Under the pieces are notes generated by a model, which saw only the letters and a list, made by a program, of their open reading frames with translations, made no database searches and was not told where the DNA came from. The translations under genes were made by a program, and so were the position numbers. From positions 1 through 64,000 of the forward strand of contig JAZAMN010000050.1 of NCBI GenBank assembly GCA_036229005.1: a stretch of 64,000 bases of DNA. Direction: 5' to 3'. Positions 1 to 64,000 of the stretch are shown here, one piece after another. Each line of letters begins with the position of its first letter. Positions within the stretch are counted from its first letter, which is position 1. Origin of the DNA: Myxococcota bacterium. GTDB lineage: Bacteria > Myxococcota_A > UBA796 > CAJQPC01.

Positions 1-994
1 GGGCCGCGGGGGGCTGCTCGTCAAGCTGGGGGCGGGTGGCCTGGGGCACCTCGGGGGCGGGGGCTTCTCGGCGCACTCGCCGAATGAAGGTGCTCGCCCC
101 CATGCCGTGGTACGCCAGGACCGGGCGTTGACGCTGCGCAGGCTGACGAGGTGCAAAGCGAGGGCCGGCCGAGCTGCCTCGCTCACCCGTCGACGGGGCA
201 TCCAGCGGCTTTGGGGCGCGGAGCCCAGCGGCTTGGGTGGTCTGCGCAGGAGCGCTCACCGGGGGCGCAGCGAGCGGTGGAGCGACCACGCGGGCAGCAG
301 AGAACAACGCCTGCGCCGTCGGGCTGCGCAGCGGGTTTCCCTCTGGGGTGCGTTGGCGGGCCAGTGGCAGGCGCGTCAGCGCTGGGTCCGCCTGAGGGGC
401 GGGCGGCTTGAGAGGCGGGGGACGGAGGGGGCTTGAGGGAGGGCTCGGGCGCCTGTCCTCACCGCCTGGAACCGGGGCAGTCGCCTCAGATGGTCCACCG
501 ATGGGCGTCGGCGAGGTCGACGGAAGGGTGACCTCGCTTGCGGGCTTCCGCTTCCTGGAGATCTCCGTCTGGTCGGGGGGCCTGAGCGGTGCACGCTGTG
601 GCTGGGCTGGAACAGAGCTTCCTCCTCTCCCCAAAGGAGGCGGACTCTGACGTGGCCTGGGCGCCAGGGGCGGGGGGACCGGGGGGGCGTGGGGGGCCAC
701 ACCCGGGAGCCCTCCGCCACGCCAGGGGGCACGCATCCCCACTGCGCGTGCTGCCTTGTTGACCGCGCGCTGCTCGGCAGGGGCGTAGACCGGCGTCGAA
801 CCCCATGGGAAGGGCATCGCAGCCGGGGCGCTGCGCAGACCGATCCAGTCCATACCGGGGTCCATTCCCCACCAGGCCATGTGCCCGCCCCAGGGGATCG
901 CGTTGCGCCAGAGCAGACCGCTGAGCCAGCTCCAAGGGGTCAGGAGCCCGGTCCGCCATCCCAGGGAGCTGCGCTTGAGGGAGTCTGGCCTCAC
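1..994 (-). CDS. Pro/Ala-rich low-complexity protein, last visible gene of the CIS operon (3' end beyond the window)
   Basis: Read manually; not in the ORF track because it has no stop inside the window. GTG at 994 overlaps the upstream TGA (GTGA) and the frame stays open to the edge: MRPDSLKRSSLGWRTGLLTPWSWLSGLLWRNAIPWGG...APPVPPPLAPRPRQSPPP... Confidence 0.6.
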   Translation of the reverse strand, partial: MRPDSLKRSSLGWRTGLLTPWSWLSGLLWRNAIPWGGHMAWWGMDPGMDWIGLRSAPAAMPFPWGSTPVYAPAEQRAVNKAARAVGMRAPWRGGGLPGVAPHAPPVPPPLAPRPRQSPPPLGRGGSSVPAQPQRAPLRPPDQTEISRKRKPASEVTLPSTSPTPIGGPSEATAPVPGGEDRRPSPPSSPLRPPPLKPPAPQADPALTRLPLARQRTPEGNPLRSPTAQALFSAARVVAPPLAAPPVSAPAQTTQAAGLRAPKPLDAPSTGERGSSAGPRFAPRQPAQRQRPVLAYHGMGASTFIRRVRREAPAPEVPQATRPQLDEQPPAA

Positions 995-1152
995 CGCATC
1001 CGGTCCCGAAGACGACGACGATGCTCGTCTTCCGCCTCGCGCTCAGAGATCAGCTCCGCCAAGGCCTGGATCAGGTGTTGGCGTGCGCTTCCGGTGGGGA
1101 TGGCGTCCTCGCGCTTGGGGCCATCACCCTTCTTGGCCTTCTGCTGGCTCAC
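991..1152 (-). CDS. 53-aa hypothetical protein
   Basis: Manual translation MSQQKAKKGDGPKREDAIPTGSARQHLIQALAELISEREAEDEHRRRLRDRMR; GTGA overlaps at both ends indicate translational coupling. Confidence 0.6.
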   Translation of the reverse strand: MSQQKAKKGDGPKREDAIPTGSARQHLIQALAELISEREAEDEHRRRLRDRMR

Positions 1153-2771
1153 TCCGCAGGCGGCGCCTCCATGCCCTCGGCACCCTCACCGTCGGCCTCC
1201 TTGCCGGCGTCCTTGCCCGGCCAGTAGGCGACGCGCTCTTCTGGGAGGCGGGCCCACAGATGGTTCAGGCGCAGCAGGCCACCGACCAGGAGGATGAACA
1301 GGCCGGTGATGGCCGCCATGAAGACGCCCTGGTGGGGGGCGCGCTGACCCATGGAGGCTTGCATGAAGGTGGGGGCGTCCGGGCTGACCAGCGCGATGGG
1401 CTTGCGACCGGAGAGCAGACCTGTGGTGTAGCCCCAGGCGCGGGTCTGCCCGTCGTGGCCCGCGAGCGAGGTGCTCAGGTTGGGCCAGGCGGCGTCTTCT
1501 CCCGCGGCGGCTCCCTGGGGGGCGACCTGGATGAACAGGGCTTCGGGGTGGTCCATCACCCAACCCACACCGTCAAAGGTTCCGTCCAGGGTGGTGCGCA
1601 TCGAAGTCGCCAGGATCTCCTGTTCGTGGCCCTGGTTCTCGGCCTTCTCGGCGTCCTCGATACGGCGGATGGCCTCCACGAGCTGCCAGTTGGGAATCAG
1701 CAGGACCGTGTAGCGGCTGCTGTCTCCGCGGGGGCCCACCTGGGGGTATGTGTGGGGCACCATGGCCAGGACGTCCTTGAGGCCGTACTCCTGACCGAGG
1801 TTGGCGTCCGCGTCGGGGCCCGGCTCGATGGGGTCGTAGAGCTTGCCGGAGAAGAGGTTCTCCTCGCCGTAGTTGACCTCCAGGCCGATCTCCTCGTCCA
1901 GCTCGCCCTCGCCGATGGTCACCCGCAGGATGTTCCAGGTGGCCTTGAGCGGGGTGGGGGCGTCCCAGGGCAGCTCGGAGGACAGGCGCAGCGGGATCAG
2001 CTTGTGGAAGCCGCGTACGTCGTCGCCGATCGCACGCTCGGGCGGGCAGATCCGAAGCCCGGCCCCCCACACATCCGCGGGCACCAGGCCCAGGGAGCTC
2101 TCGCCCTTTCCGGAGCCTTCGCCGGTGAGCTTGCGCCAGCCGTTGACCTCTTCGGGGGTGGAGGGCACAAAGCAGGCGTCAGGCGGACCGACCAACGCGG
2201 GCACGGGGTGGCCCTGACCCGCGAAGAACTTCCGGTCTCGGGGGACCTTGGCGCTCTCGCTGCGGTCATCCAGGAGGAAGGCCTGGCGGAGGTCGGGCCC
2301 GGAGCCGCCGGTCCAGCCTCGCCCGGTCTTGTGCTCCATGCACAGCTCCATGGCGAGCTGGGTGCGCACGAGCTGCTGGTAGCGCTCCTCACCGCCCTCG
2401 ACCAGGGCGGCCATGTAGCGGGGCATCACGGCGGGCTGGAGCTTGACGGGAGCGTACTCGCCGTAGCCCAGGCCGACAGACAGTTGGTCGTCCCGCAGGG
2501 GAGCTTCGCTGCCGGCGGTGTTCTCCAGCACGATGGCCAGAGTGGGGGTGAGCCGGTTGGCCACTGCGGTGGCCTCGAACACACCCAGGCCGTCCGGGCG
2601 CTTGGCCGGGCCGCAGCTCTTGGTCATGCCGCTGGCGGCCTGCCAGGCGTAGTCGGCGGCGGTGTCAGGGACCATTCCGGTGACGGCGGTGGCGTCGTAG
2701 ACACCGACCAGGGTCCAGCCGGCGTCGGCGGGGTCAGCGGCCAGGGCCGCTCCGATGAGGGCGAGAAGCAT
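1149..2771 (-). CDS. Hypothetical exported protein with N-terminal signal peptide and C-terminal TM anchor (CIS-associated)
   Basis: 540 aa; starts MLLALIGAALAADP; hydrophobic GVFMAAITGLFILLVGGLL near the C-terminus; 3 nt from the upstream gene. Confidence 0.75.
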   Translation of the reverse strand: MLLALIGAALAADPADAGWTLVGVYDATAVTGMVPDTAADYAWQAASGMTKSCGPAKRPDGLGVFEATAVANRLTPTLAIVLENTAGSEAPLRDDQLSVGLGYGEYAPVKLQPAVMPRYMAALVEGGEERYQQLVRTQLAMELCMEHKTGRGWTGGSGPDLRQAFLLDDRSESAKVPRDRKFFAGQGHPVPALVGPPDACFVPSTPEEVNGWRKLTGEGSGKGESSLGLVPADVWGAGLRICPPERAIGDDVRGFHKLIPLRLSSELPWDAPTPLKATWNILRVTIGEGELDEEIGLEVNYGEENLFSGKLYDPIEPGPDADANLGQEYGLKDVLAMVPHTYPQVGPRGDSSRYTVLLIPNWQLVEAIRRIEDAEKAENQGHEQEILATSMRTTLDGTFDGVGWVMDHPEALFIQVAPQGAAAGEDAAWPNLSTSLAGHDGQTRAWGYTTGLLSGRKPIALVSPDAPTFMQASMGQRAPHQGVFMAAITGLFILLVGGLLRLNHLWARLPEERVAYWPGKDAGKEADGEGAEGMEAPPAE

Positions 2772-2774
2772 GGT

Positions 2775-4235
2775 CTACACCTTCACGTAGTCTTCGAGCT
2801 GCGGGGGCCGGAACGCCTCCGCGTCGTAGCGGCTGTAGATGGGGGCGCCGATCTCCACCTCGTAGGCGCGGGCGACGCCCTCGCTGCTGGAGATCAGGAT
2901 GTCGCCGTCGCGCAGGGTGGCGGTGTCGACGGTGCCGTCCAGCACCTGCAGCGTCCCCTCCGGGACCTTCTGGTCCCAGCGGTAGGTCGCCTTGCGCTTG
3001 CGACGGGAGAGATTGGGGGGCACGTAGGCGCGGAGGATCACCAGGCGCCGGGTCTGCACGTCACCGGCGTCGAGCTGCTGCACGTCCTGGCCGGACTGCA
3101 GGCGGATGGTGATCTCTTCGTCCTGCACCTCCAGGGTGAGGGGATCCGGCTCGAAGGCCGCCTCTCCGAGCACGTGCTGGGGGACGAAGGGGGGGCGCTT
3201 GGGCCACAGATCCCGGATGGGATCGTCCAGGTCCCCGATGCGGGCCTCACGGACCGGCACCACCCAGGCGTGCACCAGGTTGATGCGCCGGGTCTTGTTG
3301 GGGTTGAAGCGCAGGGCGCCCTCGGTGGGCTTCTCGAAGCCGACCGCCTCGCCATCAGTGGTGTTGTCCTTGCCGCCGGTGGGGACGACCTCCCACAGCA
3401 TGCAGGCGCGCGCGACCGCGATCGGCTTGGGCCAGATCACCGCGGCCCAGACGCAGATGTGCGCGACGCCGATGAAGGCCTGGGTGAAGTCCAGGGGACG
3501 GACCGCATCGCCGAGGACCTTGAAGACCAGCATGAGCAGCGCCATGCCGATCCCGGGGCCCAAGGAGGCGAGCAGGAAGGGGAAGCGGTCGGGGGTCCAG
3601 GCCTTGCCATCCTTGCGCCCGGCCGCGCGACGCTGCCGGTTGTCCTGGGGACGGCGGGCGATGGTGGCGGTGACCAGGAAGCTCAGCCCCAGCATCACGC
3701 TGGAGACCACGACGTCGCTGACGATGGGCATGCCCAGGCGACGGACAAAGCCCATTCCGAGGCAGAAGAGGGGGAGGAGGATCAAAAAGCTGACCCACTT
3801 GACCACACCCTTGGGACCGGGAGGCGTCCAAGCCGTGCGTCCCTCATGCCGACCCAAGGCGAGGAAGATGGGGGTCACCAGCGTGAGCACGGAGCCGACG
3901 ATCAGGTAGGCCGGCTCCTTGACCGCGGTCGCATCGTGCCAGAACAGGCAGGTCAGGGGCACCACCGACATCGCGATGGTCCGGTAGATCCGTCCGGTCT
4001 TGGTGTGCTGGACCGTGAGCTGCGGGTGCGGACCGTTGCCGATGGGGTAGCCGCGGAGCGCTGTGGCGATGGCCAGGGTGAGCATCATCCAGGGCATCAG
4101 GTCGTCGCGCCCCAGCGGGTTGCCGACAGGGACCAGGGTCTGGGCGCCCGTCAGAAGCATGAAGAGCACCAGCAAGCCGATGTTCTCCAGGACTCCGCGG
4201 CGAGCCCGGCGGAAGATGGCGCGGAGCGTGCTCAT
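2775..4235 (-). CDS. Hypothetical polytopic membrane protein (~8 TM) with soluble C-terminal domain (CIS-associated)
   Basis: 486 aa; eight hydrophobic segments in the first ~270 aa; ATGA overlap with the upstream gene. Confidence 0.78.
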   Translation of the reverse strand: MSTLRAIFRRARRGVLENIGLLVLFMLLTGAQTLVPVGNPLGRDDLMPWMMLTLAIATALRGYPIGNGPHPQLTVQHTKTGRIYRTIAMSVVPLTCLFWHDATAVKEPAYLIVGSVLTLVTPIFLALGRHEGRTAWTPPGPKGVVKWVSFLILLPLFCLGMGFVRRLGMPIVSDVVVSSVMLGLSFLVTATIARRPQDNRQRRAAGRKDGKAWTPDRFPFLLASLGPGIGMALLMLVFKVLGDAVRPLDFTQAFIGVAHICVWAAVIWPKPIAVARACMLWEVVPTGGKDNTTDGEAVGFEKPTEGALRFNPNKTRRINLVHAWVVPVREARIGDLDDPIRDLWPKRPPFVPQHVLGEAAFEPDPLTLEVQDEEITIRLQSGQDVQQLDAGDVQTRRLVILRAYVPPNLSRRKRKATYRWDQKVPEGTLQVLDGTVDTATLRDGDILISSSEGVARAYEVEIGAPIYSRYDAEAFRPPQLEDYVKV

Positions 4236-7200
4236 TGGCCCTCCTCCTCTCCAGCGCGTTCGTACTCGGCCAGGGTGGCCTCAACCGTGCGAAGCGCCTC
4301 GTCAACGCCCATGGCGCAGGGGTAGTCGATCTGGCCCTCGGGCAGGTTTCCGCCTGGGCTCATGTAGGGGTGCACCACTGCGCACCAGGGACCATACTCC
4401 TGGGCGACCTGCCGCAGCGGAGTCGCGGCCAGGTCGTCGATGCTCAGGCTCCAGGCCTCCCGCCACTCGTAGCGGGCGGAGCCCTCGCGACCCATCGTCT
4501 GCAGCATCATGCCGGTGAAGCACTGGACAGCAGCGTGTCCACAGGTGTTCTTGGAGCGGGAGCGGCCGTAGCTGCTCAGGTTGTCGGCAGCGGTGGAGGC
4601 CAGGCCTCGGCCAGGGTAACCACCGGCGATCTGGCTGCTCGTGCTCGTCTCACCGGCCCAGCTACGGGGGCTGCGGGAGCCGACCAGGTAGCCGGCCTCG
4701 CCGGGGGGCATGTAGTTCTGGGCGATGAGGTTGAAGGCACAGACCTGCGCTGCGGTCGGACAGATCCAGACCTCGTCGTTGCCGGCTCCGCGAGCGCCCT
4801 CCGAGTAGGGGTAGGGCATCCAGGCGCCGGGCTTGTTGCCTGCACAGCGCTCCACCTTGGGGTTGTCCTCGGTGTCGGCCATCCAGCGTCCGCGGCTCTG
4901 GTTCCAGGGCAGCAACAGTCTGTCCGTACTCCCACGCCGGCTACGAGGAGCGGCGCCAGGGTCGGTAGGGTCGCGGCGAAGGCAAGCGCCAAGGTCTCCG
5001 TCACGGGTGACCCAGGAGTCCTGGGACTCGCTGCTCTTGACGTTGTATCGGGCTGCACAGACCTGGGCGCAGAGCTGCTGCTCGGAGCTCACCCAGGCCG
5101 AATCGTCCAGCTCCGCCAGGAGCGGGTGGACCGGCTGGTAGGCCACGGCGCGCTTTTCGATGAGCTCCCAGCACACCCCGGGGCCAGCCGCCTGGTTCTC
5201 GTCGATGTCGCGGTACACAGCGTCGAAAGCGAGCTGGGTCTTGACCGCCCGCCGGCCGCTGGGGTCGTAGCCGCTGCCGGTGATGACGGGCGCGTACTGG
5301 TCCCAGAGGCTGAGCTCGGACTGGTAGGAGGGCTCACCGGTGGTCAGCTTCTCGTGACACTGCCAGACCTCGGGGGCCCCGCCCATGCCATCCTCGCCGA
5401 AGCGGGCGGTGGCGTAGCGGCTCACGAGATCGCGCTCCTGGTCGGGGTCTCCCGCCAGGGCCTGCCAGGCCTTGAGCCCGTTGAAGTAGCTGTCCCGGAG
5501 GTCGACCTCGCCGCAGAGCTCCTCGTAGCGCTGACCACTGACGCCTTCGCTGGCGCCGTAGCGGAAACAGCTCGCCATCTTCTCAGGCAGGTCAGCGGTG
5601 GAGGCTGTGACGATTGCTCGCCGGAGGGCGGCCGACTCGGACTCCTTTGCCTCGGGGTCCTCGGCCATCGGGGACCCCACATGGGTTGCGACCGCGGCGC
5701 CCTCGATGGTGAACTCGACGCGGCTCCGGTAGGTCTCGCAGGCCTGGTCCAGGTCCTTCATCAGCGCCATCAGAGGCTGAATGCCCAGGGCCTTGTCCTT
5801 GAGGAAGCGGTCCGGGTCAGCGACGGGGGACTCCAGCGCCAGGTCGTAGTCCCACTTCTGCTCGTAGGCGAAGGGCTTGTCGAGCACGTTGAAGCACGCC
5901 TGCGCCGCAGCGAGCTGGGCGTAGTTGTACTTGCGGTCCGCGTCGTTGGGCGGCAGCCAGGGGTAGTTCCCTGCCTGACCGTCCTGCTGTCGGTCCAGGA
6001 GGCCGCAGTAGCTGGCTTGCAGATCGTCAAAGCTGGGCCCTGCGCTGGGACCGGAGTCTCCGCAGTCGGGGTCGCTCGGGTCCGCGCCGTCGGCCATGCG
6101 GCGGATCTGGCAGCGGAACTCATTGACGAAGGCCGCGTGATCGGCCGAGCACAGCGACAGCGCTGGCTGGGGTGCCAACGCGGGAGGAGGCGTCGTGGCC
6201 TGAGGTGTGGGCTCAGCGAGCCAGGCAACGGTCACGGCCAGGAGCAGGATGAGGAGGAGGTTGCCGGCTGTCAGGGACAGGGCAAGCATCACCTTCTGCC
6301 TCACGGGGTTCGAGACATCTCGCTCCGTCAGGGTGCCAGCGAGGACATCTTCAGGCAGGGGAGGCCAGATCCCGAGATCACGGGTCAGCCAACCGGTGAT
6401 GGGAAACGCCACCCGGCCGCCAGGGAGATCCAGGGGGGAACCCCAGCCGTGGGCGCTGGGGCCCTCGTCGAGGCCCTCGTCATCCATCCAGGCGCTCATC
6501 GCTACCGGGGTGCGGGGGCCACCCTCCTGCCAGAGGGACCAGCGAACGACCTCGAAGGCGCCGTGGTGTGCCTTGGAGTCGTAGGTCAGCTTGCCCTTGA
6601 CCACGCACACCAGCGAGCGCTGCAGCGGGAGCCCCGCCCAGGGGTCCTCGAGCTCAGCGACGGTCTTCGTGGCGTTCGTGGGGGTCTCGTTCTCCTCGGA
6701 GACATCGTCCTCGGGCTGGACCTCCTCTCCCCAGAAGTCGCCTGCGTCACCGGTCTGGTCGTCGCCGTAGAAACCGCCGGTCTCGCCGTAGAAGCCACCG
6801 ACCTCCTCCTCCATGAAGGAGACGGGGTCCATCCAGCCCTCGGCCTCGCCCGCCTGGGCATCTTCGTCCGAGATGGTCTTGGTGGGGACACCGGGAGGGG
6901 GCAGCACCGAGCGCGATGCCAGGAAGCCTGGCCACTCAAGTACAACTCGGGGCGTCCAGGTGTCGCCCACGCGCCCAGCCACGAGCAGGTTCTTCCACCA
7001 GACCTCTTCGGTGGCGGCGTCCAGCAGGTGGTTGACCAGGGGAGGGGTCTTGTCCGGTGGGCCAGCGGGGCCGACCTCCAGGTAGTTCGCTCCGTGGACG
7101 AGCCAGAAACCTGCGATGCCAGGCTCGTCGCGCACGTCGACGATGACGTAGATGCCTGCCTCGGCACCGGTCGACGGCTGATCCAGGACGCCACGGCCCT

Positions 7201-7306
7201 CCCGCTCCTTGAGGGAGATGTTCACTTCGGCGAGGGCGTTCCGCGCGCTCGAGGTCGCGTTCTGCTCGTCGAAGGGGAAGGGGCCGGCCAGGATGAAGTC
7301 GGACAT
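4232..7306 (-). CDS. Large single-pass membrane protein with Cys-rich extracytoplasmic domain (CIS-associated)
   Basis: Start moved to ATG 7306 (TGATG overlap; MSDFILAGP), 1024 aa; one TM VMLALSLTAGNLLLILLLAVTVAWLA; about 20 Cys after the TM. Confidence 0.78.
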   Translation of the reverse strand: MSDFILAGPFPFDEQNATSSARNALAEVNISLKEREGRGVLDQPSTGAEAGIYVIVDVRDEPGIAGFWLVHGANYLEVGPAGPPDKTPPLVNHLLDAATEEVWWKNLLVAGRVGDTWTPRVVLEWPGFLASRSVLPPPGVPTKTISDEDAQAGEAEGWMDPVSFMEEEVGGFYGETGGFYGDDQTGDAGDFWGEEVQPEDDVSEENETPTNATKTVAELEDPWAGLPLQRSLVCVVKGKLTYDSKAHHGAFEVVRWSLWQEGGPRTPVAMSAWMDDEGLDEGPSAHGWGSPLDLPGGRVAFPITGWLTRDLGIWPPLPEDVLAGTLTERDVSNPVRQKVMLALSLTAGNLLLILLLAVTVAWLAEPTPQATTPPPALAPQPALSLCSADHAAFVNEFRCQIRRMADGADPSDPDCGDSGPSAGPSFDDLQASYCGLLDRQQDGQAGNYPWLPPNDADRKYNYAQLAAAQACFNVLDKPFAYEQKWDYDLALESPVADPDRFLKDKALGIQPLMALMKDLDQACETYRSRVEFTIEGAAVATHVGSPMAEDPEAKESESAALRRAIVTASTADLPEKMASCFRYGASEGVSGQRYEELCGEVDLRDSYFNGLKAWQALAGDPDQERDLVSRYATARFGEDGMGGAPEVWQCHEKLTTGEPSYQSELSLWDQYAPVITGSGYDPSGRRAVKTQLAFDAVYRDIDENQAAGPGVCWELIEKRAVAYQPVHPLLAELDDSAWVSSEQQLCAQVCAARYNVKSSESQDSWVTRDGDLGACLRRDPTDPGAAPRSRRGSTDRLLLPWNQSRGRWMADTEDNPKVERCAGNKPGAWMPYPYSEGARGAGNDEVWICPTAAQVCAFNLIAQNYMPPGEAGYLVGSRSPRSWAGETSTSSQIAGGYPGRGLASTAADNLSSYGRSRSKNTCGHAAVQCFTGMMLQTMGREGSARYEWREAWSLSIDDLAATPLRQVAQEYGPWCAVVHPYMSPGGNLPEGQIDYPCAMGVDEALRTVEATLAEYERAGEEEGQ

Positions 7307-8979
7307 CAGCGCTCCACCGGGGTCTCGACGAGGACCAGGGCTTGCTGCCGGAGCAGCTCGATCTGTTGCCACTCAAGCCAGGCCCACTCGGAGATGGAGT
7401 CGCCTACACCGCGATCCATGATGGGCTCGGCGCCGGCCTTGTTCATGGGCAGGCGGACGAGGTCCAGCGAGCCCTCGACCGGAGTCATCTCCTCGGGGGG
7501 AGTCAGATCCTCCCGGGCGGCCTGACGGCTGGCATAGGCCAGAGGGATGGTGCCTGCTGCTTCCTCGTCCTCCTTCTTGAGGCGGTCCGTGGAGAGCCAT
7601 GCCCGCAAGGCATCGCCCTCGACGCGCGGGACCCAGAGGCCCTGCCGCTTCTTCTCTGACTTGGGGGGAGAGACGGGGATCCACATGGTGAAGTGGCTGT
7701 TCTGCAGGACGGGGGGCCGGTTCTCGGCAAAGCTCATCTTGGAGCCGGTCCAGAGGTCCAGAGGGAGGAGGCCGATGTCCAACTGCAAGGTCAGATCCTC
7801 ACCAATGTGCGGGACGATGTCCTTGAGCCTCATGGGACCGATCGCCAACGAGGCCCGGCGGGTGGGCGTTGCGTAGGTCAGCAGGTGGTTCACGCGGCCG
7901 AACCAGACCCAAGCGGAGATGCGGGAGGCCCGGGTCATTGCCAGTTTGGCGGCGTCCTTGGCCTCACCGTTGGCTGCAGACTCCCAGTCCTTGAGCTTGT
8001 CGTGGATCAAGGAGAGAGCCTGGGCCACGGTGATCACGGCGGGAAGGGTGATGCGACCCAGGGTGACCCAGCGCTCCTGGCCTGAGATGCGGCCGTCAGG
8101 GGGGATCGGGCCGCCGCGGACCCAGGCGTTGGTGTCCATGCGCTCAAGCCCATTGAGCACGTCAACGTCGCCGGAGAACAAGGTCACCACCGTGAAGGTC
8201 AGTTCGTCCTTGGCCTTGGCGAAGGGCTGGTGGCAGCGAACGCATCGCTCGCCGGGGAGCCACTTCTTGTCGCCCGAGTAGAGCTGCCCACAGGTCTCGC
8301 CCCAGAAGGTGGGGTTGCCGCAGGCCACGACGTTGTCGGGCTCGGCCTTGGGCTTGCCTGCGGAGGACTTGATGCCCTGGGAGGGGGCCAGGCGCAGGCT
8401 GTCGAAGAGCCGGGAGGGCAGGGTGCTCGCCCGGATCTTCTTGTCTCGGAATCCGAGCACAGAGATCGCTGCGATCAGGGCCAGGAAGACCCAAAGGGCC
8501 GGGGAGAGGTCATCCGGGAATGGAGGGCGGAAGATGACACCCGGCAGGTAGGGGTTGCCCGGAACACCGCCGACCTGACAGACCGTGTTGGCAGCAGCCT
8601 CGGTCACCATGTCGGTGGCCTGGACCACCGCACCGCCGAGCTCGACGCACTTCTCTTCGAAGCCCGCGGCGATCCGCCTGGGCAGGGCAAAGAGGATGAT
8701 GGCGTTGAAGATCACCGACACCAGGATCATTGACCAGGGGTTCCGCCTGCGCAGCAGGAAGAACTGTCTGGAGATCATCCACCCGGTCAACGCGACAGCG
8801 ACGCCGAGCACCACCGCGAGCTCCACGCCTGTCGGAGGACGGACGGGGGAAGGGGTGGTGAAGAGCTTCGACAGAGCGAACCACGCACCGCCAGCCGCGA
8901 GGAGGGGAAGCCCTGCCTCGTAGCCGGCCTCGACGGCCCGCCAGGTGCCGAGCGCCTTGACCGGATCCGGACCGCTCAC
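7306..8979 (-). CDS. Hypothetical 4-TM membrane protein with putative Zn-binding Cys cluster (CIS-associated)
   Basis: 557 aa; four N-terminal hydrophobic helices; CGNPTFWGETC...CVRC; GTGA overlap with the upstream gene. Confidence 0.75.
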   Translation of the reverse strand: MSGPDPVKALGTWRAVEAGYEAGLPLLAAGGAWFALSKLFTTPSPVRPPTGVELAVVLGVAVALTGWMISRQFFLLRRRNPWSMILVSVIFNAIILFALPRRIAAGFEEKCVELGGAVVQATDMVTEAAANTVCQVGGVPGNPYLPGVIFRPPFPDDLSPALWVFLALIAAISVLGFRDKKIRASTLPSRLFDSLRLAPSQGIKSSAGKPKAEPDNVVACGNPTFWGETCGQLYSGDKKWLPGERCVRCHQPFAKAKDELTFTVVTLFSGDVDVLNGLERMDTNAWVRGGPIPPDGRISGQERWVTLGRITLPAVITVAQALSLIHDKLKDWESAANGEAKDAAKLAMTRASRISAWVWFGRVNHLLTYATPTRRASLAIGPMRLKDIVPHIGEDLTLQLDIGLLPLDLWTGSKMSFAENRPPVLQNSHFTMWIPVSPPKSEKKRQGLWVPRVEGDALRAWLSTDRLKKEDEEAAGTIPLAYASRQAAREDLTPPEEMTPVEGSLDLVRLPMNKAGAEPIMDRGVGDSISEWAWLEWQQIELLRQQALVLVETPVER

Positions 8980-9845
8980 TTGCCGTCCCCGTCCTTGCCT
9001 CCGGTGAGCGCGGCATAGGGGCTCGCCTCTTCGGTGGCCCCCACGAACTGCAGGAGCTCGTTCGCTGCGCGCTCAACGGAGCGGTTGAGCTGGTCGTACA
9101 GGGCGGAGAGCAGGCGAACGCGCTCCAAGGTGGTGGACGGGCGCATCTGGATCTGCAGCCGGGCAGACTGGAGCGCCGCGGCAGCGACAGTCTGGTAGCG
9201 CACCCAGTTCCGGCCCAGGACCTGCCGATCCCAGACCGAGCCCTCGGGCTCAGCCCGCCAGATGGTCTGCTCAAGCTGTTCGAACTGCTTGAGCAGGTTC
9301 CGGATGGCGGTGTGGTCGGGGGCCCAGACGCGTCGGAGGTCCGTGATCCAGTCCTTGCCATTCCCCAAGGAGATCGCGAGGGGCAGCAGGTGTGCGTCGT
9401 CCATCCGGTCGGGCTTCACGAAGCCCAGCCGTGCAGAGACCACCTCATGGGCGACAGCAAGCTGCGCGCCCTCACCGGCGTCGATCTGGGGGACCAGGGC
9501 CAAAACGCCACGCACTGCAGAGCCGGCAGCCGTAGGCCACTTGACCTTCAGGGGCTTCTCGACTCGCAGCAGGTATCGGCGACCTGCGCGGCTGCTCACG
9601 ATCGCCGTGCCCGGGCTGACCACTGCGGAGTCTGCGCGAGAGTCCGGACGGACAGTGCCCGGAGGGCCTCCGGCGGTCCACTCTCCGTCGAGCTCCAGAC
9701 CATCCATGATCAGACCGCTGGAGCCGGGCCAGGCCCACTCCAGGAAGGTCGACATCAGCCGGTTCTCACCAGTGGAGATGGCCTGCAGGGATTCGAGATC
9801 GAGGAGGGCGCCCTCGGCGGGGCGGAAGACGGCGTTCTGTCTCAC
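8976..9845 (-). CDS. Baseplate-associated protein, possibly TssK-like (shoulder plus helical neck)
   Basis: 289 aa directly after the wedge genes; FRPAEGALLDLESLQ, GLIMDGLEL and HLLPLAI...WITDLRRVWAP followed by amphipathic helices resemble TssK/fibre-shoulder patterns (by eye only). Confidence 0.5.
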   Translation of the reverse strand: MRQNAVFRPAEGALLDLESLQAISTGENRLMSTFLEWAWPGSSGLIMDGLELDGEWTAGGPPGTVRPDSRADSAVVSPGTAIVSSRAGRRYLLRVEKPLKVKWPTAAGSAVRGVLALVPQIDAGEGAQLAVAHEVVSARLGFVKPDRMDDAHLLPLAISLGNGKDWITDLRRVWAPDHTAIRNLLKQFEQLEQTIWRAEPEGSVWDRQVLGRNWVRYQTVAAAALQSARLQIQMRPSTTLERVRLLSALYDQLNRSVERAANELLQFVGATEEASPYAALTGGKDGDGK

Positions 9846-10642
9846 GGGCGACTCTCAGAAGGAATGACCAGGCGAAGGGCGACCCAGGTCGGAAGCAATC
9901 GCAGTAGCTGTCGGGGGAGCGGGCGCTCGCCGTCCCAGCGAAGGAGGATGTCCTCTCGCCGCAGAGGGTACTGGTGCTCAGCTTTCTCAGCTTGGAACTT
10001 GAGAACCCCCCCAGAGATGCGGTAGGCCGGAGCGCTGGCCTTCTCGGAGCGCTCCTCCCACCACTGGCTGGAGTGGCAGACGAAGGCTTCGTTCAGGATG
10101 CCATCGGGGTTTGTGCCGTCTCGATCGGCGGTCGCGACCCCCTCCAATTGGTGGAGGTCTTCGGTGCTCTCCAGCACCTCGCGCGCCCTCTCGACGGTCC
10201 CCCGCGACGGGTACCACTGAGGAAGTTGTGCCGCCAGACGTGCGAGGATCTCCGGATCATCCCGGTGCAGGTCTTGATCCACACCGAATGCTTCCACCAG
10301 GGTTGCCAGCAGGTGGGGGAGCGGGGTCAGGGGGCTCCAGAGCCGCTCCCGGTTGGCGATCAGCCACTCGGAGCGGGCCATCAGCAGGAGCAGGGCCTCC
10401 TGCAGGGTGACCTCGCCGTCGGCCTGAGCCTGAATGACTGCATTGGTCATCAGGCTGGGGAGGAATGCCGCGTAGGGGAGGTGGGAAAACTGTCGCTTCC
10501 CCTCCTCGTCCTGAATCTGGGTGTACGGCGCGATCTGGGTGTCCAGAGAGCTGTCGACCCAATCCAGCGCCTCCAGGGTTCCGGCTGCGCTGCGATGGGC
10601 CCACTCCAGGCCTGCGGTTCGCGCCGCGAGGTCCTGACTCAC
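9842..10642 (-). CDS. Baseplate wedge protein, P2 gpI / T4 gp7 / TssG-like
   Basis: SPLTPLPHLLATLVEAFG...LPQWYPSRGTVERAREVLE matches the tail-protein-I pattern (DP..AP..FL.WLA...Y..RGT...L); follows baseplate J. Confidence 0.7.
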   Translation of the reverse strand: MSQDLAARTAGLEWAHRSAAGTLEALDWVDSSLDTQIAPYTQIQDEEGKRQFSHLPYAAFLPSLMTNAVIQAQADGEVTLQEALLLLMARSEWLIANRERLWSPLTPLPHLLATLVEAFGVDQDLHRDDPEILARLAAQLPQWYPSRGTVERAREVLESTEDLHQLEGVATADRDGTNPDGILNEAFVCHSSQWWEERSEKASAPAYRISGGVLKFQAEKAEHQYPLRREDILLRWDGERPLPRQLLRLLPTWVALRLVIPSESRP

Positions 10643-13101
10643 GAGATCCCCCGGAGGCTCTGCCGCTCAACGACGCCGGCGTTGAGCATCAACAGCGCCT
10701 TGGGAACGGGAGCGCTCCGGCCGGTGGAATCCACCAACTGGCCGGACATCTCCGAGGTGACGAAGGAGGGGAAGTGCAGCGCCTGGTTCTCCGGGCCCTG
10801 GAGGGTCAGGGGCCAGAAGCGGGTCACGATGGCCCCCCGGATCGTGGGCAACCGCCTGGCCTGACGCCGGATCTCCTGCTGGATAGCCTGGCGCGCCCAG
10901 TCGAGGTCCTCGTCAGCGAGCAGGCCATCTTTCGGCCCAAGGACAACCAGGAGCTGCTCCGGACCGGCGCTGTCGAGCTGACGTCGCAGAGACACAGTCT
11001 CCCTGTCCTCGTCCTCGCCGGGGCCTGCAGAAGGCCAGAGTGCGGTGGAGGCCAGAGCCCGCTCGGAGTAGGTCCAGATCCGGACCACCCAATCCTGGCC
11101 TCGTCGGCCAATCGCGGTGCGGCACATCGCCTCGAAGTCCGCAGGGAGGACGGCGGTCCCACCCCCAGGCGTGAACAGCCGGCTGGTGGCGCTCTCCTCC
11201 GTCTCTCGATCCATGCCGAGGAAGGTGCTGGTCGGGTTGGTGCAGGCGAAGATGCGGGGGTTGGCCATCATCTCCTGCTCGACCAGGCGGATGCTGCCCG
11301 CAGGGACCTCACCACCGGCGCCGTCGGTGCGGCGGTACCACTCCAGGTTGATGGCGGTGCCTGGCCGGAAGGGGCGGCGGATGCCCTGCTCATCAGGTGC
11401 GTTCAGGGTCATCTCGCCAGCGGTGGGGTCCACGCTGACTCCAGCGAAGTCCTCCAGCGGCTCCCGTCCGTCCACGTCGAAGCTGGACAGGGCGAAACCA
11501 CGGAGGATGCGGGCTGCGTCCCGGGGGAGGGGACCATCCACCATACGCGCCATGACCTGACCGGTCACCAGATCCTCGGAGAGCAGCGAGACACCCTCGG
11601 GCACGTTCCGCTCGACCAGGATGGTTCGGCCGTCCATCACGGGGGGCGCGTTGATGACCATCGTCACGTTGGCGAAGAGACCACGGGGGCGCCCCTCGAT
11701 CGAGAACAGCAGCCCCACGAGCTCCTGCGGCGTGGTGATGTCCAGGGCGACCATGAGCTCCATGCGAGAGCCGCGGCGGGGAGGGGGCGAGGGCAATCGC
11801 CAAGCGACCCGGACCTTGAGGGGCTCGCGGGTCATGCTCCCGTCCTCCAGCAGCCCGTAGGCACGGAAAATGGGCAGGTCGTCGGGCTTGGAGCCGTCCT
11901 CCAGGAGCAGGCCCAGGCGGAGGGTCCCCAGCTCCCGGTTGCTGCTGGAGAGGTCGATGTGGGCGATGGTGGTCTGGTCGCCACGGCGGAGCTGGCTGTA
12001 GATGCCAGCCTCGAGCGCGGCGCCCACCCAGGTAGGCTGGGGGACTCCGGTCTCCTCGGCGTGGCCGAAGTACCTGCGGATCGCAGGCTTCATCGGGGCG
12101 AGCCGGGTGTCCATGTTGGTCAGCGTGGTCCAGATCGCGTCCACGACCGGTGCGGGGAGGGGCTGCGCGCGGCGGACGAGGATGTCCTTGGTGTCCAGGT
12201 TCTCCGGCATGTCCGGGAGCAGGAAGGTCCCCTCCTCCGGGCCGGGCAGCGGACGACGGCCTCGCATGGTCGCGGGGATGAGCGGGTGGCTGCTGCAGAC
12301 CACGGGCGGGGACCAGGTGCTCCCGTCCAGGGTGCCCCAGTTGCCGATGAGATCGCCGAAGGGGGTCAGGCCTGCGGGGGCGACTTCGTCGAACGCCGCG
12401 GAGACATCCGGGACCGCCTTGACGATGATCCGGTCCTTGCCCGAGCGCTCAGCGCTCAGACGCAGCCAGCCGAGCTTCTTCTCCTCGAAGCGCTCGATGA
12501 CCCGCTCCAGAGTCTCCATCAGCTTGTCGACGTTGTTGGTGACGAGCACGTACTCGACGCGCTCGTGGTCGAAGACGCGGGCGGGCTGCCGCTCACCAGG
12601 GATGACCTGGAGCGCGTCGATCCCGTTGTCACCCTTGGGCTGGCCTGCGGTCTGCAGGACATCCTGCGCGATCTCAGCCAAGGAGAGGAACTTGGCGCGT
12701 CGCAGGGTGGCGCCGGACTCCGCGGGAACGAAGGCGACGATGTCGGTCTCTTCGGTCTGCTTGGTGAAGAAGCGGTACTTCTTGGGGAGCTTGCGGCTGA
12801 CCTCGAGGACACCCTCGATGGAGGGCTCCAGAATCAGGGTGCCGAGCGCAGGCTGTGCAGGGAGCAGATGCCCCCCCATCATGTGCACGAAGTGCTGGAC
12901 CACCGAGAAGGGGTAGCTGTCCAACTGCTCGGACATCATCTCCAGCATCCAGGCGGCCTGCTCCAGCATCAGCCAGGCGGGATCGGTGGGGTCGTGGCTG
13001 GACTCAGCGAGAGCAGGGTTGATCTGGCTCAAGCGATCGCGGACGTCACGCAAGAGCTCGTCGGCGTCAACCTTCAGCTGTCCGGGAGGGGGTACGCGCA
13101 C
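10639..13101 (-). CDS. Baseplate J/gp6-like wedge protein (Afp11-like)
   Basis: N-terminal HDPTDPAWLMLEQAAWMLEMMSEQLDSYP...PAQPA; C-terminal YRRTDGAGGEV, GMDRET, AVLPADFE. Confidence 0.88.
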   Translation of the reverse strand: MRVPPPGQLKVDADELLRDVRDRLSQINPALAESSHDPTDPAWLMLEQAAWMLEMMSEQLDSYPFSVVQHFVHMMGGHLLPAQPALGTLILEPSIEGVLEVSRKLPKKYRFFTKQTEETDIVAFVPAESGATLRRAKFLSLAEIAQDVLQTAGQPKGDNGIDALQVIPGERQPARVFDHERVEYVLVTNNVDKLMETLERVIERFEEKKLGWLRLSAERSGKDRIIVKAVPDVSAAFDEVAPAGLTPFGDLIGNWGTLDGSTWSPPVVCSSHPLIPATMRGRRPLPGPEEGTFLLPDMPENLDTKDILVRRAQPLPAPVVDAIWTTLTNMDTRLAPMKPAIRRYFGHAEETGVPQPTWVGAALEAGIYSQLRRGDQTTIAHIDLSSSNRELGTLRLGLLLEDGSKPDDLPIFRAYGLLEDGSMTREPLKVRVAWRLPSPPPRRGSRMELMVALDITTPQELVGLLFSIEGRPRGLFANVTMVINAPPVMDGRTILVERNVPEGVSLLSEDLVTGQVMARMVDGPLPRDAARILRGFALSSFDVDGREPLEDFAGVSVDPTAGEMTLNAPDEQGIRRPFRPGTAINLEWYRRTDGAGGEVPAGSIRLVEQEMMANPRIFACTNPTSTFLGMDRETEESATSRLFTPGGGTAVLPADFEAMCRTAIGRRGQDWVVRIWTYSERALASTALWPSAGPGEDEDRETVSLRRQLDSAGPEQLLVVLGPKDGLLADEDLDWARQAIQQEIRRQARRLPTIRGAIVTRFWPLTLQGPENQALHFPSFVTSEMSGQLVDSTGRSAPVPKALLMLNAGVVERQSLRGIS

Positions 13102-13109
13102 TGCTTACC

Positions 13110-13532
13110 TCAGTTGTCGACGAGGGCCTGGATCGTCAGGATCCCGGCGTCGGTTTGGATGTCTACGTCCACCTGGAGCACTGCCGCGGCGCCAGTGCCG
13201 ACCAGGGCGCGCTCGGCGACAGGGATCTCGGGAAGGTGGAAGCGGTCTCGGCTGCCGCTCTGAGGGACCGCGTTCACCCGCACTCCCGCGACCTCTACAT
13301 CAGGGAGGAAGCGGGAGAGGGCTCGCTGAACCTCATACCGGGCCTGGACGACGCTGGCCTTGGACGCCTGGGCGCCCAGCATGCCTTCCAGGTTGCACCC
13401 GAACTCAGGGCGCCAAGGGATCTGTCCTGGACGGGTCTGTAGCACCATCCGGATGCGGTCCACCAGAGCCTCTTCCTCGGACTGGTGGGGCCGCAGGACC
13501 CCCAGCGGGACGCTGTTCTGCAGACGTGGCAT
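13110..13532 (-). CDS. GPW/gp25 family baseplate protein (Afp9/TssE-like)
   Basis: IRMVLQTRPGQIPWRPEFGCNL...ALSRFLPDV, the gp25 T.PGER..RP.FG motif. Confidence 0.9.
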   Translation of the reverse strand: MPRLQNSVPLGVLRPHQSEEEALVDRIRMVLQTRPGQIPWRPEFGCNLEGMLGAQASKASVVQARYEVQRALSRFLPDVEVAGVRVNAVPQSGSRDRFHLPEIPVAERALVGTGAAAVLQVDVDIQTDAGILTIQALVDN

Positions 13533-14608
13533 CAGGGACCCGTGGGGAGGCTGTCGGAAACGATGTCCAAGGTGGTCTTGAAGCCAGCGCCAGGGGCGAT
13601 GGAGTGGTTCACCTGGTTGACAAAGAAGTCTCCGGAGAGGGGCCAGTGGCCGTCCTTGACGGTGACCTTGGAGCCAGCGTGGATGTCCGGCCGCCCATAG
13701 AGGGTGACCTTCCCCTTGATGAAGCTCATGTTGGATTCCTTGAGCTTGCCCTCGGCCTCCTGCTTGAGCTCCGAGCTGCTCCTGTCCACTTGGGCGGGCA
13801 GGAACATCATCCGGTCGGTCTTCCAGGCGCTGGAGACGAATTCAGCGCCGGTCTTCCCGCCCGAGTAGGCTTTGAGGGCGCCCTTGTCTGCCTCGGCCTT
13901 GATGTCTTCGACGGCCTTGCTGTCGTAGGCCACCGTCATCACCTTGGAGTAGACCCCGGAGATGTCGGCGGTGAGGTTCATCGACACCACGTCCTTCTTC
14001 CAGGAGACCGAAGCGCTGGACTTGGCCGCATGGTCAGCGACCGTGGGCATGAAGTGGAGCTTTCCGTCGAGCTCGCGGACGGCGAAGCCCACCTTCTTTG
14101 CGAACTCTGAGAGGAAGGCCAGGTCTTCCTTCTCGTTCTGCTGGAGCTCCTTGTCCGTCGGCTGGTACTCAAGGATGTCGCCTGCTGAGAGGCCGACCTC
14201 AGATGCCATCGTGCTGATGGCGTCCTTGAGGCTCTGCCAGTTGGCCTCGTTCGGGACGCGTCCCCTCCGAAGCTTGGCGAGCTGGTCGACGCCGGTGAGG
14301 GTGATCTTCCAGGTGGCGTCTCGCCCAAAGTCATGGGTCATCCCCATGAGCATGCCCTTGTACTGCTTGGACTTGACTCCTCCGGAGACACACTCGAAGC
14401 AGTACTCGGCGCCGATCCACTTCTCGCTGGCCTTGATCAAGGTGTAGCGGTCTGCGGTCATCGGGACGGAGAACTCGATTGTGATTGCATCGAGCGCCGA
14501 GACGGACTCGGACATCTCAATGCGGATCATGTGCTCCATGAGCTCCTTGTCCAGCTCCGCGTCGGCGATCTTCAGCGTGAACGCGGGAGGGAGTGCGGAT
14601 GCAGGCAT
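13532..14608 (-). CDS. Phage late control D / gp27-like baseplate hub
   Basis: QQNEKEDLAFLSEFAKKVGF, GKVTLYGRPDIHAGSKVTV...SGDFFVNQVNHSI...GFKTTL. Confidence 0.85.
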   Translation of the reverse strand: MPASALPPAFTLKIADAELDKELMEHMIRIEMSESVSALDAITIEFSVPMTADRYTLIKASEKWIGAEYCFECVSGGVKSKQYKGMLMGMTHDFGRDATWKITLTGVDQLAKLRRGRVPNEANWQSLKDAISTMASEVGLSAGDILEYQPTDKELQQNEKEDLAFLSEFAKKVGFAVRELDGKLHFMPTVADHAAKSSASVSWKKDVVSMNLTADISGVYSKVMTVAYDSKAVEDIKAEADKGALKAYSGGKTGAEFVSSAWKTDRMMFLPAQVDRSSSELKQEAEGKLKESNMSFIKGKVTLYGRPDIHAGSKVTVKDGHWPLSGDFFVNQVNHSIAPGAGFKTTLDIVSDSLPTGP

Positions 14609-14617
14609 CGGCTCCCC

Positions 14618-15319
14618 CTACTTGAGCAGTGACGCAAGGATATCCTTGCGCGATGCGGAGGTCTTTGAGCCTGCGTTGCCCGAGGCCGACTGCTTTCCGG
14701 GGGTGTAGTCACCGTCCAGGAGAGAGTCGACGTCAGAGGCTGCGCCCATCGCGCGGCCCTGGAGCTTGAGGCTGCTCTGGACCCGACGAACGCCGCCTTC
14801 CTCGTCGAAGAGGAGGAACTCGTTGGTCAGGCTGGTGATGAAGCCCTGGAACTCGAAGGGCCCCCAGACGAATGCCACAGCGGGCGGACGGATCTGGGGC
14901 TCGGAGTCCGAGCCGAAGTTGAAGGGCAGGGTCAGCCGGTGGAGTTGGGTCACCTTGTCGAGCGCCGTGCGGTCCGACGGCGTGGGCTGCATCGACTCGG
15001 GGAGCTGGCTCTGCAGGCCTGATCGGACCAGGTTGGCCGGGGAGGGCATGAAGTCGGCTGCCTTGGTCTCGCTGCGGTCCTCGCTCTCGTCAAAGAGGAG
15101 AGTGACCTCGAGCTCGTCGACCTTGCCGGTCTTGAAGGCCATGCGCTGCCAGGCGTGGCCCATCGCGATGCTCTGCTCCAAGGCCCACTCGGTCGCCCGG
15201 GTGTACTTGAAGGAGGTCGGGTTGAAGTCCGCGACGACGTTCCAGTCGGCGTTGTCCAGGCAGTAGATGGAGGCCTTGGGCTTGTCGCTGCCACCACCGA
15301 AGAGGCTGGAGAAGTTCAT
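14618..15319 (-). CDS. CIS tube initiator (Afp7/gp48-like N-terminal domain), no evident LysM
   Basis: FNPTSFKYTR, LEVTLLFD, RPPAVAFVWG..F.GFITSL...FLLFD..G...R. Confidence 0.85.
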   Translation of the reverse strand: MNFSSLFGGGSDKPKASIYCLDNADWNVVADFNPTSFKYTRATEWALEQSIAMGHAWQRMAFKTGKVDELEVTLLFDESEDRSETKAADFMPSPANLVRSGLQSQLPESMQPTPSDRTALDKVTQLHRLTLPFNFGSDSEPQIRPPAVAFVWGPFEFQGFITSLTNEFLLFDEEGGVRRVQSSLKLQGRAMGAASDVDSLLDGDYTPGKQSASGNAGSKTSASRKDILASLLK

Positions 15320-15328
15320 GATGGCCTC

Positions 15329-16123
15329 CTAGAAGAACGCCGCAACGGGCGGCACGGGGACGGTGGAGAGGGACTCGAAGGCGAAGGTCAGCTCGTCGAC
15401 GGAGACCGCGCTGGACATGGAGTCCATGTTCGGGGCCTTCCAGCTCACTGGCACGCAGCCGCCCATCCGGTACATCCGGATTGGGGAGTGGTTCCGGTCC
15501 AGGTGGATGATGGTGACGGACTTCTTGAACTTGGTCCCGGCGATGAGCGAGTTCATCCACATGGAGAACTGGACATCCCAGATGAGGCCAGACTTGAGCG
15601 TGACCTTGCCGTACCCGGTCTTGTCGAAGAGCAGGTGAGGACCGTCGTTCTTGCCGCCTTCCTGGTACTCCATCGGGGTGTGGGTCACCTCGATGCCGGA
15701 GACCGCCGCGAACTCACCGATGGGGTTGATTCCCAGGAGGACGTGAAAGTTGTAGCCGGGATGGATCGGGAAGAGCTTGGAGAGGTGGTCGGTGACGCCC
15801 ACCGAGCCGATTGCCCGGGGAGTGATGGGGGTCGCCTCCGCCTCCGGGATGTTCTGCTCTTCTGCGATGGTCTGGAGTTCGGTGTCGATCGCGCCCCAGT
15901 TGGCCTGACCGATGGCCCGGGCCTCAAGCTGGGCAGCCTCCTGCTCCTCGATGACGCCCAGGATTGCGCTGGTCTCGAGGTCCTTGGCGGTCGGATCCAT
16001 CGCCTGGATGATCTGAAGGACCCGGTCTTTCTCCGAGTCCTCCATGGGTCTTGGTTCGGCTCCAATCTGGTCTGACACCAGGGCTTCGATCAGAGCGGCT
16101 GTAGAGTTGGACATTTCGGCCAT
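15329..16123 (-). CDS. gp19-family tube-like protein (Afp5-like) with ~115-aa N-terminal extension
   Basis: C-terminal YNFHV...EFAAVSGIEV..MEYQEGG.N...YGKVTLKSG...PVSWKAP.M...VSVDELTFAFE; TGATG coupling. Confidence 0.85.
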   Translation of the reverse strand: MAEMSNSTAALIEALVSDQIGAEPRPMEDSEKDRVLQIIQAMDPTAKDLETSAILGVIEEQEAAQLEARAIGQANWGAIDTELQTIAEEQNIPEAEATPITPRAIGSVGVTDHLSKLFPIHPGYNFHVLLGINPIGEFAAVSGIEVTHTPMEYQEGGKNDGPHLLFDKTGYGKVTLKSGLIWDVQFSMWMNSLIAGTKFKKSVTIIHLDRNHSPIRMYRMGGCVPVSWKAPNMDSMSSAVSVDELTFAFESLSTVPVPPVAAFF

Positions 16124-17385
16124 CAGGACACCTCAACATCGGGCGAATCGCCCGGTTTCAGGGAGACCCTCACCTTGACATCTCGCTGCCAGGGCACCAA
16201 CTGCAGGGTGACCTGCGCATTCAGGTTTGGTGCGATGGGGTTGGCGTCTGCCGCGGTTTGGATCTCGGGGGGACCGCCACCCGGTCCAGGCTCGATGATG
16301 CTGTTGCGAACGAACGGCATCATGGCCTCCTGGAGGGCGGTCTGGAGGGCGATGGCGTGGGTAGCGTCCGCGTTGCGGAAGAGCAGTTGCTCCGAGGCCT
16401 GCTGTAGACGCTGGTGAATGGTCTTGACGGTCCGTAGACAGGGGAGGGGCCACTCACCGAGAGGTCGACGGAAGCTGCCCTCGCTCTCGATGCTCACGTG
16501 GTCGCTGCCCCGGCGAATCGCCAGGCGGACCTGGAACTCCTCGAGAGGGTCAGGCTCAGGCCTGGTTCGGGTCAATTGGAGCTCGGCCATCCGAGTCGCC
16601 ATCAGGGTTCGACGACCTCCGGGCAGTGGGAGGCGTCGCCCCACCAACGGAAGGCTCATCTCGTTTCGGCTGCCCGCGAGCGCGGAGGCGACCAGGGTTG
16701 CGCCACTCCGCCATGCGTGGGCTTCCATGCGATGTGGTGCACCTGTCCAGCGGACGAGGGCCGCATCGATCCCGATAAGGCGGGTCATCGCCGCCCTGAG
16801 CTCGGGGGCCGGACCCTCAGGGAGGTCGATACAGGCCACCTGGTAGCGCTCTGCCCAAGGAGCGGAGAGCTTCCTGGTTGCGACCACCATGCGCTTGAGC
16901 CTGCTGACGATGCCCGGGTCCGTGCCGGGACCGACAGGGATGGGCCCGCCAAGGTCAGGGAATACCAGCACCGCACCGGGCTGGTGGAAGAGCATCGAGT
17001 CCACAACGGAGATGAAGTCCGCGTTGTCGAGCTCCCAGGGCTTCACGCCTGGAATCCTGGCCAGGACGATGTCTACGGAGGACGCACCACCGGCGAGCGC
17101 GAGCTGGACCGAGTCCTTCATGCGCGAGGGCAGGGAGGACTGGAGGCCGGGCAGCCACCGGGCGGAGCTGGCGGTTCCGAGCCGGATGTGCTCGGCGCCC
17201 ATGCTGGTTCCACCCTTGGTCGCTCGGATGAGGTTCTCAGGGTAGAGCTGCGCCAAGAGGGGGTGGTCGGGCGGAGCGATCCCTACGAGCAACAATGGGG
17301 CGCTCCCGGCGCGGTCGCGTCCTGTGTGGACGCTTCCGACCTGGACCTGGACCCGTTGAGGCACTGCTGGCAGCTGTGGGTTCAC
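16123..17385 (-). CDS. Degenerate second sheath-like protein
   Basis: C-terminal LRTVKTIHQRLQQASEQLLFRNAD...ALQEAMMPFVRNSII...LNAQVTLQLVPWQRDVKVRV parallels the sheath C-terminal domain; SVQLALAGGAS resembles the sheath FF.NGG motif. Confidence 0.6.
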   Translation of the reverse strand: MNPQLPAVPQRVQVQVGSVHTGRDRAGSAPLLLVGIAPPDHPLLAQLYPENLIRATKGGTSMGAEHIRLGTASSARWLPGLQSSLPSRMKDSVQLALAGGASSVDIVLARIPGVKPWELDNADFISVVDSMLFHQPGAVLVFPDLGGPIPVGPGTDPGIVSRLKRMVVATRKLSAPWAERYQVACIDLPEGPAPELRAAMTRLIGIDAALVRWTGAPHRMEAHAWRSGATLVASALAGSRNEMSLPLVGRRLPLPGGRRTLMATRMAELQLTRTRPEPDPLEEFQVRLAIRRGSDHVSIESEGSFRRPLGEWPLPCLRTVKTIHQRLQQASEQLLFRNADATHAIALQTALQEAMMPFVRNSIIEPGPGGGPPEIQTAADANPIAPNLNAQVTLQLVPWQRDVKVRVSLKPGDSPDVEVS

Positions 17386-17391
17386 GCTCTC

Positions 17392-17559
17392 TTACTTCTC
17401 CGAGTTCAGTACTCGCCGGTTGATCTGACTGACCTGGCCTACCCAAGCGACGCGTTCCTGGTGTGAAAGATCCAGGATCTCCGCCAGGCTCCAGTGGAGG
17501 TGGTAGGCGATGAATGCCACCTCACTACGGACCTGGTCGATCGGGTAGGCCACAGTCAC
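17392..17559 (-). CDS. DUF6760-type small CIS protein (gpT-like partner of the tail chaperone)
   Basis: Not in the ORF track; manual translation MTVAYPIDQVRSEVAFIAYHLHWSLAEILDLSHQERVAWVGQVSQINRRVLNSEK has the EVA.IAYH.HW...EIL.L.H.ER..WV signature. Confidence 0.85.
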   Translation of the reverse strand: MTVAYPIDQVRSEVAFIAYHLHWSLAEILDLSHQERVAWVGQVSQINRRVLNSEK

Positions 17560-17906
17560 CCCGATGGCTCGGAGTCGTCAGGCTCCGGGATGGCATCTTG
17601 GCCATAGGTGATTCGATAGATGGCGTACTCAAGTGCGCGGACATCCTGGGCGTGAAGCCGGGTGATGTCGTCGACAGTGACCAATCCCCGAGGCCCAAGC
17701 TTGGTGACACAGCGGGCCAGGAGCAGGGTCTTGTAGATGAGGTCGTTGGGGTTCTTGTTGTACTCCGGCGACATGCCGATGTAGAGCTCGTCCCCGCCGG
17801 TGACCGGACGGACCTCGGCTTCCTTGAACAACTCGTTGCTGATGGGGTCCTCGTATCCAACGGGGAGGCTGACCTTCTCCCGGTACGAGGTGACCTTCTT
17901 GCTCAT
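17556..17906 (-). CDS. Tail assembly chaperone-like protein
   Basis: ATG 17906 with GGAGAG RBS; LPVGYED, VRPVTGGDEL, LLLARCVTKLG, L...D...L...Y; directly after the tube gene. Confidence 0.8.
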   Translation of the reverse strand: MSKKVTSYREKVSLPVGYEDPISNELFKEAEVRPVTGGDELYIGMSPEYNKNPNDLIYKTLLLARCVTKLGPRGLVTVDDITRLHAQDVRALEYAIYRITYGQDAIPEPDDSEPSG

Positions 17907-18020
17907 CCGGTCTCTCCACTTGTGTGCCGTCACAGCGCTGCCCGTCAGGGCATGTTCTGAGACATCAAGGTGGCCGAACCTCTACCTGAGCGGTGAGTCC
18001 CGACCACCTGGATGTCCCGC

Positions 18021-18075
18021 GGGGCCCGGAGGCCCCGAAGGATGAAGGGGGAGGCGACCGAAGCCGCCCAACCCC
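18021..18075 (-). terminator. Stem-loops downstream of the tube gene (stabiliser or partial terminator)
   Basis: Minus strand GGGCGGC-TTCG-GTCGCCT (cUUCGg tetraloop) followed by GGGGCC-TCCG-GGCCCC; no clear U-tract. Confidence 0.5.
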
Positions 18076-18080
18076 GCCTG

Positions 18081-18518
18081 TTACTCGAGCTGCAGGACGT
18101 TCTCGAGGGACAGGGTGATGACCTCGGTCGCGGCCTGGCTGCCGGACGCGTCCATGGCGGGCAGCTCCCACTTGGAGGGGTAGGCGTTCAGCAGCACGTA
18201 GCGACGCATGGTGGTGTGATCGCTGCGCAGGAACTCGATGGAGACGGTGCGGCGGTCGATGTTGCCGGCCTCGATGGCCTGGCGCCAGGCGTAGAACTCG
18301 TCCAGGCCGGAGTACACGCGCTCGAGGGTGATGTCGTCGTAGGTCGTGCGGCCCGGAGCCTTACGAACAGCGGAGTCCAAGCCGTGCTTGAAGTCCATGT
18401 TCTCGGTGGTGGACGTGATCTTGCTCACCTTGAGGAAGCCGTCGAGGGGGTCGTTGATGCCCTCGATGGTGACCCGGAAGTGGAAAGAACCGATGTAGTT
18501 GTTGGTAGGGTTGGACAT
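18081..18518 (-). CDS. Major tube protein, T4 gp19 family (Afp1-like)
   Basis: FHFRVTIEG, KAPGRTTYDDITLER, RRTVSIE, NAYPSKW, ATEVITL. Confidence 0.93.
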   Translation of the reverse strand: MSNPTNNYIGSFHFRVTIEGINDPLDGFLKVSKITSTTENMDFKHGLDSAVRKAPGRTTYDDITLERVYSGLDEFYAWRQAIEAGNIDRRTVSIEFLRSDHTTMRRYVLLNAYPSKWELPAMDASGSQAATEVITLSLENVLQLE

Positions 18519-18560
18519 GGTACGCCTCTTTTCAGTTTGAGGGTTGCTTGGGGAAGATGG

Positions 18561-18611
18561 GGCGCCCCGAATAGGGGCGCCGAGGGCTCAGGCCGCCATC
18601 AGGCAGCCTGA
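18561..18611 (-). promoter_or_regulatory. Two stem-loops between the sheath and tube genes
   Basis: Minus strand TCAGGCTGCC-TGAT-GGCGGCCTGA (10 bp, one G.U pair) and GGCGCCCC-TATTC-GGGGCGCC. Confidence 0.5.
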
Positions 18612-18618
18612 TTCAAGA

Positions 18619-20502
18619 CTAACCGGCCTCGGTCTGCATCGGAGCCTGGGAGAAGCGGATCCGGATGAACTCGGCGGGGTAGAGGGGGCGGATCTGCACG
18701 TCGACAGTCAGGATGCCGGAGCGAACGTCCACATCCGGGTTGTTCTGACGGTCACACTGCACGGAGAAGGCCTCGTCCCAGGTCTGACCGTCCAGCATCC
18801 CCTGGTTCCACAGGCTGTAGAGGAAGGAGCTGATGGTGGTCTTGAGGTCGGAACGGGTGGAGTCGCTGTTGGGGAGGAAGACCGCCCACTGGACCGCATC
18901 CCGGACGGAGCGCTCGACGAAGAGGAAGAGGCGACGAACGTTGATGTACATCCACAGAGCATCGGCCGCGGTGGTGCGAGCACCCCAGATGCGGATGCCA
19001 GCGCCGGGGCGGTGGCGGATGATGTTGATGCCCTTCATGTTCAGGGCGCCCTGCTCCTTGTCGGAGATGTTCGTGGTCAGCTCAGCGACCGCGACCATCT
19101 GCTCGTTGGCGGGAGCCTTGTGCACGCCACCGCCGGCCTTGAGGTCGGTCGCAGCGATGACACCAGCGACGTGACCCGAGGGGGGCACGATGATGTACTT
19201 GTCGTGGGGGCCGGTGGCGGAGGGGTTGTCCACGACCAGCCAGGGTGCGTAGGCGGCGCCGTAGCCAGCGTCGTCGCGGGGCACGCAGCGGTCGAGCAGG
19301 GCGTCAGCGGAGTAGCCGTTGAAGCGCAGCTCGGTCATCGCGGGGGAAGCGACGGTCTCGAGGACACCAACCTCGTAGGGGCTGTCACCCTCGGTCCAGC
19401 GGAACTGGTCCAGCTTGGTGCCGAAGGGCTCCTTGGTGAGGAGGTAGCGAGGGGTCTCGAGGACGGCGAAGAGATCGCCGCGGCCACGGGGACCGGCGTA
19501 CTCGTGGATGGCCTGCTGCCAGCCGAACTCCAGACCGGGAGCGGCGAGCATCGCGACTGCGGAGGCGCCGTCGAAGGAGTCCTCCAGGAAGCGACGCTTG
19601 TCGGGGCCGGCGGCGCCGTGCTGCTGGATGGCGACTGCCAGGTAGGCGGTCTTGCCGCCGTTGGCGAAGAAGCCGTTGACGGACAGCTCGTAGCGCTTCA
19701 TGCCGGGGTGGTTGCGCAGCCAGCCGATCCAGGCCTTCTTGGCCTCGGTGCCCAGGGTGCGCCAGACCAGCTCGGCCTTGGTGGGGGTCATGCCCTTCTG
19801 CGCGTCAACCAGGATCTCCTTGAAGAGCTGGTTGGCGAAGTCGTTCAGCCATGCGTCGAATCCGTCCATGCCGGTGATGGCGGGAGCGGTGCCCTGCATG
19901 CGCTTCTGGATCGCGCCGATGTCGATGGACTGGGGCTTGGCGGCGGGGTCCACGGCGGCGATGGTGCCGGTGTGGCCGATGCCCTGCTCGACGGCGTTGC
20001 CGGCGATCAGCTCCAGGATGTGCTGCTGGTTGGCGCCGAAGGCGAGGTCCCACTTGGTGGCACCCTTCTCGTCCACAGCGACGCTCAGCAGGCTCTTGCG
20101 TGCGGGGATGCGCAGCATGTTGCCCTTGTCGTCACGGAGAACGACGGCGCCGGTGTCGGAGGGGGAGTCGGCCTTCCAGTTGCCGGGGAGCACCTCGGAG
20201 ACGAGCTGCTCGAAGTCGTTGCCGGCTGCGGGCTTGCCCTTGGCCTTGGGGTCCTTGCCTGCGTCGTCGCCACCGTCAGTCAGCAGCGGACGGAAGGCGA
20301 GTGCGCGGTTCCAAGCCAGCATGGCCTTCTCTTCCGTCGCGGGAAGGAACATGCCAGCGGCGGGGCCGCGACCAGCGAGGAAGTTCGCCGGCAGGGTGAT
20401 GACGCCGACAAAGCCGGTGTCCGTGGTGGAGGAGGCTGCGACCGGACGGGGTCCGGTGGAGATCTCCTCGATGTAAACGCCTGGTGTCCTGTACTCCGGC
20501 AT
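18619..20502 (-). CDS. Contractile sheath protein (Afp2/3-like)
   Basis: YRTPGVYIEE, GFFANGG, YAPWL, VPPSGHVAG, GVHKAPAN, IWGART, YINVRRL, WAVFLPN, PAEFIRIR. Confidence 0.96.
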   Translation of the reverse strand: MPEYRTPGVYIEEISTGPRPVAASSTTDTGFVGVITLPANFLAGRGPAAGMFLPATEEKAMLAWNRALAFRPLLTDGGDDAGKDPKAKGKPAAGNDFEQLVSEVLPGNWKADSPSDTGAVVLRDDKGNMLRIPARKSLLSVAVDEKGATKWDLAFGANQQHILELIAGNAVEQGIGHTGTIAAVDPAAKPQSIDIGAIQKRMQGTAPAITGMDGFDAWLNDFANQLFKEILVDAQKGMTPTKAELVWRTLGTEAKKAWIGWLRNHPGMKRYELSVNGFFANGGKTAYLAVAIQQHGAAGPDKRRFLEDSFDGASAVAMLAAPGLEFGWQQAIHEYAGPRGRGDLFAVLETPRYLLTKEPFGTKLDQFRWTEGDSPYEVGVLETVASPAMTELRFNGYSADALLDRCVPRDDAGYGAAYAPWLVVDNPSATGPHDKYIIVPPSGHVAGVIAATDLKAGGGVHKAPANEQMVAVAELTTNISDKEQGALNMKGINIIRHRPGAGIRIWGARTTAADALWMYINVRRLFLFVERSVRDAVQWAVFLPNSDSTRSDLKTTISSFLYSLWNQGMLDGQTWDEAFSVQCDRQNNPDVDVRSGILTVDVQIRPLYPAEFIRIRFSQAPMQTEAG

Positions 20503-20535
20503 CGACTGCTCCGATCAGGGGGTTGTTGCGAAAGC

Positions 20536-20805
20536 TTAGTTGCTTTCTGACTTTTGTTGGCTCCCGGGGAGCCGTCCAAAGGGGGGGAACACTACCATCT
20601 CGCCGCTCACGACGATCTGGCTCAGGGCGTGGCGCGCCGGGCCCAGGTCCATCTGGGTCCGCAGCGCCACCATTGGATACTTGATGCTGTGGTTGCTTCC
20701 GTAGAGGACGTCTTTCCGGCCAGCCATCTTGGTCAGGCGGCAAGACTCCCGGCCCATGTTCGTGGACTGGCGGTGCATCTCGGAGAGCAACTTGGTCTTC
20801 AGCAT
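20536..20805 (-). CDS. 89-aa protein, candidate highly divergent PAAR-like spike tip
   Basis: TGATG-coupled to the spike gene; KDVLYG...PMVALRTQM...IVVSGEMVVF loosely parallels PAAR repeats; no literal PAAR motif. Confidence 0.4.
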   Translation of the reverse strand: MLKTKLLSEMHRQSTNMGRESCRLTKMAGRKDVLYGSNHSIKYPMVALRTQMDLGPARHALSQIVVSGEMVVFPPFGRLPGSQQKSESN

Positions 20806-21434
20806 CAGTTGATCTTCACCATGGAGCCCTTGATCACGACTCCACCGGCGTCGATCACGACCTTGTTGCCGCCGACCTTGGCGACGATCTCGGTCCCAGC
20901 CTTCACCAGCGCCTTGTCGGTGTTGACGGTAGCCGACTTCGACGCGTTGACGGTGGCCTCGTCGCAATCCACCGTGACGACCTTGGTCGTGACCTGGACG
21001 GTCTCGGCGGACTCGATGGTGATGATCGACTTCTCCTCTTCGATCTTGATGAAGTTCTTCTCATCACCACTGATGATGTGGATCCAGCCCTTTCCCTTCT
21101 TGTCGTAGAACTGGACAAGGTGGTTGGTGGGCGTGCGGATCTGCTTGTAGAGGTTCTTGTCTGTGGCCTCGGGCACGTTCACCGGCATGTTCTTGCCGTT
21201 GTAGACCGCGCCCAGGATCATGAGCTCGGAGCCACCTCGGAGCACGACGACCTCGTCATCGACCTCGGGCAGCCAGGTGAAGCCGCTCTCCTTGGATGCG
21301 TGTGGCTGAACCATCCTGATCCAAGGGAACTTGGTCTGGGAGGTGAAGCCGTGCATGCTCACCTGAACGCGGCCCAGCTTGTCTGGGTCGGCGGTATCGA
21401 CGACTTTCCCGACGAGGAGAATTTGGTCACCCAC
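20805..21434 (-). CDS. Baseplate spike, gpV/gp5 OB-fold with short beta-repeat tail
   Basis: GKVVDTADPDKLGRVQV...WIRMVQPHA...GFTWLPEVDDEVVV...ILGAVYNG; C-terminal beta repeats ending IKGSMVKIN. Confidence 0.92.
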   Translation of the reverse strand: MGDQILLVGKVVDTADPDKLGRVQVSMHGFTSQTKFPWIRMVQPHASKESGFTWLPEVDDEVVVLRGGSELMILGAVYNGKNMPVNVPEATDKNLYKQIRTPTNHLVQFYDKKGKGWIHIISGDEKNFIKIEEEKSIITIESAETVQVTTKVVTVDCDEATVNASKSATVNTDKALVKAGTEIVAKVGGNKVVIDAGGVVIKGSMVKIN

Positions 21435-21475
21435 GGGGTGCCTCCGGGAGTGGGTTGTTCAGGGTTGCCGCGTGC

Positions 21476-21506
21476 ATTCTCACTCTCTTGGATGGGGACC
21501 TGTCAA
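21476..21506 (-). promoter_or_regulatory. Possible sigma-70 promoter of the CIS operon
   Basis: Perfect TTGACA, 19-nt spacer, GAGAAT on the minus strand ~40 nt before the spike start; the spacer is long. Confidence 0.35.
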
Positions 21507-21545
21507 CCAAGACTGGCGGATCTGTCGGCTCCTGACACCCTTCAT

Positions 21546-22658
21546 TCAACCCACGCTCCCCGCAGCCCATGCGAGGAAGCCCTCAGGGTCGGCCTGTACG
21601 CGGTCCAGGAGATTTGTGGGGATCACCCCTGCTCTCAGGAAAAGCTGGTCAGGATCCTTCCCCCAGTGGTGCGCGAGCCGGCGCAAAAGATCCTGGGAGG
21701 GAGCTCGGGAGCCGTTCTCAATGCGGGAAAGCACCGATGGCGACATGTTCAAGGCTGCGGCGAGGCTTCGCTGTGACTCGCGGCGCGACTCGCGACAGGT
21801 GCGGATCCAGTCGCCGAAGGGAGGCGCCTCCTGTTCGGTCCTTTGAAGGGAGGAGGGGGGGAGCTCGGTCGAAGACTCTTCGATCACCGCCCAGGCCGAG
21901 TGCTTGTGGATGGACTCCAGGTTCTCGACCTCGACCCGGACCGAGGACACGCCCGGTAGGGCCCGGAGGGCGAGCGTGGCGTCTCGCGCCAGGTCCTCGA
22001 CGAAGCGGGGGTTCTCGTAGGCCCGCTCCGTCACCCACTTCTCGTCCTCGCGCTTGAGGAGGGCAAACAGAGGGGCGCTGCCGCAGGCCTCCAAGGTGTC
22101 CACGACATCCTCGATCCAGACCATGTCATTCAGGAGGATCTGCGCTCGGACGTGACCTCGTTGGTTGTGGGCTCCGTACTCTGAGATCGCCTTGGAGCAC
22201 GGGCAGAGGGTCTTGACGGCCACGTCGACGAGCAGCTCGAAGCGGAGTGCGTCACCGATCATGCTGGCCTTGAATCCGCATGCGTACTCCATCAAGCTCC
22301 GGGCTCCCGAGACCGGGGCGGCGCGCTCCAGGAAGTAGGGGAAGTGGGCCTCGAAGTAGGCGGCCTGGGTGTCGAGTCGGCGCTGGATCTCGCGCAGGAT
22401 CTCAGGGACCGTGGACAGGCTGATCTCCCCGCGGTGGCTCTCCAGGATCTCGATGAAGCGGGACATGTGGGTGCCCTTCTGGTCCGCTGGGAGGTGCACT
22501 GACAGGGCGAGCTCCGCGACCGTGGGTTGGGAGCTCCGGTGCTTGTCCCAGACGGTGATCGGGTAGCGCAGATCGCGAATGCCGACCTGGCTTATCGCGA
22601 GATCGCGCCGGTCTTCGTGGGAGGCGTGGTCAGGGAGGCTCTCTCGAATGCGGGTCAT
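21546..22658 (-). CDS. folE2: GTP cyclohydrolase IB (FolE2) fused to a C-terminal XRE-type HTH
   Basis: KGTHMSRF, TLCPCSK, GAHNQR, LLKREDE, ENPRFVED, ESIHKH; then FGDWIRTCRE...SQRSLAAALNMSPSVLSRIENGSRAPS; ATG 22658 with CAGGAG RBS. Confidence 0.9.
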   Translation of the reverse strand: MTRIRESLPDHASHEDRRDLAISQVGIRDLRYPITVWDKHRSSQPTVAELALSVHLPADQKGTHMSRFIEILESHRGEISLSTVPEILREIQRRLDTQAAYFEAHFPYFLERAAPVSGARSLMEYACGFKASMIGDALRFELLVDVAVKTLCPCSKAISEYGAHNQRGHVRAQILLNDMVWIEDVVDTLEACGSAPLFALLKREDEKWVTERAYENPRFVEDLARDATLALRALPGVSSVRVEVENLESIHKHSAWAVIEESSTELPPSSLQRTEQEAPPFGDWIRTCRESRRESQRSLAAALNMSPSVLSRIENGSRAPSQDLLRRLAHHWGKDPDQLFLRAGVIPTNLLDRVQADPEGFLAWAAGSVG

Positions 22659-22793
22659 CGCGGACTCCTGCTTGTGACCCGGCTTCAATAGGGTGGGTTG
22701 CGGTTGTTGGCAATGGAGTGTTTCCGGGTTGCCGCGCCCTGGTGCGTGTGCAGGGTTGTGCAGCGGTCTGTCGCCGCATTAGAAGGGACGCCT

Positions 22794-23810
22794 ATGCGCT
22801 ACGAGAAGGTCTGCATTGAAGCCCTCCGGTACGAGCTGCCCCGGCAGTCGCTGGAGACCCGTGCGATCGAGGGGGCTCTGTCGCCGCTCTACACGCGCAT
22901 GGGCATCAGGCCGGGCTGGCTGGAAGCAGTCACCGGGGTGAAGGCCCGGCGCGTTTGGGGGCATGGGGAGGATCCTGAGGCGGCTGCTGCGCGTGCAGCC
23001 CAGGAGGCGCTTGACCACGCGGGCATCGCCCGGTCCCAGGTCGATGTCCTCGTCAGCACCTCTGTCTACAAGGCGGAGTTGGAGCCGTCCGTAGCGTGTG
23101 CGGTGCACGACCACCTTGGGCTGAGGGATAGCTGCCTCAACTTCGACGTCGGCAACGCTTGCCTGGGCTTCATGTCGGGGATGGGCGTCGTGGCGAACAT
23201 GATCGAGCTCGGTCAGGCTCGGGTGGGCATCGTCGTAGCAGGGGAGAGCAGTCGGGAGGTGACCGAGAGCACCCTTGCCAGGCTTGGAGCGCCCAGCGCC
23301 GACATGACGACCTACAAGGACAACCTTGCGACGCTGACGCTGGGGTCCGCAGCGGTCGCGATGGTGCTGGTGCACAGGGACCTGTCCACCAACCAGCACC
23401 GGTTCAACGGCGGCGTGCAGCGGTCGGCGAGTCGGCATAGGACCCTGTGTCACGGCGGCCTGGACGGTATGACCACCGACCCAGCGCGGCTCCTGTCGGA
23501 GGGGGTGAAGCTTGCCAAGCGCACCTTCGAGGACTTTCGGGGTGAGCGTGGCCGAGGCGCGCGACCGATCGCCGGGTATGCGCTCCACCAGGTTGGGCGG
23601 GCGAATCATGAGTCCGTCCTCAAGGCGCTGCAGTTGCCTGCGGATCGCGCGCTGGCGATCTACCCTGAGTTTGGAAACGTCGGAGCAGCCGCGGTGCCGC
23701 TGGCGCTTGCGCGGACCCTGGAGCTTGGCCGCGCAGGTCAGGGAGACACTGTGGCGATGATGGGTATTGGGAGCGGCTTGAACGTGGCCATGATGAGTGT
23801 GGACTGGTGA
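22794..23810 (+). CDS. oleA: OleA, thiolase/KAS III-like head-to-head condensing enzyme
   Basis: EPSVA, NACLGF, LTLGS, HQVG, GNVG, GIGSG; first gene of a four-gene ole set. Confidence 0.88.
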   Translation: MRYEKVCIEALRYELPRQSLETRAIEGALSPLYTRMGIRPGWLEAVTGVKARRVWGHGEDPEAAAARAAQEALDHAGIARSQVDVLVSTSVYKAELEPSVACAVHDHLGLRDSCLNFDVGNACLGFMSGMGVVANMIELGQARVGIVVAGESSREVTESTLARLGAPSADMTTYKDNLATLTLGSAAVAMVLVHRDLSTNQHRFNGGVQRSASRHRTLCHGGLDGMTTDPARLLSEGVKLAKRTFEDFRGERGRGARPIAGYALHQVGRANHESVLKALQLPADRALAIYPEFGNVGAAAVPLALARTLELGRAGQGDTVAMMGIGSGLNVAMMSVDW

Positions 23811-24685
23811 GCCCTCTTCCTCCAAGTGCAAAGGCGCTCTACCCCTGGAGCGGCCACCAGTTGGCCGTAGATGGCGGGCAGCTTCACTACCTCGACGAGG
23901 GGCCTCGAGATGCGCCGGTGATGTTGGCGGTGCATGGCAACCCGACCTGGTCGTTCTATTGGAGGGCGCTCGTTGAGCGCTTCTCGGACCGTTTCCGGGT
24001 CGTGGTTCCTGACCACATTGGCTGCGGGATGTCGGACAAGCCGCAGGACTGGACCTACCGTCTGGGGGACCACATCGGGAACCTCCAGAGCCTGGTCGAG
24101 CACCTGGATCTCAAGGACATCACCCTGGTGGTGCACGACTGGGGCGGGGCCATCGGCATGGGGGTCGCGGGGCGCCTCCCGGAGCGCTTCACACGGCTCG
24201 TGGTGACCAACACGGCGGCCTTCCGTTCTCTGGAGATCCCGCCGTCCATCGCGAGCTGTCGGATTCCCGGCTTCGGACCGGTCGCTGTCCGTGGCTTCAA
24301 CGGATTTGCATGGGCTGCGAGCTGGCGGACCACGGTTCGCCCGCTCGAGCCTTCGGTGAAGGCAGGGCTTCTCGCTCCCTACGACTCCTGGGCCAATCGC
24401 ATCGCCACGCTGCGCTTTGTGGAGGACATCCCCCTCAAGCCCGAGCACCCCAGCTACCAGACCCTCACTGAGGTCGAGCAGGGGCTCTCCAAGCTGAGTG
24501 GGCTCCCCATGCTCATCTGCTGGGGGGAGCAGGATTGGTGCTTCACGCCGAACTTCCGCCGGGAGTGGGAGCGTCGCTTTCCGAGCGCTGAGGTCGAGGC
24601 GTGGGAGGACGCGAGCCACTACCTGATAGAGGATGTCCCGGAGCGCCTGCTGGGCAGGATCGAACGCTTCGTCGGAGAGCACTGA
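23807..24685 (+). CDS. oleB: OleB, haloalkane dehalogenase-like alpha/beta hydrolase (beta-lactone decarboxylase)
   Basis: HGNPTWSF, PDHIGCG.SDKP, VHDWGG, HYLIED. Confidence 0.88.
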   Translation: MSPLPPSAKALYPWSGHQLAVDGGQLHYLDEGPRDAPVMLAVHGNPTWSFYWRALVERFSDRFRVVVPDHIGCGMSDKPQDWTYRLGDHIGNLQSLVEHLDLKDITLVVHDWGGAIGMGVAGRLPERFTRLVVTNTAAFRSLEIPPSIASCRIPGFGPVAVRGFNGFAWAASWRTTVRPLEPSVKAGLLAPYDSWANRIATLRFVEDIPLKPEHPSYQTLTEVEQGLSKLSGLPMLICWGEQDWCFTPNFRREWERRFPSAEVEAWEDASHYLIEDVPERLLGRIERFVGEH

Positions 24686-24706
24686 AGCTCGCAGCGAGGA
24701 CGAGGC

Positions 24707-26362
24707 ATGGCCGCTCCTGAGATGAACTTTGCGGCGCTGTTTCAAGAGCAGGCCCGGCTGGCTCCCTACAGAAGGGCGCTGATCATCCCGGGCCCCATCG
24801 ACCCGGAGAGTGGCCAGCGCGCATGGACGCATCGCCGCTTCGGTCAACTCGCCGAGCAGGTGGATGCCTGTGCGTGGGGACTCCGCGAGCAGGTGGGGCT
24901 GAGCCCAGGAGAGCGCGTGATGATGCTCGTCCCTGCCGGCTTCCCCTTCTTCGAGATCGCCTTGGCGCTCTGGAAGCTTGGGTGTGTTCCCGTCCTCATC
25001 GACCCCGGGATGGGGCTCGAGGGGTTCCTGAGCTGCATCGAGCAGGTCAAACCCACGGCGCTGGTCGCGATCGAGAAGGGGATGCTCCTCTCCAAGGTCA
25101 AGGGGAGGGCCTTCGCGAGCGTGACGAAGCGCGTCACCGTCGGGAAGGGGACCTGGTTCTGGGGGGGGCATCTGCACCAGCGACTGCACATGCCGGAGCG
25201 GGGGGCGATGTCGCCACATCCGGTAGAGGTGGACACGCTCGCTGCAATCCTGTTCACCTCGGGGAGCACTGGGCCGGCGAAGGGGGTGGAATACACCCAC
25301 GGCATGTTCCAGACGCAGGCCTCTCGAATCGCGGCGATGTACGGGATTCAAGCGGGACAGGTCGAGGTGAGCTGTTTCTTGCCCTTCTCGATGTTCAGCA
25401 TGTCGATGGGGGTGAGTTGCGTGTTGCCCGACATGGACTTCGCCGCGCCCGCGAGCGCGGAGCCGGACAAGATCTTCGAGGCCGTCGAGGAGCAAGGAGC
25501 CAGCCAGCTCGTCGCGAGCCCGGCCGTGCTCAAGAAGATGGCGCGCACGCTGCCGGAGCGCGGGCTGCGGCTCCCCAGTCTTGACCGCGTTCTGACCTTC
25601 GGTGCCCCGATCCCGAGGACGCTGCATCAGGACTTCAAGCGCATCCTGCGAGAGGGGGCGGAGGTCCACACGCCCTACGGGGCGACCGAGTCCCTCCCAG
25701 TGGCCACAATCGCCTCCGATGAGATCCTGGAGGAGACGGGGGGCAGAGCCGCCCAAGGGGAGGGGACCTGTGTGGGCAGCGTGGACCCGTCCGTGACGGT
25801 CGCCATCATCCCCATCACGGACGCTGCGATCGAGGCCTGGCGAGAGGAGGAGCGCCTGGGGGCGGGACAGATCGGCGAGATCTGCGTGAAGGGACCTCAG
25901 GTCTCCGCGGCCTATTTCCAGCGGGAGGATGCCAACCAGGTAGCGAAGATCCCGGACCCGGACGGCGGGGGCTTCTGGCATCGGATGGGAGACGTTGGCT
26001 ATCTGGATGGGCGGGGGCGTCTCTGGTTCTGCGGCCGGAAGGGACATCGAGTAGGTACTGAGGACCCGCTGTTTCCTGTGCGACTTGAGGGCGTCTACAA
26101 CGAGCACCCCCGGGTGATCCGGAGCGCGGTGGTCGAGAGCGACGGCGTCCCGACCCTGATCCTGGAGGTCGACGGGGCAATCACCGTTCCAGAACGGCTG
26201 GCCTCCGAGGTGCTTGCATTGGGGCAGGGGAACACTGAGTGTGAGCGGATTCGGAAGGTCCTGTTCCACCCGGGTTTCCCCGTCGACCGGCGTCACAACG
26301 CCAAGATCCATCGGCCGGAACTCGCTGGCTGGGCAGAGGGCCGAAAGGGCGTGGAGGTCTGA
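24707..26362 (+). CDS. oleC: OleC, AMP-dependent beta-lactone synthetase
   Basis: IDPGMG, FTSGSTGPAKGV, TPYGATESLP, WHRMGD, FPVDRRHNAKI. Confidence 0.88.
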   Translation: MAAPEMNFAALFQEQARLAPYRRALIIPGPIDPESGQRAWTHRRFGQLAEQVDACAWGLREQVGLSPGERVMMLVPAGFPFFEIALALWKLGCVPVLIDPGMGLEGFLSCIEQVKPTALVAIEKGMLLSKVKGRAFASVTKRVTVGKGTWFWGGHLHQRLHMPERGAMSPHPVEVDTLAAILFTSGSTGPAKGVEYTHGMFQTQASRIAAMYGIQAGQVEVSCFLPFSMFSMSMGVSCVLPDMDFAAPASAEPDKIFEAVEEQGASQLVASPAVLKKMARTLPERGLRLPSLDRVLTFGAPIPRTLHQDFKRILREGAEVHTPYGATESLPVATIASDEILEETGGRAAQGEGTCVGSVDPSVTVAIIPITDAAIEAWREEERLGAGQIGEICVKGPQVSAAYFQREDANQVAKIPDPDGGGFWHRMGDVGYLDGRGRLWFCGRKGHRVGTEDPLFPVRLEGVYNEHPRVIRSAVVESDGVPTLILEVDGAITVPERLASEVLALGQGNTECERIRKVLFHPGFPVDRRHNAKIHRPELAGWAEGRKGVEV

Positions 26363-27355
26363 GTGCGTGCATTGGTCACTGGCGGGGGCGGATTCCTGGG
26401 ATCCCACATCGCGAGGCTCCTGTTGGAGGCGGGCTACGAGGTCCGGGTGCTCGGGCGGAACCGCTACCCTGAGATGGAAGCGCTGGGCTGTGAGGGCGTG
26501 GTGTGTGACCTCAGCGCCCCAGCCGGCCTCGTGGAGGCGCTGGATGGCGTGGACGTGGTGTTCCATGTTGCCGCGTTGGCCGGGATGTGGGGACCTCGTG
26601 AACGCTACGTCGCTGCGAATGTCACCGCCACGGAGGTCCTGGTAGAAGCGTGCAAGGAGGCGGGTGTGAAGCGCCTCGTCTACACATCCTCGCCGAGTGT
26701 CACGTTCCATGGCCGAGATGAAGAGGGGGTGAGCGAGGAGGACTGCAGCTACCCTGAGAGCTTCCTCTTCCACTACTCGGAGACCAAGGCCATCGCGGAG
26801 CGCTTTGTGTTGGAGGCGAATGGCCCCTCGCTGGCCACGACGGCGCTGCGGCCCCACCTGATCTACGGCCCGGGCGACCCGCACCTGCTGCCCAGGCTGC
26901 TCCAGAGGCAGCGGGCCGGTCGCCTCCGGGTGATCGGGGACGGCCTGAACAAAGTGGCGCTGACCTACGTGGAGAATGCGGCACAAGCCCATCTCCAAGC
27001 GGGGGAGGTCCTGGCTCCTGGGAGCGCAAACGCGGGCAAGGCGTACTTCATCACCGATGCTGAGCCGGTGTTGGTGTGGAAGTGGCTCGAGGACGCCTTC
27101 GTTGCTGTCGGGGCCGGGCCCATCAGGGGCAAGATCAGCGCCACTCTGGCTCTTCGGCTCGCGGGGGTTGCGGAGTGGGTCTGGCGGAGCTTCAACTTGA
27201 GCGGTGAGCCGCCGATCACGCGCTTCACGGTCGCGCAGACCAGTACCAGCCACTGGTACGACCTGGGCGCGGCGGAGCGGGACTTTGGCTACACCCCAAG
27301 GGTCTCGGGAGAAGAGGGGTTCAAGCGCATGGTCGACGCGCTGCGGAGTTCCTGA
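26363..27355 (+). CDS. oleD: OleD, extended SDR 2-alkyl-3-oxoalkanoate reductase
   Basis: VTGGGGFLG, YTSSPSV, YSETK, LRPHLIYGPGD. Confidence 0.88.
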   Translation: MRALVTGGGGFLGSHIARLLLEAGYEVRVLGRNRYPEMEALGCEGVVCDLSAPAGLVEALDGVDVVFHVAALAGMWGPRERYVAANVTATEVLVEACKEAGVKRLVYTSSPSVTFHGRDEEGVSEEDCSYPESFLFHYSETKAIAERFVLEANGPSLATTALRPHLIYGPGDPHLLPRLLQRQRAGRLRVIGDGLNKVALTYVENAAQAHLQAGEVLAPGSANAGKAYFITDAEPVLVWKWLEDAFVAVGAGPIRGKISATLALRLAGVAEWVWRSFNLSGEPPITRFTVAQTSTSHWYDLGAAERDFGYTPRVSGEEGFKRMVDALRSS

Positions 27356-27406
27356 ACGGACTCTGCCTGGGAGCGCCTCGGAGGCCGATTCGCGGGCCGC
27401 TTGGGT

Positions 27407-27444
27407 TGACCCCTGGGTCAGAAAACAAACCCTTGGGTTTTTTT
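27407..27444. promoter_or_regulatory. Tandem palindromes (ACCCNNGGGT x2) between oleD and pfaD: operator pair and/or weak terminator
   Basis: TGACCC-CT-GGGTCA at 27407-27420 and AAACCC-TT-GGGTTT at 27427-27440, running into a T-tract. Confidence 0.45.
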
Positions 27445-27568
27445 GCCCCCCAAGCCCCCGTTTTTCCGGCGCAATGGGCCAACTGCGACGGGAGGGTGTC
27501 GGCAGAAGTGGCCGGAATCCCATAGCTTGCCGGCTGCTCAATGGGCGAGCTGTGCCCAAGGAGAGTGT

Positions 27569-29164
27569 GTGTCCCTGCCTTCTGTTGCTTCCTGGTCTCC
27601 GACTGACCGTCCCCCTGTGTTCTCCGCCGATGGGTTGGCCCAGGCCGTCCACCGTGTCCGTGAGCCGGCCTTTGTGGTTCAGGCCGCCAATGGCTCGGTG
27701 GGACTCGCGTTCGGGGGCCAGCTTGAGGCGCAGGGGCAGTGGCCGGTTCTGGCGACGCTGCCGGCTCTCTACCCGGAGTGGCTGGGAGACCGGAGCTTCT
27801 GTGAGGTCCATGGGACGCGCTACCCGTACTGCAGCGGCGCGATGGCCAACGGCATCGCCACGACCCGGCTGGTGAAGGCGATGGCCTCGGCAGGATGCAT
27901 GGGCTTCTTTGGCTCTGCGGGGTTGCCCTACGGCCAGGTGGTGGACGCCGTCGCGGAGCTCAAGCGGGACCTGGGGGAGGGGGCGCCCTGGGGAGTCAAC
28001 CTCATCCACAGCCCCAATGAGCCGGATCTGGAGCAGCAGCTCGCTGATCTCTACCTGCGGGAGGGGGTCCGCAGAGTGAGCGCTGCTGCCTACATGGCGC
28101 TGACGCCGATGATTGTGCAGTACGCGGTCACAGGGTTGACTCAGGATTCCGAGGGGCGGATCCACCGGAAGAACTACGTGTTCGCGAAGATCAGCCGCCC
28201 TGAGGTCGCTGCGCATTTCATGTCGCCCGCTCCCAAGGCGATGCTTGACAAGCTGGTCGCGCAGGGCCGGATCAGCGCCGATGAGGCCCGGCTGGCTGCG
28301 AAGGTGCCTGTGGCCGAGGACTACACGGTGGAGGCCGACTCCGGTGGGCACACCGACAACCGCTCGCTGACCGCGCTCTTTCCCATCATCCTGGCGCTCC
28401 GGGACCGCCTGGCGAGGGAGCATGGGTTCACCCGGCCCATCCGGGTCGGGGCTGCCGGTGGTCTGGGCACTCCGAGTGCCGCCGCTGCAGCATTCGCGTT
28501 GGGCGCCGCCTACATCCTCACCGGCTCGGTCAACCAGGGTGCCGTCGAGTCGGGCCTCTGCGCGGAGGGCCGCAAGATGCTGGCCCAGGCTGGCATGGCC
28601 GACGTGGTGATGGCGCCTGCCGCCGACATGTTCGAGCTCGGCGTCGAGGTCCAGGTCCTCCGTCGGGGGACCATGTTCGGCGTGCGGGCCAAGAAGCTCT
28701 ACGAGCTGTACCTGGCCCATGGGAGCATCGACGAGATCCCCGCCGACGAGCGCCTCCGGCTTGAGAAGACGGTGTTCCAGCGCAGCCTGGTTGAGGTCTG
28801 GGAGGACTGCGTGTCCTTCTTCAGTCAGCGCGACCCCAAGGAACTCGAGCGCGCGGCGCGCGACCCCAAGCACAAGATGGCCCTGATCTTCCGCTGGTAC
28901 CTGGGGCAGTCGAGCCGCTGGGCAATCCGCGGGGTGGAGGGCCGCCGCCTGGACTACCAGATCTGGTGTGGTCCGGCGATGGGCTCGTTCAATGATTGGG
29001 TCAAGGGGTCCTTCATGGAGGATCCCGAGGCTCGCCAGGCCATCCAGATCGCCAGAAATCTCCTGGAGGGCGCCGCTGTCATCACGCGAGCACAGCAGCT
29101 CCGCAGCTACGGCGCCCCCATCCCCGCATCCGCATTCTCCTACTCCCCCCGGCCCCTGGCCTGA
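27569..29164 (+). CDS. pfaD: PUFA synthase enoyl reductase (PfaD/Pfa1)
   Basis: GAMANGI, VEADSGGHTDNR, GAAGGLGTP, MAPAADMFE.G, YQIWCGPAMG; start placed at GTG 27569 after AAGGAG. Confidence 0.93.
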   Translation: MSLPSVASWSPTDRPPVFSADGLAQAVHRVREPAFVVQAANGSVGLAFGGQLEAQGQWPVLATLPALYPEWLGDRSFCEVHGTRYPYCSGAMANGIATTRLVKAMASAGCMGFFGSAGLPYGQVVDAVAELKRDLGEGAPWGVNLIHSPNEPDLEQQLADLYLREGVRRVSAAAYMALTPMIVQYAVTGLTQDSEGRIHRKNYVFAKISRPEVAAHFMSPAPKAMLDKLVAQGRISADEARLAAKVPVAEDYTVEADSGGHTDNRSLTALFPIILALRDRLAREHGFTRPIRVGAAGGLGTPSAAAAAFALGAAYILTGSVNQGAVESGLCAEGRKMLAQAGMADVVMAPAADMFELGVEVQVLRRGTMFGVRAKKLYELYLAHGSIDEIPADERLRLEKTVFQRSLVEVWEDCVSFFSQRDPKELERAARDPKHKMALIFRWYLGQSSRWAIRGVEGRRLDYQIWCGPAMGSFNDWVKGSFMEDPEARQAIQIARNLLEGAAVITRAQQLRSYGAPIPASAFSYSPRPLA

Positions 29165-29176
29165 GCGAGGACCGTC

Positions 29177-32100
29177 ATGAGCATCAAGCCCTCTCCCATC
29201 GCCGTTGTCGGTGTCTCTGCCCTCTTCCCGGGGTCCCAGGACGGGACCGGATTCTGGAAGGACATCCTGGCCGGTAGCGACCTGGTCAAGGAGATCCCGG
29301 CCAGCCACTGGCTGCGCGACGACTACCACCATCCTGAGCTCAACACGCAGGACATGACCTACGCGACGCGGGGTGCGTTCCTGGATGACATCGCGTTTGA
29401 CGCGATGAGCTGGGGCGTCCCTCCCAAGATCGTGCCGGCCACGGACAGCGCGCAGCTCTTGGCGCTGATCCTGGCACAGCGGGTCCTCGACGATGCCACT
29501 CGTGGGCAGTTCAAGGACATGGACAAGTCCCGCACTTCGGTGATCCTGGGTGTGACGTCGGCCCAGGAGCTGCTCGGGACCATGGTCAGCCGCCTGCAGC
29601 ACCCTGTGTGGCGGAAGGCGCTGCGGGATGCCGGGCTCCCCGAGTCCAAGGTGGAGGAGGCCGTGCAGCGTATCTCCGACCACTACGTGCCTTGGCAGGA
29701 GAGCACCTTCCCCGGACTGCTCGGCAACGTGGTCGCTGGGCGCATCGCAAACCGGCTGGACCTCGGTGGCACCAACTGTGTGACCGACGCGGCCTGCGCC
29801 TCCGCATTTGCGGCGGTGTCGATGGCGGTGAACGAGCTCTACCTGGGCCAGTCGGACCTGGTGATCACCGGCGGTGTGGACACCATGAACGACATCTTCA
29901 TGTACATGTGCTTTGCGCAGACCACCGCGCTCAGCCGCAGCGGCGATGTGAAGCCCTTCTCGGATGAGGCGGATGGCACCCTGCTGGGCGAGGGGCTCGG
30001 CATGGTGGCGCTCAAGCGCCTTGAGGACGCCGAGCGTGATGGCGACCGGATCTACGCGCTGATCCAGGGGGTTGGCAGCTCCTCCGACGGGCGCTCCAAG
30101 TCGGTCTACGCGCCCGTGAGCGAGGGACAGGCCAAGGCGCTGAACCGGGCCCATGATGCTGCCGGGTTCGAGCGGAACACCGTGGAGCTGATCGAGGCCC
30201 ACGGCACCGGCACCAAGGCTGGTGATGCGGCCGAGTTCAACGGGCTGAAGCTGGCGTTCGACCGGGGACAGTCGGAGCGACAGTGGTGTGCGCTCGGGAG
30301 CGTGAAGTCGCAGATCGGTCACGCCAAGGCTGCTGCTGGCGCAGCGGGCCTCTTCAAGGCGGTGATGGCGCTGCACCACAAGGTGCTGCCCCCGACCATC
30401 AAGGTCGACCGGCCCAACCCGAAGCTCAACCTGGAGCAGACGCCGTTCTACCTGAACCTGCGGCCTCGCCCTTGGGTTCGCGGTGCTGACCATCCGCGGC
30501 GGGCAGGCGTGTCGAGCTTTGGCTTCGGCGGCTCGAACTTCCACCTGGCGCTCGAGGAGTACACCGGGGAAGGGGAGCAGGCGCTCCGACTCGAGGTGGG
30601 CAAGCACCACCTGTTCGTGATGGGGGCGCAGAGCGCTGAGGCCTTGGCGACGGCGCTTGGGGCGGTCAGCTTCCCGGCTGAGGATGGCAAGCGAGAGGGC
30701 CTGCTGGCCTGGCTCGCCAAGGACAGCCAACTGAACTTCGACGCGAGCGCAGCCGCTCGGGTCGCGATCGTCGCGGAGTCGTTGGAGGACCTGGAGGCCA
30801 AGCTGAAGCTTGCTGCGGACAGCATCCGGAGCAAGGGCAAGGCATTCTCCAGCCCCAAGGGGATCTACTTTGGGCTGGGCAAGGTCGAGGGCAAGCTGGC
30901 GTTCCTGTTCCCCGGGCAGGGGAGCCAATACCTGGACATGGGGGCGGAGCTGGCCATGGCTTGGCCGCAGGCGCTCAGTGCTTGGGACCAGGCCGCCGAT
31001 GTCCAGATGGGCGAGAAGGGGCTCCATCAGGTCGTCTTCCCCATCGATGTGTTCGACAAGGCGGACAAGGATGCCCAGCTCGCCGAGCTGACGGCCACCC
31101 AGTGGGCCCAGCCGGCGATCGGTGCCTGTTCGCTGGCGCAGCTCCGGCTTCTGGAGGCGGTCGGCCTCAAGCCGGACGCCGTCGCGGGGCACTCCTACGG
31201 TGAGGTCACCGCGCTGCACGCTGCAGGTGTGTTCGACGCAGCGACCATGCTGCGTGTTGCGCGCAAGCGCGGCGAGCTGATGAACGAGGCCGCCGCTCAG
31301 CCGGGCTCCATGACGGCCGTTTCGGCGGACATCGATGAGGTGAAGGCAGCCCTGGAAGGCAGCGGCATCGCAGTGGTCGTCGCGAACCACAACAGCCCGC
31401 GCCAGGTGGTGCTGTCCGGGCGGACCGAGGCCCTCGAGGAGGCTGAGGCGCTGCTGACCAAGAAGGAGCTCGCCTTCCAGCGGCTGGCTGTCGCGACCGC
31501 GTTCCATTCGGAGGTGGTGTCCGGATCCGTCGCGCCCTTCGCCGAGTTCCTGGCCGGGCTGGAGATGGCTGGCCCGCAGATCCCGGTCTACGCGAACTCC
31601 GAGGCTGCTCCGTACCCTTCGGACGTGTCGGAGATGAAGCGCCTGCTCAGCGGGCAGATCGCGTCGTCCGTTCGATTCGTGGAGCAGATCGAGGCCATGT
31701 ACGAGGCGGGGGTGCGGACCTTCGTCGAGGTGGGCCCCCACTCGGTGCTCACCGGCCTGACAGGCCGGATCCTCAAGGGCAAGGAGGGCGCTGCAGCGAT
31801 CTTCACGGATCGGAAGCGCCGCTCCGGTGTGCACAGCTTCCTCAGTGCGCTGGGGGAGCTGGTCGCCCTCGGACACGCGGTCGACTTCAGCGCCCTCTGG
31901 GAGGGGCTGCGGGTCGGTGATGACCCGCGCGAGCGCACCCTCCCGAAGTTCACGATTCCCGTGAACGGAACCAACGTCGGCAAGCCCTACCCGCCCCCGG
32001 GGGGGAGCGCGGCGCTGCCGGGGCCCAACCCTGAGGTCGAGCCTGAGGTGATCGTGAAGGAAGTGGTGAAGGAAGTCATCAAGGAGGTTGAGGTGATCAA

Positions 32101-35100
32101 GGAGGTCCCTGTCGAGGTGCATGTTCCCGTTGCGGGCTCCGCTCAGGCGGTGCACACGGCTGCTCCGACGATGCACACCTCGGCCCAGGCTCCTGCCGTC
32201 GCCGCAGCACCGCTGGACAGCGGCGTGCTCGGTGCGTTCCAGGATGCGCAGCGTCAGACCATGGAGGCGCATGCAAGCTGGCAGAAGGCGATGGCGGACA
32301 CGCACATGGCTTTCCTGCAGAGCGTTGAGCAGTCGTTTGCTGGGCTGAACCAGCTCATGGGAGCCGCTCCGGTGCGTGCGGCCGCCCTGGCACCGGTCGC
32401 GATGTCCCCGGCGCAGCCGGTGGCCGCTGCACCTCGGCCGATGCCTACGCCTGCACCTGTCCAGGCTCGGATGCCCGAAGCGCAGCCGGTCGCCACACCG
32501 GCTCCGAGCGCTGCTCCCCGGCCTCAAGTGTCGAACACCTCGGCCACTCCTCGCCTGGACAACCTGCTCAGCCCAGCGGCGGAGGCCAAGCCTGCTCCTG
32601 CGGTGAAGCCTGCAGTGGTGAAGGCTGTTCCCGCTGCTCCTTCCCTTGACCTGGCCGCGCTGCTGCTCAAGGTGGTCGCGGCGAAGACTGGCTACCCCGA
32701 GGAGATGCTGTCTTCCGAGATGGACCTGGAGGCGGACCTGGGCGTGGACTCGATCAAGCGGGTGGAGATCCTGAGCGCGATGCGCGAGGAGGCGCCCGAG
32801 CTGCCCGAGGTGGACGCCGGTGAGATGTCGGCGCTCCGTACCCTGGGTCAGATCGCGGAGTACATGGGGGCTGCCGCTGGCGCGAGCGTCTCTGCAGCGC
32901 CTGCTGCTGCTGCCCTGCCTGCAGGTCTGGACCTGAACGCGCTGCTGCTCAAGGTGGTCGCGGAGAAGACCGGGTACCCCGAGGAGATGCTGTCCTCCGA
33001 GATGGATCTGGAGGCGGACCTGGGCGTGGACTCGATCAAGCGGGTGGAGATCCTGAGCGCGATGCGTGAGGAGGCTCCCGAGCTCCCCGAGGTGGACGCC
33101 GGTGAGATGGCCGCGCTCCGTACCTTGGGGCAGATCGCTGAGTACATGGGGGCTGCCGCTGGTGCGGGCGTCTCCGCAGCGCCTGCTGCTGCTGCTGCCC
33201 TGCCTGCAGGTCTGGACCTGAACGCGCTGCTGCTCAAGGTGGTCGCGGAGAAGACTGGCTACCCCGTCGAGATGCTGTCTTCGGAGATGGACCTGGAGGC
33301 GGACCTGGGCGTGGACTCGATCAAGCGTGTCGAGATCCTGAGCGCGATGCGCGAGGAGGCCCCTGAGCTTCCCGAGGTGGACGCCGGTGAGATGGCCGCG
33401 CTCCGGACCCTGGGTCAGATCGCTGAGTACATGGGGGCTGCTGCTGGTGTCGCCGCTCCCGCTGCTCCGGCGCCCGCAGTGGCGGCTCCTGCCGGTCCGA
33501 GCCTGGACCTGAACGCGCTGCTGATGAAGGTCGTGGCGGAGAAGACCGGGTACCCCGCGGAGATGCTGTCTTCGGGGATGGACCTGGAGGCGGACTTGGG
33601 GATCGACTCCATCAAGCGGGTGGAGATCCTGAGCGCGATGCGCGAGGAGGCTCCTGAGCTTCCCGAGGTGGACGCCGGCGAGATGGCCGCCCTCCGTACC
33701 CTGGGGCAGATCGTGGAGTACATGGGCCAGGCCGGTGGTGGGGCTACGGCTCCCAAGGCAGCTCCTGTGTCCGGCCCGACCGCCGCAGAGGCCGGTGTGT
33801 CCCGCTACGTGTTGGACGCTGAGGAGGCGGAGGCCGCCGGTCTGACGCTGCCTGGCTTGGGCCAGGGGGTCTGGCTGCTTCCGGATGACCAGGGCGTGGC
33901 CGAGGCGCTCGCCGCGGTCCTGTCGAACGCTGGGATTCAGGTCCGGGTGGGAGATTCGCCTGGGAGCGAGAAGGCGCTGGTTGCGCTCAAGGGCCTCAGC
34001 GAGCTGGACGGCGTTGCTGCTGATCAGGCTGCGTTGGAGGTCTTCCGGGCAGCGCGGGCGGTCGCGGGAGACTGCGCGGCCTTCGTGACTGTGCAAGACA
34101 CCGGAGGAGATTTCGGTCTCCGCGGTGCGGGCAACCCCTGGTTGGGCGGCTTCGCGGGGCTGGCCAAGACGGCCGCCCTGGAGTGGCCGGCCGCGGGGGT
34201 GAAGGCCATCGACCTGGAGAAGGGGGGCCGCTCCGCACAGGAGCTGGCCCAGGCCATCGCCGGTGAGCTGCTGGCGGGTGGACCCGAGCGCGAGGTCGGC
34301 CTGCAGGCGGACGGGACGCGGGTTCGCCTGCTCAGCCGTGAGGCAGAGGTGGAAGGCGGTGCTGCGTCGGTCGATGCGGACAGCGTCCTGCTGGTCTCCG
34401 GCGGCGCTCGGGGGGTGACGGCTGCGACGGTCATCGCCCTGGGGCAGGCCACCAAGGCCAGCTTCGTGCTGTTGGGCCGGACCCAGCTCGGGGACGAGCC
34501 TGCGGCGGTCGCTGGGCTCAGCTCCGACGCTGAGATGAAGCGCGCGCTGCTGGTCGCGGCCAAGAACAGCGGGCAGGCCATCACGCCGGCCGAGCTCGGA
34601 AAGACGGTGAAGAAGGTCATGGCCTGGCGCGAGATCCGCGCCACGCTCAAGGCCCTCGAGGCCGCCGGCTCCAAGGCGCGGTACGTGAGCGTGAGCGTGA
34701 CGGACGCTCCGGCGCTGGGAGCGCTGGTTCAGGAGGTCGAGTCCCAGTGGGGCCCGGTCACCGGGGTCATCCACGGTGCTGGCGTGCTCGCCGACAAGGC
34801 GATCGTCGACAAGACCGACGACCAGTTCCAGTTGGTCTACAACACCAAGATCCAGGGCCTCCGGGCGCTGATGGAGGCGACCAAGCAGAGCCCGATCCGT
34901 ACCTGGGTCCAGTTCTCCTCCGTCGCGGCTCGCGCGGGGAACACCGGGCAGTGTGACTACGCGATGGCCAACGAGGTGTTGAACAAGACGGCCGGCCAGA
35001 TGGCGGCTCAGCATCCCGATTGGACGGTGAAGTCCCTGAACTGGGGCCCCTGGGAGGGGGGCATGGTCACGCCGGCCCTCAAGGCGCGCTTCCAGTCCCT

Positions 35101-36025
35101 GGGGGTGCCGCTGATTCCACTGGAGGTGGGCGCTCGGATGCTCGTGGACGAGCTCCAGGGGAGTGCACGCAGCCGCGTGGAGCTGGTCTTGGGCGGTGAG
35201 CCCAAGCCCGAGGCGCTGCTCTCGGAGGGAAATGACGGGGGCGCCGACACCTTCGAGGTCCGTGTCGGCGCCGGATCCCACGCATGGCTGCAGGACCACA
35301 GCATCAAGGAGACCCCGGTCGTTCCGGTCGTGCTCGTCCTGGAGTGGTTCGCTCGGGCCGCGAAGGCCGCCCGTCCGGATCTGCGCCTGGTCGCCTGCGA
35401 GGACCTGCGGGTGCTCAAGGGCATCAACCTGGAGCGCTTCAAGGAGGAGGGCCACGGCTTCCGCATCCAGGTGCGTCAGCTCTCCAACGGCCAGGGCGTC
35501 GTCTTGGGCATGGAGCTGCTCGGTGCCGAGGATCGCCGTCACTACAGCGCACGGGCCGTGATGGCACAGCGCACGGACGCCTTGAGCGCGGCTGACACCC
35601 TCTCCAGTCTTGAAGACTGGAAGGGCGAGGTCTATGGCGATGTGCTCTTCCATGGTCCGGAGCTCCAGGTCATCACCGACCTTGAAGGGGTCTCCGATGA
35701 GGGCCTCGCCGCGCGACTGAGCGGTACGGCGGAGCGAAGCTGGCAGCCGGAGCCCTGGAAGACCGACGTGGCCGCAATGGACGGTGGGCTCCAGATGGCG
35801 CTCCTGTGGGCCAAGCGGATGCTGGGTGGCGCGAGCCTCCCGACCGCGGTCGGTCGCTACGAAGGCACCGGTGAGCTCCCCAGCGGGCCCATCAGCGCTG
35901 TGCTGCGGGGCAAGGTCGTCGGAAGCTCCAAGACCGTGTCGGAGATCGTCTTCACCTCGGAGCAGGGGGAGCCCATCGCCCGCCTCTCCGGCGTCGAGAC
36001 CCACTTGCTGCCCAAGCGGAGCTGA
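29177..36025 (+). CDS. pfaA: PUFA synthase PfaA/Pfa2: KS-MAT-4xACP-KR-PKS-type DH
   Basis: KS DAACAS/EAHGTGT/GHAKAAAG; AT GHSYG/AFHS; four LG(V/I)DSIKRVEIL ACPs; KR GGARGVT/DYAMAN; DH WLQDH...PVVP. Confidence 0.95.
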   Translation: MSIKPSPIAVVGVSALFPGSQDGTGFWKDILAGSDLVKEIPASHWLRDDYHHPELNTQDMTYATRGAFLDDIAFDAMSWGVPPKIVPATDSAQLLALILAQRVLDDATRGQFKDMDKSRTSVILGVTSAQELLGTMVSRLQHPVWRKALRDAGLPESKVEEAVQRISDHYVPWQESTFPGLLGNVVAGRIANRLDLGGTNCVTDAACASAFAAVSMAVNELYLGQSDLVITGGVDTMNDIFMYMCFAQTTALSRSGDVKPFSDEADGTLLGEGLGMVALKRLEDAERDGDRIYALIQGVGSSSDGRSKSVYAPVSEGQAKALNRAHDAAGFERNTVELIEAHGTGTKAGDAAEFNGLKLAFDRGQSERQWCALGSVKSQIGHAKAAAGAAGLFKAVMALHHKVLPPTIKVDRPNPKLNLEQTPFYLNLRPRPWVRGADHPRRAGVSSFGFGGSNFHLALEEYTGEGEQALRLEVGKHHLFVMGAQSAEALATALGAVSFPAEDGKREGLLAWLAKDSQLNFDASAAARVAIVAESLEDLEAKLKLAADSIRSKGKAFSSPKGIYFGLGKVEGKLAFLFPGQGSQYLDMGAELAMAWPQALSAWDQAADVQMGEKGLHQVVFPIDVFDKADKDAQLAELTATQWAQPAIGACSLAQLRLLEAVGLKPDAVAGHSYGEVTALHAAGVFDAATMLRVARKRGELMNEAAAQPGSMTAVSADIDEVKAALEGSGIAVVVANHNSPRQVVLSGRTEALEEAEALLTKKELAFQRLAVATAFHSEVVSGSVAPFAEFLAGLEMAGPQIPVYANSEAAPYPSDVSEMKRLLSGQIASSVRFVEQIEAMYEAGVRTFVEVGPHSVLTGLTGRILKGKEGAAAIFTDRKRRSGVHSFLSALGELVALGHAVDFSALWEGLRVGDDPRERTLPKFTIPVNGTNVGKPYPPPGGSAALPGPNPEVEPEVIVKEVVKEVIKEVEVIKEVPVEVHVPVAGSAQAVHTAAPTMHTSAQAPAVAAAPLDSGVLGAFQDAQRQTMEAHASWQKAMADTHMAFLQSVEQSFAGLNQLMGAAPVRAAALAPVAMSPAQPVAAAPRPMPTPAPVQARMPEAQPVATPAPSAAPRPQVSNTSATPRLDNLLSPAAEAKPAPAVKPAVVKAVPAAPSLDLAALLLKVVAAKTGYPEEMLSSEMDLEADLGVDSIKRVEILSAMREEAPELPEVDAGEMSALRTLGQIAEYMGAAAGASVSAAPAAAALPAGLDLNALLLKVVAEKTGYPEEMLSSEMDLEADLGVDSIKRVEILSAMREEAPELPEVDAGEMAALRTLGQIAEYMGAAAGAGVSAAPAAAAALPAGLDLNALLLKVVAEKTGYPVEMLSSEMDLEADLGVDSIKRVEILSAMREEAPELPEVDAGEMAALRTLGQIAEYMGAAAGVAAPAAPAPAVAAPAGPSLDLNALLMKVVAEKTGYPAEMLSSGMDLEADLGIDSIKRVEILSAMREEAPELPEVDAGEMAALRTLGQIVEYMGQAGGGATAPKAAPVSGPTAAEAGVSRYVLDAEEAEAAGLTLPGLGQGVWLLPDDQGVAEALAAVLSNAGIQVRVGDSPGSEKALVALKGLSELDGVAADQAALEVFRAARAVAGDCAAFVTVQDTGGDFGLRGAGNPWLGGFAGLAKTAALEWPAAGVKAIDLEKGGRSAQELAQAIAGELLAGGPEREVGLQADGTRVRLLSREAEVEGGAASVDADSVLLVSGGARGVTAATVIALGQATKASFVLLGRTQLGDEPAAVAGLSSDAEMKRALLVAAKNSGQAITPAELGKTVKKVMAWREIRATLKALEAAGSKARYVSVSVTDAPALGALVQEVESQWGPVTGVIHGAGVLADKAIVDKTDDQFQLVYNTKIQGLRALMEATKQSPIRTWVQFSSVAARAGNTGQCDYAMANEVLNKTAGQMAAQHPDWTVKSLNWGPWEGGMVTPALKARFQSLGVPLIPLEVGARMLVDELQGSARSRVELVLGGEPKPEALLSEGNDGGADTFEVRVGAGSHAWLQDHSIKETPVVPVVLVLEWFARAAKAARPDLRLVACEDLRVLKGINLERFKEEGHGFRIQVRQLSNGQGVVLGMELLGAEDRRHYSARAVMAQRTDALSAADTLSSLEDWKGEVYGDVLFHGPELQVITDLEGVSDEGLAARLSGTAERSWQPEPWKTDVAAMDGGLQMALLWAKRMLGGASLPTAVGRYEGTGELPSGPISAVLRGKVVGSSKTVSEIVFTSEQGEPIARLSGVETHLLPKRS
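32645..33730 (+). repeat. Four near-identical ~290-bp ACP-coding tandem repeats
   Basis: Recurring gacctg..cgcgctgctgctcaaggtggtcgcg...gagtacatggg units inside pfaA. Confidence 0.9.
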
Positions 36026-36028
36026 ACG

Positions 36029-39000
36029 TTGTTCGAGCCCATTGCCATCGTCGGGCGGGCCTGTGTCCTGCCCGGCGCTCTCAGCCCAGAGCAGCTCTGG
36101 GAGAAGGTCCTCGCGGGCCAGGACCTCGTCTCCAACGCCCCCTCCGGGCGCTGGGGGGTGAGCCGGTCCAAGATCCTCTCCAGCCCTCAAGATCCGCAGG
36201 ACCACGCGTGGTCGGATCGGGGGGGCTACGTCGAGGGCTTCGAGCAGGTCTTCGACCCGCAGGGTTTTGAGCTGAGTGCCACCGAGATCGGTGGCCTGGA
36301 CCCGCTGTTCCAGTGGCTCCTGCACACGGGCCGGCAGGCGCTGAGCGAGGTCCGTGGGGCCCCGCGGAGGCGCACCGGCGTGGTGGTGGGCAACCTGGGC
36401 TTCCCCTCGTCCTCCATGAGCCGCTACGCCGAGACTGTGTGGCTCGGCGATGCGCAGGCCCAGGCGCTTGGAATCCCGAAGGTGGACGCTCGGAACCGTT
36501 TCATGTCTGGGTTGCCGGCGCACCTGCTGGCCCAGGCCCTCGGGCTTGGCGGTCCGGCTTTCGCGTTGGATGCGGCCTGCGCGAGCTCGCTCTACGCGCT
36601 CAAGCTGGCCTGCGACCGTCTGCAGGACCGCGAAGCGGATCTGATGTTGGCGGGGGCGGTGAATCGCTCCGACGACCTGTTCATCCACGTGGGCTTCTGC
36701 GCCTTGAGCGCGATGTCCAAGACCGGGCGGAGCAGGCCCTTCCACGCGCAGGCGGACGGGCTCGTCCCGGGTGAGGGGGCTGGAATCCTGGCCCTCAAGC
36801 GGCTCTCGGATGCCCAGCGGGATGGGGACACCATCCACGGTGTGATCCGAGGGGTCGGCCTGAGCAACGACGGGCGGGGCAGGGGACTGCTTGCGCCCTC
36901 CTCGGCAGGTCAGGTCCGGGCGATGGAGTCCGCGTTCACCCAGAGCGGTTGGACTCCGACGGATGTGACGCTGCTGGAGTGTCACGCGACGGGGACCACC
37001 GTCGGGGACGGCACGGAGCTGGACTCCATGTCCCAGGTCTATGCGTCTTGTCAGCAGCTCCCCATCGGCTCGCTCAAGTCGAACATGGGGCACCTGATCA
37101 CGGCCGCTGGCGTGGCTGGCATCATCAAGGTGCTCGAGGCTATGCGCCACGGGCAGCGGCCGCCCACCCTGCATGTGGAGCAGCCCCATCCCAAGCTGTC
37201 GGGCGGACCCTTCCGGCTGCTGACTGCGGCCGAGCCCTGGGACGGGCCTCGCCGTGCGGGCGTCAGCGCTTTCGGGTTCGGCGGCAACAACGCCCACGTC
37301 CTGCTCGAGCAGAGCCCGTCCCAGGCGCCCAGCGCCGAGCCCTCTCCCAGTGGTCCCATCGCGGTCGTGGGGCTGGGGACCCTGGTCGGTGACACCCAGG
37401 GCCTCGCAGGCTTCTCCGAGGCGTTGGAGTCGGGTGTCGTTTCCAGGCGAGGGGAGCAGGTCGCGCTGCCGCTCAAGCGGATGCGCTTTCCTCCCAACGA
37501 CCTCAAGCAGGCCCTCGGTCAGCAGACCGCGCTGCTTGCTGCGGCGGAGGAGGCAGTCCAGGGGCTCACGCTGCCCCCCGAGAAGACCTCGGTCCTGGTG
37601 GGGATGGGGACCGACCCCAACGTGTGTCGCTATGGCGCTCGGTGGCGGTCCGCGGACTGGGCCCCCCAGCTTGGGATGGAGCTCAGTACGCTCCGAGAGG
37701 CCTTCGTGCCGGTGCTCGAGGCGGCTGGTGTGCTGGGGACGATGCCCAACATCCCGGCCAACCGCCTGAACAGCCAGCTCGACCTGGGCGGCCCCAGCAT
37801 GGTGGTCTGCTCCGAGGAGCTCTCGGGTCTGCGTGCCCTGAATCTGGCGGCGCGCGCCCTGCGCAAGGGGGAGACCGACGCTGCGGTGGTCGGCGCCGTG
37901 GACCTGTGCTCTGACCCCGTCCACACCCGCGCAGCTCTCAGCCTGGGCCAGCGAGAGCCAGGGGGAGACGCCGCGGTGGTCGTGGTCCTCAAGCGCCTGG
38001 AGGATGCGCAGGCAGCGGGAGACAAGGTGCTCGCGGTGCTCGATGAGGCCGATGCCCCACCGCTCAGCCCCGATGGCCTCCGACGCCTGGTAGGACACAC
38101 GCACGCAGCCGAGGGCCTGTTGTTGGCCGCGGCCGCCATCCTGGATTGCATGGAGGGCCGCCGCGAGGGCGCCCTCCTGGACCTTGAAGCCCTGGGAGGA
38201 CAGCGCGAGAGCAGCGTGATCCTCTCCGCGGGCACCCAGCCCATCCCCGAGTACCAGCCCGAGGGGCCGCTGCTGCGGCTCCCGCTGCACTTGCCCGAGA
38301 TTCAGCTTCCCAAGGCCGCTGCGGCCATGGAGCCCCAACCGATGTCCGAGTCCGCGCTCTCTCCCTCCGGTGTCCAGACCATGGCGCCGGCGCCCGTCCT
38401 TCCCTCGGTGATGTCCGCCGGGGCGGAGCCTCCGCGCCCCCCTGTGCAGAAGACGGCGGTGCAGAAGGCCGCTGCGCTCCCGCCGGCTGCCCCGATGCCA
38501 CAGCCCATCGCGCCCCAGCAGCCCGTTGTGCCCCAGGTGCAGGCTCCGGTCGGGGGGGCATTCACTCACCCCCAGGCGGCGCAACTGGCTCAGCAGCTCG
38601 CGGCGCAGCAGCGCATGCTCACCCAGGTCCACCAGCAGTTCTTGGCCCAACAGGCCGAGGTCCAGCAGCGCTTCCTGGGGATGCGTCAGCGTGCCCTACA
38701 GACCCTGGTCGGGGCTGCCGGATCTCCGCTGATGCAGGCGGCCCAGGTGGCAGCCCCCACCCAGGCCCAGAGCGTGCCGACCCCCGCGCTCCACGCTCCC
38801 CGGAGCCCCGCGACCCCGAGCGCCCCCGCCGCTCCTCGCGTGCAGGCTCCCGTGCCGAGCCCGGTCGTGGGGCAGGTGGCCAAGGCGGTGAACCCACCCG
38901 CTCCGAAGGCCCAGGTCCCGCTCGCTCCCGTCCCCGCGAAGGCCCCCGCGCCCAAGCCGGCGCCCAAGGCTGCCGCCAAGGCCGAGCCTGCTGGGTTCAA

Positions 39001-42000
39001 GGACCCCAAGCACCCCTGGCGTACCGATCCGATGGCTCCCCCCGTGCCCTTCCGGGCGCGCCCCAAGGCCGAGGAGCTCCCCGGCCTCAAGCTGGACCGG
39101 GACGGGCTCATGGTCCACGCCGGCGGCAAGATCTCCGAGATCTACGGGGAGCAGTTCAAGCCCCAGGACGACTACGTCCGCCAGTGCCGGATGCCGCTGC
39201 CTCCGCTGCTGTTGGCTGACCGCCTGCTGGGCATCGACGCTGAGGCGGGTTCCATGGGGCGGGGCACCCTGTGGACCGAGACCGATGTGACCGAGGACGC
39301 CTGGTACCTGCACCAGGGACGCATGCCCGCGGGCATCATGATCGAGTCCGGTCAGGCCGACCTGATGCTGATCTCCTACCTGGGCATCGACTTGCAGCAC
39401 CAGGGCGACCGCATCTACCGCCTGCTGGGCTGCACCCTGACCTACCACGACTCGCTCCCGCAGCCGGGCGAGACGCTGACCTACGACATCCACGTGGACG
39501 GGCACGCCAAGCACGGCGACAAGCGCCTGTTCTTCTTCCACTACGACTGCCGGGTCGAGGGCAAGCCCCGCCTGACGGTCCGCCAGGGCCAGGCCGGGTT
39601 CTTCACGGACGCCGAGCTGCTGGAGTCCGGCGGCATCCTGTGGACCGCAGAAGAGGGCGAGTGCGTCGAGAACCCGCGCATGGACGAGCCGGACCTGCTC
39701 ACCACCAAGCGCTCGCTGAGCAACGCCGAGCTGGTGGCCTTCTCGGAGGGGCGCACCTCGGACTGCTTCGGGCCCGAGTTCTATCTGTCTGACGCCCACA
39801 CCCGCACCCCCCGCATCAGCGGCGGCAAGATGCTCTACCTGGACGAGGTCACCGACTTTGTCCCCAAGGGCGGCCCCTGGGGGCGTGGCTACCTGCGCGC
39901 GATCGACAAGGTGCACCCCACCCACTGGTTCTTCGAGGGGCACTTCCACAACGACCCCTGCATGCCCGGCAACCTGATGTTCGAGGGCTGCCTGCAGGCC
40001 ATGGCCGTCTACATGGCGGGCCTGGGCTTCACGGTGGATCGCGACGGCTGGCGCTTCGAGCCCGTGCCCGAGGAGCCCTACAAGCTGCTCTGCCGCGGTC
40101 AGGTCGACCCCAGCTCCCAGGAGCTGGTCTACGAGATCTTCGTCGAGGAGATCATCGCCGGCCCCGAGCCCACCATCTACGCAGACATGCTCTGCACGGT
40201 CGACGGCCTCAAGGCCTTCCACTGTCGCCGGATGGGCCTGCGTCTGGTCCCGAGCTGGCCTCTGGACTCCCGCGAGGACATGCCCGCCGACCACGAGGCC
40301 CGCGGGGTGGTCAAGCAGGCCCCCAGCGCCGCGCTGGAGTGGACCGGTGCGCCCCTCAAGAAGTTGGACACGCCCACCGAGCCCTTCCAGTTCGACTACC
40401 GCTCCCTGCTGGCCTGCGCCTGGTCTCGCCCGTCCAAGGCCTTCGGCCCCATGTACGAGACCTTCGACAGCACCCGCCGCGTCGCGCGCCTGCCGGGCCC
40501 GCCCTACCACTTCATGTCCCGGGTGAGCCAGATCGACGGCACCTTGGGCGGCATGTCCATCGGCGACAAGGTGGTCCTGGACTACGACATCCCCGAGAAG
40601 GCCTGGTACTTCTTGGAGAACGGCGCCCCCACCATGCCCTTCTGCGTGCTGCTTGAGGCGGCGCTCCAGCCCTGCGGTTGGCTTGCGAGCTTTGTCGGCT
40701 CCGCGCTGACCGTGGAGAACGACCTGTTCTTCCGGAACCTGGACGGCACCGGTGATCTGAAGGTGGAGCTGCTCCCGACCTGCGGGACCCTGCGCACCGA
40801 GGTCACCATCACCAACATCTCCCAGTCCGCCGGGATGATCATCGAGTCCTTCAAGGTGGACTGCTTCCTGGAGCACGAGGGCGAGCAGGTCCACGTCTAC
40901 GACCTCAAGACCGTGTTCGGCTTCTTCCCCAAGGTCGCCCTGGACAACCAGAAGGGCCTGCCCATCCTGCCCGAGCACAAGGCTGTGTTCGACGCGGAGT
41001 ACGAGGGTGAGGTGGTCGACCTGGACCGCTACAAGCCCGCTGGCGCCCCCCTGGCCCGGCCCTACCTGCGCATGATCGACAAGGTCACCGGTCGCTGGCC
41101 CGAGGGTGGGCAGGCCGGTCTGGGTGCGTGGCGCGCCGAGAAGGCCGTGGACACCAAGGAGTGGTTCTTCAAGGCCCACTTCTTCCAGGACCCCGTCCAG
41201 CCCGGCTCCCTGGGCATCGAGGCCCTGCTCCAGCTCGCCCAGTTCGCCATGCAGGACCTGGGGATGGACGCCGGCATCGAGCAGCCCCGCTTTGAGCCCG
41301 TCGAGCTCGGCCGCCCCATGTCCTGGAAGTACCGCGGCCAGGTTCGCACCTTCAACAAGCTCATCGGCTCCACCATCGAGATCACCGAGAAGGGCACGGA
41401 CGACGCCGGCAACCCCTTCATTGTCTGCAAGGGCAGCCTGTGGGTCGACGGCATGCGGATCTACGAGACCGAGAACATGGGCATGAAGGTCGTCTCCGGC
41501 GCTGCGGTCAAGCAGCCCGGTGGGGTCGGCCCCGCCCAGATGAGCGCCCCCACCCACGACGTGGTGCTGGACCCCGACGGCGAGCACGCCTGGCTGCGGG
41601 ATCACTGCCCCACCTGGACCGTGCCTGCCGCCCCCATGATGTGGATGGTGGACCGCATCGCCCAGGTGGCGTTCGAGGGCGGGGAGGGCCGCCTGGTCCT
41701 GGGCGTCCAGGACGTGGCCGTCAAGCGCTGGCTGGTCGCGGATGCCCCCACCAAGGTCAGCGCCGCGCTCCGCTACGAGAACGACCACATCCACGTCACC
41801 CTGAGTGATGAGGACGGCGTGGTCTGCACCGGCCGCGCCCACATGGGCTGGGAGCCGCTGGCCGGAGAGCACGGCTGGCCTGCGCTGGAGGCCGCCGAGG
41901 TCCCCAGCCCCTACGCCGCCGGCACCCTGTTCCACGGACCGCTGTTCCAGCTCCAGGAGTCCCTGCGCATGGGCGATGGCGGCAGCTCGGCCGTCCTCCG

Positions 42001-43639
42001 GGTGACCGGCGCGATCGGCTCCCACTGGGACGTCGCGCTGCTGGACGCCGCCACCCACGGCATCCCCCACGACGACCTGAGCCGCTGGAGCGCCGAGATC
42101 CCCGAGGGCATGGTCGCGTACCCCGCGTTCATCCCCGAGCTGCGCATCCACGGCGCCACCCCCAAGCCCGGCTCCGAGATCCGCTGCGAGGTCCGCTTTG
42201 ACGGCTTCCACGGCTCCAAGCAGCTCCCCCGCTTCAAGGTGCAGCTCGTCCAGGACGGCGGCTGGGTCTGGTGCTCGTTCACCCTGGTGGAGAGCCTCTT
42301 CCCCAAGGGCCCCCTGGGCAGCTTCGAGCCAGAAGGCCGGCGTCGCTTCCTGCGGGATCGCAAGTTCGTCCCCGGGCTCTCCTTGAGTGAGGGAGGGGTC
42401 CTCAAGGTGGCCGATGTCGATCGGTCCAACTGGCTCCCCGGGACCGTCGAGACCCTCTACGGGACCGCGGATGCAAGCGAGGTCGCCCTGGCCGAGGCCA
42501 TCGCCGCCGAGGTCCAGGTGCACCCCTACCGGGCCGCCGGCGCGCTGCCCCTGAACCCCATCGAGGCCACCCAGGAGGAGCTGGACGACGGCTGGCGCAC
42601 CACCGCCCGCATCGGCCCCCTCAAGCTGGACCCCGTGGTGGAGTTCTGGTCCGGCGTGTTCGACCGGGACCCTTGGCCCGTCGAGGACCTGTACTACGGG
42701 CTCATCCAGCGCTTTGTGCGCCGGGTGGTCACCCCGGAGCCGGAGGCCCTGGAGGCCGTTCAGGGCCGCAGCCTGCTGTACCTGGGCAACCACCAGACCG
42801 GCGTCGAGTCCCTGCTGTTCTCCATCGTGGCCAGCGGGCTCACCGGCGTCCCCACCGTCACCCTGGCCAAGGCGGAGCACCGCCACACCTGGCTGGGCAA
42901 GCTGATCGCCCACAACTTCTCGTACCCCGGGGTCACCGACCCCCGCGTCATCCAGTTCTTTGACCGGGACGACAAGGCCAGCCTGCCCAAGATCATCGGC
43001 GAGCTGGCAGCGGAGATGGCCGGGCCCGGCAAGTCCGTGATGGTCCACGTGGAGGGCACCCGCTCCCTGAACTGCCGCACCCCCGTGCAGAAGATGAGCG
43101 GCGCCTTCATCGACATGGCCCTCAAGGTCAACGCCCCCATCGTGCCCGTGCGCTTTGTGGGCGGTCTGCCCGCGGCGGACCTGGAGGCCCGCGTGGAGTT
43201 CCCCGTCGGCTTGAGCGCCGAGGGTCAGGAGCCCCCCAAGGGCCAGCCCTTCGCTCACGGCCTGGGACAGCAGGACATCTGGCTGGGCGCGCCCATCCTG
43301 CCCGAGGACATCGCGCACCTGCCCTATGGTGAGCGCAAGCGCATCGTGATCGACGCCATCAACGGCCTCGGTCCCGCCAACGCCGCCGAGGCGCCCTTCT
43401 CCGGCGACCTGGAGTTCGGGGAGAAGGTGGAGGCGTGGCGGTCCAGCACCGGCGCGACCCACGAGCACGCCACCTTGCTGCAGGTGCTGCGTGAGGCCGA
43501 GTCGGTCTGCCCCGAGACCCAGGCCATCCTGGACGGTCTGGATGGCTCCGGCTTCCAGAGCGAGGACAGCGAGGCCGGCGCTTGGCTGGCGGAACTGGCC
43601 CGCCGGCTCTACGGCGAGCAGGGTCCCCCAGTGAAGTAG
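36029..43639 (+). CDS. Myxobacterial-type Pfa3 (PfaC-like): KS-CLF-FabA-type DH/pseudo-DH pairs-PKS-type DH-AGPAT acyltransferase
   Basis: KS DAACASS/ECHATGT; CLF CSEELSG; FEGHFHNDPCMPG and FKAHFFQDPVQPG; WLRDHCPTWTVP; C-terminal GNHQTGVE...EGTRS...PIVPV. Confidence 0.9.
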   Translation: MFEPIAIVGRACVLPGALSPEQLWEKVLAGQDLVSNAPSGRWGVSRSKILSSPQDPQDHAWSDRGGYVEGFEQVFDPQGFELSATEIGGLDPLFQWLLHTGRQALSEVRGAPRRRTGVVVGNLGFPSSSMSRYAETVWLGDAQAQALGIPKVDARNRFMSGLPAHLLAQALGLGGPAFALDAACASSLYALKLACDRLQDREADLMLAGAVNRSDDLFIHVGFCALSAMSKTGRSRPFHAQADGLVPGEGAGILALKRLSDAQRDGDTIHGVIRGVGLSNDGRGRGLLAPSSAGQVRAMESAFTQSGWTPTDVTLLECHATGTTVGDGTELDSMSQVYASCQQLPIGSLKSNMGHLITAAGVAGIIKVLEAMRHGQRPPTLHVEQPHPKLSGGPFRLLTAAEPWDGPRRAGVSAFGFGGNNAHVLLEQSPSQAPSAEPSPSGPIAVVGLGTLVGDTQGLAGFSEALESGVVSRRGEQVALPLKRMRFPPNDLKQALGQQTALLAAAEEAVQGLTLPPEKTSVLVGMGTDPNVCRYGARWRSADWAPQLGMELSTLREAFVPVLEAAGVLGTMPNIPANRLNSQLDLGGPSMVVCSEELSGLRALNLAARALRKGETDAAVVGAVDLCSDPVHTRAALSLGQREPGGDAAVVVVLKRLEDAQAAGDKVLAVLDEADAPPLSPDGLRRLVGHTHAAEGLLLAAAAILDCMEGRREGALLDLEALGGQRESSVILSAGTQPIPEYQPEGPLLRLPLHLPEIQLPKAAAAMEPQPMSESALSPSGVQTMAPAPVLPSVMSAGAEPPRPPVQKTAVQKAAALPPAAPMPQPIAPQQPVVPQVQAPVGGAFTHPQAAQLAQQLAAQQRMLTQVHQQFLAQQAEVQQRFLGMRQRALQTLVGAAGSPLMQAAQVAAPTQAQSVPTPALHAPRSPATPSAPAAPRVQAPVPSPVVGQVAKAVNPPAPKAQVPLAPVPAKAPAPKPAPKAAAKAEPAGFKDPKHPWRTDPMAPPVPFRARPKAEELPGLKLDRDGLMVHAGGKISEIYGEQFKPQDDYVRQCRMPLPPLLLADRLLGIDAEAGSMGRGTLWTETDVTEDAWYLHQGRMPAGIMIESGQADLMLISYLGIDLQHQGDRIYRLLGCTLTYHDSLPQPGETLTYDIHVDGHAKHGDKRLFFFHYDCRVEGKPRLTVRQGQAGFFTDAELLESGGILWTAEEGECVENPRMDEPDLLTTKRSLSNAELVAFSEGRTSDCFGPEFYLSDAHTRTPRISGGKMLYLDEVTDFVPKGGPWGRGYLRAIDKVHPTHWFFEGHFHNDPCMPGNLMFEGCLQAMAVYMAGLGFTVDRDGWRFEPVPEEPYKLLCRGQVDPSSQELVYEIFVEEIIAGPEPTIYADMLCTVDGLKAFHCRRMGLRLVPSWPLDSREDMPADHEARGVVKQAPSAALEWTGAPLKKLDTPTEPFQFDYRSLLACAWSRPSKAFGPMYETFDSTRRVARLPGPPYHFMSRVSQIDGTLGGMSIGDKVVLDYDIPEKAWYFLENGAPTMPFCVLLEAALQPCGWLASFVGSALTVENDLFFRNLDGTGDLKVELLPTCGTLRTEVTITNISQSAGMIIESFKVDCFLEHEGEQVHVYDLKTVFGFFPKVALDNQKGLPILPEHKAVFDAEYEGEVVDLDRYKPAGAPLARPYLRMIDKVTGRWPEGGQAGLGAWRAEKAVDTKEWFFKAHFFQDPVQPGSLGIEALLQLAQFAMQDLGMDAGIEQPRFEPVELGRPMSWKYRGQVRTFNKLIGSTIEITEKGTDDAGNPFIVCKGSLWVDGMRIYETENMGMKVVSGAAVKQPGGVGPAQMSAPTHDVVLDPDGEHAWLRDHCPTWTVPAAPMMWMVDRIAQVAFEGGEGRLVLGVQDVAVKRWLVADAPTKVSAALRYENDHIHVTLSDEDGVVCTGRAHMGWEPLAGEHGWPALEAAEVPSPYAAGTLFHGPLFQLQESLRMGDGGSSAVLRVTGAIGSHWDVALLDAATHGIPHDDLSRWSAEIPEGMVAYPAFIPELRIHGATPKPGSEIRCEVRFDGFHGSKQLPRFKVQLVQDGGWVWCSFTLVESLFPKGPLGSFEPEGRRRFLRDRKFVPGLSLSEGGVLKVADVDRSNWLPGTVETLYGTADASEVALAEAIAAEVQVHPYRAAGALPLNPIEATQEELDDGWRTTARIGPLKLDPVVEFWSGVFDRDPWPVEDLYYGLIQRFVRRVVTPEPEALEAVQGRSLLYLGNHQTGVESLLFSIVASGLTGVPTVTLAKAEHRHTWLGKLIAHNFSYPGVTDPRVIQFFDRDDKASLPKIIGELAAEMAGPGKSVMVHVEGTRSLNCRTPVQKMSGAFIDMALKVNAPIVPVRFVGGLPAADLEARVEFPVGLSAEGQEPPKGQPFAHGLGQQDIWLGAPILPEDIAHLPYGERKRIVIDAINGLGPANAAEAPFSGDLEFGEKVEAWRSSTGATHEHATLLQVLREAESVCPETQAILDGLDGSGFQSEDSEAGAWLAELARRLYGEQGPPVK

Positions 43640-43767
43640 CAGGCTGCAGAGCAGCAGGTGGCTTTGGATGAGTCGCCTGCTGCGCTGCAGGCATACGTCC
43701 CAGGACATGCGTCCCCCCGGCTTCTCCTCAAGCTAAAGGGGGAGGGGACCAGAAATTGTCCGGGGGA

Positions 43768-44523
43768 TCAGTCGTCGAAGCGACCGTGGCGCCCCGCACC
43801 CTCCGCGAAGCGCGTCGCCCCCAGCCTGGCCTCGTCGATGACACGGAGTCCGCGATCGAACTCGCGGGCCATCGCGTCCGGGAGGTGGGCCATGCGGGTC
43901 GACCACCGATCCGCCCGCAGACAAGCCTGAGGAAAAGCGGCGATCTCCGCCGCAAGTGTGAGGGCCGAGGACAGCGCCTGACCGCTGGGAGCGAGCCGGT
44001 TCACCAAGCCGATCCGGTGGGCCTCTTGCGCATCGACGGGCCGCCCGGTGAGGACGAGGTCCATGGCCCGTGATTCACCGATCAGCCTGGGCAGCCGCAC
44101 CGTCCCTCCGTCGATCAAGGGGACCCCCCAGCGTCGGCAGAACACCCCGAACACGGCATCGTCCGCCGCGACCCGCAGATCCGCCCAGAGCGCCAACTCC
44201 AGGCCGCCAGCGACCGCGTGGCCCTCGATCGCGGCGATGACCGGCTTCTGCGTGCGCAGGCGGGTGGGGCCCATGGGGCCGGGGCCGTCTCGCTCCAGGC
44301 GGTTGGGCGTCCCCTCGGAGAGCGCCTTGAGGTCGGCTCCGGAGCAGAAGGTGCCGCCCTCTCCATGCAGGACCAGGACGTGGACCTCCGGGTCTGCGTC
44401 CGCAGCCTCGACGGCCGCCAACAGCGCGTCTGCCGTGTCCCGGTCCACCGCGTTCCGCCGCTCTGGTCGGCTCAGGTGGATGACCGCCGTCGCCCCGTGT
44501 CGGCTCGTCCAGACAGCGCTCAC
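43768..44523 (-). CDS. Enoyl-CoA hydratase/isomerase (crotonase family)
   Basis: Start GTG 44523 (GTGA overlap); RPERRNA, FCSGADL, KPVIAAIEGHAVAGGLELA, GVPLIDGGT. Confidence 0.9.
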   Translation of the reverse strand: MSAVWTSRHGATAVIHLSRPERRNAVDRDTADALLAAVEAADADPEVHVLVLHGEGGTFCSGADLKALSEGTPNRLERDGPGPMGPTRLRTQKPVIAAIEGHAVAGGLELALWADLRVAADDAVFGVFCRRWGVPLIDGGTVRLPRLIGESRAMDLVLTGRPVDAQEAHRIGLVNRLAPSGQALSSALTLAAEIAAFPQACLRADRWSTRMAHLPDAMAREFDRGLRVIDEARLGATRFAEGAGRHGRFDD

Positions 44524-45461
44524 AGCTCGGACTCGCTCAGGCAGGCCCCAGGCTCGGCGATGGACTGCGCGATCTCGGCCAGGCAGCCCCTCAACCAGGC
44601 GTGGGCGGGGTCCTGCTGGAAGCGCTGGTGCCACACCTGCCGGATGGTGAACTGAGGCAACTGCACGGGGGGCTCCAGGAGCTGCAGTCCCAGCGCGGCG
44701 CCGAAGGCGCAGGCCACGCGGGAGGCGAGGGTGAGCACGTGGTCGGTCTGGGCGACCAGCATCGGCGCGACGGAGAAGTGGGGGACGCTCACCGCGACCC
44801 GCCGCTTGAGCCCGCGCTGCGCGAGGACGTGGTCCACGACCCCCTGACCTCGGGCGCGGGGCGCGATCAAGACGTGCGGGTGCCGGGTGTATTGGTCCAG
44901 GCTCAGGCTCCCCTGGATGTCGGGGTGATCCGGACGGACCACACACACAAAGCGGTCGCGGAACAGGCCCTGCTGACGGAAGGAGCCAGGCATGTCCTGG
45001 AAGGCCCCCACGGCCAGGTCGATCTCCCCGGACTCCAGCGCGCTGCCGGGCAGGTCACCCAGGATCCGCACCCGCAGGTCCACCCCGGGCGCCCGCTGGG
45101 CCAGCATCTGCGCCAAGGCTGGCAGCAACACCATCTCCGCGTAGTCGTTGGCGGCCAGCGTGAAGCGCCGCTCCGCCGTGGCCGGGTCAAAGCGCCCGTG
45201 GTCCTCCAGCGCCCGCGACAGGGTGGTCAGGGCGTCGCGCACCGGTCCGGCCAGCTCCAGCGCCCTGGGGGTCGGCACCATCCCGGCCTTGGTGCGCACC
45301 AGCAGCTCATCCCCGATGGCCTTGCGCAGGCGCCGCAGAGCGTTGGACATCGCGGGCTGGGAGAGCCCCACGCGCTGGGCCGCCTTGGTGACCGAGCCCT
45401 CCTCCAGCAGCGCGTCGAAGGCGATCAAGAGGTTCAGGTCGATGGCGTGAAGATTGCTCAC
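44520..45461 (-). CDS. LysR-family transcriptional regulator
   Basis: IDLNLLIAFDALLEEGSVTKAAQRVGLSQPAMSNALRRLR; WH...DPAHAWLR. Confidence 0.93.
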   Translation of the reverse strand: MSNLHAIDLNLLIAFDALLEEGSVTKAAQRVGLSQPAMSNALRRLRKAIGDELLVRTKAGMVPTPRALELAGPVRDALTTLSRALEDHGRFDPATAERRFTLAANDYAEMVLLPALAQMLAQRAPGVDLRVRILGDLPGSALESGEIDLAVGAFQDMPGSFRQQGLFRDRFVCVVRPDHPDIQGSLSLDQYTRHPHVLIAPRARGQGVVDHVLAQRGLKRRVAVSVPHFSVAPMLVAQTDHVLTLASRVACAFGAALGLQLLEPPVQLPQFTIRQVWHQRFQQDPAHAWLRGCLAEIAQSIAEPGACLSESEL

Positions 45462-45503
45462 GTGAATCCCCAGACAAGGTGTATTCGCCTGGAGGATATC
45501 CCC

Positions 45504-46838
45504 TCAGTCCATGTACCCCAAGGCCCGCAGCGCCTCGACCATCTCGGGGGTCGCCTCGAAGCTCCGGTGAGGCGGAGCGGTCGCGTCCCAGGCGCGGAGC
45601 TGCGCCACCATCTGCTCGACCCGCTGAGGGTCCTGGACCACGTGCACGCTGGGCTCCCAGGCGTAGAGCTGCGCCTGCCGCCGGTAGGGCGTGACCACGA
45701 GGCTGTAATCCTGGTGGGTGACCGAGCGCTGGAAGGGGAGGTTGTTCCAGCCCTGACCGTTCTCCAGGCTCGCCGGCTGGGTGGCCTCCGCGAAGCTCGG
45801 GGGCGCCTGCCAGCTCCGCTCTCCCCGCAGGATCGCCGAGGTGTCCTCGCCGTCGCCCAGGTCGCTCTCCCAGCCCAAGAGGCCCAGCACGCTGGGCCCG
45901 ACATCCATCAAGCGGATCGGTCGGTGCACCACGCTCGCAGGCAGCGCCAACTCGCCGCTCCCCCAGAAGATCAGCGGCACGTGCACGATCGAAGGGTCCA
46001 CGTCGGGTCCGTGTCCGAAGGGGCTCCCGCCGTCACTTCCCAGGTGCTCGCCGTGGTCTGAGAAGAGGACGATGAGGGCGGACTCCAGGCGCTCGCGCTC
46101 CCGCAGCCCATCGATCAGGGCGCCGATCTGCTGGTCGGTCCACTGGACCTCCGCCTGGTACAGGCACCGGGCCCGAGCGAGGTCATCGGGGCCCAGGCTG
46201 CCCGCGAACTCCGGCCGGGTCATCGCGATGGAGGTCTCGATCCCCGGCTGGATGGGTCCCTGGTAGGGCTCCGGGCAGGCCTGGTCCCGCAGCGCGGTGG
46301 GCGCCGAGTTCCAGGGGTTGTGGGGGTCGTAGTAGTGGACGAACAGGAAGGTCGGCTGGGCCTCGCCCTGCGCGTCGATGTGCCGGAGCGCCGCCTGGGT
46401 GACCTGGTCTGCTCCGACCTCGTGGATGCCGGTCTTGAGCTGCAGCTCGTGGTTGTCGTAGACGCGGAAGCCGCGCGAGAGGCCCATCTCCGGCTGCAGC
46501 GCGGTGCTCCCCACCACAGCGATGGTGTCCCAGCCCTTGGCCGCGAAGCGCTCCTGGAGGAGGGCGAGGCCCCCGGGTACCGGGAAGCCGTTGCGCACCA
46601 CCGTGGACCCGTGGCTCTCGCGCCCGCTGAAGACCCCGGTGTGCGAGGCCAGCGTGGTCGCGCTCTGGGAGAGGCCCCGCTCCACGCGCACGCCCTGGGC
46701 GGCGAGAGCGTCCACGTTCGGGGTGCTGGGCGGTCCCCCGTAGGCCCCCAATGCGTCGGCGCGGGTGGTGTCCATGCTCACGAAGAGCACCAGGGGAGGG
46801 GGGCTCTGACAGGCCAGCCAGGTGGTGATGAGCAGCAT
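45504..46838 (-). CDS. Sulfatase-like hydrolase (alkaline phosphatase superfamily), probably exported/lipoprotein
   Basis: Start ATG 46838 (MLLITTWLAC); SMDTTRAD, TTLASH, FVHYYDPH, FSDHGE, HVPLI. Confidence 0.8.
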   Translation of the reverse strand: MLLITTWLACQSPPPLVLFVSMDTTRADALGAYGGPPSTPNVDALAAQGVRVERGLSQSATTLASHTGVFSGRESHGSTVVRNGFPVPGGLALLQERFAAKGWDTIAVVGSTALQPEMGLSRGFRVYDNHELQLKTGIHEVGADQVTQAALRHIDAQGEAQPTFLFVHYYDPHNPWNSAPTALRDQACPEPYQGPIQPGIETSIAMTRPEFAGSLGPDDLARARCLYQAEVQWTDQQIGALIDGLRERERLESALIVLFSDHGEHLGSDGGSPFGHGPDVDPSIVHVPLIFWGSGELALPASVVHRPIRLMDVGPSVLGLLGWESDLGDGEDTSAILRGERSWQAPPSFAEATQPASLENGQGWNNLPFQRSVTHQDYSLVVTPYRRQAQLYAWEPSVHVVQDPQRVEQMVAQLRAWDATAPPHRSFEATPEMVEALRALGYMD

Positions 46839-46844
46839 GCCCAG

Positions 46845-46854
46845 AGGGTACCCT
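46845..46854. promoter_or_regulatory. Palindromic -10 element, candidate bidirectional promoter for two leaderless genes
   Basis: AGGGTACCCT gives TACCCT on both strands, 5 nt before ATG 46860 (+) and 6 nt before ATG 46838 (-). Confidence 0.5.
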
Positions 46855-46859
46855 GGGCC

Positions 46860-48113
46860 ATGTCCTTCGACGCCGTCACCACCGCGGAGCTGCCCTCGCG
46901 GCAGGTCACCACCCTCCACCTCTTTCGCCACGGTCAGGTGGAGACGGGCGGGCTGCGGCTGGCCTACGGACACTCGGATCTGCCCCTCTCCATGCAAGGT
47001 GAGGACCAGCACGCCGCCCTGGAGCGCTTCGCCGCGCGCCTGCCCGCTCCGGACGGGGTGCTCAGCTCGGATCTGCGCCGCTGCATGCACTTGGCCGAGG
47101 GGCTGGGCAGGGTGTCCTCGCTGGCGCCCCGCTGCCATCCGGAGCTCCGTGAGCAGGACATGGGGGAGTGGGAGGGCCAGGCGTGGGGGGCGCTCTCCAG
47201 CCGCTCCTCCCAGGCCATCCACGACTACTGGGACGACTATGTGGGGGCCCGGCCGCCAGGTGGCGAGAGCCTCCGCGATCTGGACGCGCGCGTATGGGAC
47301 TGGTGGCAGGGCATGCAGGACGAGCTGGCCGGCGGGACCTGGTGGGTGGCGGCGCACATCGGCGTGATCCGCGTGCTGCTCTGTCGGCTGATGGGGCACC
47401 CGCTGGACGAGGCCCTGCGCTTCGCACCCGCCCGCGGCTCCCACACCAAGCTCCTGCTCGCCGAGGCCGGCGCGGTCCTGGAGGTCCTGGGAGAGCAGCC
47501 GCTGCCCGTCCCCAAGGCCGAGTCGGGGCCCCTCAAGATCGCCCTGAGCGGTAGCGCGGGGGTGGGAAAGAGCACGCTTGGGCAGGCCCTGTCCAAACGC
47601 CTGGGGGTCCCATTCATCCCGGAGGGCATGCGGGCGCGGCTGGAGGGCGGTCTGCAGCTCCACCGGCTGGATCGAGGGCAGCTCCGGGACCTGATCCACA
47701 GCCTCTGGGACGAGCAGCTCGAAGCGGAGCGGCGCGCCGTCCGGGACCACGGGGGCTTCGTCGCGGATCGGGGGGCGGCGGACTTCGCGGCCTTCTATCT
47801 GCACTACCGCTTCATCGAGGCCCAGGACGGGACCGCCGCGTTCGTCTCCCAGGCGCTCGCCCATGCCCGCGGCTACACCCGGACCGTGGTGCTCCCCTGG
47901 GGCGCGATCCCGCTGCGCTCGGACGGGGTGCGCAGCAGCAATCCCTGGCTACAGCGGCACTTCCAGGCGGTGGTCGAGGGCGTGATCCACCGGGAGGTCC
48001 AGCGCGAGCGGGTCCTCTGGCTCCCCACCGAGCGGCGCTCCCTGCGCGAGCGGGTGGACTGGGTGTCGAGCTGGCTGCCTGCTGGATTCGCGCTCAAGTC
48101 CCGCCCCCGGTGA
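46860..48113 (+). CDS. Histidine phosphatase (CobC/PGM-like) fused to a NadR/AAA_28-like P-loop kinase domain
   Basis: LFRHGQ, SSDLRRC, LREQDMGEWEG, PPGGES, AHIGVIR; then IALSGSAGVGKSTL, VADRG, DGVR. Confidence 0.8.
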   Translation: MSFDAVTTAELPSRQVTTLHLFRHGQVETGGLRLAYGHSDLPLSMQGEDQHAALERFAARLPAPDGVLSSDLRRCMHLAEGLGRVSSLAPRCHPELREQDMGEWEGQAWGALSSRSSQAIHDYWDDYVGARPPGGESLRDLDARVWDWWQGMQDELAGGTWWVAAHIGVIRVLLCRLMGHPLDEALRFAPARGSHTKLLLAEAGAVLEVLGEQPLPVPKAESGPLKIALSGSAGVGKSTLGQALSKRLGVPFIPEGMRARLEGGLQLHRLDRGQLRDLIHSLWDEQLEAERRAVRDHGGFVADRGAADFAAFYLHYRFIEAQDGTAAFVSQALAHARGYTRTVVLPWGAIPLRSDGVRSSNPWLQRHFQAVVEGVIHREVQRERVLWLPTERRSLRERVDWVSSWLPAGFALKSRPR

Positions 48114-48143
48114 CCGATTCGGGGTCCCCGTGGAGAGACCCGA

Positions 48144-50525
48144 ATGCCCCGACTGAGCCTTTGCCTCATCGCCAAGGATGAAGAGGAGATGCTGGAGGAC
48201 TGCCTGCGCTCGGTGCGCGGCGTGGTGGACGAGATCATCGTCTGCGACACCGGCTCCAGCGACGGCACCCGCGAGCTCGCCACACTGCTCGGGGCCCAGG
48301 TCATCGAGCATGTCTGGGAGGAGGACTTCTCGGCGGCCCGGAACGCTGCCCTCACCGCTTCGACCGGTACCCATGTCCTCATCCTGGACGCCGACGAGCG
48401 GCTCACCCCTGGCGCCGGCGAGGTCATCCTGGCGGCGATCCAGGACCCCACGCTGGATCTGGGCATGCTCCCCCTGCACAACGCGGAGCGCCTGGACGCG
48501 CCGGTCGACCAGGTGCTCAGCGGGCTCGCTCGGCGCGGCGACCCGGTGGACCTGCCGCGCCTGTTCCGTCGCACCCCCGACCTGCGCTGGGAGGGGGCCA
48601 TCCACGAGTCGCCGAACACCTGGCTGAGCAGCGCGCCCCGCCGGATCCGGCGCCTGGAGGCGCCCATCCTTCACCTGGGGGCGGTCCCCAGCCTGCGGCA
48701 GGCGCGGGGCAAGCGGGAGCGCAACATCAAGCTGCTCCAGGCGCGCGTGGCGCAGGAGCCGGGCAACCCCCAGGTCTACGCCTACCTGGCCGGAGAGCTG
48801 CTCCACGAGGGGCGGAGAGAGGAGGCCGAGCGGGTGATCGAGGCCGGCTGGGCCGCCGCGGGCAGGCTGGGGGATGGGCCTCGGCCCGTGCTGGTTCAGC
48901 TCGTGACCCTGCGCGCCCACACCTTGCTGGAGCAGGGCCAGGTGACCGAGGCCCTGGCGGCGCTGGGCCAGGCGCGGGAGTGGAGGGTCCAACACCCCAA
49001 CGTGGACCTTCTGGAGGCGCTGGCGCTGCGCCAGCTCGACCCCCCCGCGCGGTCTCGGGCGGCCCAGCTCCTGGAGCGCTGCCTGAACTGGAAGCAGGGC
49101 CTCGCGCAGGAGCCGATCCCCGGCGCTCTGGGCTGGCTCTCGGCTCAGCACCTGGGCGAACTCCGCCTGGAGCTGGGCGAGCTGGACGCGGCCGAGCTGG
49201 CTTTCGGCCGGGCGCTGCAGGAGAAGCCGGATCTGGAGGGGCCTGCCCTTGGAATGGCCGAGCTCGCGCTGCGTCGGGGGGATGCTGCGGCGGCCCTGAG
49301 GCTGGTCGAGCCTTGGCTCCCGCTGGAGAAGCCCGACCCTTGGGTCCTCGCCGCCGCGAGCTGCGCGGCCCTCGGAGAGCCCGGCGACATGCAGGCGCTG
49401 GTCCGTCGCGCCGTGCAGCTCGCGGACAAGGGCTTCGTCGGGCGCCACCGGGCTGACTGGCTCAAGGAGCTGCTGGTCGAGGCGGACCTGTACGCCGGAA
49501 AGCCTCACCCCGGGCCCGGAGTCGTCGGCCGCCTGGGCGCGCTGGCCTCCCGGCTGCCCAACCGGGACGAGCGGGCCATCCACCCCGAGGGCGCCGAGCG
49601 CGTCGCCGTGAACCTGGTCCGGGCCGGCCACCCCGAGCTGCTGGAGCCCTTCTTCGAGCCGCGGGCCGACTCGCTGCTCCCGGGGCTCGCCATGCGCGTC
49701 AAGCTGGCGCTGGCCGAGCAGGGGATCGTCGTCGAAGACGATGGGCAGGCGGAGTTCGTGTTCATCGGAGGCGCGGGCCGCAGCGGCACCACGCTGTTCC
49801 GGGCCATGCTCGGCGCCCACGGCGGCATCCACTGTGGGCCGGAGCTCAAGCTGGTCCCCATCATCTCCGGGCTCCGCGAGCAGTGGGTGCGCACCATGGG
49901 CAAGGACCTGCAGGAGGCCGGCGTCGGAACCGAGGTCCTGGACGAGGCCGTGCGCTCCTTCATCACCGCGCTGCTGCACGGTGGCGCGCCCGAGGGCATG
50001 CGGGTCGCGGAGAAGACCCCCCACAACCTGCTGCACACGGCGCTGCTCGGGCGGCTCTTCCCGCGGGCCCGCTTCATCCACGTGGTCCGAGATGGCCGGG
50101 CGGTCGCGGCCTCTCTGGTCCGGCAGCGCTGGGTCGATCCCGCGACGGGGAAGCCCATCTGGTATTGCCAGGATGTCGAGGGGGCTTCTCGATACTGGGT
50201 CGAGGTCGTCTCCACCATCCGGCATCAGGCGGCGTCCGTACCGGGTCGCTACCTGGAGGTCCGATACGAGGAGCTGGTGCAGTCTCCCGAGGACACCATG
50301 CGCCGGGTGCTCGCGTTCCTGGGGGAGCCCTGGGACGCCGCGGTGCTCGCACACCACGAGGCCGACACCCGCCTGTCCTCGCGTGAGGCCAGCAGCGCTG
50401 CGGTGGCGGGGGCGCTCAGCGATGGCGCTCTGCGCAAGTGGCGTACCCAGCTCTCCGACGCGGACCTCAGCCGCTTCGACCAGCGCACACAGAGCGTGCT
50501 GGCGGAGCTGGGGTACGCGAGCTGA
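48144..50525 (+). CDS. GT2 glycosyltransferase-TPR-sulfotransferase fusion
   Basis: LSLCLIAKDEE, DTGSSD, DFSAARN, LDADE, WEGAIHE; helical TPR-like middle; FIGGAGRSGTT, EKTPHN, HVVRDGRAVAAS, VRYEELV. Confidence 0.85.
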   Translation: MPRLSLCLIAKDEEEMLEDCLRSVRGVVDEIIVCDTGSSDGTRELATLLGAQVIEHVWEEDFSAARNAALTASTGTHVLILDADERLTPGAGEVILAAIQDPTLDLGMLPLHNAERLDAPVDQVLSGLARRGDPVDLPRLFRRTPDLRWEGAIHESPNTWLSSAPRRIRRLEAPILHLGAVPSLRQARGKRERNIKLLQARVAQEPGNPQVYAYLAGELLHEGRREEAERVIEAGWAAAGRLGDGPRPVLVQLVTLRAHTLLEQGQVTEALAALGQAREWRVQHPNVDLLEALALRQLDPPARSRAAQLLERCLNWKQGLAQEPIPGALGWLSAQHLGELRLELGELDAAELAFGRALQEKPDLEGPALGMAELALRRGDAAAALRLVEPWLPLEKPDPWVLAAASCAALGEPGDMQALVRRAVQLADKGFVGRHRADWLKELLVEADLYAGKPHPGPGVVGRLGALASRLPNRDERAIHPEGAERVAVNLVRAGHPELLEPFFEPRADSLLPGLAMRVKLALAEQGIVVEDDGQAEFVFIGGAGRSGTTLFRAMLGAHGGIHCGPELKLVPIISGLREQWVRTMGKDLQEAGVGTEVLDEAVRSFITALLHGGAPEGMRVAEKTPHNLLHTALLGRLFPRARFIHVVRDGRAVAASLVRQRWVDPATGKPIWYCQDVEGASRYWVEVVSTIRHQAASVPGRYLEVRYEELVQSPEDTMRRVLAFLGEPWDAAVLAHHEADTRLSSREASSAAVAGALSDGALRKWRTQLSDADLSRFDQRTQSVLAELGYAS

Positions 50526-50543
50526 GGGACCCGGGCCCCGGGA

Positions 50544-51239
50544 TCACTCCTCGGAGTGGCCGGCGTCAAAGGGGATGACCTCGCCTTGCTTGCGGGGACG
50601 GACCAGCGCGACCCCCAGCAGCAGCGCCAGGGCTCGGTCGTACTCTGCGCCCAGGGCCTGGTTGGCGGAGAACAGCGCCAGGCCGACGCCGACCGGTGCG
50701 GACAGGCGCGCGACCTGCTCGGCGCCCTTGCGCAGTCCCACCAACACGGGGCCGACCTTGGGGATCAAGGGCAGGATGGGCTTGTAGGGAGCGCTCAGGC
50801 GAAGGAGCTGCTTGGACACCCAGCCCGAGCCCGCGGCGGCGCCCGCACCCGCAGCGCCGGTCCACGCGACCCACTGGCTGCGGCGGAGGCGGTTCACGTG
50901 CTTGTCGTCCAGCTCCTCCAGGGCCTCGACGCCCTCGCAGCGGGAGAGCAGCGCCAGGCTGAGGGCGTCCAGGCGCTCCCAGTCGCCCTGATCCGGGTCG
51001 AGCTCGACCTTCAACCGGGAGGCGGTCCGGTCCACGAGCTGCCCGAGGCTGTCGCGCATGGCCAGGACACCGACCGGCGTGTGGGTGCGCCACCAGAGCG
51101 CACGGACCAGCTTGTCGGCCAGCTCGGGGGCCGAGAGATCCGCCTTGGGGCTGATTCCACCGGCCTCCAGGACCTCCCGGAGGGCCGCTGGATCCGCCTG
51201 GGAGAGGCTGTTTCGCACCATCTGAGCGTCGACCTTCAC
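50544..51239 (-). CDS. Hypothetical protein with hydrophobic C-terminal half
   Basis: GTG 51239 after GAGGAG; coding-like codon usage. Confidence 0.6.
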   Translation of the reverse strand: MKVDAQMVRNSLSQADPAALREVLEAGGISPKADLSAPELADKLVRALWWRTHTPVGVLAMRDSLGQLVDRTASRLKVELDPDQGDWERLDALSLALLSRCEGVEALEELDDKHVNRLRRSQWVAWTGAAGAGAAAGSGWVSKQLLRLSAPYKPILPLIPKVGPVLVGLRKGAEQVARLSAPVGVGLALFSANQALGAEYDRALALLLGVALVRPRKQGEVIPFDAGHSEE

Positions 51240-51404
51240 ACCTATCTCCTCAAAACCACGGGCCAAGGGAGGTCCTGGCCTCGATTCTACCCGCCAGCGG
51301 CCCCGGATATTTCCCAACATCAAAATGTGGCGCTGGGCCAAAGATGCGCTAATGGTGGGCCGCGGGCCGTTTTTTGGCCCTGAACACCCCATCGTGGAGA
51401 TGCC

Positions 51405-51692
51405 ATGAACAAGAAGGAAATGGCCGCCGCCCTCGCCAAGCGCTCGGGTCTGAGCCAGGTCAAGGCCCTTGAGATCCTCAACGCTGTCTTCGACGCCAGT
51501 GACGGCGTGATCGCAGCCGAGCTCAAGGAAGGCAACAAGGTGACCATCCCCGGCTTCGGTACCTTCGGCGCCAAGATGTCCGCTGCTCGCACGGGCACCA
51601 ACCCCTCTTCCGGCACCAAGATGGAGATCCCCGCCCGCATGCGCGTGCGCTTCACCGCCGGCAAGACCCTCAAGGAGACCGTCGCCGGCTGA
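51405..51692 (+). CDS. hup: HU family DNA-binding protein
   Basis: MNKKEMAAALA, VTIPGFGTF, ARTGTNPSSG, FTAGKTLKE. Confidence 0.95.
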   Translation: MNKKEMAAALAKRSGLSQVKALEILNAVFDASDGVIAAELKEGNKVTIPGFGTFGAKMSAARTGTNPSSGTKMEIPARMRVRFTAGKTLKETVAG

Positions 51693-51717
51693 GCCGACCG
51701 ACGTTCTGTTTGAACTG

Positions 51718-51742
51718 GACCCGGCCTCGGCCGGGTCTTTTT
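51718..51742 (+). terminator. Rho-independent terminator after HU
   Basis: GACCCGGC-CTCG-GCCGGGTC followed by TTTTT. Confidence 0.85.
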
Positions 51743-51812
51743 CGTTTGGGCCCGGTGCGACGCTTGCGTGCGAGCCCGCGGCCTCCTAGAGATCCCGAGA
51801 AGGGAGTTCTCC

Positions 51813-52127
51813 GTGAAGCACCGCATCCCCCACGACCTTGGACAAGAGCTGGCCCGCAAGGCCACCCAGCGCGCACTCGAGACCTACCGGGACGAGTTCC
51901 CCGAGGTCGAGCCCGAGGGCCGCTGGCTGTCGCCCGACCGCGCCGAGATCGCCGTGACGCTGGCCGGGAAGCGCCTGCGCGCCAACCTGGATGTCCTCAA
52001 GGACGCGGTGGACATCGACATGGACGTCCCCCTGGTCTTCCGCCCCTTCCGAAAGCAGGCCATCGCGGTCATCGAGAAGGAGATCCTGGTCTGGATCGAG
52101 AAGGCCCGTCGCGGAGAGTTGGACTAA
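51813..52127 (+). CDS. Polyhydroxyalkanoic acid system family small protein
   Basis: MKHRIPHDLG..ARKA...W...VDIDMDVPLVFRPF pattern. Confidence 0.65.
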   Translation: MKHRIPHDLGQELARKATQRALETYRDEFPEVEPEGRWLSPDRAEIAVTLAGKRLRANLDVLKDAVDIDMDVPLVFRPFRKQAIAVIEKEILVWIEKARRGELD

Positions 52128-52146
52128 ACTGGCCTTGGAGGCACCG

Positions 52147-52767
52147 ATGTCCCTGCGCTGGACCCCCCTGGCCGCTGCGCCGCTGATGCTCCTGGGCGCC
52201 CTGGTTGCGTGCCAGAGCGACGACCCCTTCATCGAGGACTCGGACACCCAGGTGGAAGAAGAGGGGCCGGACACTGGCTACCTGGAGGTGGGCTGGATCG
52301 GCACCTGGTCCTCGGAGTTCGAGGGGCAGCACACCTTCTACGCCTACGACCGCATGATCGGGGAGCACCTCTGCCTCTTCCGGTGGACCACCACCCCCAT
52401 CCTGGACTCCGAGGGCGTGCTCGCGCTGGGCAGCACCTGCGGGGACGACGGGGACGAGGACTGCGGCTTCGAGTTCGTTCAGGAGGTCGAGTACAGCGAC
52501 GGCACCCTGATGACCGACCCCTACACCGGGGAGGTCACCGACTGCAGCAGCTTCAACCTCAGCGACGGCTCGGCCCTTGGCACGACCCGCAAGTTCGCGT
52601 ACGAGGAGACCCCCGCCAGCAGCCCGGACCGGGGTGTGTTGATGCAGTACTACGACGATCAGGACGACCTGACCCCTGGCTGGTACGAGGTCGCCTACGC
52701 CGACTACAACGCGTCCCTGGACGAGATCACCTACGAGCGGGCCTACGCCTACTATCAGTGGCCCTGA
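52147..52767 (+). CDS. Acidic hypothetical lipoprotein
   Basis: LLGALVAC lipobox; GGAGG RBS. Confidence 0.7.
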   Translation: MSLRWTPLAAAPLMLLGALVACQSDDPFIEDSDTQVEEEGPDTGYLEVGWIGTWSSEFEGQHTFYAYDRMIGEHLCLFRWTTTPILDSEGVLALGSTCGDDGDEDCGFEFVQEVEYSDGTLMTDPYTGEVTDCSSFNLSDGSALGTTRKFAYEETPASSPDRGVLMQYYDDQDDLTPGWYEVAYADYNASLDEITYERAYAYYQWP

Positions 52768-52788
52768 GCGCCGCGGGGGGGAGGGAGC

Positions 52789-53565
52789 TTGCCCGAGCTG
52801 CCTGAAGTCGAGGTGATGACCCGGAACCTGCGCCGCTGGCTGAACGGCCAGGAGCTGCGTTTGGAACTGGTCGACCCGCGCCTGCTCAAGGGGGAGCCCC
52901 CCCAGGATCCGCAGCGCGTGGTCCAGGTCCATCGCCGGGGAAAGTACAGCTTCATCGAGCGGGAGGCGGACACCTGGGTGCTGCACTTCCGGATGACCGG
53001 AAAGGTCGTCCCGGCCCGGGAGGGGGGAAAGGTGAGGGCCCGTCTGCTGACGGACACCGGGGCCTACCATTTCCTGGATCAGCGCTGCCTGGGGGAGCTC
53101 CATGTCTTGCCCCCTGGCGCCAGCGAGGCCTTTGAGGCCGGCTTGAACCTGGGCCCTGAGCCCTACCCGCAGCGGCAGAGCGGGGCCTGGTGGCGAGAGC
53201 GCCTGTCGGGGCTGCGGGGCGCCATCAAGCCGGCGCTGATGCGGCAGGACCGGGTCGCGGGCCTGGGGAACATCGCCGCGTCGGAGATCTGCTTCCGGGC
53301 CGGGGTGGACCCGCGCCGACCGGTCCCCGATGTCCTCGCTTGGGACGGGATCGCTACAGAGGCGCACGCATTCCTGCACGAAGTGGTGGACCTGGAGGGG
53401 CAGGGGGATGAGATCCAGTACATCAACTCGGACCCGGACGCGCGGAACCCCTTCGCGGTCTATGGGCGCGCCGGAGAGCCCTGCCTGCGCTGCGGGGAGG
53501 GGATTGAGCGCATCGTCCAGAGCGGTCGGTCCAGCTTCTACTGTCCAAGCTGCCAGGAGGGCTGA
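52789..53565 (+). CDS. mutM: Fpg/Nei family DNA glycosylase
   Basis: PELPEVE, RRGKY, HFRMTG, GLGNI, C-terminal CxxC...CxxC zinc finger. Confidence 0.88.
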   Translation: MPELPEVEVMTRNLRRWLNGQELRLELVDPRLLKGEPPQDPQRVVQVHRRGKYSFIEREADTWVLHFRMTGKVVPAREGGKVRARLLTDTGAYHFLDQRCLGELHVLPPGASEAFEAGLNLGPEPYPQRQSGAWWRERLSGLRGAIKPALMRQDRVAGLGNIAASEICFRAGVDPRRPVPDVLAWDGIATEAHAFLHEVVDLEGQGDEIQYINSDPDARNPFAVYGRAGEPCLRCGEGIERIVQSGRSSFYCPSCQEG

Positions 53566-53568
53566 GTG

Positions 53569-55071
53569 ATGCTGTGGACTTGGCTCGCGTTGAGCGCCTC
53601 AGCCCTCGCGGAGCCCACATCCGCGGTGAGCGTCGATGGCTGGACCTGGCCGCAAGGCACGGTACGCACCTTCCACCTGGAGAGCCTGGAGGTGGTCCCG
53701 GGACCCTGGCAGATCCGGCAGCGGGGCGGCCTGCAGTCCGCGCGCACCAACAAGGTCCGCAGCGAGTTTGTGCTCCAGTGCACCCCGGTAGACCAGACCC
53801 CGCGCGCCTGGGAGCTGGAGTGCGAGGTGCTGGACGCCGCTTTCATCGGGACCCCGGTGCTGGCGGAGGACCCCCGAGTGCTGGAGACCGTGCTGGGAAC
53901 CTTCGCGACCCTGGCCGAATCGGGGACCGTCGACATCACCATGGGGCGGGACGGCCGGGTGCTGTCGGTGGACCTGGACGGGCTGAACCAGGAGGACCAG
54001 GCGGACAGGGCGATCGTCGAGTGGATCCGCCTGCGCCTCATCCTGGCGCTGTCTGGGCTGGACGTCGGGCTGCCCCCGGCCGGCGTGGATGGGTGGACCC
54101 AGCGGGACCACCTCTGGGCGATGTCTCCCTACACCTCCGCCATCCGCGGGGGCATCCGCGTGGAGAACAGCCTCCAGGACGAGGCAGGCCTCACGCTGAT
54201 CACCAGCAAGGCCCAGGGGACCCTCTCCCTCAGCAACAGCACGGCCGCGCTGGAGCTCAACGGGCTGTGGAAGCTGCAAGGGGGATCGCAGCTCACGCTG
54301 GACCGGGAACAGGGGGCTGTGGTCTCCGGGAGCTGGGCGCTCGTCGGGCTGCCCACCGCGTCCGCCGGGGTCATCGAAGGGGACCCCTACCTGCTGGGCG
54401 GCAGCATCCGAATGGTCGGGCCGAATGAGCCGGTGCCCACCGCGGGGCCTTCGGGGCTCTGGGGGGACCACTTCGAACCAGGAGAGCCGGAGCGGGCGCT
54501 GGTGGCGCTCCAGGTCGAGCTCGACGACAGCTACGACGAGGCCGGCTTCCGCTCAAGGCCCTACCTGTGGGCGCAGGTCGGCCCCACCTACCACTTCAAG
54601 GACCTGCGCGAGAACCCGCTTGGCGCCGGTGTGACGGTCGGCTTGCGTCTCCCCCTCGCGATCTCGGTCGGTGTGGGCGCTCAGTGGGACCAGGCCGCCC
54701 GCTTCCGCTCCCACACCTGGATCGAAGAGGAGCGGCAGCTCTACGGCGGGCTCTGGTACGAGAGCAACTACCGCATCACGCCGCGGGTGGGGATCGAGGC
54801 TGGTGCCAGCCACCGCAGCTTCTCCGAGCCGGGCTTCCCCGAGGTCTGGATGCCCTTCTTCGCGCTGGACCTGGGCCTGCAGTGGCGCCCATTGCCCAGC
54901 CACTGGCTCAGCATCCACACCCGCGCGCCCATCGAGCTTGGCTACCTGGAGATCACCGACAGCCGCGGGAACGCCTCGTTCGCCGACAAGACCTCCTGGG
55001 TGGTGCAGCTCGCGTGGACCGTGAAGCTGACCGGTCGCAAGGACCAGGAGCCGGTGCCGCGGGGCCACTGA
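53569..55071 (+). CDS. Secreted hypothetical protein with possible C-terminal beta-barrel
   Basis: Signal peptide MLWTWLALSASALA; alternating aromatic beta strands in the last ~170 aa. Confidence 0.65.
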   Translation: MLWTWLALSASALAEPTSAVSVDGWTWPQGTVRTFHLESLEVVPGPWQIRQRGGLQSARTNKVRSEFVLQCTPVDQTPRAWELECEVLDAAFIGTPVLAEDPRVLETVLGTFATLAESGTVDITMGRDGRVLSVDLDGLNQEDQADRAIVEWIRLRLILALSGLDVGLPPAGVDGWTQRDHLWAMSPYTSAIRGGIRVENSLQDEAGLTLITSKAQGTLSLSNSTAALELNGLWKLQGGSQLTLDREQGAVVSGSWALVGLPTASAGVIEGDPYLLGGSIRMVGPNEPVPTAGPSGLWGDHFEPGEPERALVALQVELDDSYDEAGFRSRPYLWAQVGPTYHFKDLRENPLGAGVTVGLRLPLAISVGVGAQWDQAARFRSHTWIEEERQLYGGLWYESNYRITPRVGIEAGASHRSFSEPGFPEVWMPFFALDLGLQWRPLPSHWLSIHTRAPIELGYLEITDSRGNASFADKTSWVVQLAWTVKLTGRKDQEPVPRGH

Positions 55072-55091
55072 GTCCAGGGCCGCTGGGTCCT

Positions 55092-56114
55092 TCAGTGCTG
55101 GGCGGCCAGCATCCCGCAGGCGCTGTTGCTCTCTGCGCCCACCGAATACCGCCGCACGATGGGGACCCCCAGGGTGGAGAGCCCGTCCCGGAAGCGCTCC
55201 AGGGCCTCGGCATCCAGCCGGGAGTAGCCGCCCTCGCGGGGGTCGTTCACGTCGATCAGGTTGATGCGCACCGGCGTGTCTCGGATCAGCGCGCGCAGGG
55301 CCTTTAGCTGCTCCGGGGTGTCGTTCACGCCAGCCATCATCACCCAGGCCAGGGTCACCCGGCGCCCCGTTCTGGCGTGGCGCTCGCGCAGCGTGTCCAT
55401 CAGCTCCTGGACCTTCCACTTTCCGGCCACAGGCATCAGCGCCCGCCGCTCCTCCTGCAGGGCCGAGCTGAGGCTCACGATCAGCCGGTAGGGCTGGTCT
55501 TCCTGGGTGTAGCGCCGGATCTGGGGCACCAGACCCACGGTCGAGATGGTGATGGACTTTGCAGGGATGCGGCCGCCATCAGGGGCCGAGAGCCGCTGGG
55601 CTGCGCGGATCACCGCGTCGTAGTTGTGGAAGGGCTCGCCCTGTCCCATGAACACCGCGCCCGTGACCCGCCCGGGGGCCTCGTCCCGGATCTGCAGCCA
55701 GCAGCCCACCATCTCCCAGGCCTCCAGGCTGCGGGTGAGTCCCAGGCGTCCGGTCGCGCAGAAGTCGCAGCGCATCGCGCAGCCCACCTGGGAGCTCAGG
55801 CAGACCGAGAAGTGGCCGGGCTTGGCCAGAGGGATCCGCACCGCCTCCACCACCTGGCCGTCGTGGAGCTCAAAGAGCGTGCGGACGCTCCGGTCCACGG
55901 TGTCCTCGACGGTGCGCAGGACCTTGGGGCGCTCCAGGGAGTAGGTGTCCAGGAGGTGGGCCCGCAGTGTCTTGGACAGGGGGCGCTTCATCCCCTCCAG
56001 ATCCCGATTCCCGTGGGAGATCAGGTGGGAGAGGGCGCGACGGGCCTCGGACAGGGTGCAGCCCACCTCCAGGACGAGTTGCTCGGGGCTTCGATCCAGG
56101 AGCGATGGGCGCAT
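55092..56114 (-). CDS. rlmN: RlmN-family radical SAM RNA methyltransferase
   Basis: CLSSQVGCAMRCDFCATG, FMGQGEP, STVG, GVND, SACGML. Confidence 0.8.
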   Translation of the reverse strand: MRPSLLDRSPEQLVLEVGCTLSEARRALSHLISHGNRDLEGMKRPLSKTLRAHLLDTYSLERPKVLRTVEDTVDRSVRTLFELHDGQVVEAVRIPLAKPGHFSVCLSSQVGCAMRCDFCATGRLGLTRSLEAWEMVGCWLQIRDEAPGRVTGAVFMGQGEPFHNYDAVIRAAQRLSAPDGGRIPAKSITISTVGLVPQIRRYTQEDQPYRLIVSLSSALQEERRALMPVAGKWKVQELMDTLRERHARTGRRVTLAWVMMAGVNDTPEQLKALRALIRDTPVRINLIDVNDPREGGYSRLDAEALERFRDGLSTLGVPIVRRYSVGAESNSACGMLAAQH

Positions 56115-56135
56115 GCGAGGTCTCCAGGGCGCCGG

Positions 56136-56438
56136 CTAACCCGCTGCGCCGTCCACCCAGGCGTCGATCTGTCGGGCCATGCGCAGATCGAGCTCGGAGA
56201 CGCCCCCGGCGTCGTGGGTGTTCAGCAGGATCTCCAGGCGCCCGTAGCAGTTGCTCCACTCCGGATGGTGGTTCATCTTCTCCGCGAGCATCGCGATTCG
56301 GGTCATCAGCGAGAACGCGGCGTAGAAGTCGGGGAGATCGAGATCCCGCTGGATCGCCCGGCCTTGTCGGCAGAGCCGCCAGTGGGGGAGGGTGGCCATC
56401 TCGGCCTGCAGGGCGTCGGGGGGGAGGGCTGCGGGCAT
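56136..56438 (-). CDS. phhB: Pterin-4a-carbinolamine dehydratase
   Basis: AEKMNHHPEWSN, THDAGGVSELD. Confidence 0.92.
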   Translation of the reverse strand: MPAALPPDALQAEMATLPHWRLCRQGRAIQRDLDLPDFYAAFSLMTRIAMLAEKMNHHPEWSNCYGRLEILLNTHDAGGVSELDLRMARQIDAWVDGAAG

Positions 56439-56491
56439 GGGGGCTCCAAGGGGGTCTTGTCTTCTAGCAGGGCGCCGTGCATTGTGGCTGC

Positions 56492-57283
56492 ATGATCGCG
56501 CTGTTGTTGCTCTTGTCCCCGAGCGGGGGCTCGTCCCCGGACCCCGTGACCGTCCACCAGGAGTGGTCGGAGCTACGGCCGGTGCTGGTAGAGCACTCCA
56601 AGAGCACCATCCCGGAGCTGAGCCCCGCGCAGGTCAAGGACCTGGTCCAGGGCAAGCGCCTGGGCATCCGCCTGGAGCAGACGGGGGAGGTCGACGGCGC
56701 GATGGGCGTGGCCTTCATGCCCCTGGACACCGAGGCGGTCTGGATCGGCGGCCTGGACGACAAGCACGCGCAGCTCGCGGCCGGGCTCACGGAGGTCTGG
56801 CTGCCAGGGACGAACCAGGAGCGCAAGATCCTCTACCAACACCTCGACGTGCCGGCCCCCTTCGCGGACCGCCACTGGGTCGTGCACATCCGGAACAACC
56901 AGGCGCTCTTTGGCGCCAGCGAGGGCAGGATGTGGGAGCGGTACTGGGAGCTTGACCCGCGCCCCCTGGAGGAGTGCCTGGCCGAGCTCCCGGAAGAGCC
57001 CGTCTGGTTGGATGGCGAGACGCTGACCACGCCCGTCAACCGGGGGAGCTGGAGCGTGCTGCCCGTCAGCGGTGGCGTTGTGGTCCTGTACGAGGTGCAC
57101 ACCGACATCGGCGGCCCGGTGCCCGAGGAGCTGATGGTCCGCTTCGCGATGATGAGCCTGGAGTCCTTCATGGACAAGCTGCAGGAGCTCGGCGCGCGCG
57201 CCCCCAGCCACTACGCCGAGGACCACTTCATCATCCGGCGGCCGGACCTGAGCCCCATCCAGCCGGGCTCGCTGCAGCAGTAG
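56492..57283 (+). CDS. Secreted START/SRPBCC-like domain protein
   Basis: Signal peptide; YQHLDVPAPFADR, NRGSW, TDIGGPVP. Confidence 0.6.
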   Translation: MIALLLLLSPSGGSSPDPVTVHQEWSELRPVLVEHSKSTIPELSPAQVKDLVQGKRLGIRLEQTGEVDGAMGVAFMPLDTEAVWIGGLDDKHAQLAAGLTEVWLPGTNQERKILYQHLDVPAPFADRHWVVHIRNNQALFGASEGRMWERYWELDPRPLEECLAELPEEPVWLDGETLTTPVNRGSWSVLPVSGGVVVLYEVHTDIGGPVPEELMVRFAMMSLESFMDKLQELGARAPSHYAEDHFIIRRPDLSPIQPGSLQQ

Positions 57284-57287
57284 GCGC

Positions 57288-58010
57288 TCAGCGCTTGGTG
57301 GCGGTGACCAGCAGAGCGCCCTTGTACTTGTGCGCCCAGAGTCCGGGCTCAACGTCCAGGCTGAAGCCCTGGGCCTCCAACAGCGCCTGCGCGCGGGGGA
57401 GCCGGAAGGTCAGGTAGTACATGTGGAAGGGGGGTGAGCGCACCGCGTTCCGGGCGTGGATGGCGGCGTTGAAGGCCCGCGCGGCCCACACGCGCCAGGA
57501 CAGGTTGTCGGGGGCGCCCGAGGTCACGAAGAGGAAGCGGCCGCCAGGCTTGAGGGCGCGGTGCACCTGTCGGACAAAGCGCTCTTCCTGCTCGCCCTCC
57601 AGGATGTGCCCGAAGGCCCCAAAGCAGGTGACCACGTCGAAGTGGTCCTGGGGGAGCGGGTGCTCCAGCACGTCGCCCTGCTCCAGGGAGAAGCGGGCGT
57701 CTCCAGGGGCGCTCTCCAGGCGCTCGCGTGCCTGCTCCAGCATCCCGGCGCTCAGGTCGACGCCCAGGACCTCCTGGGAGCAGCGCTGCTTGAGGTGGGC
57801 CAGCGCCGCCCCGGTCCCGCAGCAGAGGTCCAGACCCCGGGCCACGCCGCCCGGCGGCCCGATGTGCTCGGCGACCACCTGGAGGATGTCTTCGGGGGTG
57901 CGGAAGGGGGTGAACTCGAACTTGGGCGCCAGCAGGTCGTAGCCGGCGGTGGTCTCGGAGAGGGCCTGCTCTGCGAGCTCGGCGAGGCTGGGGCCATTGG
58001 GATGAAACAT
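57288..58010 (-). CDS. Class I SAM-dependent methyltransferase
   Basis: LDLCCGTG, GVDLSAGML, LKPGGRF. Confidence 0.9.
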   Translation of the reverse strand: MFHPNGPSLAELAEQALSETTAGYDLLAPKFEFTPFRTPEDILQVVAEHIGPPGGVARGLDLCCGTGAALAHLKQRCSQEVLGVDLSAGMLEQARERLESAPGDARFSLEQGDVLEHPLPQDHFDVVTCFGAFGHILEGEQEERFVRQVHRALKPGGRFLFVTSGAPDNLSWRVWAARAFNAAIHARNAVRSPPFHMYYLTFRLPRAQALLEAQGFSLDVEPGLWAHKYKGALLVTATKR

Positions 58011-58156
58011 GCACAGCTCCTGGGTCTCAGACGGGCTCGGAGGGCAGTCTATTGCGGCGCCGGCAGGAGATGGGGACGGGCGAGATCCCGGGGTGCGTGT
58101 TATGCGGCGAGCCCGGCCACGACGGCCCCAAACGCCCCCACACCCGAGAGAGGTTC

Positions 58157-58693
58157 ATGGCCAAGTTCAGGATGGTTTGCCCCAAGTGCGGCTCCCACAA
58201 CCTGGATCTGGAGCGTGACTACCGCGGCAGCTCCGCGCGTGGTCCGCATCAGGTGCAGCTCCACTGCTTCACCTGCGGCAAGGTCATCTACGGGGAGAAG
58301 GCCGTCCAGGCCGAGTTCGACCGTCAGCGTGAAGAGTGGGAGGCCACCTCGCGCACCCCCGCCCTGGTGGAGCGCAGCCGGCCCAAGCCTGTCCCGCTGG
58401 TCCGCCCCGTGGTCGACGCCGCCCCCGCAGCTCCCGCAAAGTCCGCGCCCGAGCAGGCGCCGGCGCCCGAGTCCAAGGCGACCCCGGTCGCGCCGGCTGA
58501 CGGCAGCACCCCCGAGTGGTGGAGCTGGCCCCACAACGAGATCACGGTGGACCACGCGCCGCAGCCTCCGGGCTGGGAGAAGTGTGCCTGGGAGAGCTGC
58601 CGCAAGGGGCGCCGTCCCCGCAGCAAGTATTGCTCGCGCAACTGCAGCAACAAGAACGCCCGCGCCCGCCACGCCAAGCGGACCAAGGACTAG
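58157..58693 (+). CDS. Double zinc-finger hypothetical protein (N-terminal zinc ribbon, C-terminal CGNR-like finger)
   Basis: CPKC...CFTC; Pro/Ala linker; CAWESC...YCSRNCSNKNARARH; ATG 58157 after GAGAGG. Confidence 0.7.
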   Translation: MAKFRMVCPKCGSHNLDLERDYRGSSARGPHQVQLHCFTCGKVIYGEKAVQAEFDRQREEWEATSRTPALVERSRPKPVPLVRPVVDAAPAAPAKSAPEQAPAPESKATPVAPADGSTPEWWSWPHNEITVDHAPQPPGWEKCAWESCRKGRRPRSKYCSRNCSNKNARARHAKRTKD

Positions 58694-58727
58694 GCACGCT
58701 CCCCCAGAGTGGGGATGACGAGCTGTG

Positions 58728-58753
58728 AAGGGGCCTCCTGCAAGGGGCCCCTT
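58728..58753 (+). terminator. Stem-loop, probable terminator
   Basis: AAGGGGCCTC-CTGCAA-GGGGCCCCTT followed by a pyrimidine tract. Confidence 0.55.
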
Positions 58754-58788
58754 TCCTGTTACATTGGACCTCCCAACCCCGGTGTCCA

Positions 58789-60312
58789 ATGACCCTGCTC
58801 CCCTTGCTCGTCGGTGCATCCGCCGCCGCCCCTCTGGACCCGGCCTTCGAGGCTGCGGCGAGCGCACACCAGGTGCCCCCCGAGCTACTGGTTGCGCTGG
58901 CCTTCGAGGCGAGCCACTTCGACGCCCAGGCGGCGAGCGCTTGGGGCGGCTACGGGCTCTACGACTTCCGGGAGGACGAAGAGAGCTTCGGGCCGGGCAT
59001 CGAGCGGGTCTCCATCCTCCTGGGGGCGTCCCCGGACGACATCATCGACAGCCCCGAGCTGCAGATCGAGGGCGCCGCGGCGCTGCTGGCCTGGCACGCA
59101 GAGGCGCAGCTCGGCGCGCTCCCGGACCCGGACGACCTGGAGGCTTGGGCGCCCGCGGTCGTGGCGTTCTCCGGGCGGCAGGAGCCCAACCTGCAGGGGC
59201 TCTTTGTCAGCTACATCTACGAGCTCATCGCGGAGGGCATCTACACCGACAGCGCGCGGCTGACGCCCCATGAGCACGTGCACCCGCAGCAGGCGCTGGC
59301 GGAGCTGGATGCGGTGATGACGCCGCCGCCTGCGACCACGGACTACGCGGGCGCGGTGACCTTCACCCAGGCGCACAGCAGCAACTACAGCGACTACAGC
59401 CGCGGCGCCTCGGACATCAACTACATCATCATCCACACGGTTCAGGGTAGCTACTCCGGGTGCATCTCCTGGTTCGCGAACTCCGCGGCGAACGTCTCGG
59501 CCCACTACGTGGTCCGCAGCTCCGACGGCCAGATCACCCAGACCCTGCTCGAAGAGGACGTCGGCTGGCACGCCGGCAACTGGACCTACAACGAGCAGTC
59601 TGTCGGTATCGAGCACGAGGGCTACGTCGACGACCCGGGCAAGTGGTACACCTCCGCCATGTACGAGGGCTCGGCGCAGCTCACCGCTGACATCGCTCGG
59701 CGCAACGGCATCCCCCTGGACCGCTCCCACGTCATCGCCCACTACGAGGTCCCCAGCGCGACGCACACGGACCCGGGCAGCGGCTGGGACTGGTCGCTCT
59801 ACATGGAGCTGGTTGGCGGTGATGCGCCCGTCGCCAGCGCCGAGATGCTGGGTGTGGTCGCGGACGGGGACATCCACTCGGGGGAGCGCCTCGTTGGCGC
59901 CAAGGTGACCCTGCAGGAGACCGGAGAGACCGTCACCGTGGACTCCGACGGCTACTACCACTTCGAGGGGCTGACGGCCGGCACCTACACGGCCACTGCC
60001 AGCATGGCCGGCTTCACCTCGGGCTCCTGCACCAAGGACGTGGAGACGGGGAGCGGCCAGTGGTGGTGCTCCATCGCGCTGGAGCCCGGAGAGGACCCCC
60101 AGGACACCGGGGAGCCGCAGGACACCGGCGGCGCGGATGACACGGGGCTCGAGCCGCAGGACAGCGGGCTCGTTGCGCCTCCGGGCGGCCCAGGTGTGCT
60201 CGAGGGCATGCCTACGGGGGCTTGCAGCACCCAGGGCTCCAGCGGCGGGCTCGCGGGCGGACTGCTGGGACTCGGCGGTCTGGCCCTGCTCATGCGTCGG
60301 CGTCGTCGCTGA
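58789..60312 (+). CDS. N-acetylmuramoyl-L-alanine amidase (Amidase_2) with carboxypeptidase-regulatory-like domain and MYXO-CTERM-type anchor
   Basis: IIIHTVQG, SAHYVV, WHAGN, SVGIEHEG, HTDPG; C-terminal GACST...LLGLGGLALLMRRRRR. Confidence 0.9.
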   Translation: MTLLPLLVGASAAAPLDPAFEAAASAHQVPPELLVALAFEASHFDAQAASAWGGYGLYDFREDEESFGPGIERVSILLGASPDDIIDSPELQIEGAAALLAWHAEAQLGALPDPDDLEAWAPAVVAFSGRQEPNLQGLFVSYIYELIAEGIYTDSARLTPHEHVHPQQALAELDAVMTPPPATTDYAGAVTFTQAHSSNYSDYSRGASDINYIIIHTVQGSYSGCISWFANSAANVSAHYVVRSSDGQITQTLLEEDVGWHAGNWTYNEQSVGIEHEGYVDDPGKWYTSAMYEGSAQLTADIARRNGIPLDRSHVIAHYEVPSATHTDPGSGWDWSLYMELVGGDAPVASAEMLGVVADGDIHSGERLVGAKVTLQETGETVTVDSDGYYHFEGLTAGTYTATASMAGFTSGSCTKDVETGSGQWWCSIALEPGEDPQDTGEPQDTGGADDTGLEPQDSGLVAPPGGPGVLEGMPTGACSTQGSSGGLAGGLLGLGGLALLMRRRRR

Positions 60313-60839
60313 TGTGGTTGCTGGTCCTGTCGGCCTGCGCCGGCAAGCGGGAGCCGCAGGTCGAGCCCCCGGTGTCCTCGGGACAGCACGTCAGCGTTGA
60401 GCTGCCAGCCGCCGCCGCAGAGCCCGAGGTGGTGAGGATGCGGGCTGTTCTGGACGCCGCGAACCCCTCCTTCCAGGACTGCTATGCGCAGGCGCTGGCG
60501 CGGGATCCCAGGCTCTTTGGCGAGGTCACGCTGCGGGTCGTGCTGGACGCGCAGGGCGGGGTCTCGGAGTCCTCGGCGGTGCTCTCCACCCTCTCGGATG
60601 CGCAAGCGGTCGCGTGTGTGGAGGGTGTGGTCGCGGATCTGAGCTTCCCGGCACCGAGTCGCACCCCTCTGGCGATGCGGTATCCGGTCGTGTTCACCAG
60701 CTCTGCGACTCCACCCGAGGTCCGCAGGGCGCTGATGCTGAACAATGGCCTGTTGACCCTGGAACAAGAAGAGGCCGCCTTGGAGAAGGCGGCCTCGACG
60801 GGGGAGCCGGTTGAGGGGGACTGGGTCCAGACCTGGTAG
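60312..60839 (+). CDS. Lipoprotein with AgmX/PglI (TonB-C-like) domain
   Basis: MWLLVLSAC lipobox; CYAQALARDP.L.GEV...G.V...CV...FPAP....YP.VF; TGATG coupling. Confidence 0.72.
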   Translation: MWLLVLSACAGKREPQVEPPVSSGQHVSVELPAAAAEPEVVRMRAVLDAANPSFQDCYAQALARDPRLFGEVTLRVVLDAQGGVSESSAVLSTLSDAQAVACVEGVVADLSFPAPSRTPLAMRYPVVFTSSATPPEVRRALMLNNGLLTLEQEEAALEKAASTGEPVEGDWVQTW

Positions 60840-60866
60840 GGCGAGAGACCCCAGGGGGCGCGGAGC

Positions 60867-61745
<879 letters not shown>

Positions 61746-61780
61746 TGAACGTCTCCTTCGGGTGGCTCGGGTCCATTGAC

Positions 61781-61796
61781 AGCAAGTCGCGTGCCA
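61781..61796 (-). promoter_or_regulatory. Sigma-54 (-24/-12) promoter
   Basis: TGGCAC-GCGAC-TTGCT on the minus strand, an exact consensus match 35 nt upstream of the sigma factor ATG. Confidence 0.8.
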
Positions 61797-61874
61797 GGGT
61801 TGGCCCCAGGCGCGCCGCGACGGGCTGTCAATCCCATGTGATGCCTGTTTGGGTCCGATGCTGAGCAGGAGTTG

Positions 61875-61954
61875 CGACATCCATGTCGTGGTGGTCGTCC
61901 AGCTCGCGGCGGCAGCTTTGGCAGGATCTTGAACGGTGTACAAGATTCTTGTAC
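61875..61954. promoter_or_regulatory. Palindromes, candidate enhancer-binding-protein sites
   Basis: CGACAT-CC-ATGTCG at 61875-61888 and GTACAAGA-T-TCTTGTAC at 61938-61954. Confidence 0.5.
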
Positions 61955-62030
61955 GGCCCTGGGATCGGATCCCCCGGTCCGGAGTTGAGGCCTTTCTGGG
62001 TCAGACGGTCCTCGCCGGGACCGGGTCTCG

Positions 62031-63095
62031 TCAGAGGGCGTCGACCGCAGCTTGGAGGGCGGTGAAGGGCTCGTCTGCGTCCGCCGTGATCTCCTCGATC
62101 CTGGCGATGAACGCGAGCAGATCGCCGTCCTGCTCCTCCAGGATGGCGGCGAAGAGGGCCTCGTTGGAGTTGTAGGTCTTGAACTGGACCAGGCGCGCGT
62201 TGTTCCACTCGGTCTCGCGGACCATCTTGAGGTAGGCCTCCTGGTTGGTGAGCCCGGCGGCTTCGACCCGGCGCAGGAGCTCGGGGCCCAGCAGATCCTC
62301 CTTTCGGGCGAGCTTCTCGGCGTCGCTGAGGGTGGCGTCCTGGTACACGGCGTCCAGGTCTCCGTAGAGCCCATGGAGCAGGTCCCGGAAGCGGTCGCGG
62401 TCGGCCTGGCGCTGGATGGTAGCGAGCAGCTCGGGGTCGTGGGCGCCGCGGCGCGTCTGGAGGTAGCGCAGGGCGGAGACCTCACCGACGAAGTTGGCGT
62501 AGGACTCGTTGAACTGGACGGAGCCGGGGACCCACAGGGTGGCGTGGGCGAGCTCGTGCAGCACGGTGTCGGCCAGGCGGTAGTCGCTCCAGGCCAGCAT
62601 GTCCGGGAGGATGGGGTCCTTGAACCAGCCCAGGGTCGAGTAGGCGCCGGCAGTGCGCACGTAGGTGTCCAGCCCCTCGGCCTGCAGCTTGTGCTCCAGC
62701 TCGCGCGCGTCCTGTTCGCGGAAGTAGCCCAGGTAGGGGAAGCGGCCGACGACGGGGAACCACCAGGTCTTGGGCGTGAAGGACAGGGGGTCGCAGCCGG
62801 TCACGTTCCAGATCGTGCGCTCCCACTTCCAGGCCAGGGTCTCGTAGTTGTCGGTGGCGGAGAGGCCGATCTCGGCGCCGTAGGCCTTGACGTCGGCGAT
62901 GAGATCCAGGCGCTGGATCTGCGCGGGGCTGAGCACCCCCTGTTCGCGCAGCTCGGACACGGGCTCCCGAGAGGCGAGCAGCTCGGCCTGGTAGTAGCCG
63001 GAGGAGATCAGGTACCCGACCTTGCACCCGGGCACGCAGGCCAGCGCGGCGAGGCCCACCGCGAGCGCGACGATGCGCTTTCCGCGTGTGTTCAT
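62031..63095 (-). CDS. Putative zinc aminopeptidase lipoprotein
   Basis: WWFPVVG.FPY.GYF, AYSTLGWF.DP, HELAH, FNESYANFV. Confidence 0.82.
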   Translation of the reverse strand: MNTRGKRIVALAVGLAALACVPGCKVGYLISSGYYQAELLASREPVSELREQGVLSPAQIQRLDLIADVKAYGAEIGLSATDNYETLAWKWERTIWNVTGCDPLSFTPKTWWFPVVGRFPYLGYFREQDARELEHKLQAEGLDTYVRTAGAYSTLGWFKDPILPDMLAWSDYRLADTVLHELAHATLWVPGSVQFNESYANFVGEVSALRYLQTRRGAHDPELLATIQRQADRDRFRDLLHGLYGDLDAVYQDATLSDAEKLARKEDLLGPELLRRVEAAGLTNQEAYLKMVRETEWNNARLVQFKTYNSNEALFAAILEEQDGDLLAFIARIEEITADADEPFTALQAAVDAL

Positions 63096-63182
63096 GTGCG
63101 AAGGTCTCCTGTCTTGTCAGCATGCCCCGAGTTGACGGGGGGCCGGTGGGGGGACACCATCCTTGTGGCAGAAGGAGCGCCT

Positions 63183-63812
63183 TTGTTTGAGCTGTTGCAG
63201 AGTGGTGGCGCCGTCATGGTGGTCATCTTCCTATTCTCCCTGGTGGGGATGGCGGCGTTCTTCGAGAGGCTCTTCGCGCTGCGGCGCGGTCGGGTCGCTC
63301 CGGAGGCGGTCACGGTCGAGGTGAAGGAGCTGGTGACCCAGGGTCGCATCCCCGACGCTCTGACCTTGTGTCGCAAGCAACCGGGTCCGTTGACGCGTGT
63401 CGTCGAGGTCATCCTGATGCAGCCCGACAAGAGCCGCGCCGAGCTCAAGGAGCTGGCGGAGGAGGTCGGGCGCCGGGAGAGCGCGGATCTGGAGCGCTTC
63501 ACGGGGGTCGTGGGGATCGTCGCGAGCGTCGCGCCGCTGCTGGGCCTGCTGGGCACGGTGTGGGGCATGATCCAGACCTTCGATGTCATCCAGACCCAGG
63601 GCATGGGGCAGATCGGCCTGCTGGCCGGGGGCATCTCCACCGCGCTGGTCACGACCTTTGGCGGCCTGAGCGTGGGCATCCCGGCGCTGATCGCCCACCG
63701 CTACCTGCTCTCGCTGGTGGATGACCTCACCCTGGAGCTGGAGGAGGCGGCGCTGTCGATCCTGGATCTGGTGACCTCGCATGCGGGCGAAGGTGCACAG
63801 GAGTCCGAGTGA
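63183..63812 (+). CDS. exbB: MotA/TolQ/ExbB proton channel protein
   Basis: APLLGLLGTVWGMI, GISTALVTT..GL.V.IP; TTG start after GAAGGAG. Confidence 0.88.
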   Translation: MFELLQSGGAVMVVIFLFSLVGMAAFFERLFALRRGRVAPEAVTVEVKELVTQGRIPDALTLCRKQPGPLTRVVEVILMQPDKSRAELKELAEEVGRRESADLERFTGVVGIVASVAPLLGLLGTVWGMIQTFDVIQTQGMGQIGLLAGGISTALVTTFGGLSVGIPALIAHRYLLSLVDDLTLELEEAALSILDLVTSHAGEGAQESE

Positions 63813-64000
63813 ACTTCAAGCGCCAGCGGAGGGACGAGACGCGCGTCGACCTCACCCCCCTCATCGACATCATCTTCCAGCTCGTGCTGTTCTTCATGGT
63901 GTCGACGACCTTCATCACGGCGCCCGGGATCCAGGTGGATCTCCCCCGCAGCTCCGCGCAGCAGATCCTGCAGGACAGCTCGGACATCAACATCTGGATG
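63809..64000 (+). CDS. exbD: ExbD/TolR protein (partial, runs off the window)
   Basis: Manual translation MNFKRQRRDETRVDLTPLIDIIFQLVLFFMVSTTF; GTGA overlap with exbB. Confidence 0.88.
   Translation, partial: MNFKRQRRDETRVDLTPLIDIIFQLVLFFMVSTTFITAPGIQVDLPRSSAQQILQDSSDINIWM

Follow-up and report, generated by a model that had tools for sequence, protein, structure and literature searches.

The window, the whole 64,000-nucleotide stretch of Myxococcota DNA analysed here, carries a CIS locus on its minus strand. The following genes and features were identified in it:

1149..2771, minus strand: 540-aa protein with a signal-peptide-like N-terminus and a C-terminal TM helix.
2775..4235, minus strand: 486-aa polytopic membrane protein with six hydrophobic windows and a soluble C-terminal part.
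4232..7372, minus strand: single-pass membrane protein of about 1025-1046 aa (probable start 7309, TM helix 361-379).
7306..8979, minus strand: 557-aa membrane protein with 3-4 predicted TM helices, the next gene downstream of the 289-aa gene.
7768..8211, minus strand: predicted ubiquitin-like (Ubl) domain in the 557-aa protein, spanning residues 257-404 and interrupted by insertions, from structure search.
8976..9845, minus strand: headless TssK-like protein of 289 aa, predicted from the ORF, motifs, an AlphaFold2 model and structure searches.
9321..9845, minus strand: shoulder of the 289-aa protein, residues 1-175, with N-terminal helix 17-38 and beta-sandwich 45-174 in the model.
9000..9320, minus strand: helical neck, residues 176-282, aligning to TssK as far as TssK residue 304.
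9183..9260, minus strand: most conserved stretch of a 120-row alignment, residues about 196-221, a Trp-rich turn past the first neck helix.
9842..10642, minus strand: Tail_P2_I-like wedge protein of 266 aa in the TssG/gp7 position (Pfam Tail_P2_I E 0.012, below cut-off).
10639..13101, minus strand: Baseplate J-like wedge protein of 820 aa (TIGR02243 E 1e-9, below cut-off; phrog_6 E 0.0056).
13110..21434, minus strand: CIS core with gp25, a gp27-like hub, CIS_tube, two gp19 tubes, a chaperone, a sheath and an OB-fold spike protein.

A probable second sheath-like protein, named from its position alone, was also present in the core. The 289-aa ORF starts with GTG at 9845, shares 4 nt with each flanking gene and is a genuine conserved gene, since 162 relatives were detected at E<=0.001. 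A plus-strand frame over 8976..9845 was dropped, as the homologues and the gene order lie on the minus strand. All the motifs pointed out in a sequence-only reading were found in the translation, namely EGALLDLESLQ (residues 11-21), GLEL (49-52), LLPLA...G...D...WAP (153-176) and AIRNLLKQFEQLEQ (180-193). Their by-eye likeness to TssK served as a lead, and structure searches with the predicted model confirmed the fold.

The AlphaFold2 monomer, built from the 120-row alignment (pLDDT 90.8, pTM 0.88), comprises a helix (17-38), beta strands (45-174) and further helices (179-281). In three structure searches, the best match of this model was a solved TssK: it ranked first in Foldseek against the PDB (E 8.7e-7, TMq 0.42), in the VIA second look (238 residues aligned at Z 10.4 and rmsd 6.4, with model 2-282 on TssK 1-304) and in a search of 48,161 chains independent of Foldseek (238 residues again aligned, at Z 9.8 and rmsd 5.8). 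The alignments to TssK show 10-15% identity, and the scores are moderate for a predicted monomer (TM about 0.4, rmsd about 6 Å). Francisella IglD (8DQL; Z 7.8, 212 aligned) and the 7B5H crown chain (Foldseek PDB, E 3e-4) were also matched. The phage 1358 RBP matches the shoulder too (model 26-175, Z 9.0), and phage RBPs cover just this part of the model. Alg19 was absent from the match lists, which does not exclude a likeness. An Atlas query gave TM 0.62 to a VasE model, and a VasE-cluster lead by features reached 0.83, below the Atlas bar. The 289-aa protein is therefore predicted to fold like the TssK shoulder and neck without the head. This earlier claim was borne out by the comparison suggested with it, here made on a predicted monomer, in which TssK was the top match and both a beta-sandwich shoulder and a helical neck were present.

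At the sequence level, the resemblance to TssK is undetectable. The T6SS_VasE profile (PF05936), proposed as a parallel check, came back negative for all 120 family members (0/120) and for the 24 distant relatives (0/24), three PDB sequence/profile searches returned no TssK, and Pfam, PHROGs and NCBIfam offered no route to it. Neither the VasE family nor the TssL/TssM families (DotU and IcmF; PF09850 and PF06761) were found in the source genome, which is 94% complete. Membership of the locus in the T6SS was rejected on the missing head, the lack of a VasE profile match and the lack of TssL/TssM families. In the T6SS, TssK binds the baseplate through its shoulder and the membrane complex through its head (PMC5924787). 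TssK/VasE of EAEC (PDB 5MWN, 6N38, 5Y0E) shares the predicted shoulder and helical neck over the whole 289-aa protein, and its gene likewise sits beside the TssG-position wedge gene; however, TssK has a head, which the 289-aa protein lacks along with a PF05936 match, and the present locus instead carries eCIS-type tube and sheath genes.

The 289-aa family is restricted to one Myxococcota class, where it occurs in 50 of 182 genomes. The 120 aligned relatives measure 245-317 aa, and in all of them (120/120) only 7-26 residues follow the last neck column, so that there is no room for a head. No C-terminal shaft or receptor-binding domain was observed in these 120 sequences, and a hydrophobic 19-residue window is missing in 118 of them. 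Among the 50 examined copies, 8 lie outside any CIS locus and have no 557-aa neighbour, and some stand-alone paralogues bear a C-terminal extension of 115-130 aa. A word-index search found no longer forms, whereas an exhaustive profile search found fusions and extended forms.

The fusions bear on the proposal that the protein links the wedge to membrane proteins. A Tail_P2_I-like domain was N-terminal in 6 of the 9 longer relatives tested, and at 3 of 50 class loci the in-frame fusion of wedge and 289-aa family is visible in the DNA; the natural fusions retain an internal start. The wedge part of the proposal is supported because these relatives are fused in frame to the upstream Tail_P2_I-like protein, and the linkage agrees with the contact in AlgoCIS between a C-terminal loop and the shoulder helix. 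The fused protein P0252 was also sought in metagenome DNA, where no match came up. The membrane part we infer from four features: the gene order, the co-occurrence, the lack of a head and the conserved patch in the neck.

The same reading had treated a TssK-like fold as the key test of an anchored CIS. This does not hold, since such shoulders are already carried by eBAP3 (PMC12923769) and by Alg19 (PMC13314943); because eCIS fibres have TssK-like shoulders, a TssK match is expected under an anchored or a released model, and the fold does not discriminate between the two. As described in the main text of PMC12923769 (Nachmias et al. 2026), eBAP3 fibres are encoded after Tail_P2_I, include 'minimal attachment-only modules', occur mainly in Bacillota and Actinobacteriota and are treated as anchors of receptor-binding fibres; that text nowhere uses the word 'transmembrane'. 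According to this account, eBAP3 shares with the 289-aa gene the slot directly after a Tail_P2_I(-like) gene and a TssK-like shoulder of about 200 aa, but it is a fibre anchor, whereas the 289-aa protein has no shaft or receptor-binding domain, though minimal eBAP3 forms would allow for this. Alg19 of the released AlgoCIS has a shoulder and neck and bridges two wedges (PMC13314943). Both Alg19 and the tCIS crown protein Cis19 place a trimeric shoulder (with a neck in Alg19) on the wedge, comparable to the predicted shoulder of the 289-aa protein. In contrast, Alg19 (1443 aa) and Cis19 are long, with distal parts that face targets, and dock on Afp12-type wedges, whereas the 289-aa protein stops past the neck.

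These precedents allow for another role, in which a 289-aa trimer would be a minimal eBAP3-type baseplate clamp of a cytoplasmic or released CIS, bridging wedges and, like Alg19, holding the iris together while the machine fires. The membrane proteins would then act by a different route (one example being the Baseplate J-like protein, the kind of contact modelled for CisA-Cis11) or would serve export, lysis or sensing. The attachment-only eBAP3 forms after Tail_P2_I in that main text, the bridging of two wedges by Alg19, the placement of the CisA model on Cis11 rather than on a fibre and the stand-alone paralogues without a membrane gene all favour the clamp. However, a clamp would be expected to conserve its shoulder most, and the best-conserved part is the neck turn (0.92 against 0.64). 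In residues about 196-221, the mean top-residue fraction is 0.92, compared with 0.61-0.71 elsewhere in the folded part; this turn is unlike a variable receptor tip and is a putative partner-binding patch. The 557-aa gene, moreover, lies directly downstream in every CIS-linked copy examined. We regard the clamp as possible but rather unlikely.

The order of wedge gene, 289-aa gene and 557-aa gene was kept in 32 of 32 GTDB loci. The 557-aa family was detected in 48 of the 182 class genomes, all of which (48/48) also hold the 289-aa family, and the two class genomes with the 289-aa but not the 557-aa family contain a stand-alone paralogue only. An integral membrane protein is thus encoded beside the baseplate genes and co-inherited with them. 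The 557-aa protein has a Cys loop between helices 3 and 4, followed by a Cys4 zinc-ribbon-like motif and a predicted ubiquitin-like fold. Its residues 257-404 align with many unrelated Ubl domains, including those of EccD1 and EccD5, at Z about 5.7-6.7, and the assignment stands at Z under 8; Foldseek gave weak Ubl matches, none at E<=0.001. No Atlas match, PDB sequence match or YukD profile match was obtained for this protein. The T7SS proteins EccD/YukD, in which a Ubl fold is joined to or works with membrane helices, offer an analogy only. From its invariant position, the 557-aa protein is a candidate docking partner of the 289-aa protein. A complex prediction with two copies of the latter (1-284) and residues 180-557 of the former scored 0.00 twice against a mark of 0.32; with the controls not folded, this speaks neither for nor against docking.

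Past the 557-aa gene, the C-terminal part of the 1046-aa protein is Cys-rich (20 Cys against 1) and may be periplasmic; no family was found for this protein in Pfam, PHROG or NCBIfam. The 486-aa protein is conserved in related loci. An FHA domain in the 486-aa protein and a Pvc16-like cap downstream in locus L134, both suggested by eye, were discarded, as no family match was found for either. In 13 of 23 loci, a giant repeat protein is encoded past the 557-aa gene; its hydrophobic segment and basic tail at the end make it look anchored at the cell surface and not like a component of the particle.

These downstream genes bear on whether the 289-aa protein could be the proximal half of a split fibre, whose neck patch binds a separate head or fibre in a released CIS with the usual eCIS targeting. 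The gene occupies the fibre position, and the 115-130-aa extensions and 510-525-aa shoulder proteins indicate that this lineage is able to append heads. Against this, no soluble fibre-like gene lies between the 289-aa gene and the membrane genes, the downstream genes tested gave no family match suggesting a fibre, and the giant repeat protein (13/23 loci) appears to belong to the cell surface. We consider a split fibre improbable.

The reading that we prefer, to which we assign an even chance, is that a trimer of the 289-aa protein clamps the wedge, with the 557-aa membrane protein as the docking site of the injection system. By analogy with TssK, Alg19 and Cis19, the protein would trimerise. 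Its shoulder would attach to the Tail_P2_I-like protein, with the N-terminal helices bound to the C-terminal loop of that partner, an arrangement seen in TssG-TssK and Alg12-Alg19. The Trp-rich turn (about 196-221), which would lie at the far end of the neck, may bind the zinc-ribbon/ubiquitin-like part that the 557-aa protein would expose to the cytoplasm, and so stand in for the TssK head. The 557-aa protein and three further envelope proteins would assemble in the membrane into a complex with no sequence relationship to TssL/TssM, and an eCIS-type machine would fire from, or be triggered at, the inner membrane of its producer instead of being released with fibres. From its fixed spot beside a new membrane protein, the 289-aa protein probably attaches the injection machine to the membrane of its own cell. 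Anchoring is better supported by distribution, the missing receptor end, gene order, the wedge fusions, co-occurrence, the conserved neck turn and the similar end of a second CIS than by the fold. Against docking, simple inheritance of an operon within a single class would also give the co-occurrence and gene order, and the 8 copies outside CIS loci and the 8 second-type CIS loci lacking the YukD neighbour likewise count against it.

Membrane genes at this CIS position have precedents in the descriptions of Streptomyces CisA and SalCIS, and a membrane protein encoded in the CIS cluster is shared with these and with the Anabaena tCIS. As these systems are described, the CisA gene lies just past the baseplate genes, CISSc has no fibre-like subunit and CisA is modelled on Cis11, not on a fibre; SalCIS (SalCis13/19) differs in that SalCis19 is a hydrolase, and the Anabaena tCIS is anchored through Cis13, which has a TM helix, whereas in the 289-aa family 118 of 120 members have no hydrophobic window. 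A TssK-like adaptor paired with a TM/zinc-ribbon/Ubl protein does not figure in those descriptions of CisA, tCIS or SalCIS. Deducing how such a system acts from its sequence is difficult in this group (PMC12998442).

The locus bears on the switch of tail-like machines from release to membrane anchoring or back, and on the route by which TssK came to join baseplate and membrane. It constitutes a small, specific test, with a single headless adaptor, a single conserved patch, a membrane neighbour that does not vary and naturally occurring fusions of wedge and adaptor, and it flags a CIS-linked membrane protein family unrecognised by Pfam, PHROG and NCBIfam in mostly uncultured myxobacteria. If the envelope-anchored reading is true, it would be a living model of a phage-type shoulder protein turned membrane connector; if it fails, the 289-aa gene would be an ordinary short eBAP3-like clamp of modest interest.

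A second CIS of the source genome ends in a Tail_P2_I gene, a 307-aa shoulder-type protein and a protein with YukD (E 4e-7), TM and PHD-like (zinc-finger) parts. The YukD membrane neighbour was present at 22 of 30 second-type CIS loci and missing in 8. The 307-aa protein matches NCBIfam CIS13_fam (E 8e-11, below cut-off), which the 289-aa protein does not. Profile comparisons were negative both for the 289-aa family against the 307-aa protein (probability 0.1% and 2.1%) and for the 557-aa protein against the YukD membrane partner. The parallel between the two CIS is one of architecture only, because neither the short shoulder proteins nor the membrane partners share profile similarity. Tentatively, and with the chances leaning against it, this Myxococcota class may have independently made an eCIS into a T6SS-like envelope-anchored weapon, with a headless TssK-like trimer seated in a Ubl/zinc-ribbon membrane protein that would be the cytoplasmic face of a four-protein complex unrelated to TssJLM, often accompanied by a giant surface repeat protein; the design would recur in the second CIS and might derive from a bacterial E1-E2-Ubl module.

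In the second-type CIS of two related genomes, genes for ThiF/E1, a TM and Cys-motif protein and a UQ_con E2-like protein were observed past the short shoulder protein. Such genes would also suit a role in which the 557-aa protein and its analogues belong to, or are left over from, a ubiquitin-like conjugation system that modifies or regulates the TssK-like protein and is not an anchor. We consider this highly improbable: no E1 or E2 gene was seen in the locus of the window, and about 150 residues lie beyond the internal Ubl fold of the 557-aa protein, which therefore has no free C-terminus available for conjugation. One of the two genomes with ThiF/E1 and UQ_con genes also had a YukD-like Ubl gene. 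Other Myxococcota CIS loci encode shoulder proteins of about 510-525 aa.

The 289-aa protein is encoded on the minus strand within a contractile injection system (CIS) operon. All the TssK-like motifs quoted by the sequence-only reading were found in the translation of its ORF. The features of the operon are as follows, in gene order:

minus strand: OB-fold spike protein, sheath, gp19 tube, chaperone, 420-aa protein without a family
minus strand: second gp19 tube, CIS_tube, gp27-like hub, gp25
minus strand: 820-aa baseplate J-like protein (weak matches), 266-aa Tail_P2_I-like protein (E 0.012)
8976-9845, minus strand: 289-aa ORF, GTG start, 4-base overlap with both neighbours
minus strand: proteins of 557, 1046, 486 and 540 aa, all with hydrophobic segments

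This locus yielded no identifiable gene for a cap, a tape measure, a PAAR protein or an AAA+ protein. At positions 1-994 of the window, the operon extends past the end of the contig; its continuation in a genome of the same genus (locus L134, 8281-18471) comprises genes for 1380-, 1140-, 328- and 547-aa proteins, for which a family search gave no match. Just upstream of the operon (21546-22688) lies a gene for a FolE2 GTP cyclohydrolase with an HTH_3 domain fused at its C-terminus, with a second similar copy on contig C20 of the same genome.

Relatives of the 289-aa protein numbered 162 at E<=0.001, and the label of those named was mostly Myxococcota; 120 were aligned (245-317 aa). No Pfam, PHROG or NCBIfam family recognised the protein, and sequence searches of the PDB gave no meaningful match. 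The AlphaFold2 model from the 120-row alignment was confident (pLDDT 90.8, pTM 0.88), with a helix at 17-38, strands at 45-174 and helices at 179-281. Foldseek against the PDB placed TssK at rank 1 (6N38, E 8.7e-7, TMq 0.42), after which came more TssK structures, 7B5H (the tCIS baseplate; E 3e-4) and IglD (E 7e-4). VIA-align matched model residues 2-282 to TssK residues 1-304 (5MWN, Z 10.4, rmsd 6.4, 238 residues), the TssK scores being moderate and obtained with a predicted monomer; it aligned the phage 1358 RBP to residues 26-175 only. In a Foldseek-independent search of 48,161 chains, four matches reached Z>=8, namely three of TssK plus this RBP, and among predicted viral structures the matches were N-termini of RBPs and fibres. 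On these matches the 289-aa protein is, as modelled, a TssK-like shoulder and neck that ends there. After the last neck column, 7-26 residues remain in all 120 aligned relatives, and the proposal of a TssK-like protein lacking the head was thereby borne out. The protein is probably trimeric. The best-conserved 24-residue windows of the family start at 195-199 (0.91-0.93), where the chain turns on leaving the first neck helix, and the helix order of the model would place this turn at the end far from the shoulder.

The sequence-only reading had also taken this fold as the key test of an anchored CIS, a role it does not have. Fibres of the eBAP3 type are described as TssK-like and encoded after Tail_P2_I genes, down to minimal attachment-only modules (Nachmias et al., PMC12923769). 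AlgoCIS, a released system, has a fibre, Alg19, with a TssK-like shoulder and neck, which attaches through its central helices to the Alg12 C-terminal loop (PMC13314943, PMC8894135). Because eBAP3 and Alg19 already have it, a TssK-like fold at the position following Tail_P2_I is, on this comparison, expected under the anchored and released models alike. The 289-aa protein works like the N-terminal part of TssK yet is no member of the TssK family; an extreme form of the eBAP3-like kind is a candidate identity for it.

On the wedge side, an exhaustive profile search with the 289-aa family returned 88 proteins, some exceeding the usual family length. Six of the nine longer relatives tested carried an N-terminal Tail_P2_I-like domain (E 1e-33 to 1e-54). 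At the DNA level, both domains lay in one open frame in 3/50 loci examined from the class of the window's genome:

L063, 7469-10279: Tail_P2_I-like + TssK-like open frame
L064, 8881-11073: Tail_P2_I-like + TssK-like open frame
L065, 300-2093: Tail_P2_I-like + TssK-like open frame
P0252, P0255, P0259, P0314: in-frame Tail_P2_I-like + TssK-like fusion proteins

By eye, a Met is kept at the domain junction in each fusion. GGAG stands 7, 13 and 8 bases upstream of the junction Met in L063-L065, compared with 20 of 201 ATGs across the same loci, these Mets being chosen by eye and two of the three loci belonging to one genus. The internal Met and GGAG fit one fused chain with free subunits completing the trimer; the same pattern would arise if the stop between two coupled genes were simply lost.

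On the membrane side, the order Tail_P2_I-like gene, 289-aa-family gene, 557-aa gene was observed in 32/32 GTDB loci. The 557-aa gene came next in 42 of the 50 loci examined (out of 61 match rows; 30 including the window itself and 20 chosen mainly among weaker matches or second copies), and the eight orphans were all from one family of genomes; the two sets overlap, so their counts are not additive. Among 182 class genomes, 50 carry the 289-aa family. The 557-aa family occurs in 48 of these 50 and in no other class genome, and the remaining two had only a stand-alone 289-aa paralogue with a C-terminal extension. Kin dominate these co-occurrence and gene-order counts, because all 20 matches in a phylum sample of 401 genomes fell within the window's own class. 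Stand-alone paralogues outside any CIS locus occur at L069, L071-L076 and L082, in one family of genomes, three of them with an extra C-terminal part of ~130 aa.

The 557-aa model (pLDDT 91.7) has four N-terminal helices, three scoring as TM, and a pair of invariant Cys in the stretch that links helices 3 and 4; judging by the basic loops in its sequence, the C-terminal part is probably cytoplasmic. Residues 220-249 include four invariant Cys. Many unrelated ubiquitin-like domains, including the EccD1/EccD5 Ubl, align to residues 257-404 (Z ~5.7-6.7), with weak Foldseek support. Of the 22 loci that extend 9 kb or more further downstream, 17 showed the 1046-aa gene, 11 the 486-aa gene and 9 the 540-aa gene, and in several loci without them a giant inserted gene takes up the available DNA. 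A giant repeat protein followed the 557-aa gene in 13/23 loci. Most of the complete ones have a hydrophobic segment and then a basic tail at their end, and Cu-binding_MopE repeats were found in the one scanned. These proteins reach ~2700 aa with DxDxDG repeats (L005 ~12100-18185, L018 ~12500-18407 and 11 other loci); the window's locus has no such gene after the 557-aa gene, and 22 such long ORFs lie elsewhere in the genome.

The likeliest reading, to which we give about even odds, is that the 289-aa protein is a trimeric connector. Its shoulder would grip the baseplate wedge, and the conserved neck turn would dock onto the 557-aa protein at its cytoplasmic part, anchoring the system. The head of TssK, whose place the turn would take, binds TssL/TssM (PMC5924787). 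No match to VasE, DotU or IcmF was found in the window's own genome (94% complete). Alternatively, the protein could be a wedge clamp with the membrane proteins acting elsewhere, which we consider rather unlikely; part of a split fibre seems improbable, and a conjugation-type regulator very improbable. Mode of action is considered unreliable when called by sequence alone (PMC12998442). The connector reading differs from the means of membrane association described for CisA, one known route (PMC12237407), for tCIS, through the TM helix of Cis13 (PMC8894136), and for SalCIS (10.1101/2025.06.01.657177). The literature searched, with subscription papers largely outside it, contained no description of the 289-aa family or of a CIS with a TM/zinc-ribbon/Ubl partner; these loci may be among those listed in the PMC12923769 supplements. 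The available text of the Haliangiales CIS preprint (10.1101/2024.12.19.629468) does not mention TssK.

A second CIS was identified in the same genome (L083, L084):

contig C24, 100509-119921: Pvc16, sheath, tubes, hub, gp25, baseplate J, Tail_P2_I, 307-aa and 303-aa proteins

The 307-aa protein after Tail_P2_I, a putative short shoulder-type protein, matches CIS13_fam at its N-terminus, below cut-off. The following 303-aa protein combines a YukD match (E 4e-7) and hydrophobic segments with an end that is PHD-like, and a neighbour of this type follows the 307-aa-type gene in 22/30 loci. The parallel is an architectural echo only, because profile comparison detected no relation between the 289- and 307-aa proteins or between their membrane partners. 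The 307-aa query matched in 123/401 phylum genomes (many matches weak and N-terminal only) and in most genomes of the window's order. Other genes occupy the slot after the short shoulder gene in two genomes from a different family:

L121, 9513-12655: ThiF/E1, TM + Cys-motif protein, UQ_con E2-like gene, directly after the CIS short shoulder gene
L122, 4394-7537: the same set in the same position

L121, the locus examined in full, also has a YukD-like Ubl gene. The set is possibly a bacterial ubiquitination module attached to a CIS. At L119 (5583-8294), from another Myxococcota class, the gene for a 511-aa shoulder protein precedes three genes with FHA domains, of which two also encode TM segments. 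Contig C2 of the window's genome carries, at a distance from the two CIS loci, a stand-alone tube gene (3011-3541) and a separate OB-fold spike gene pair with a small ORF that is PAAR-like by eye (72385-75423).
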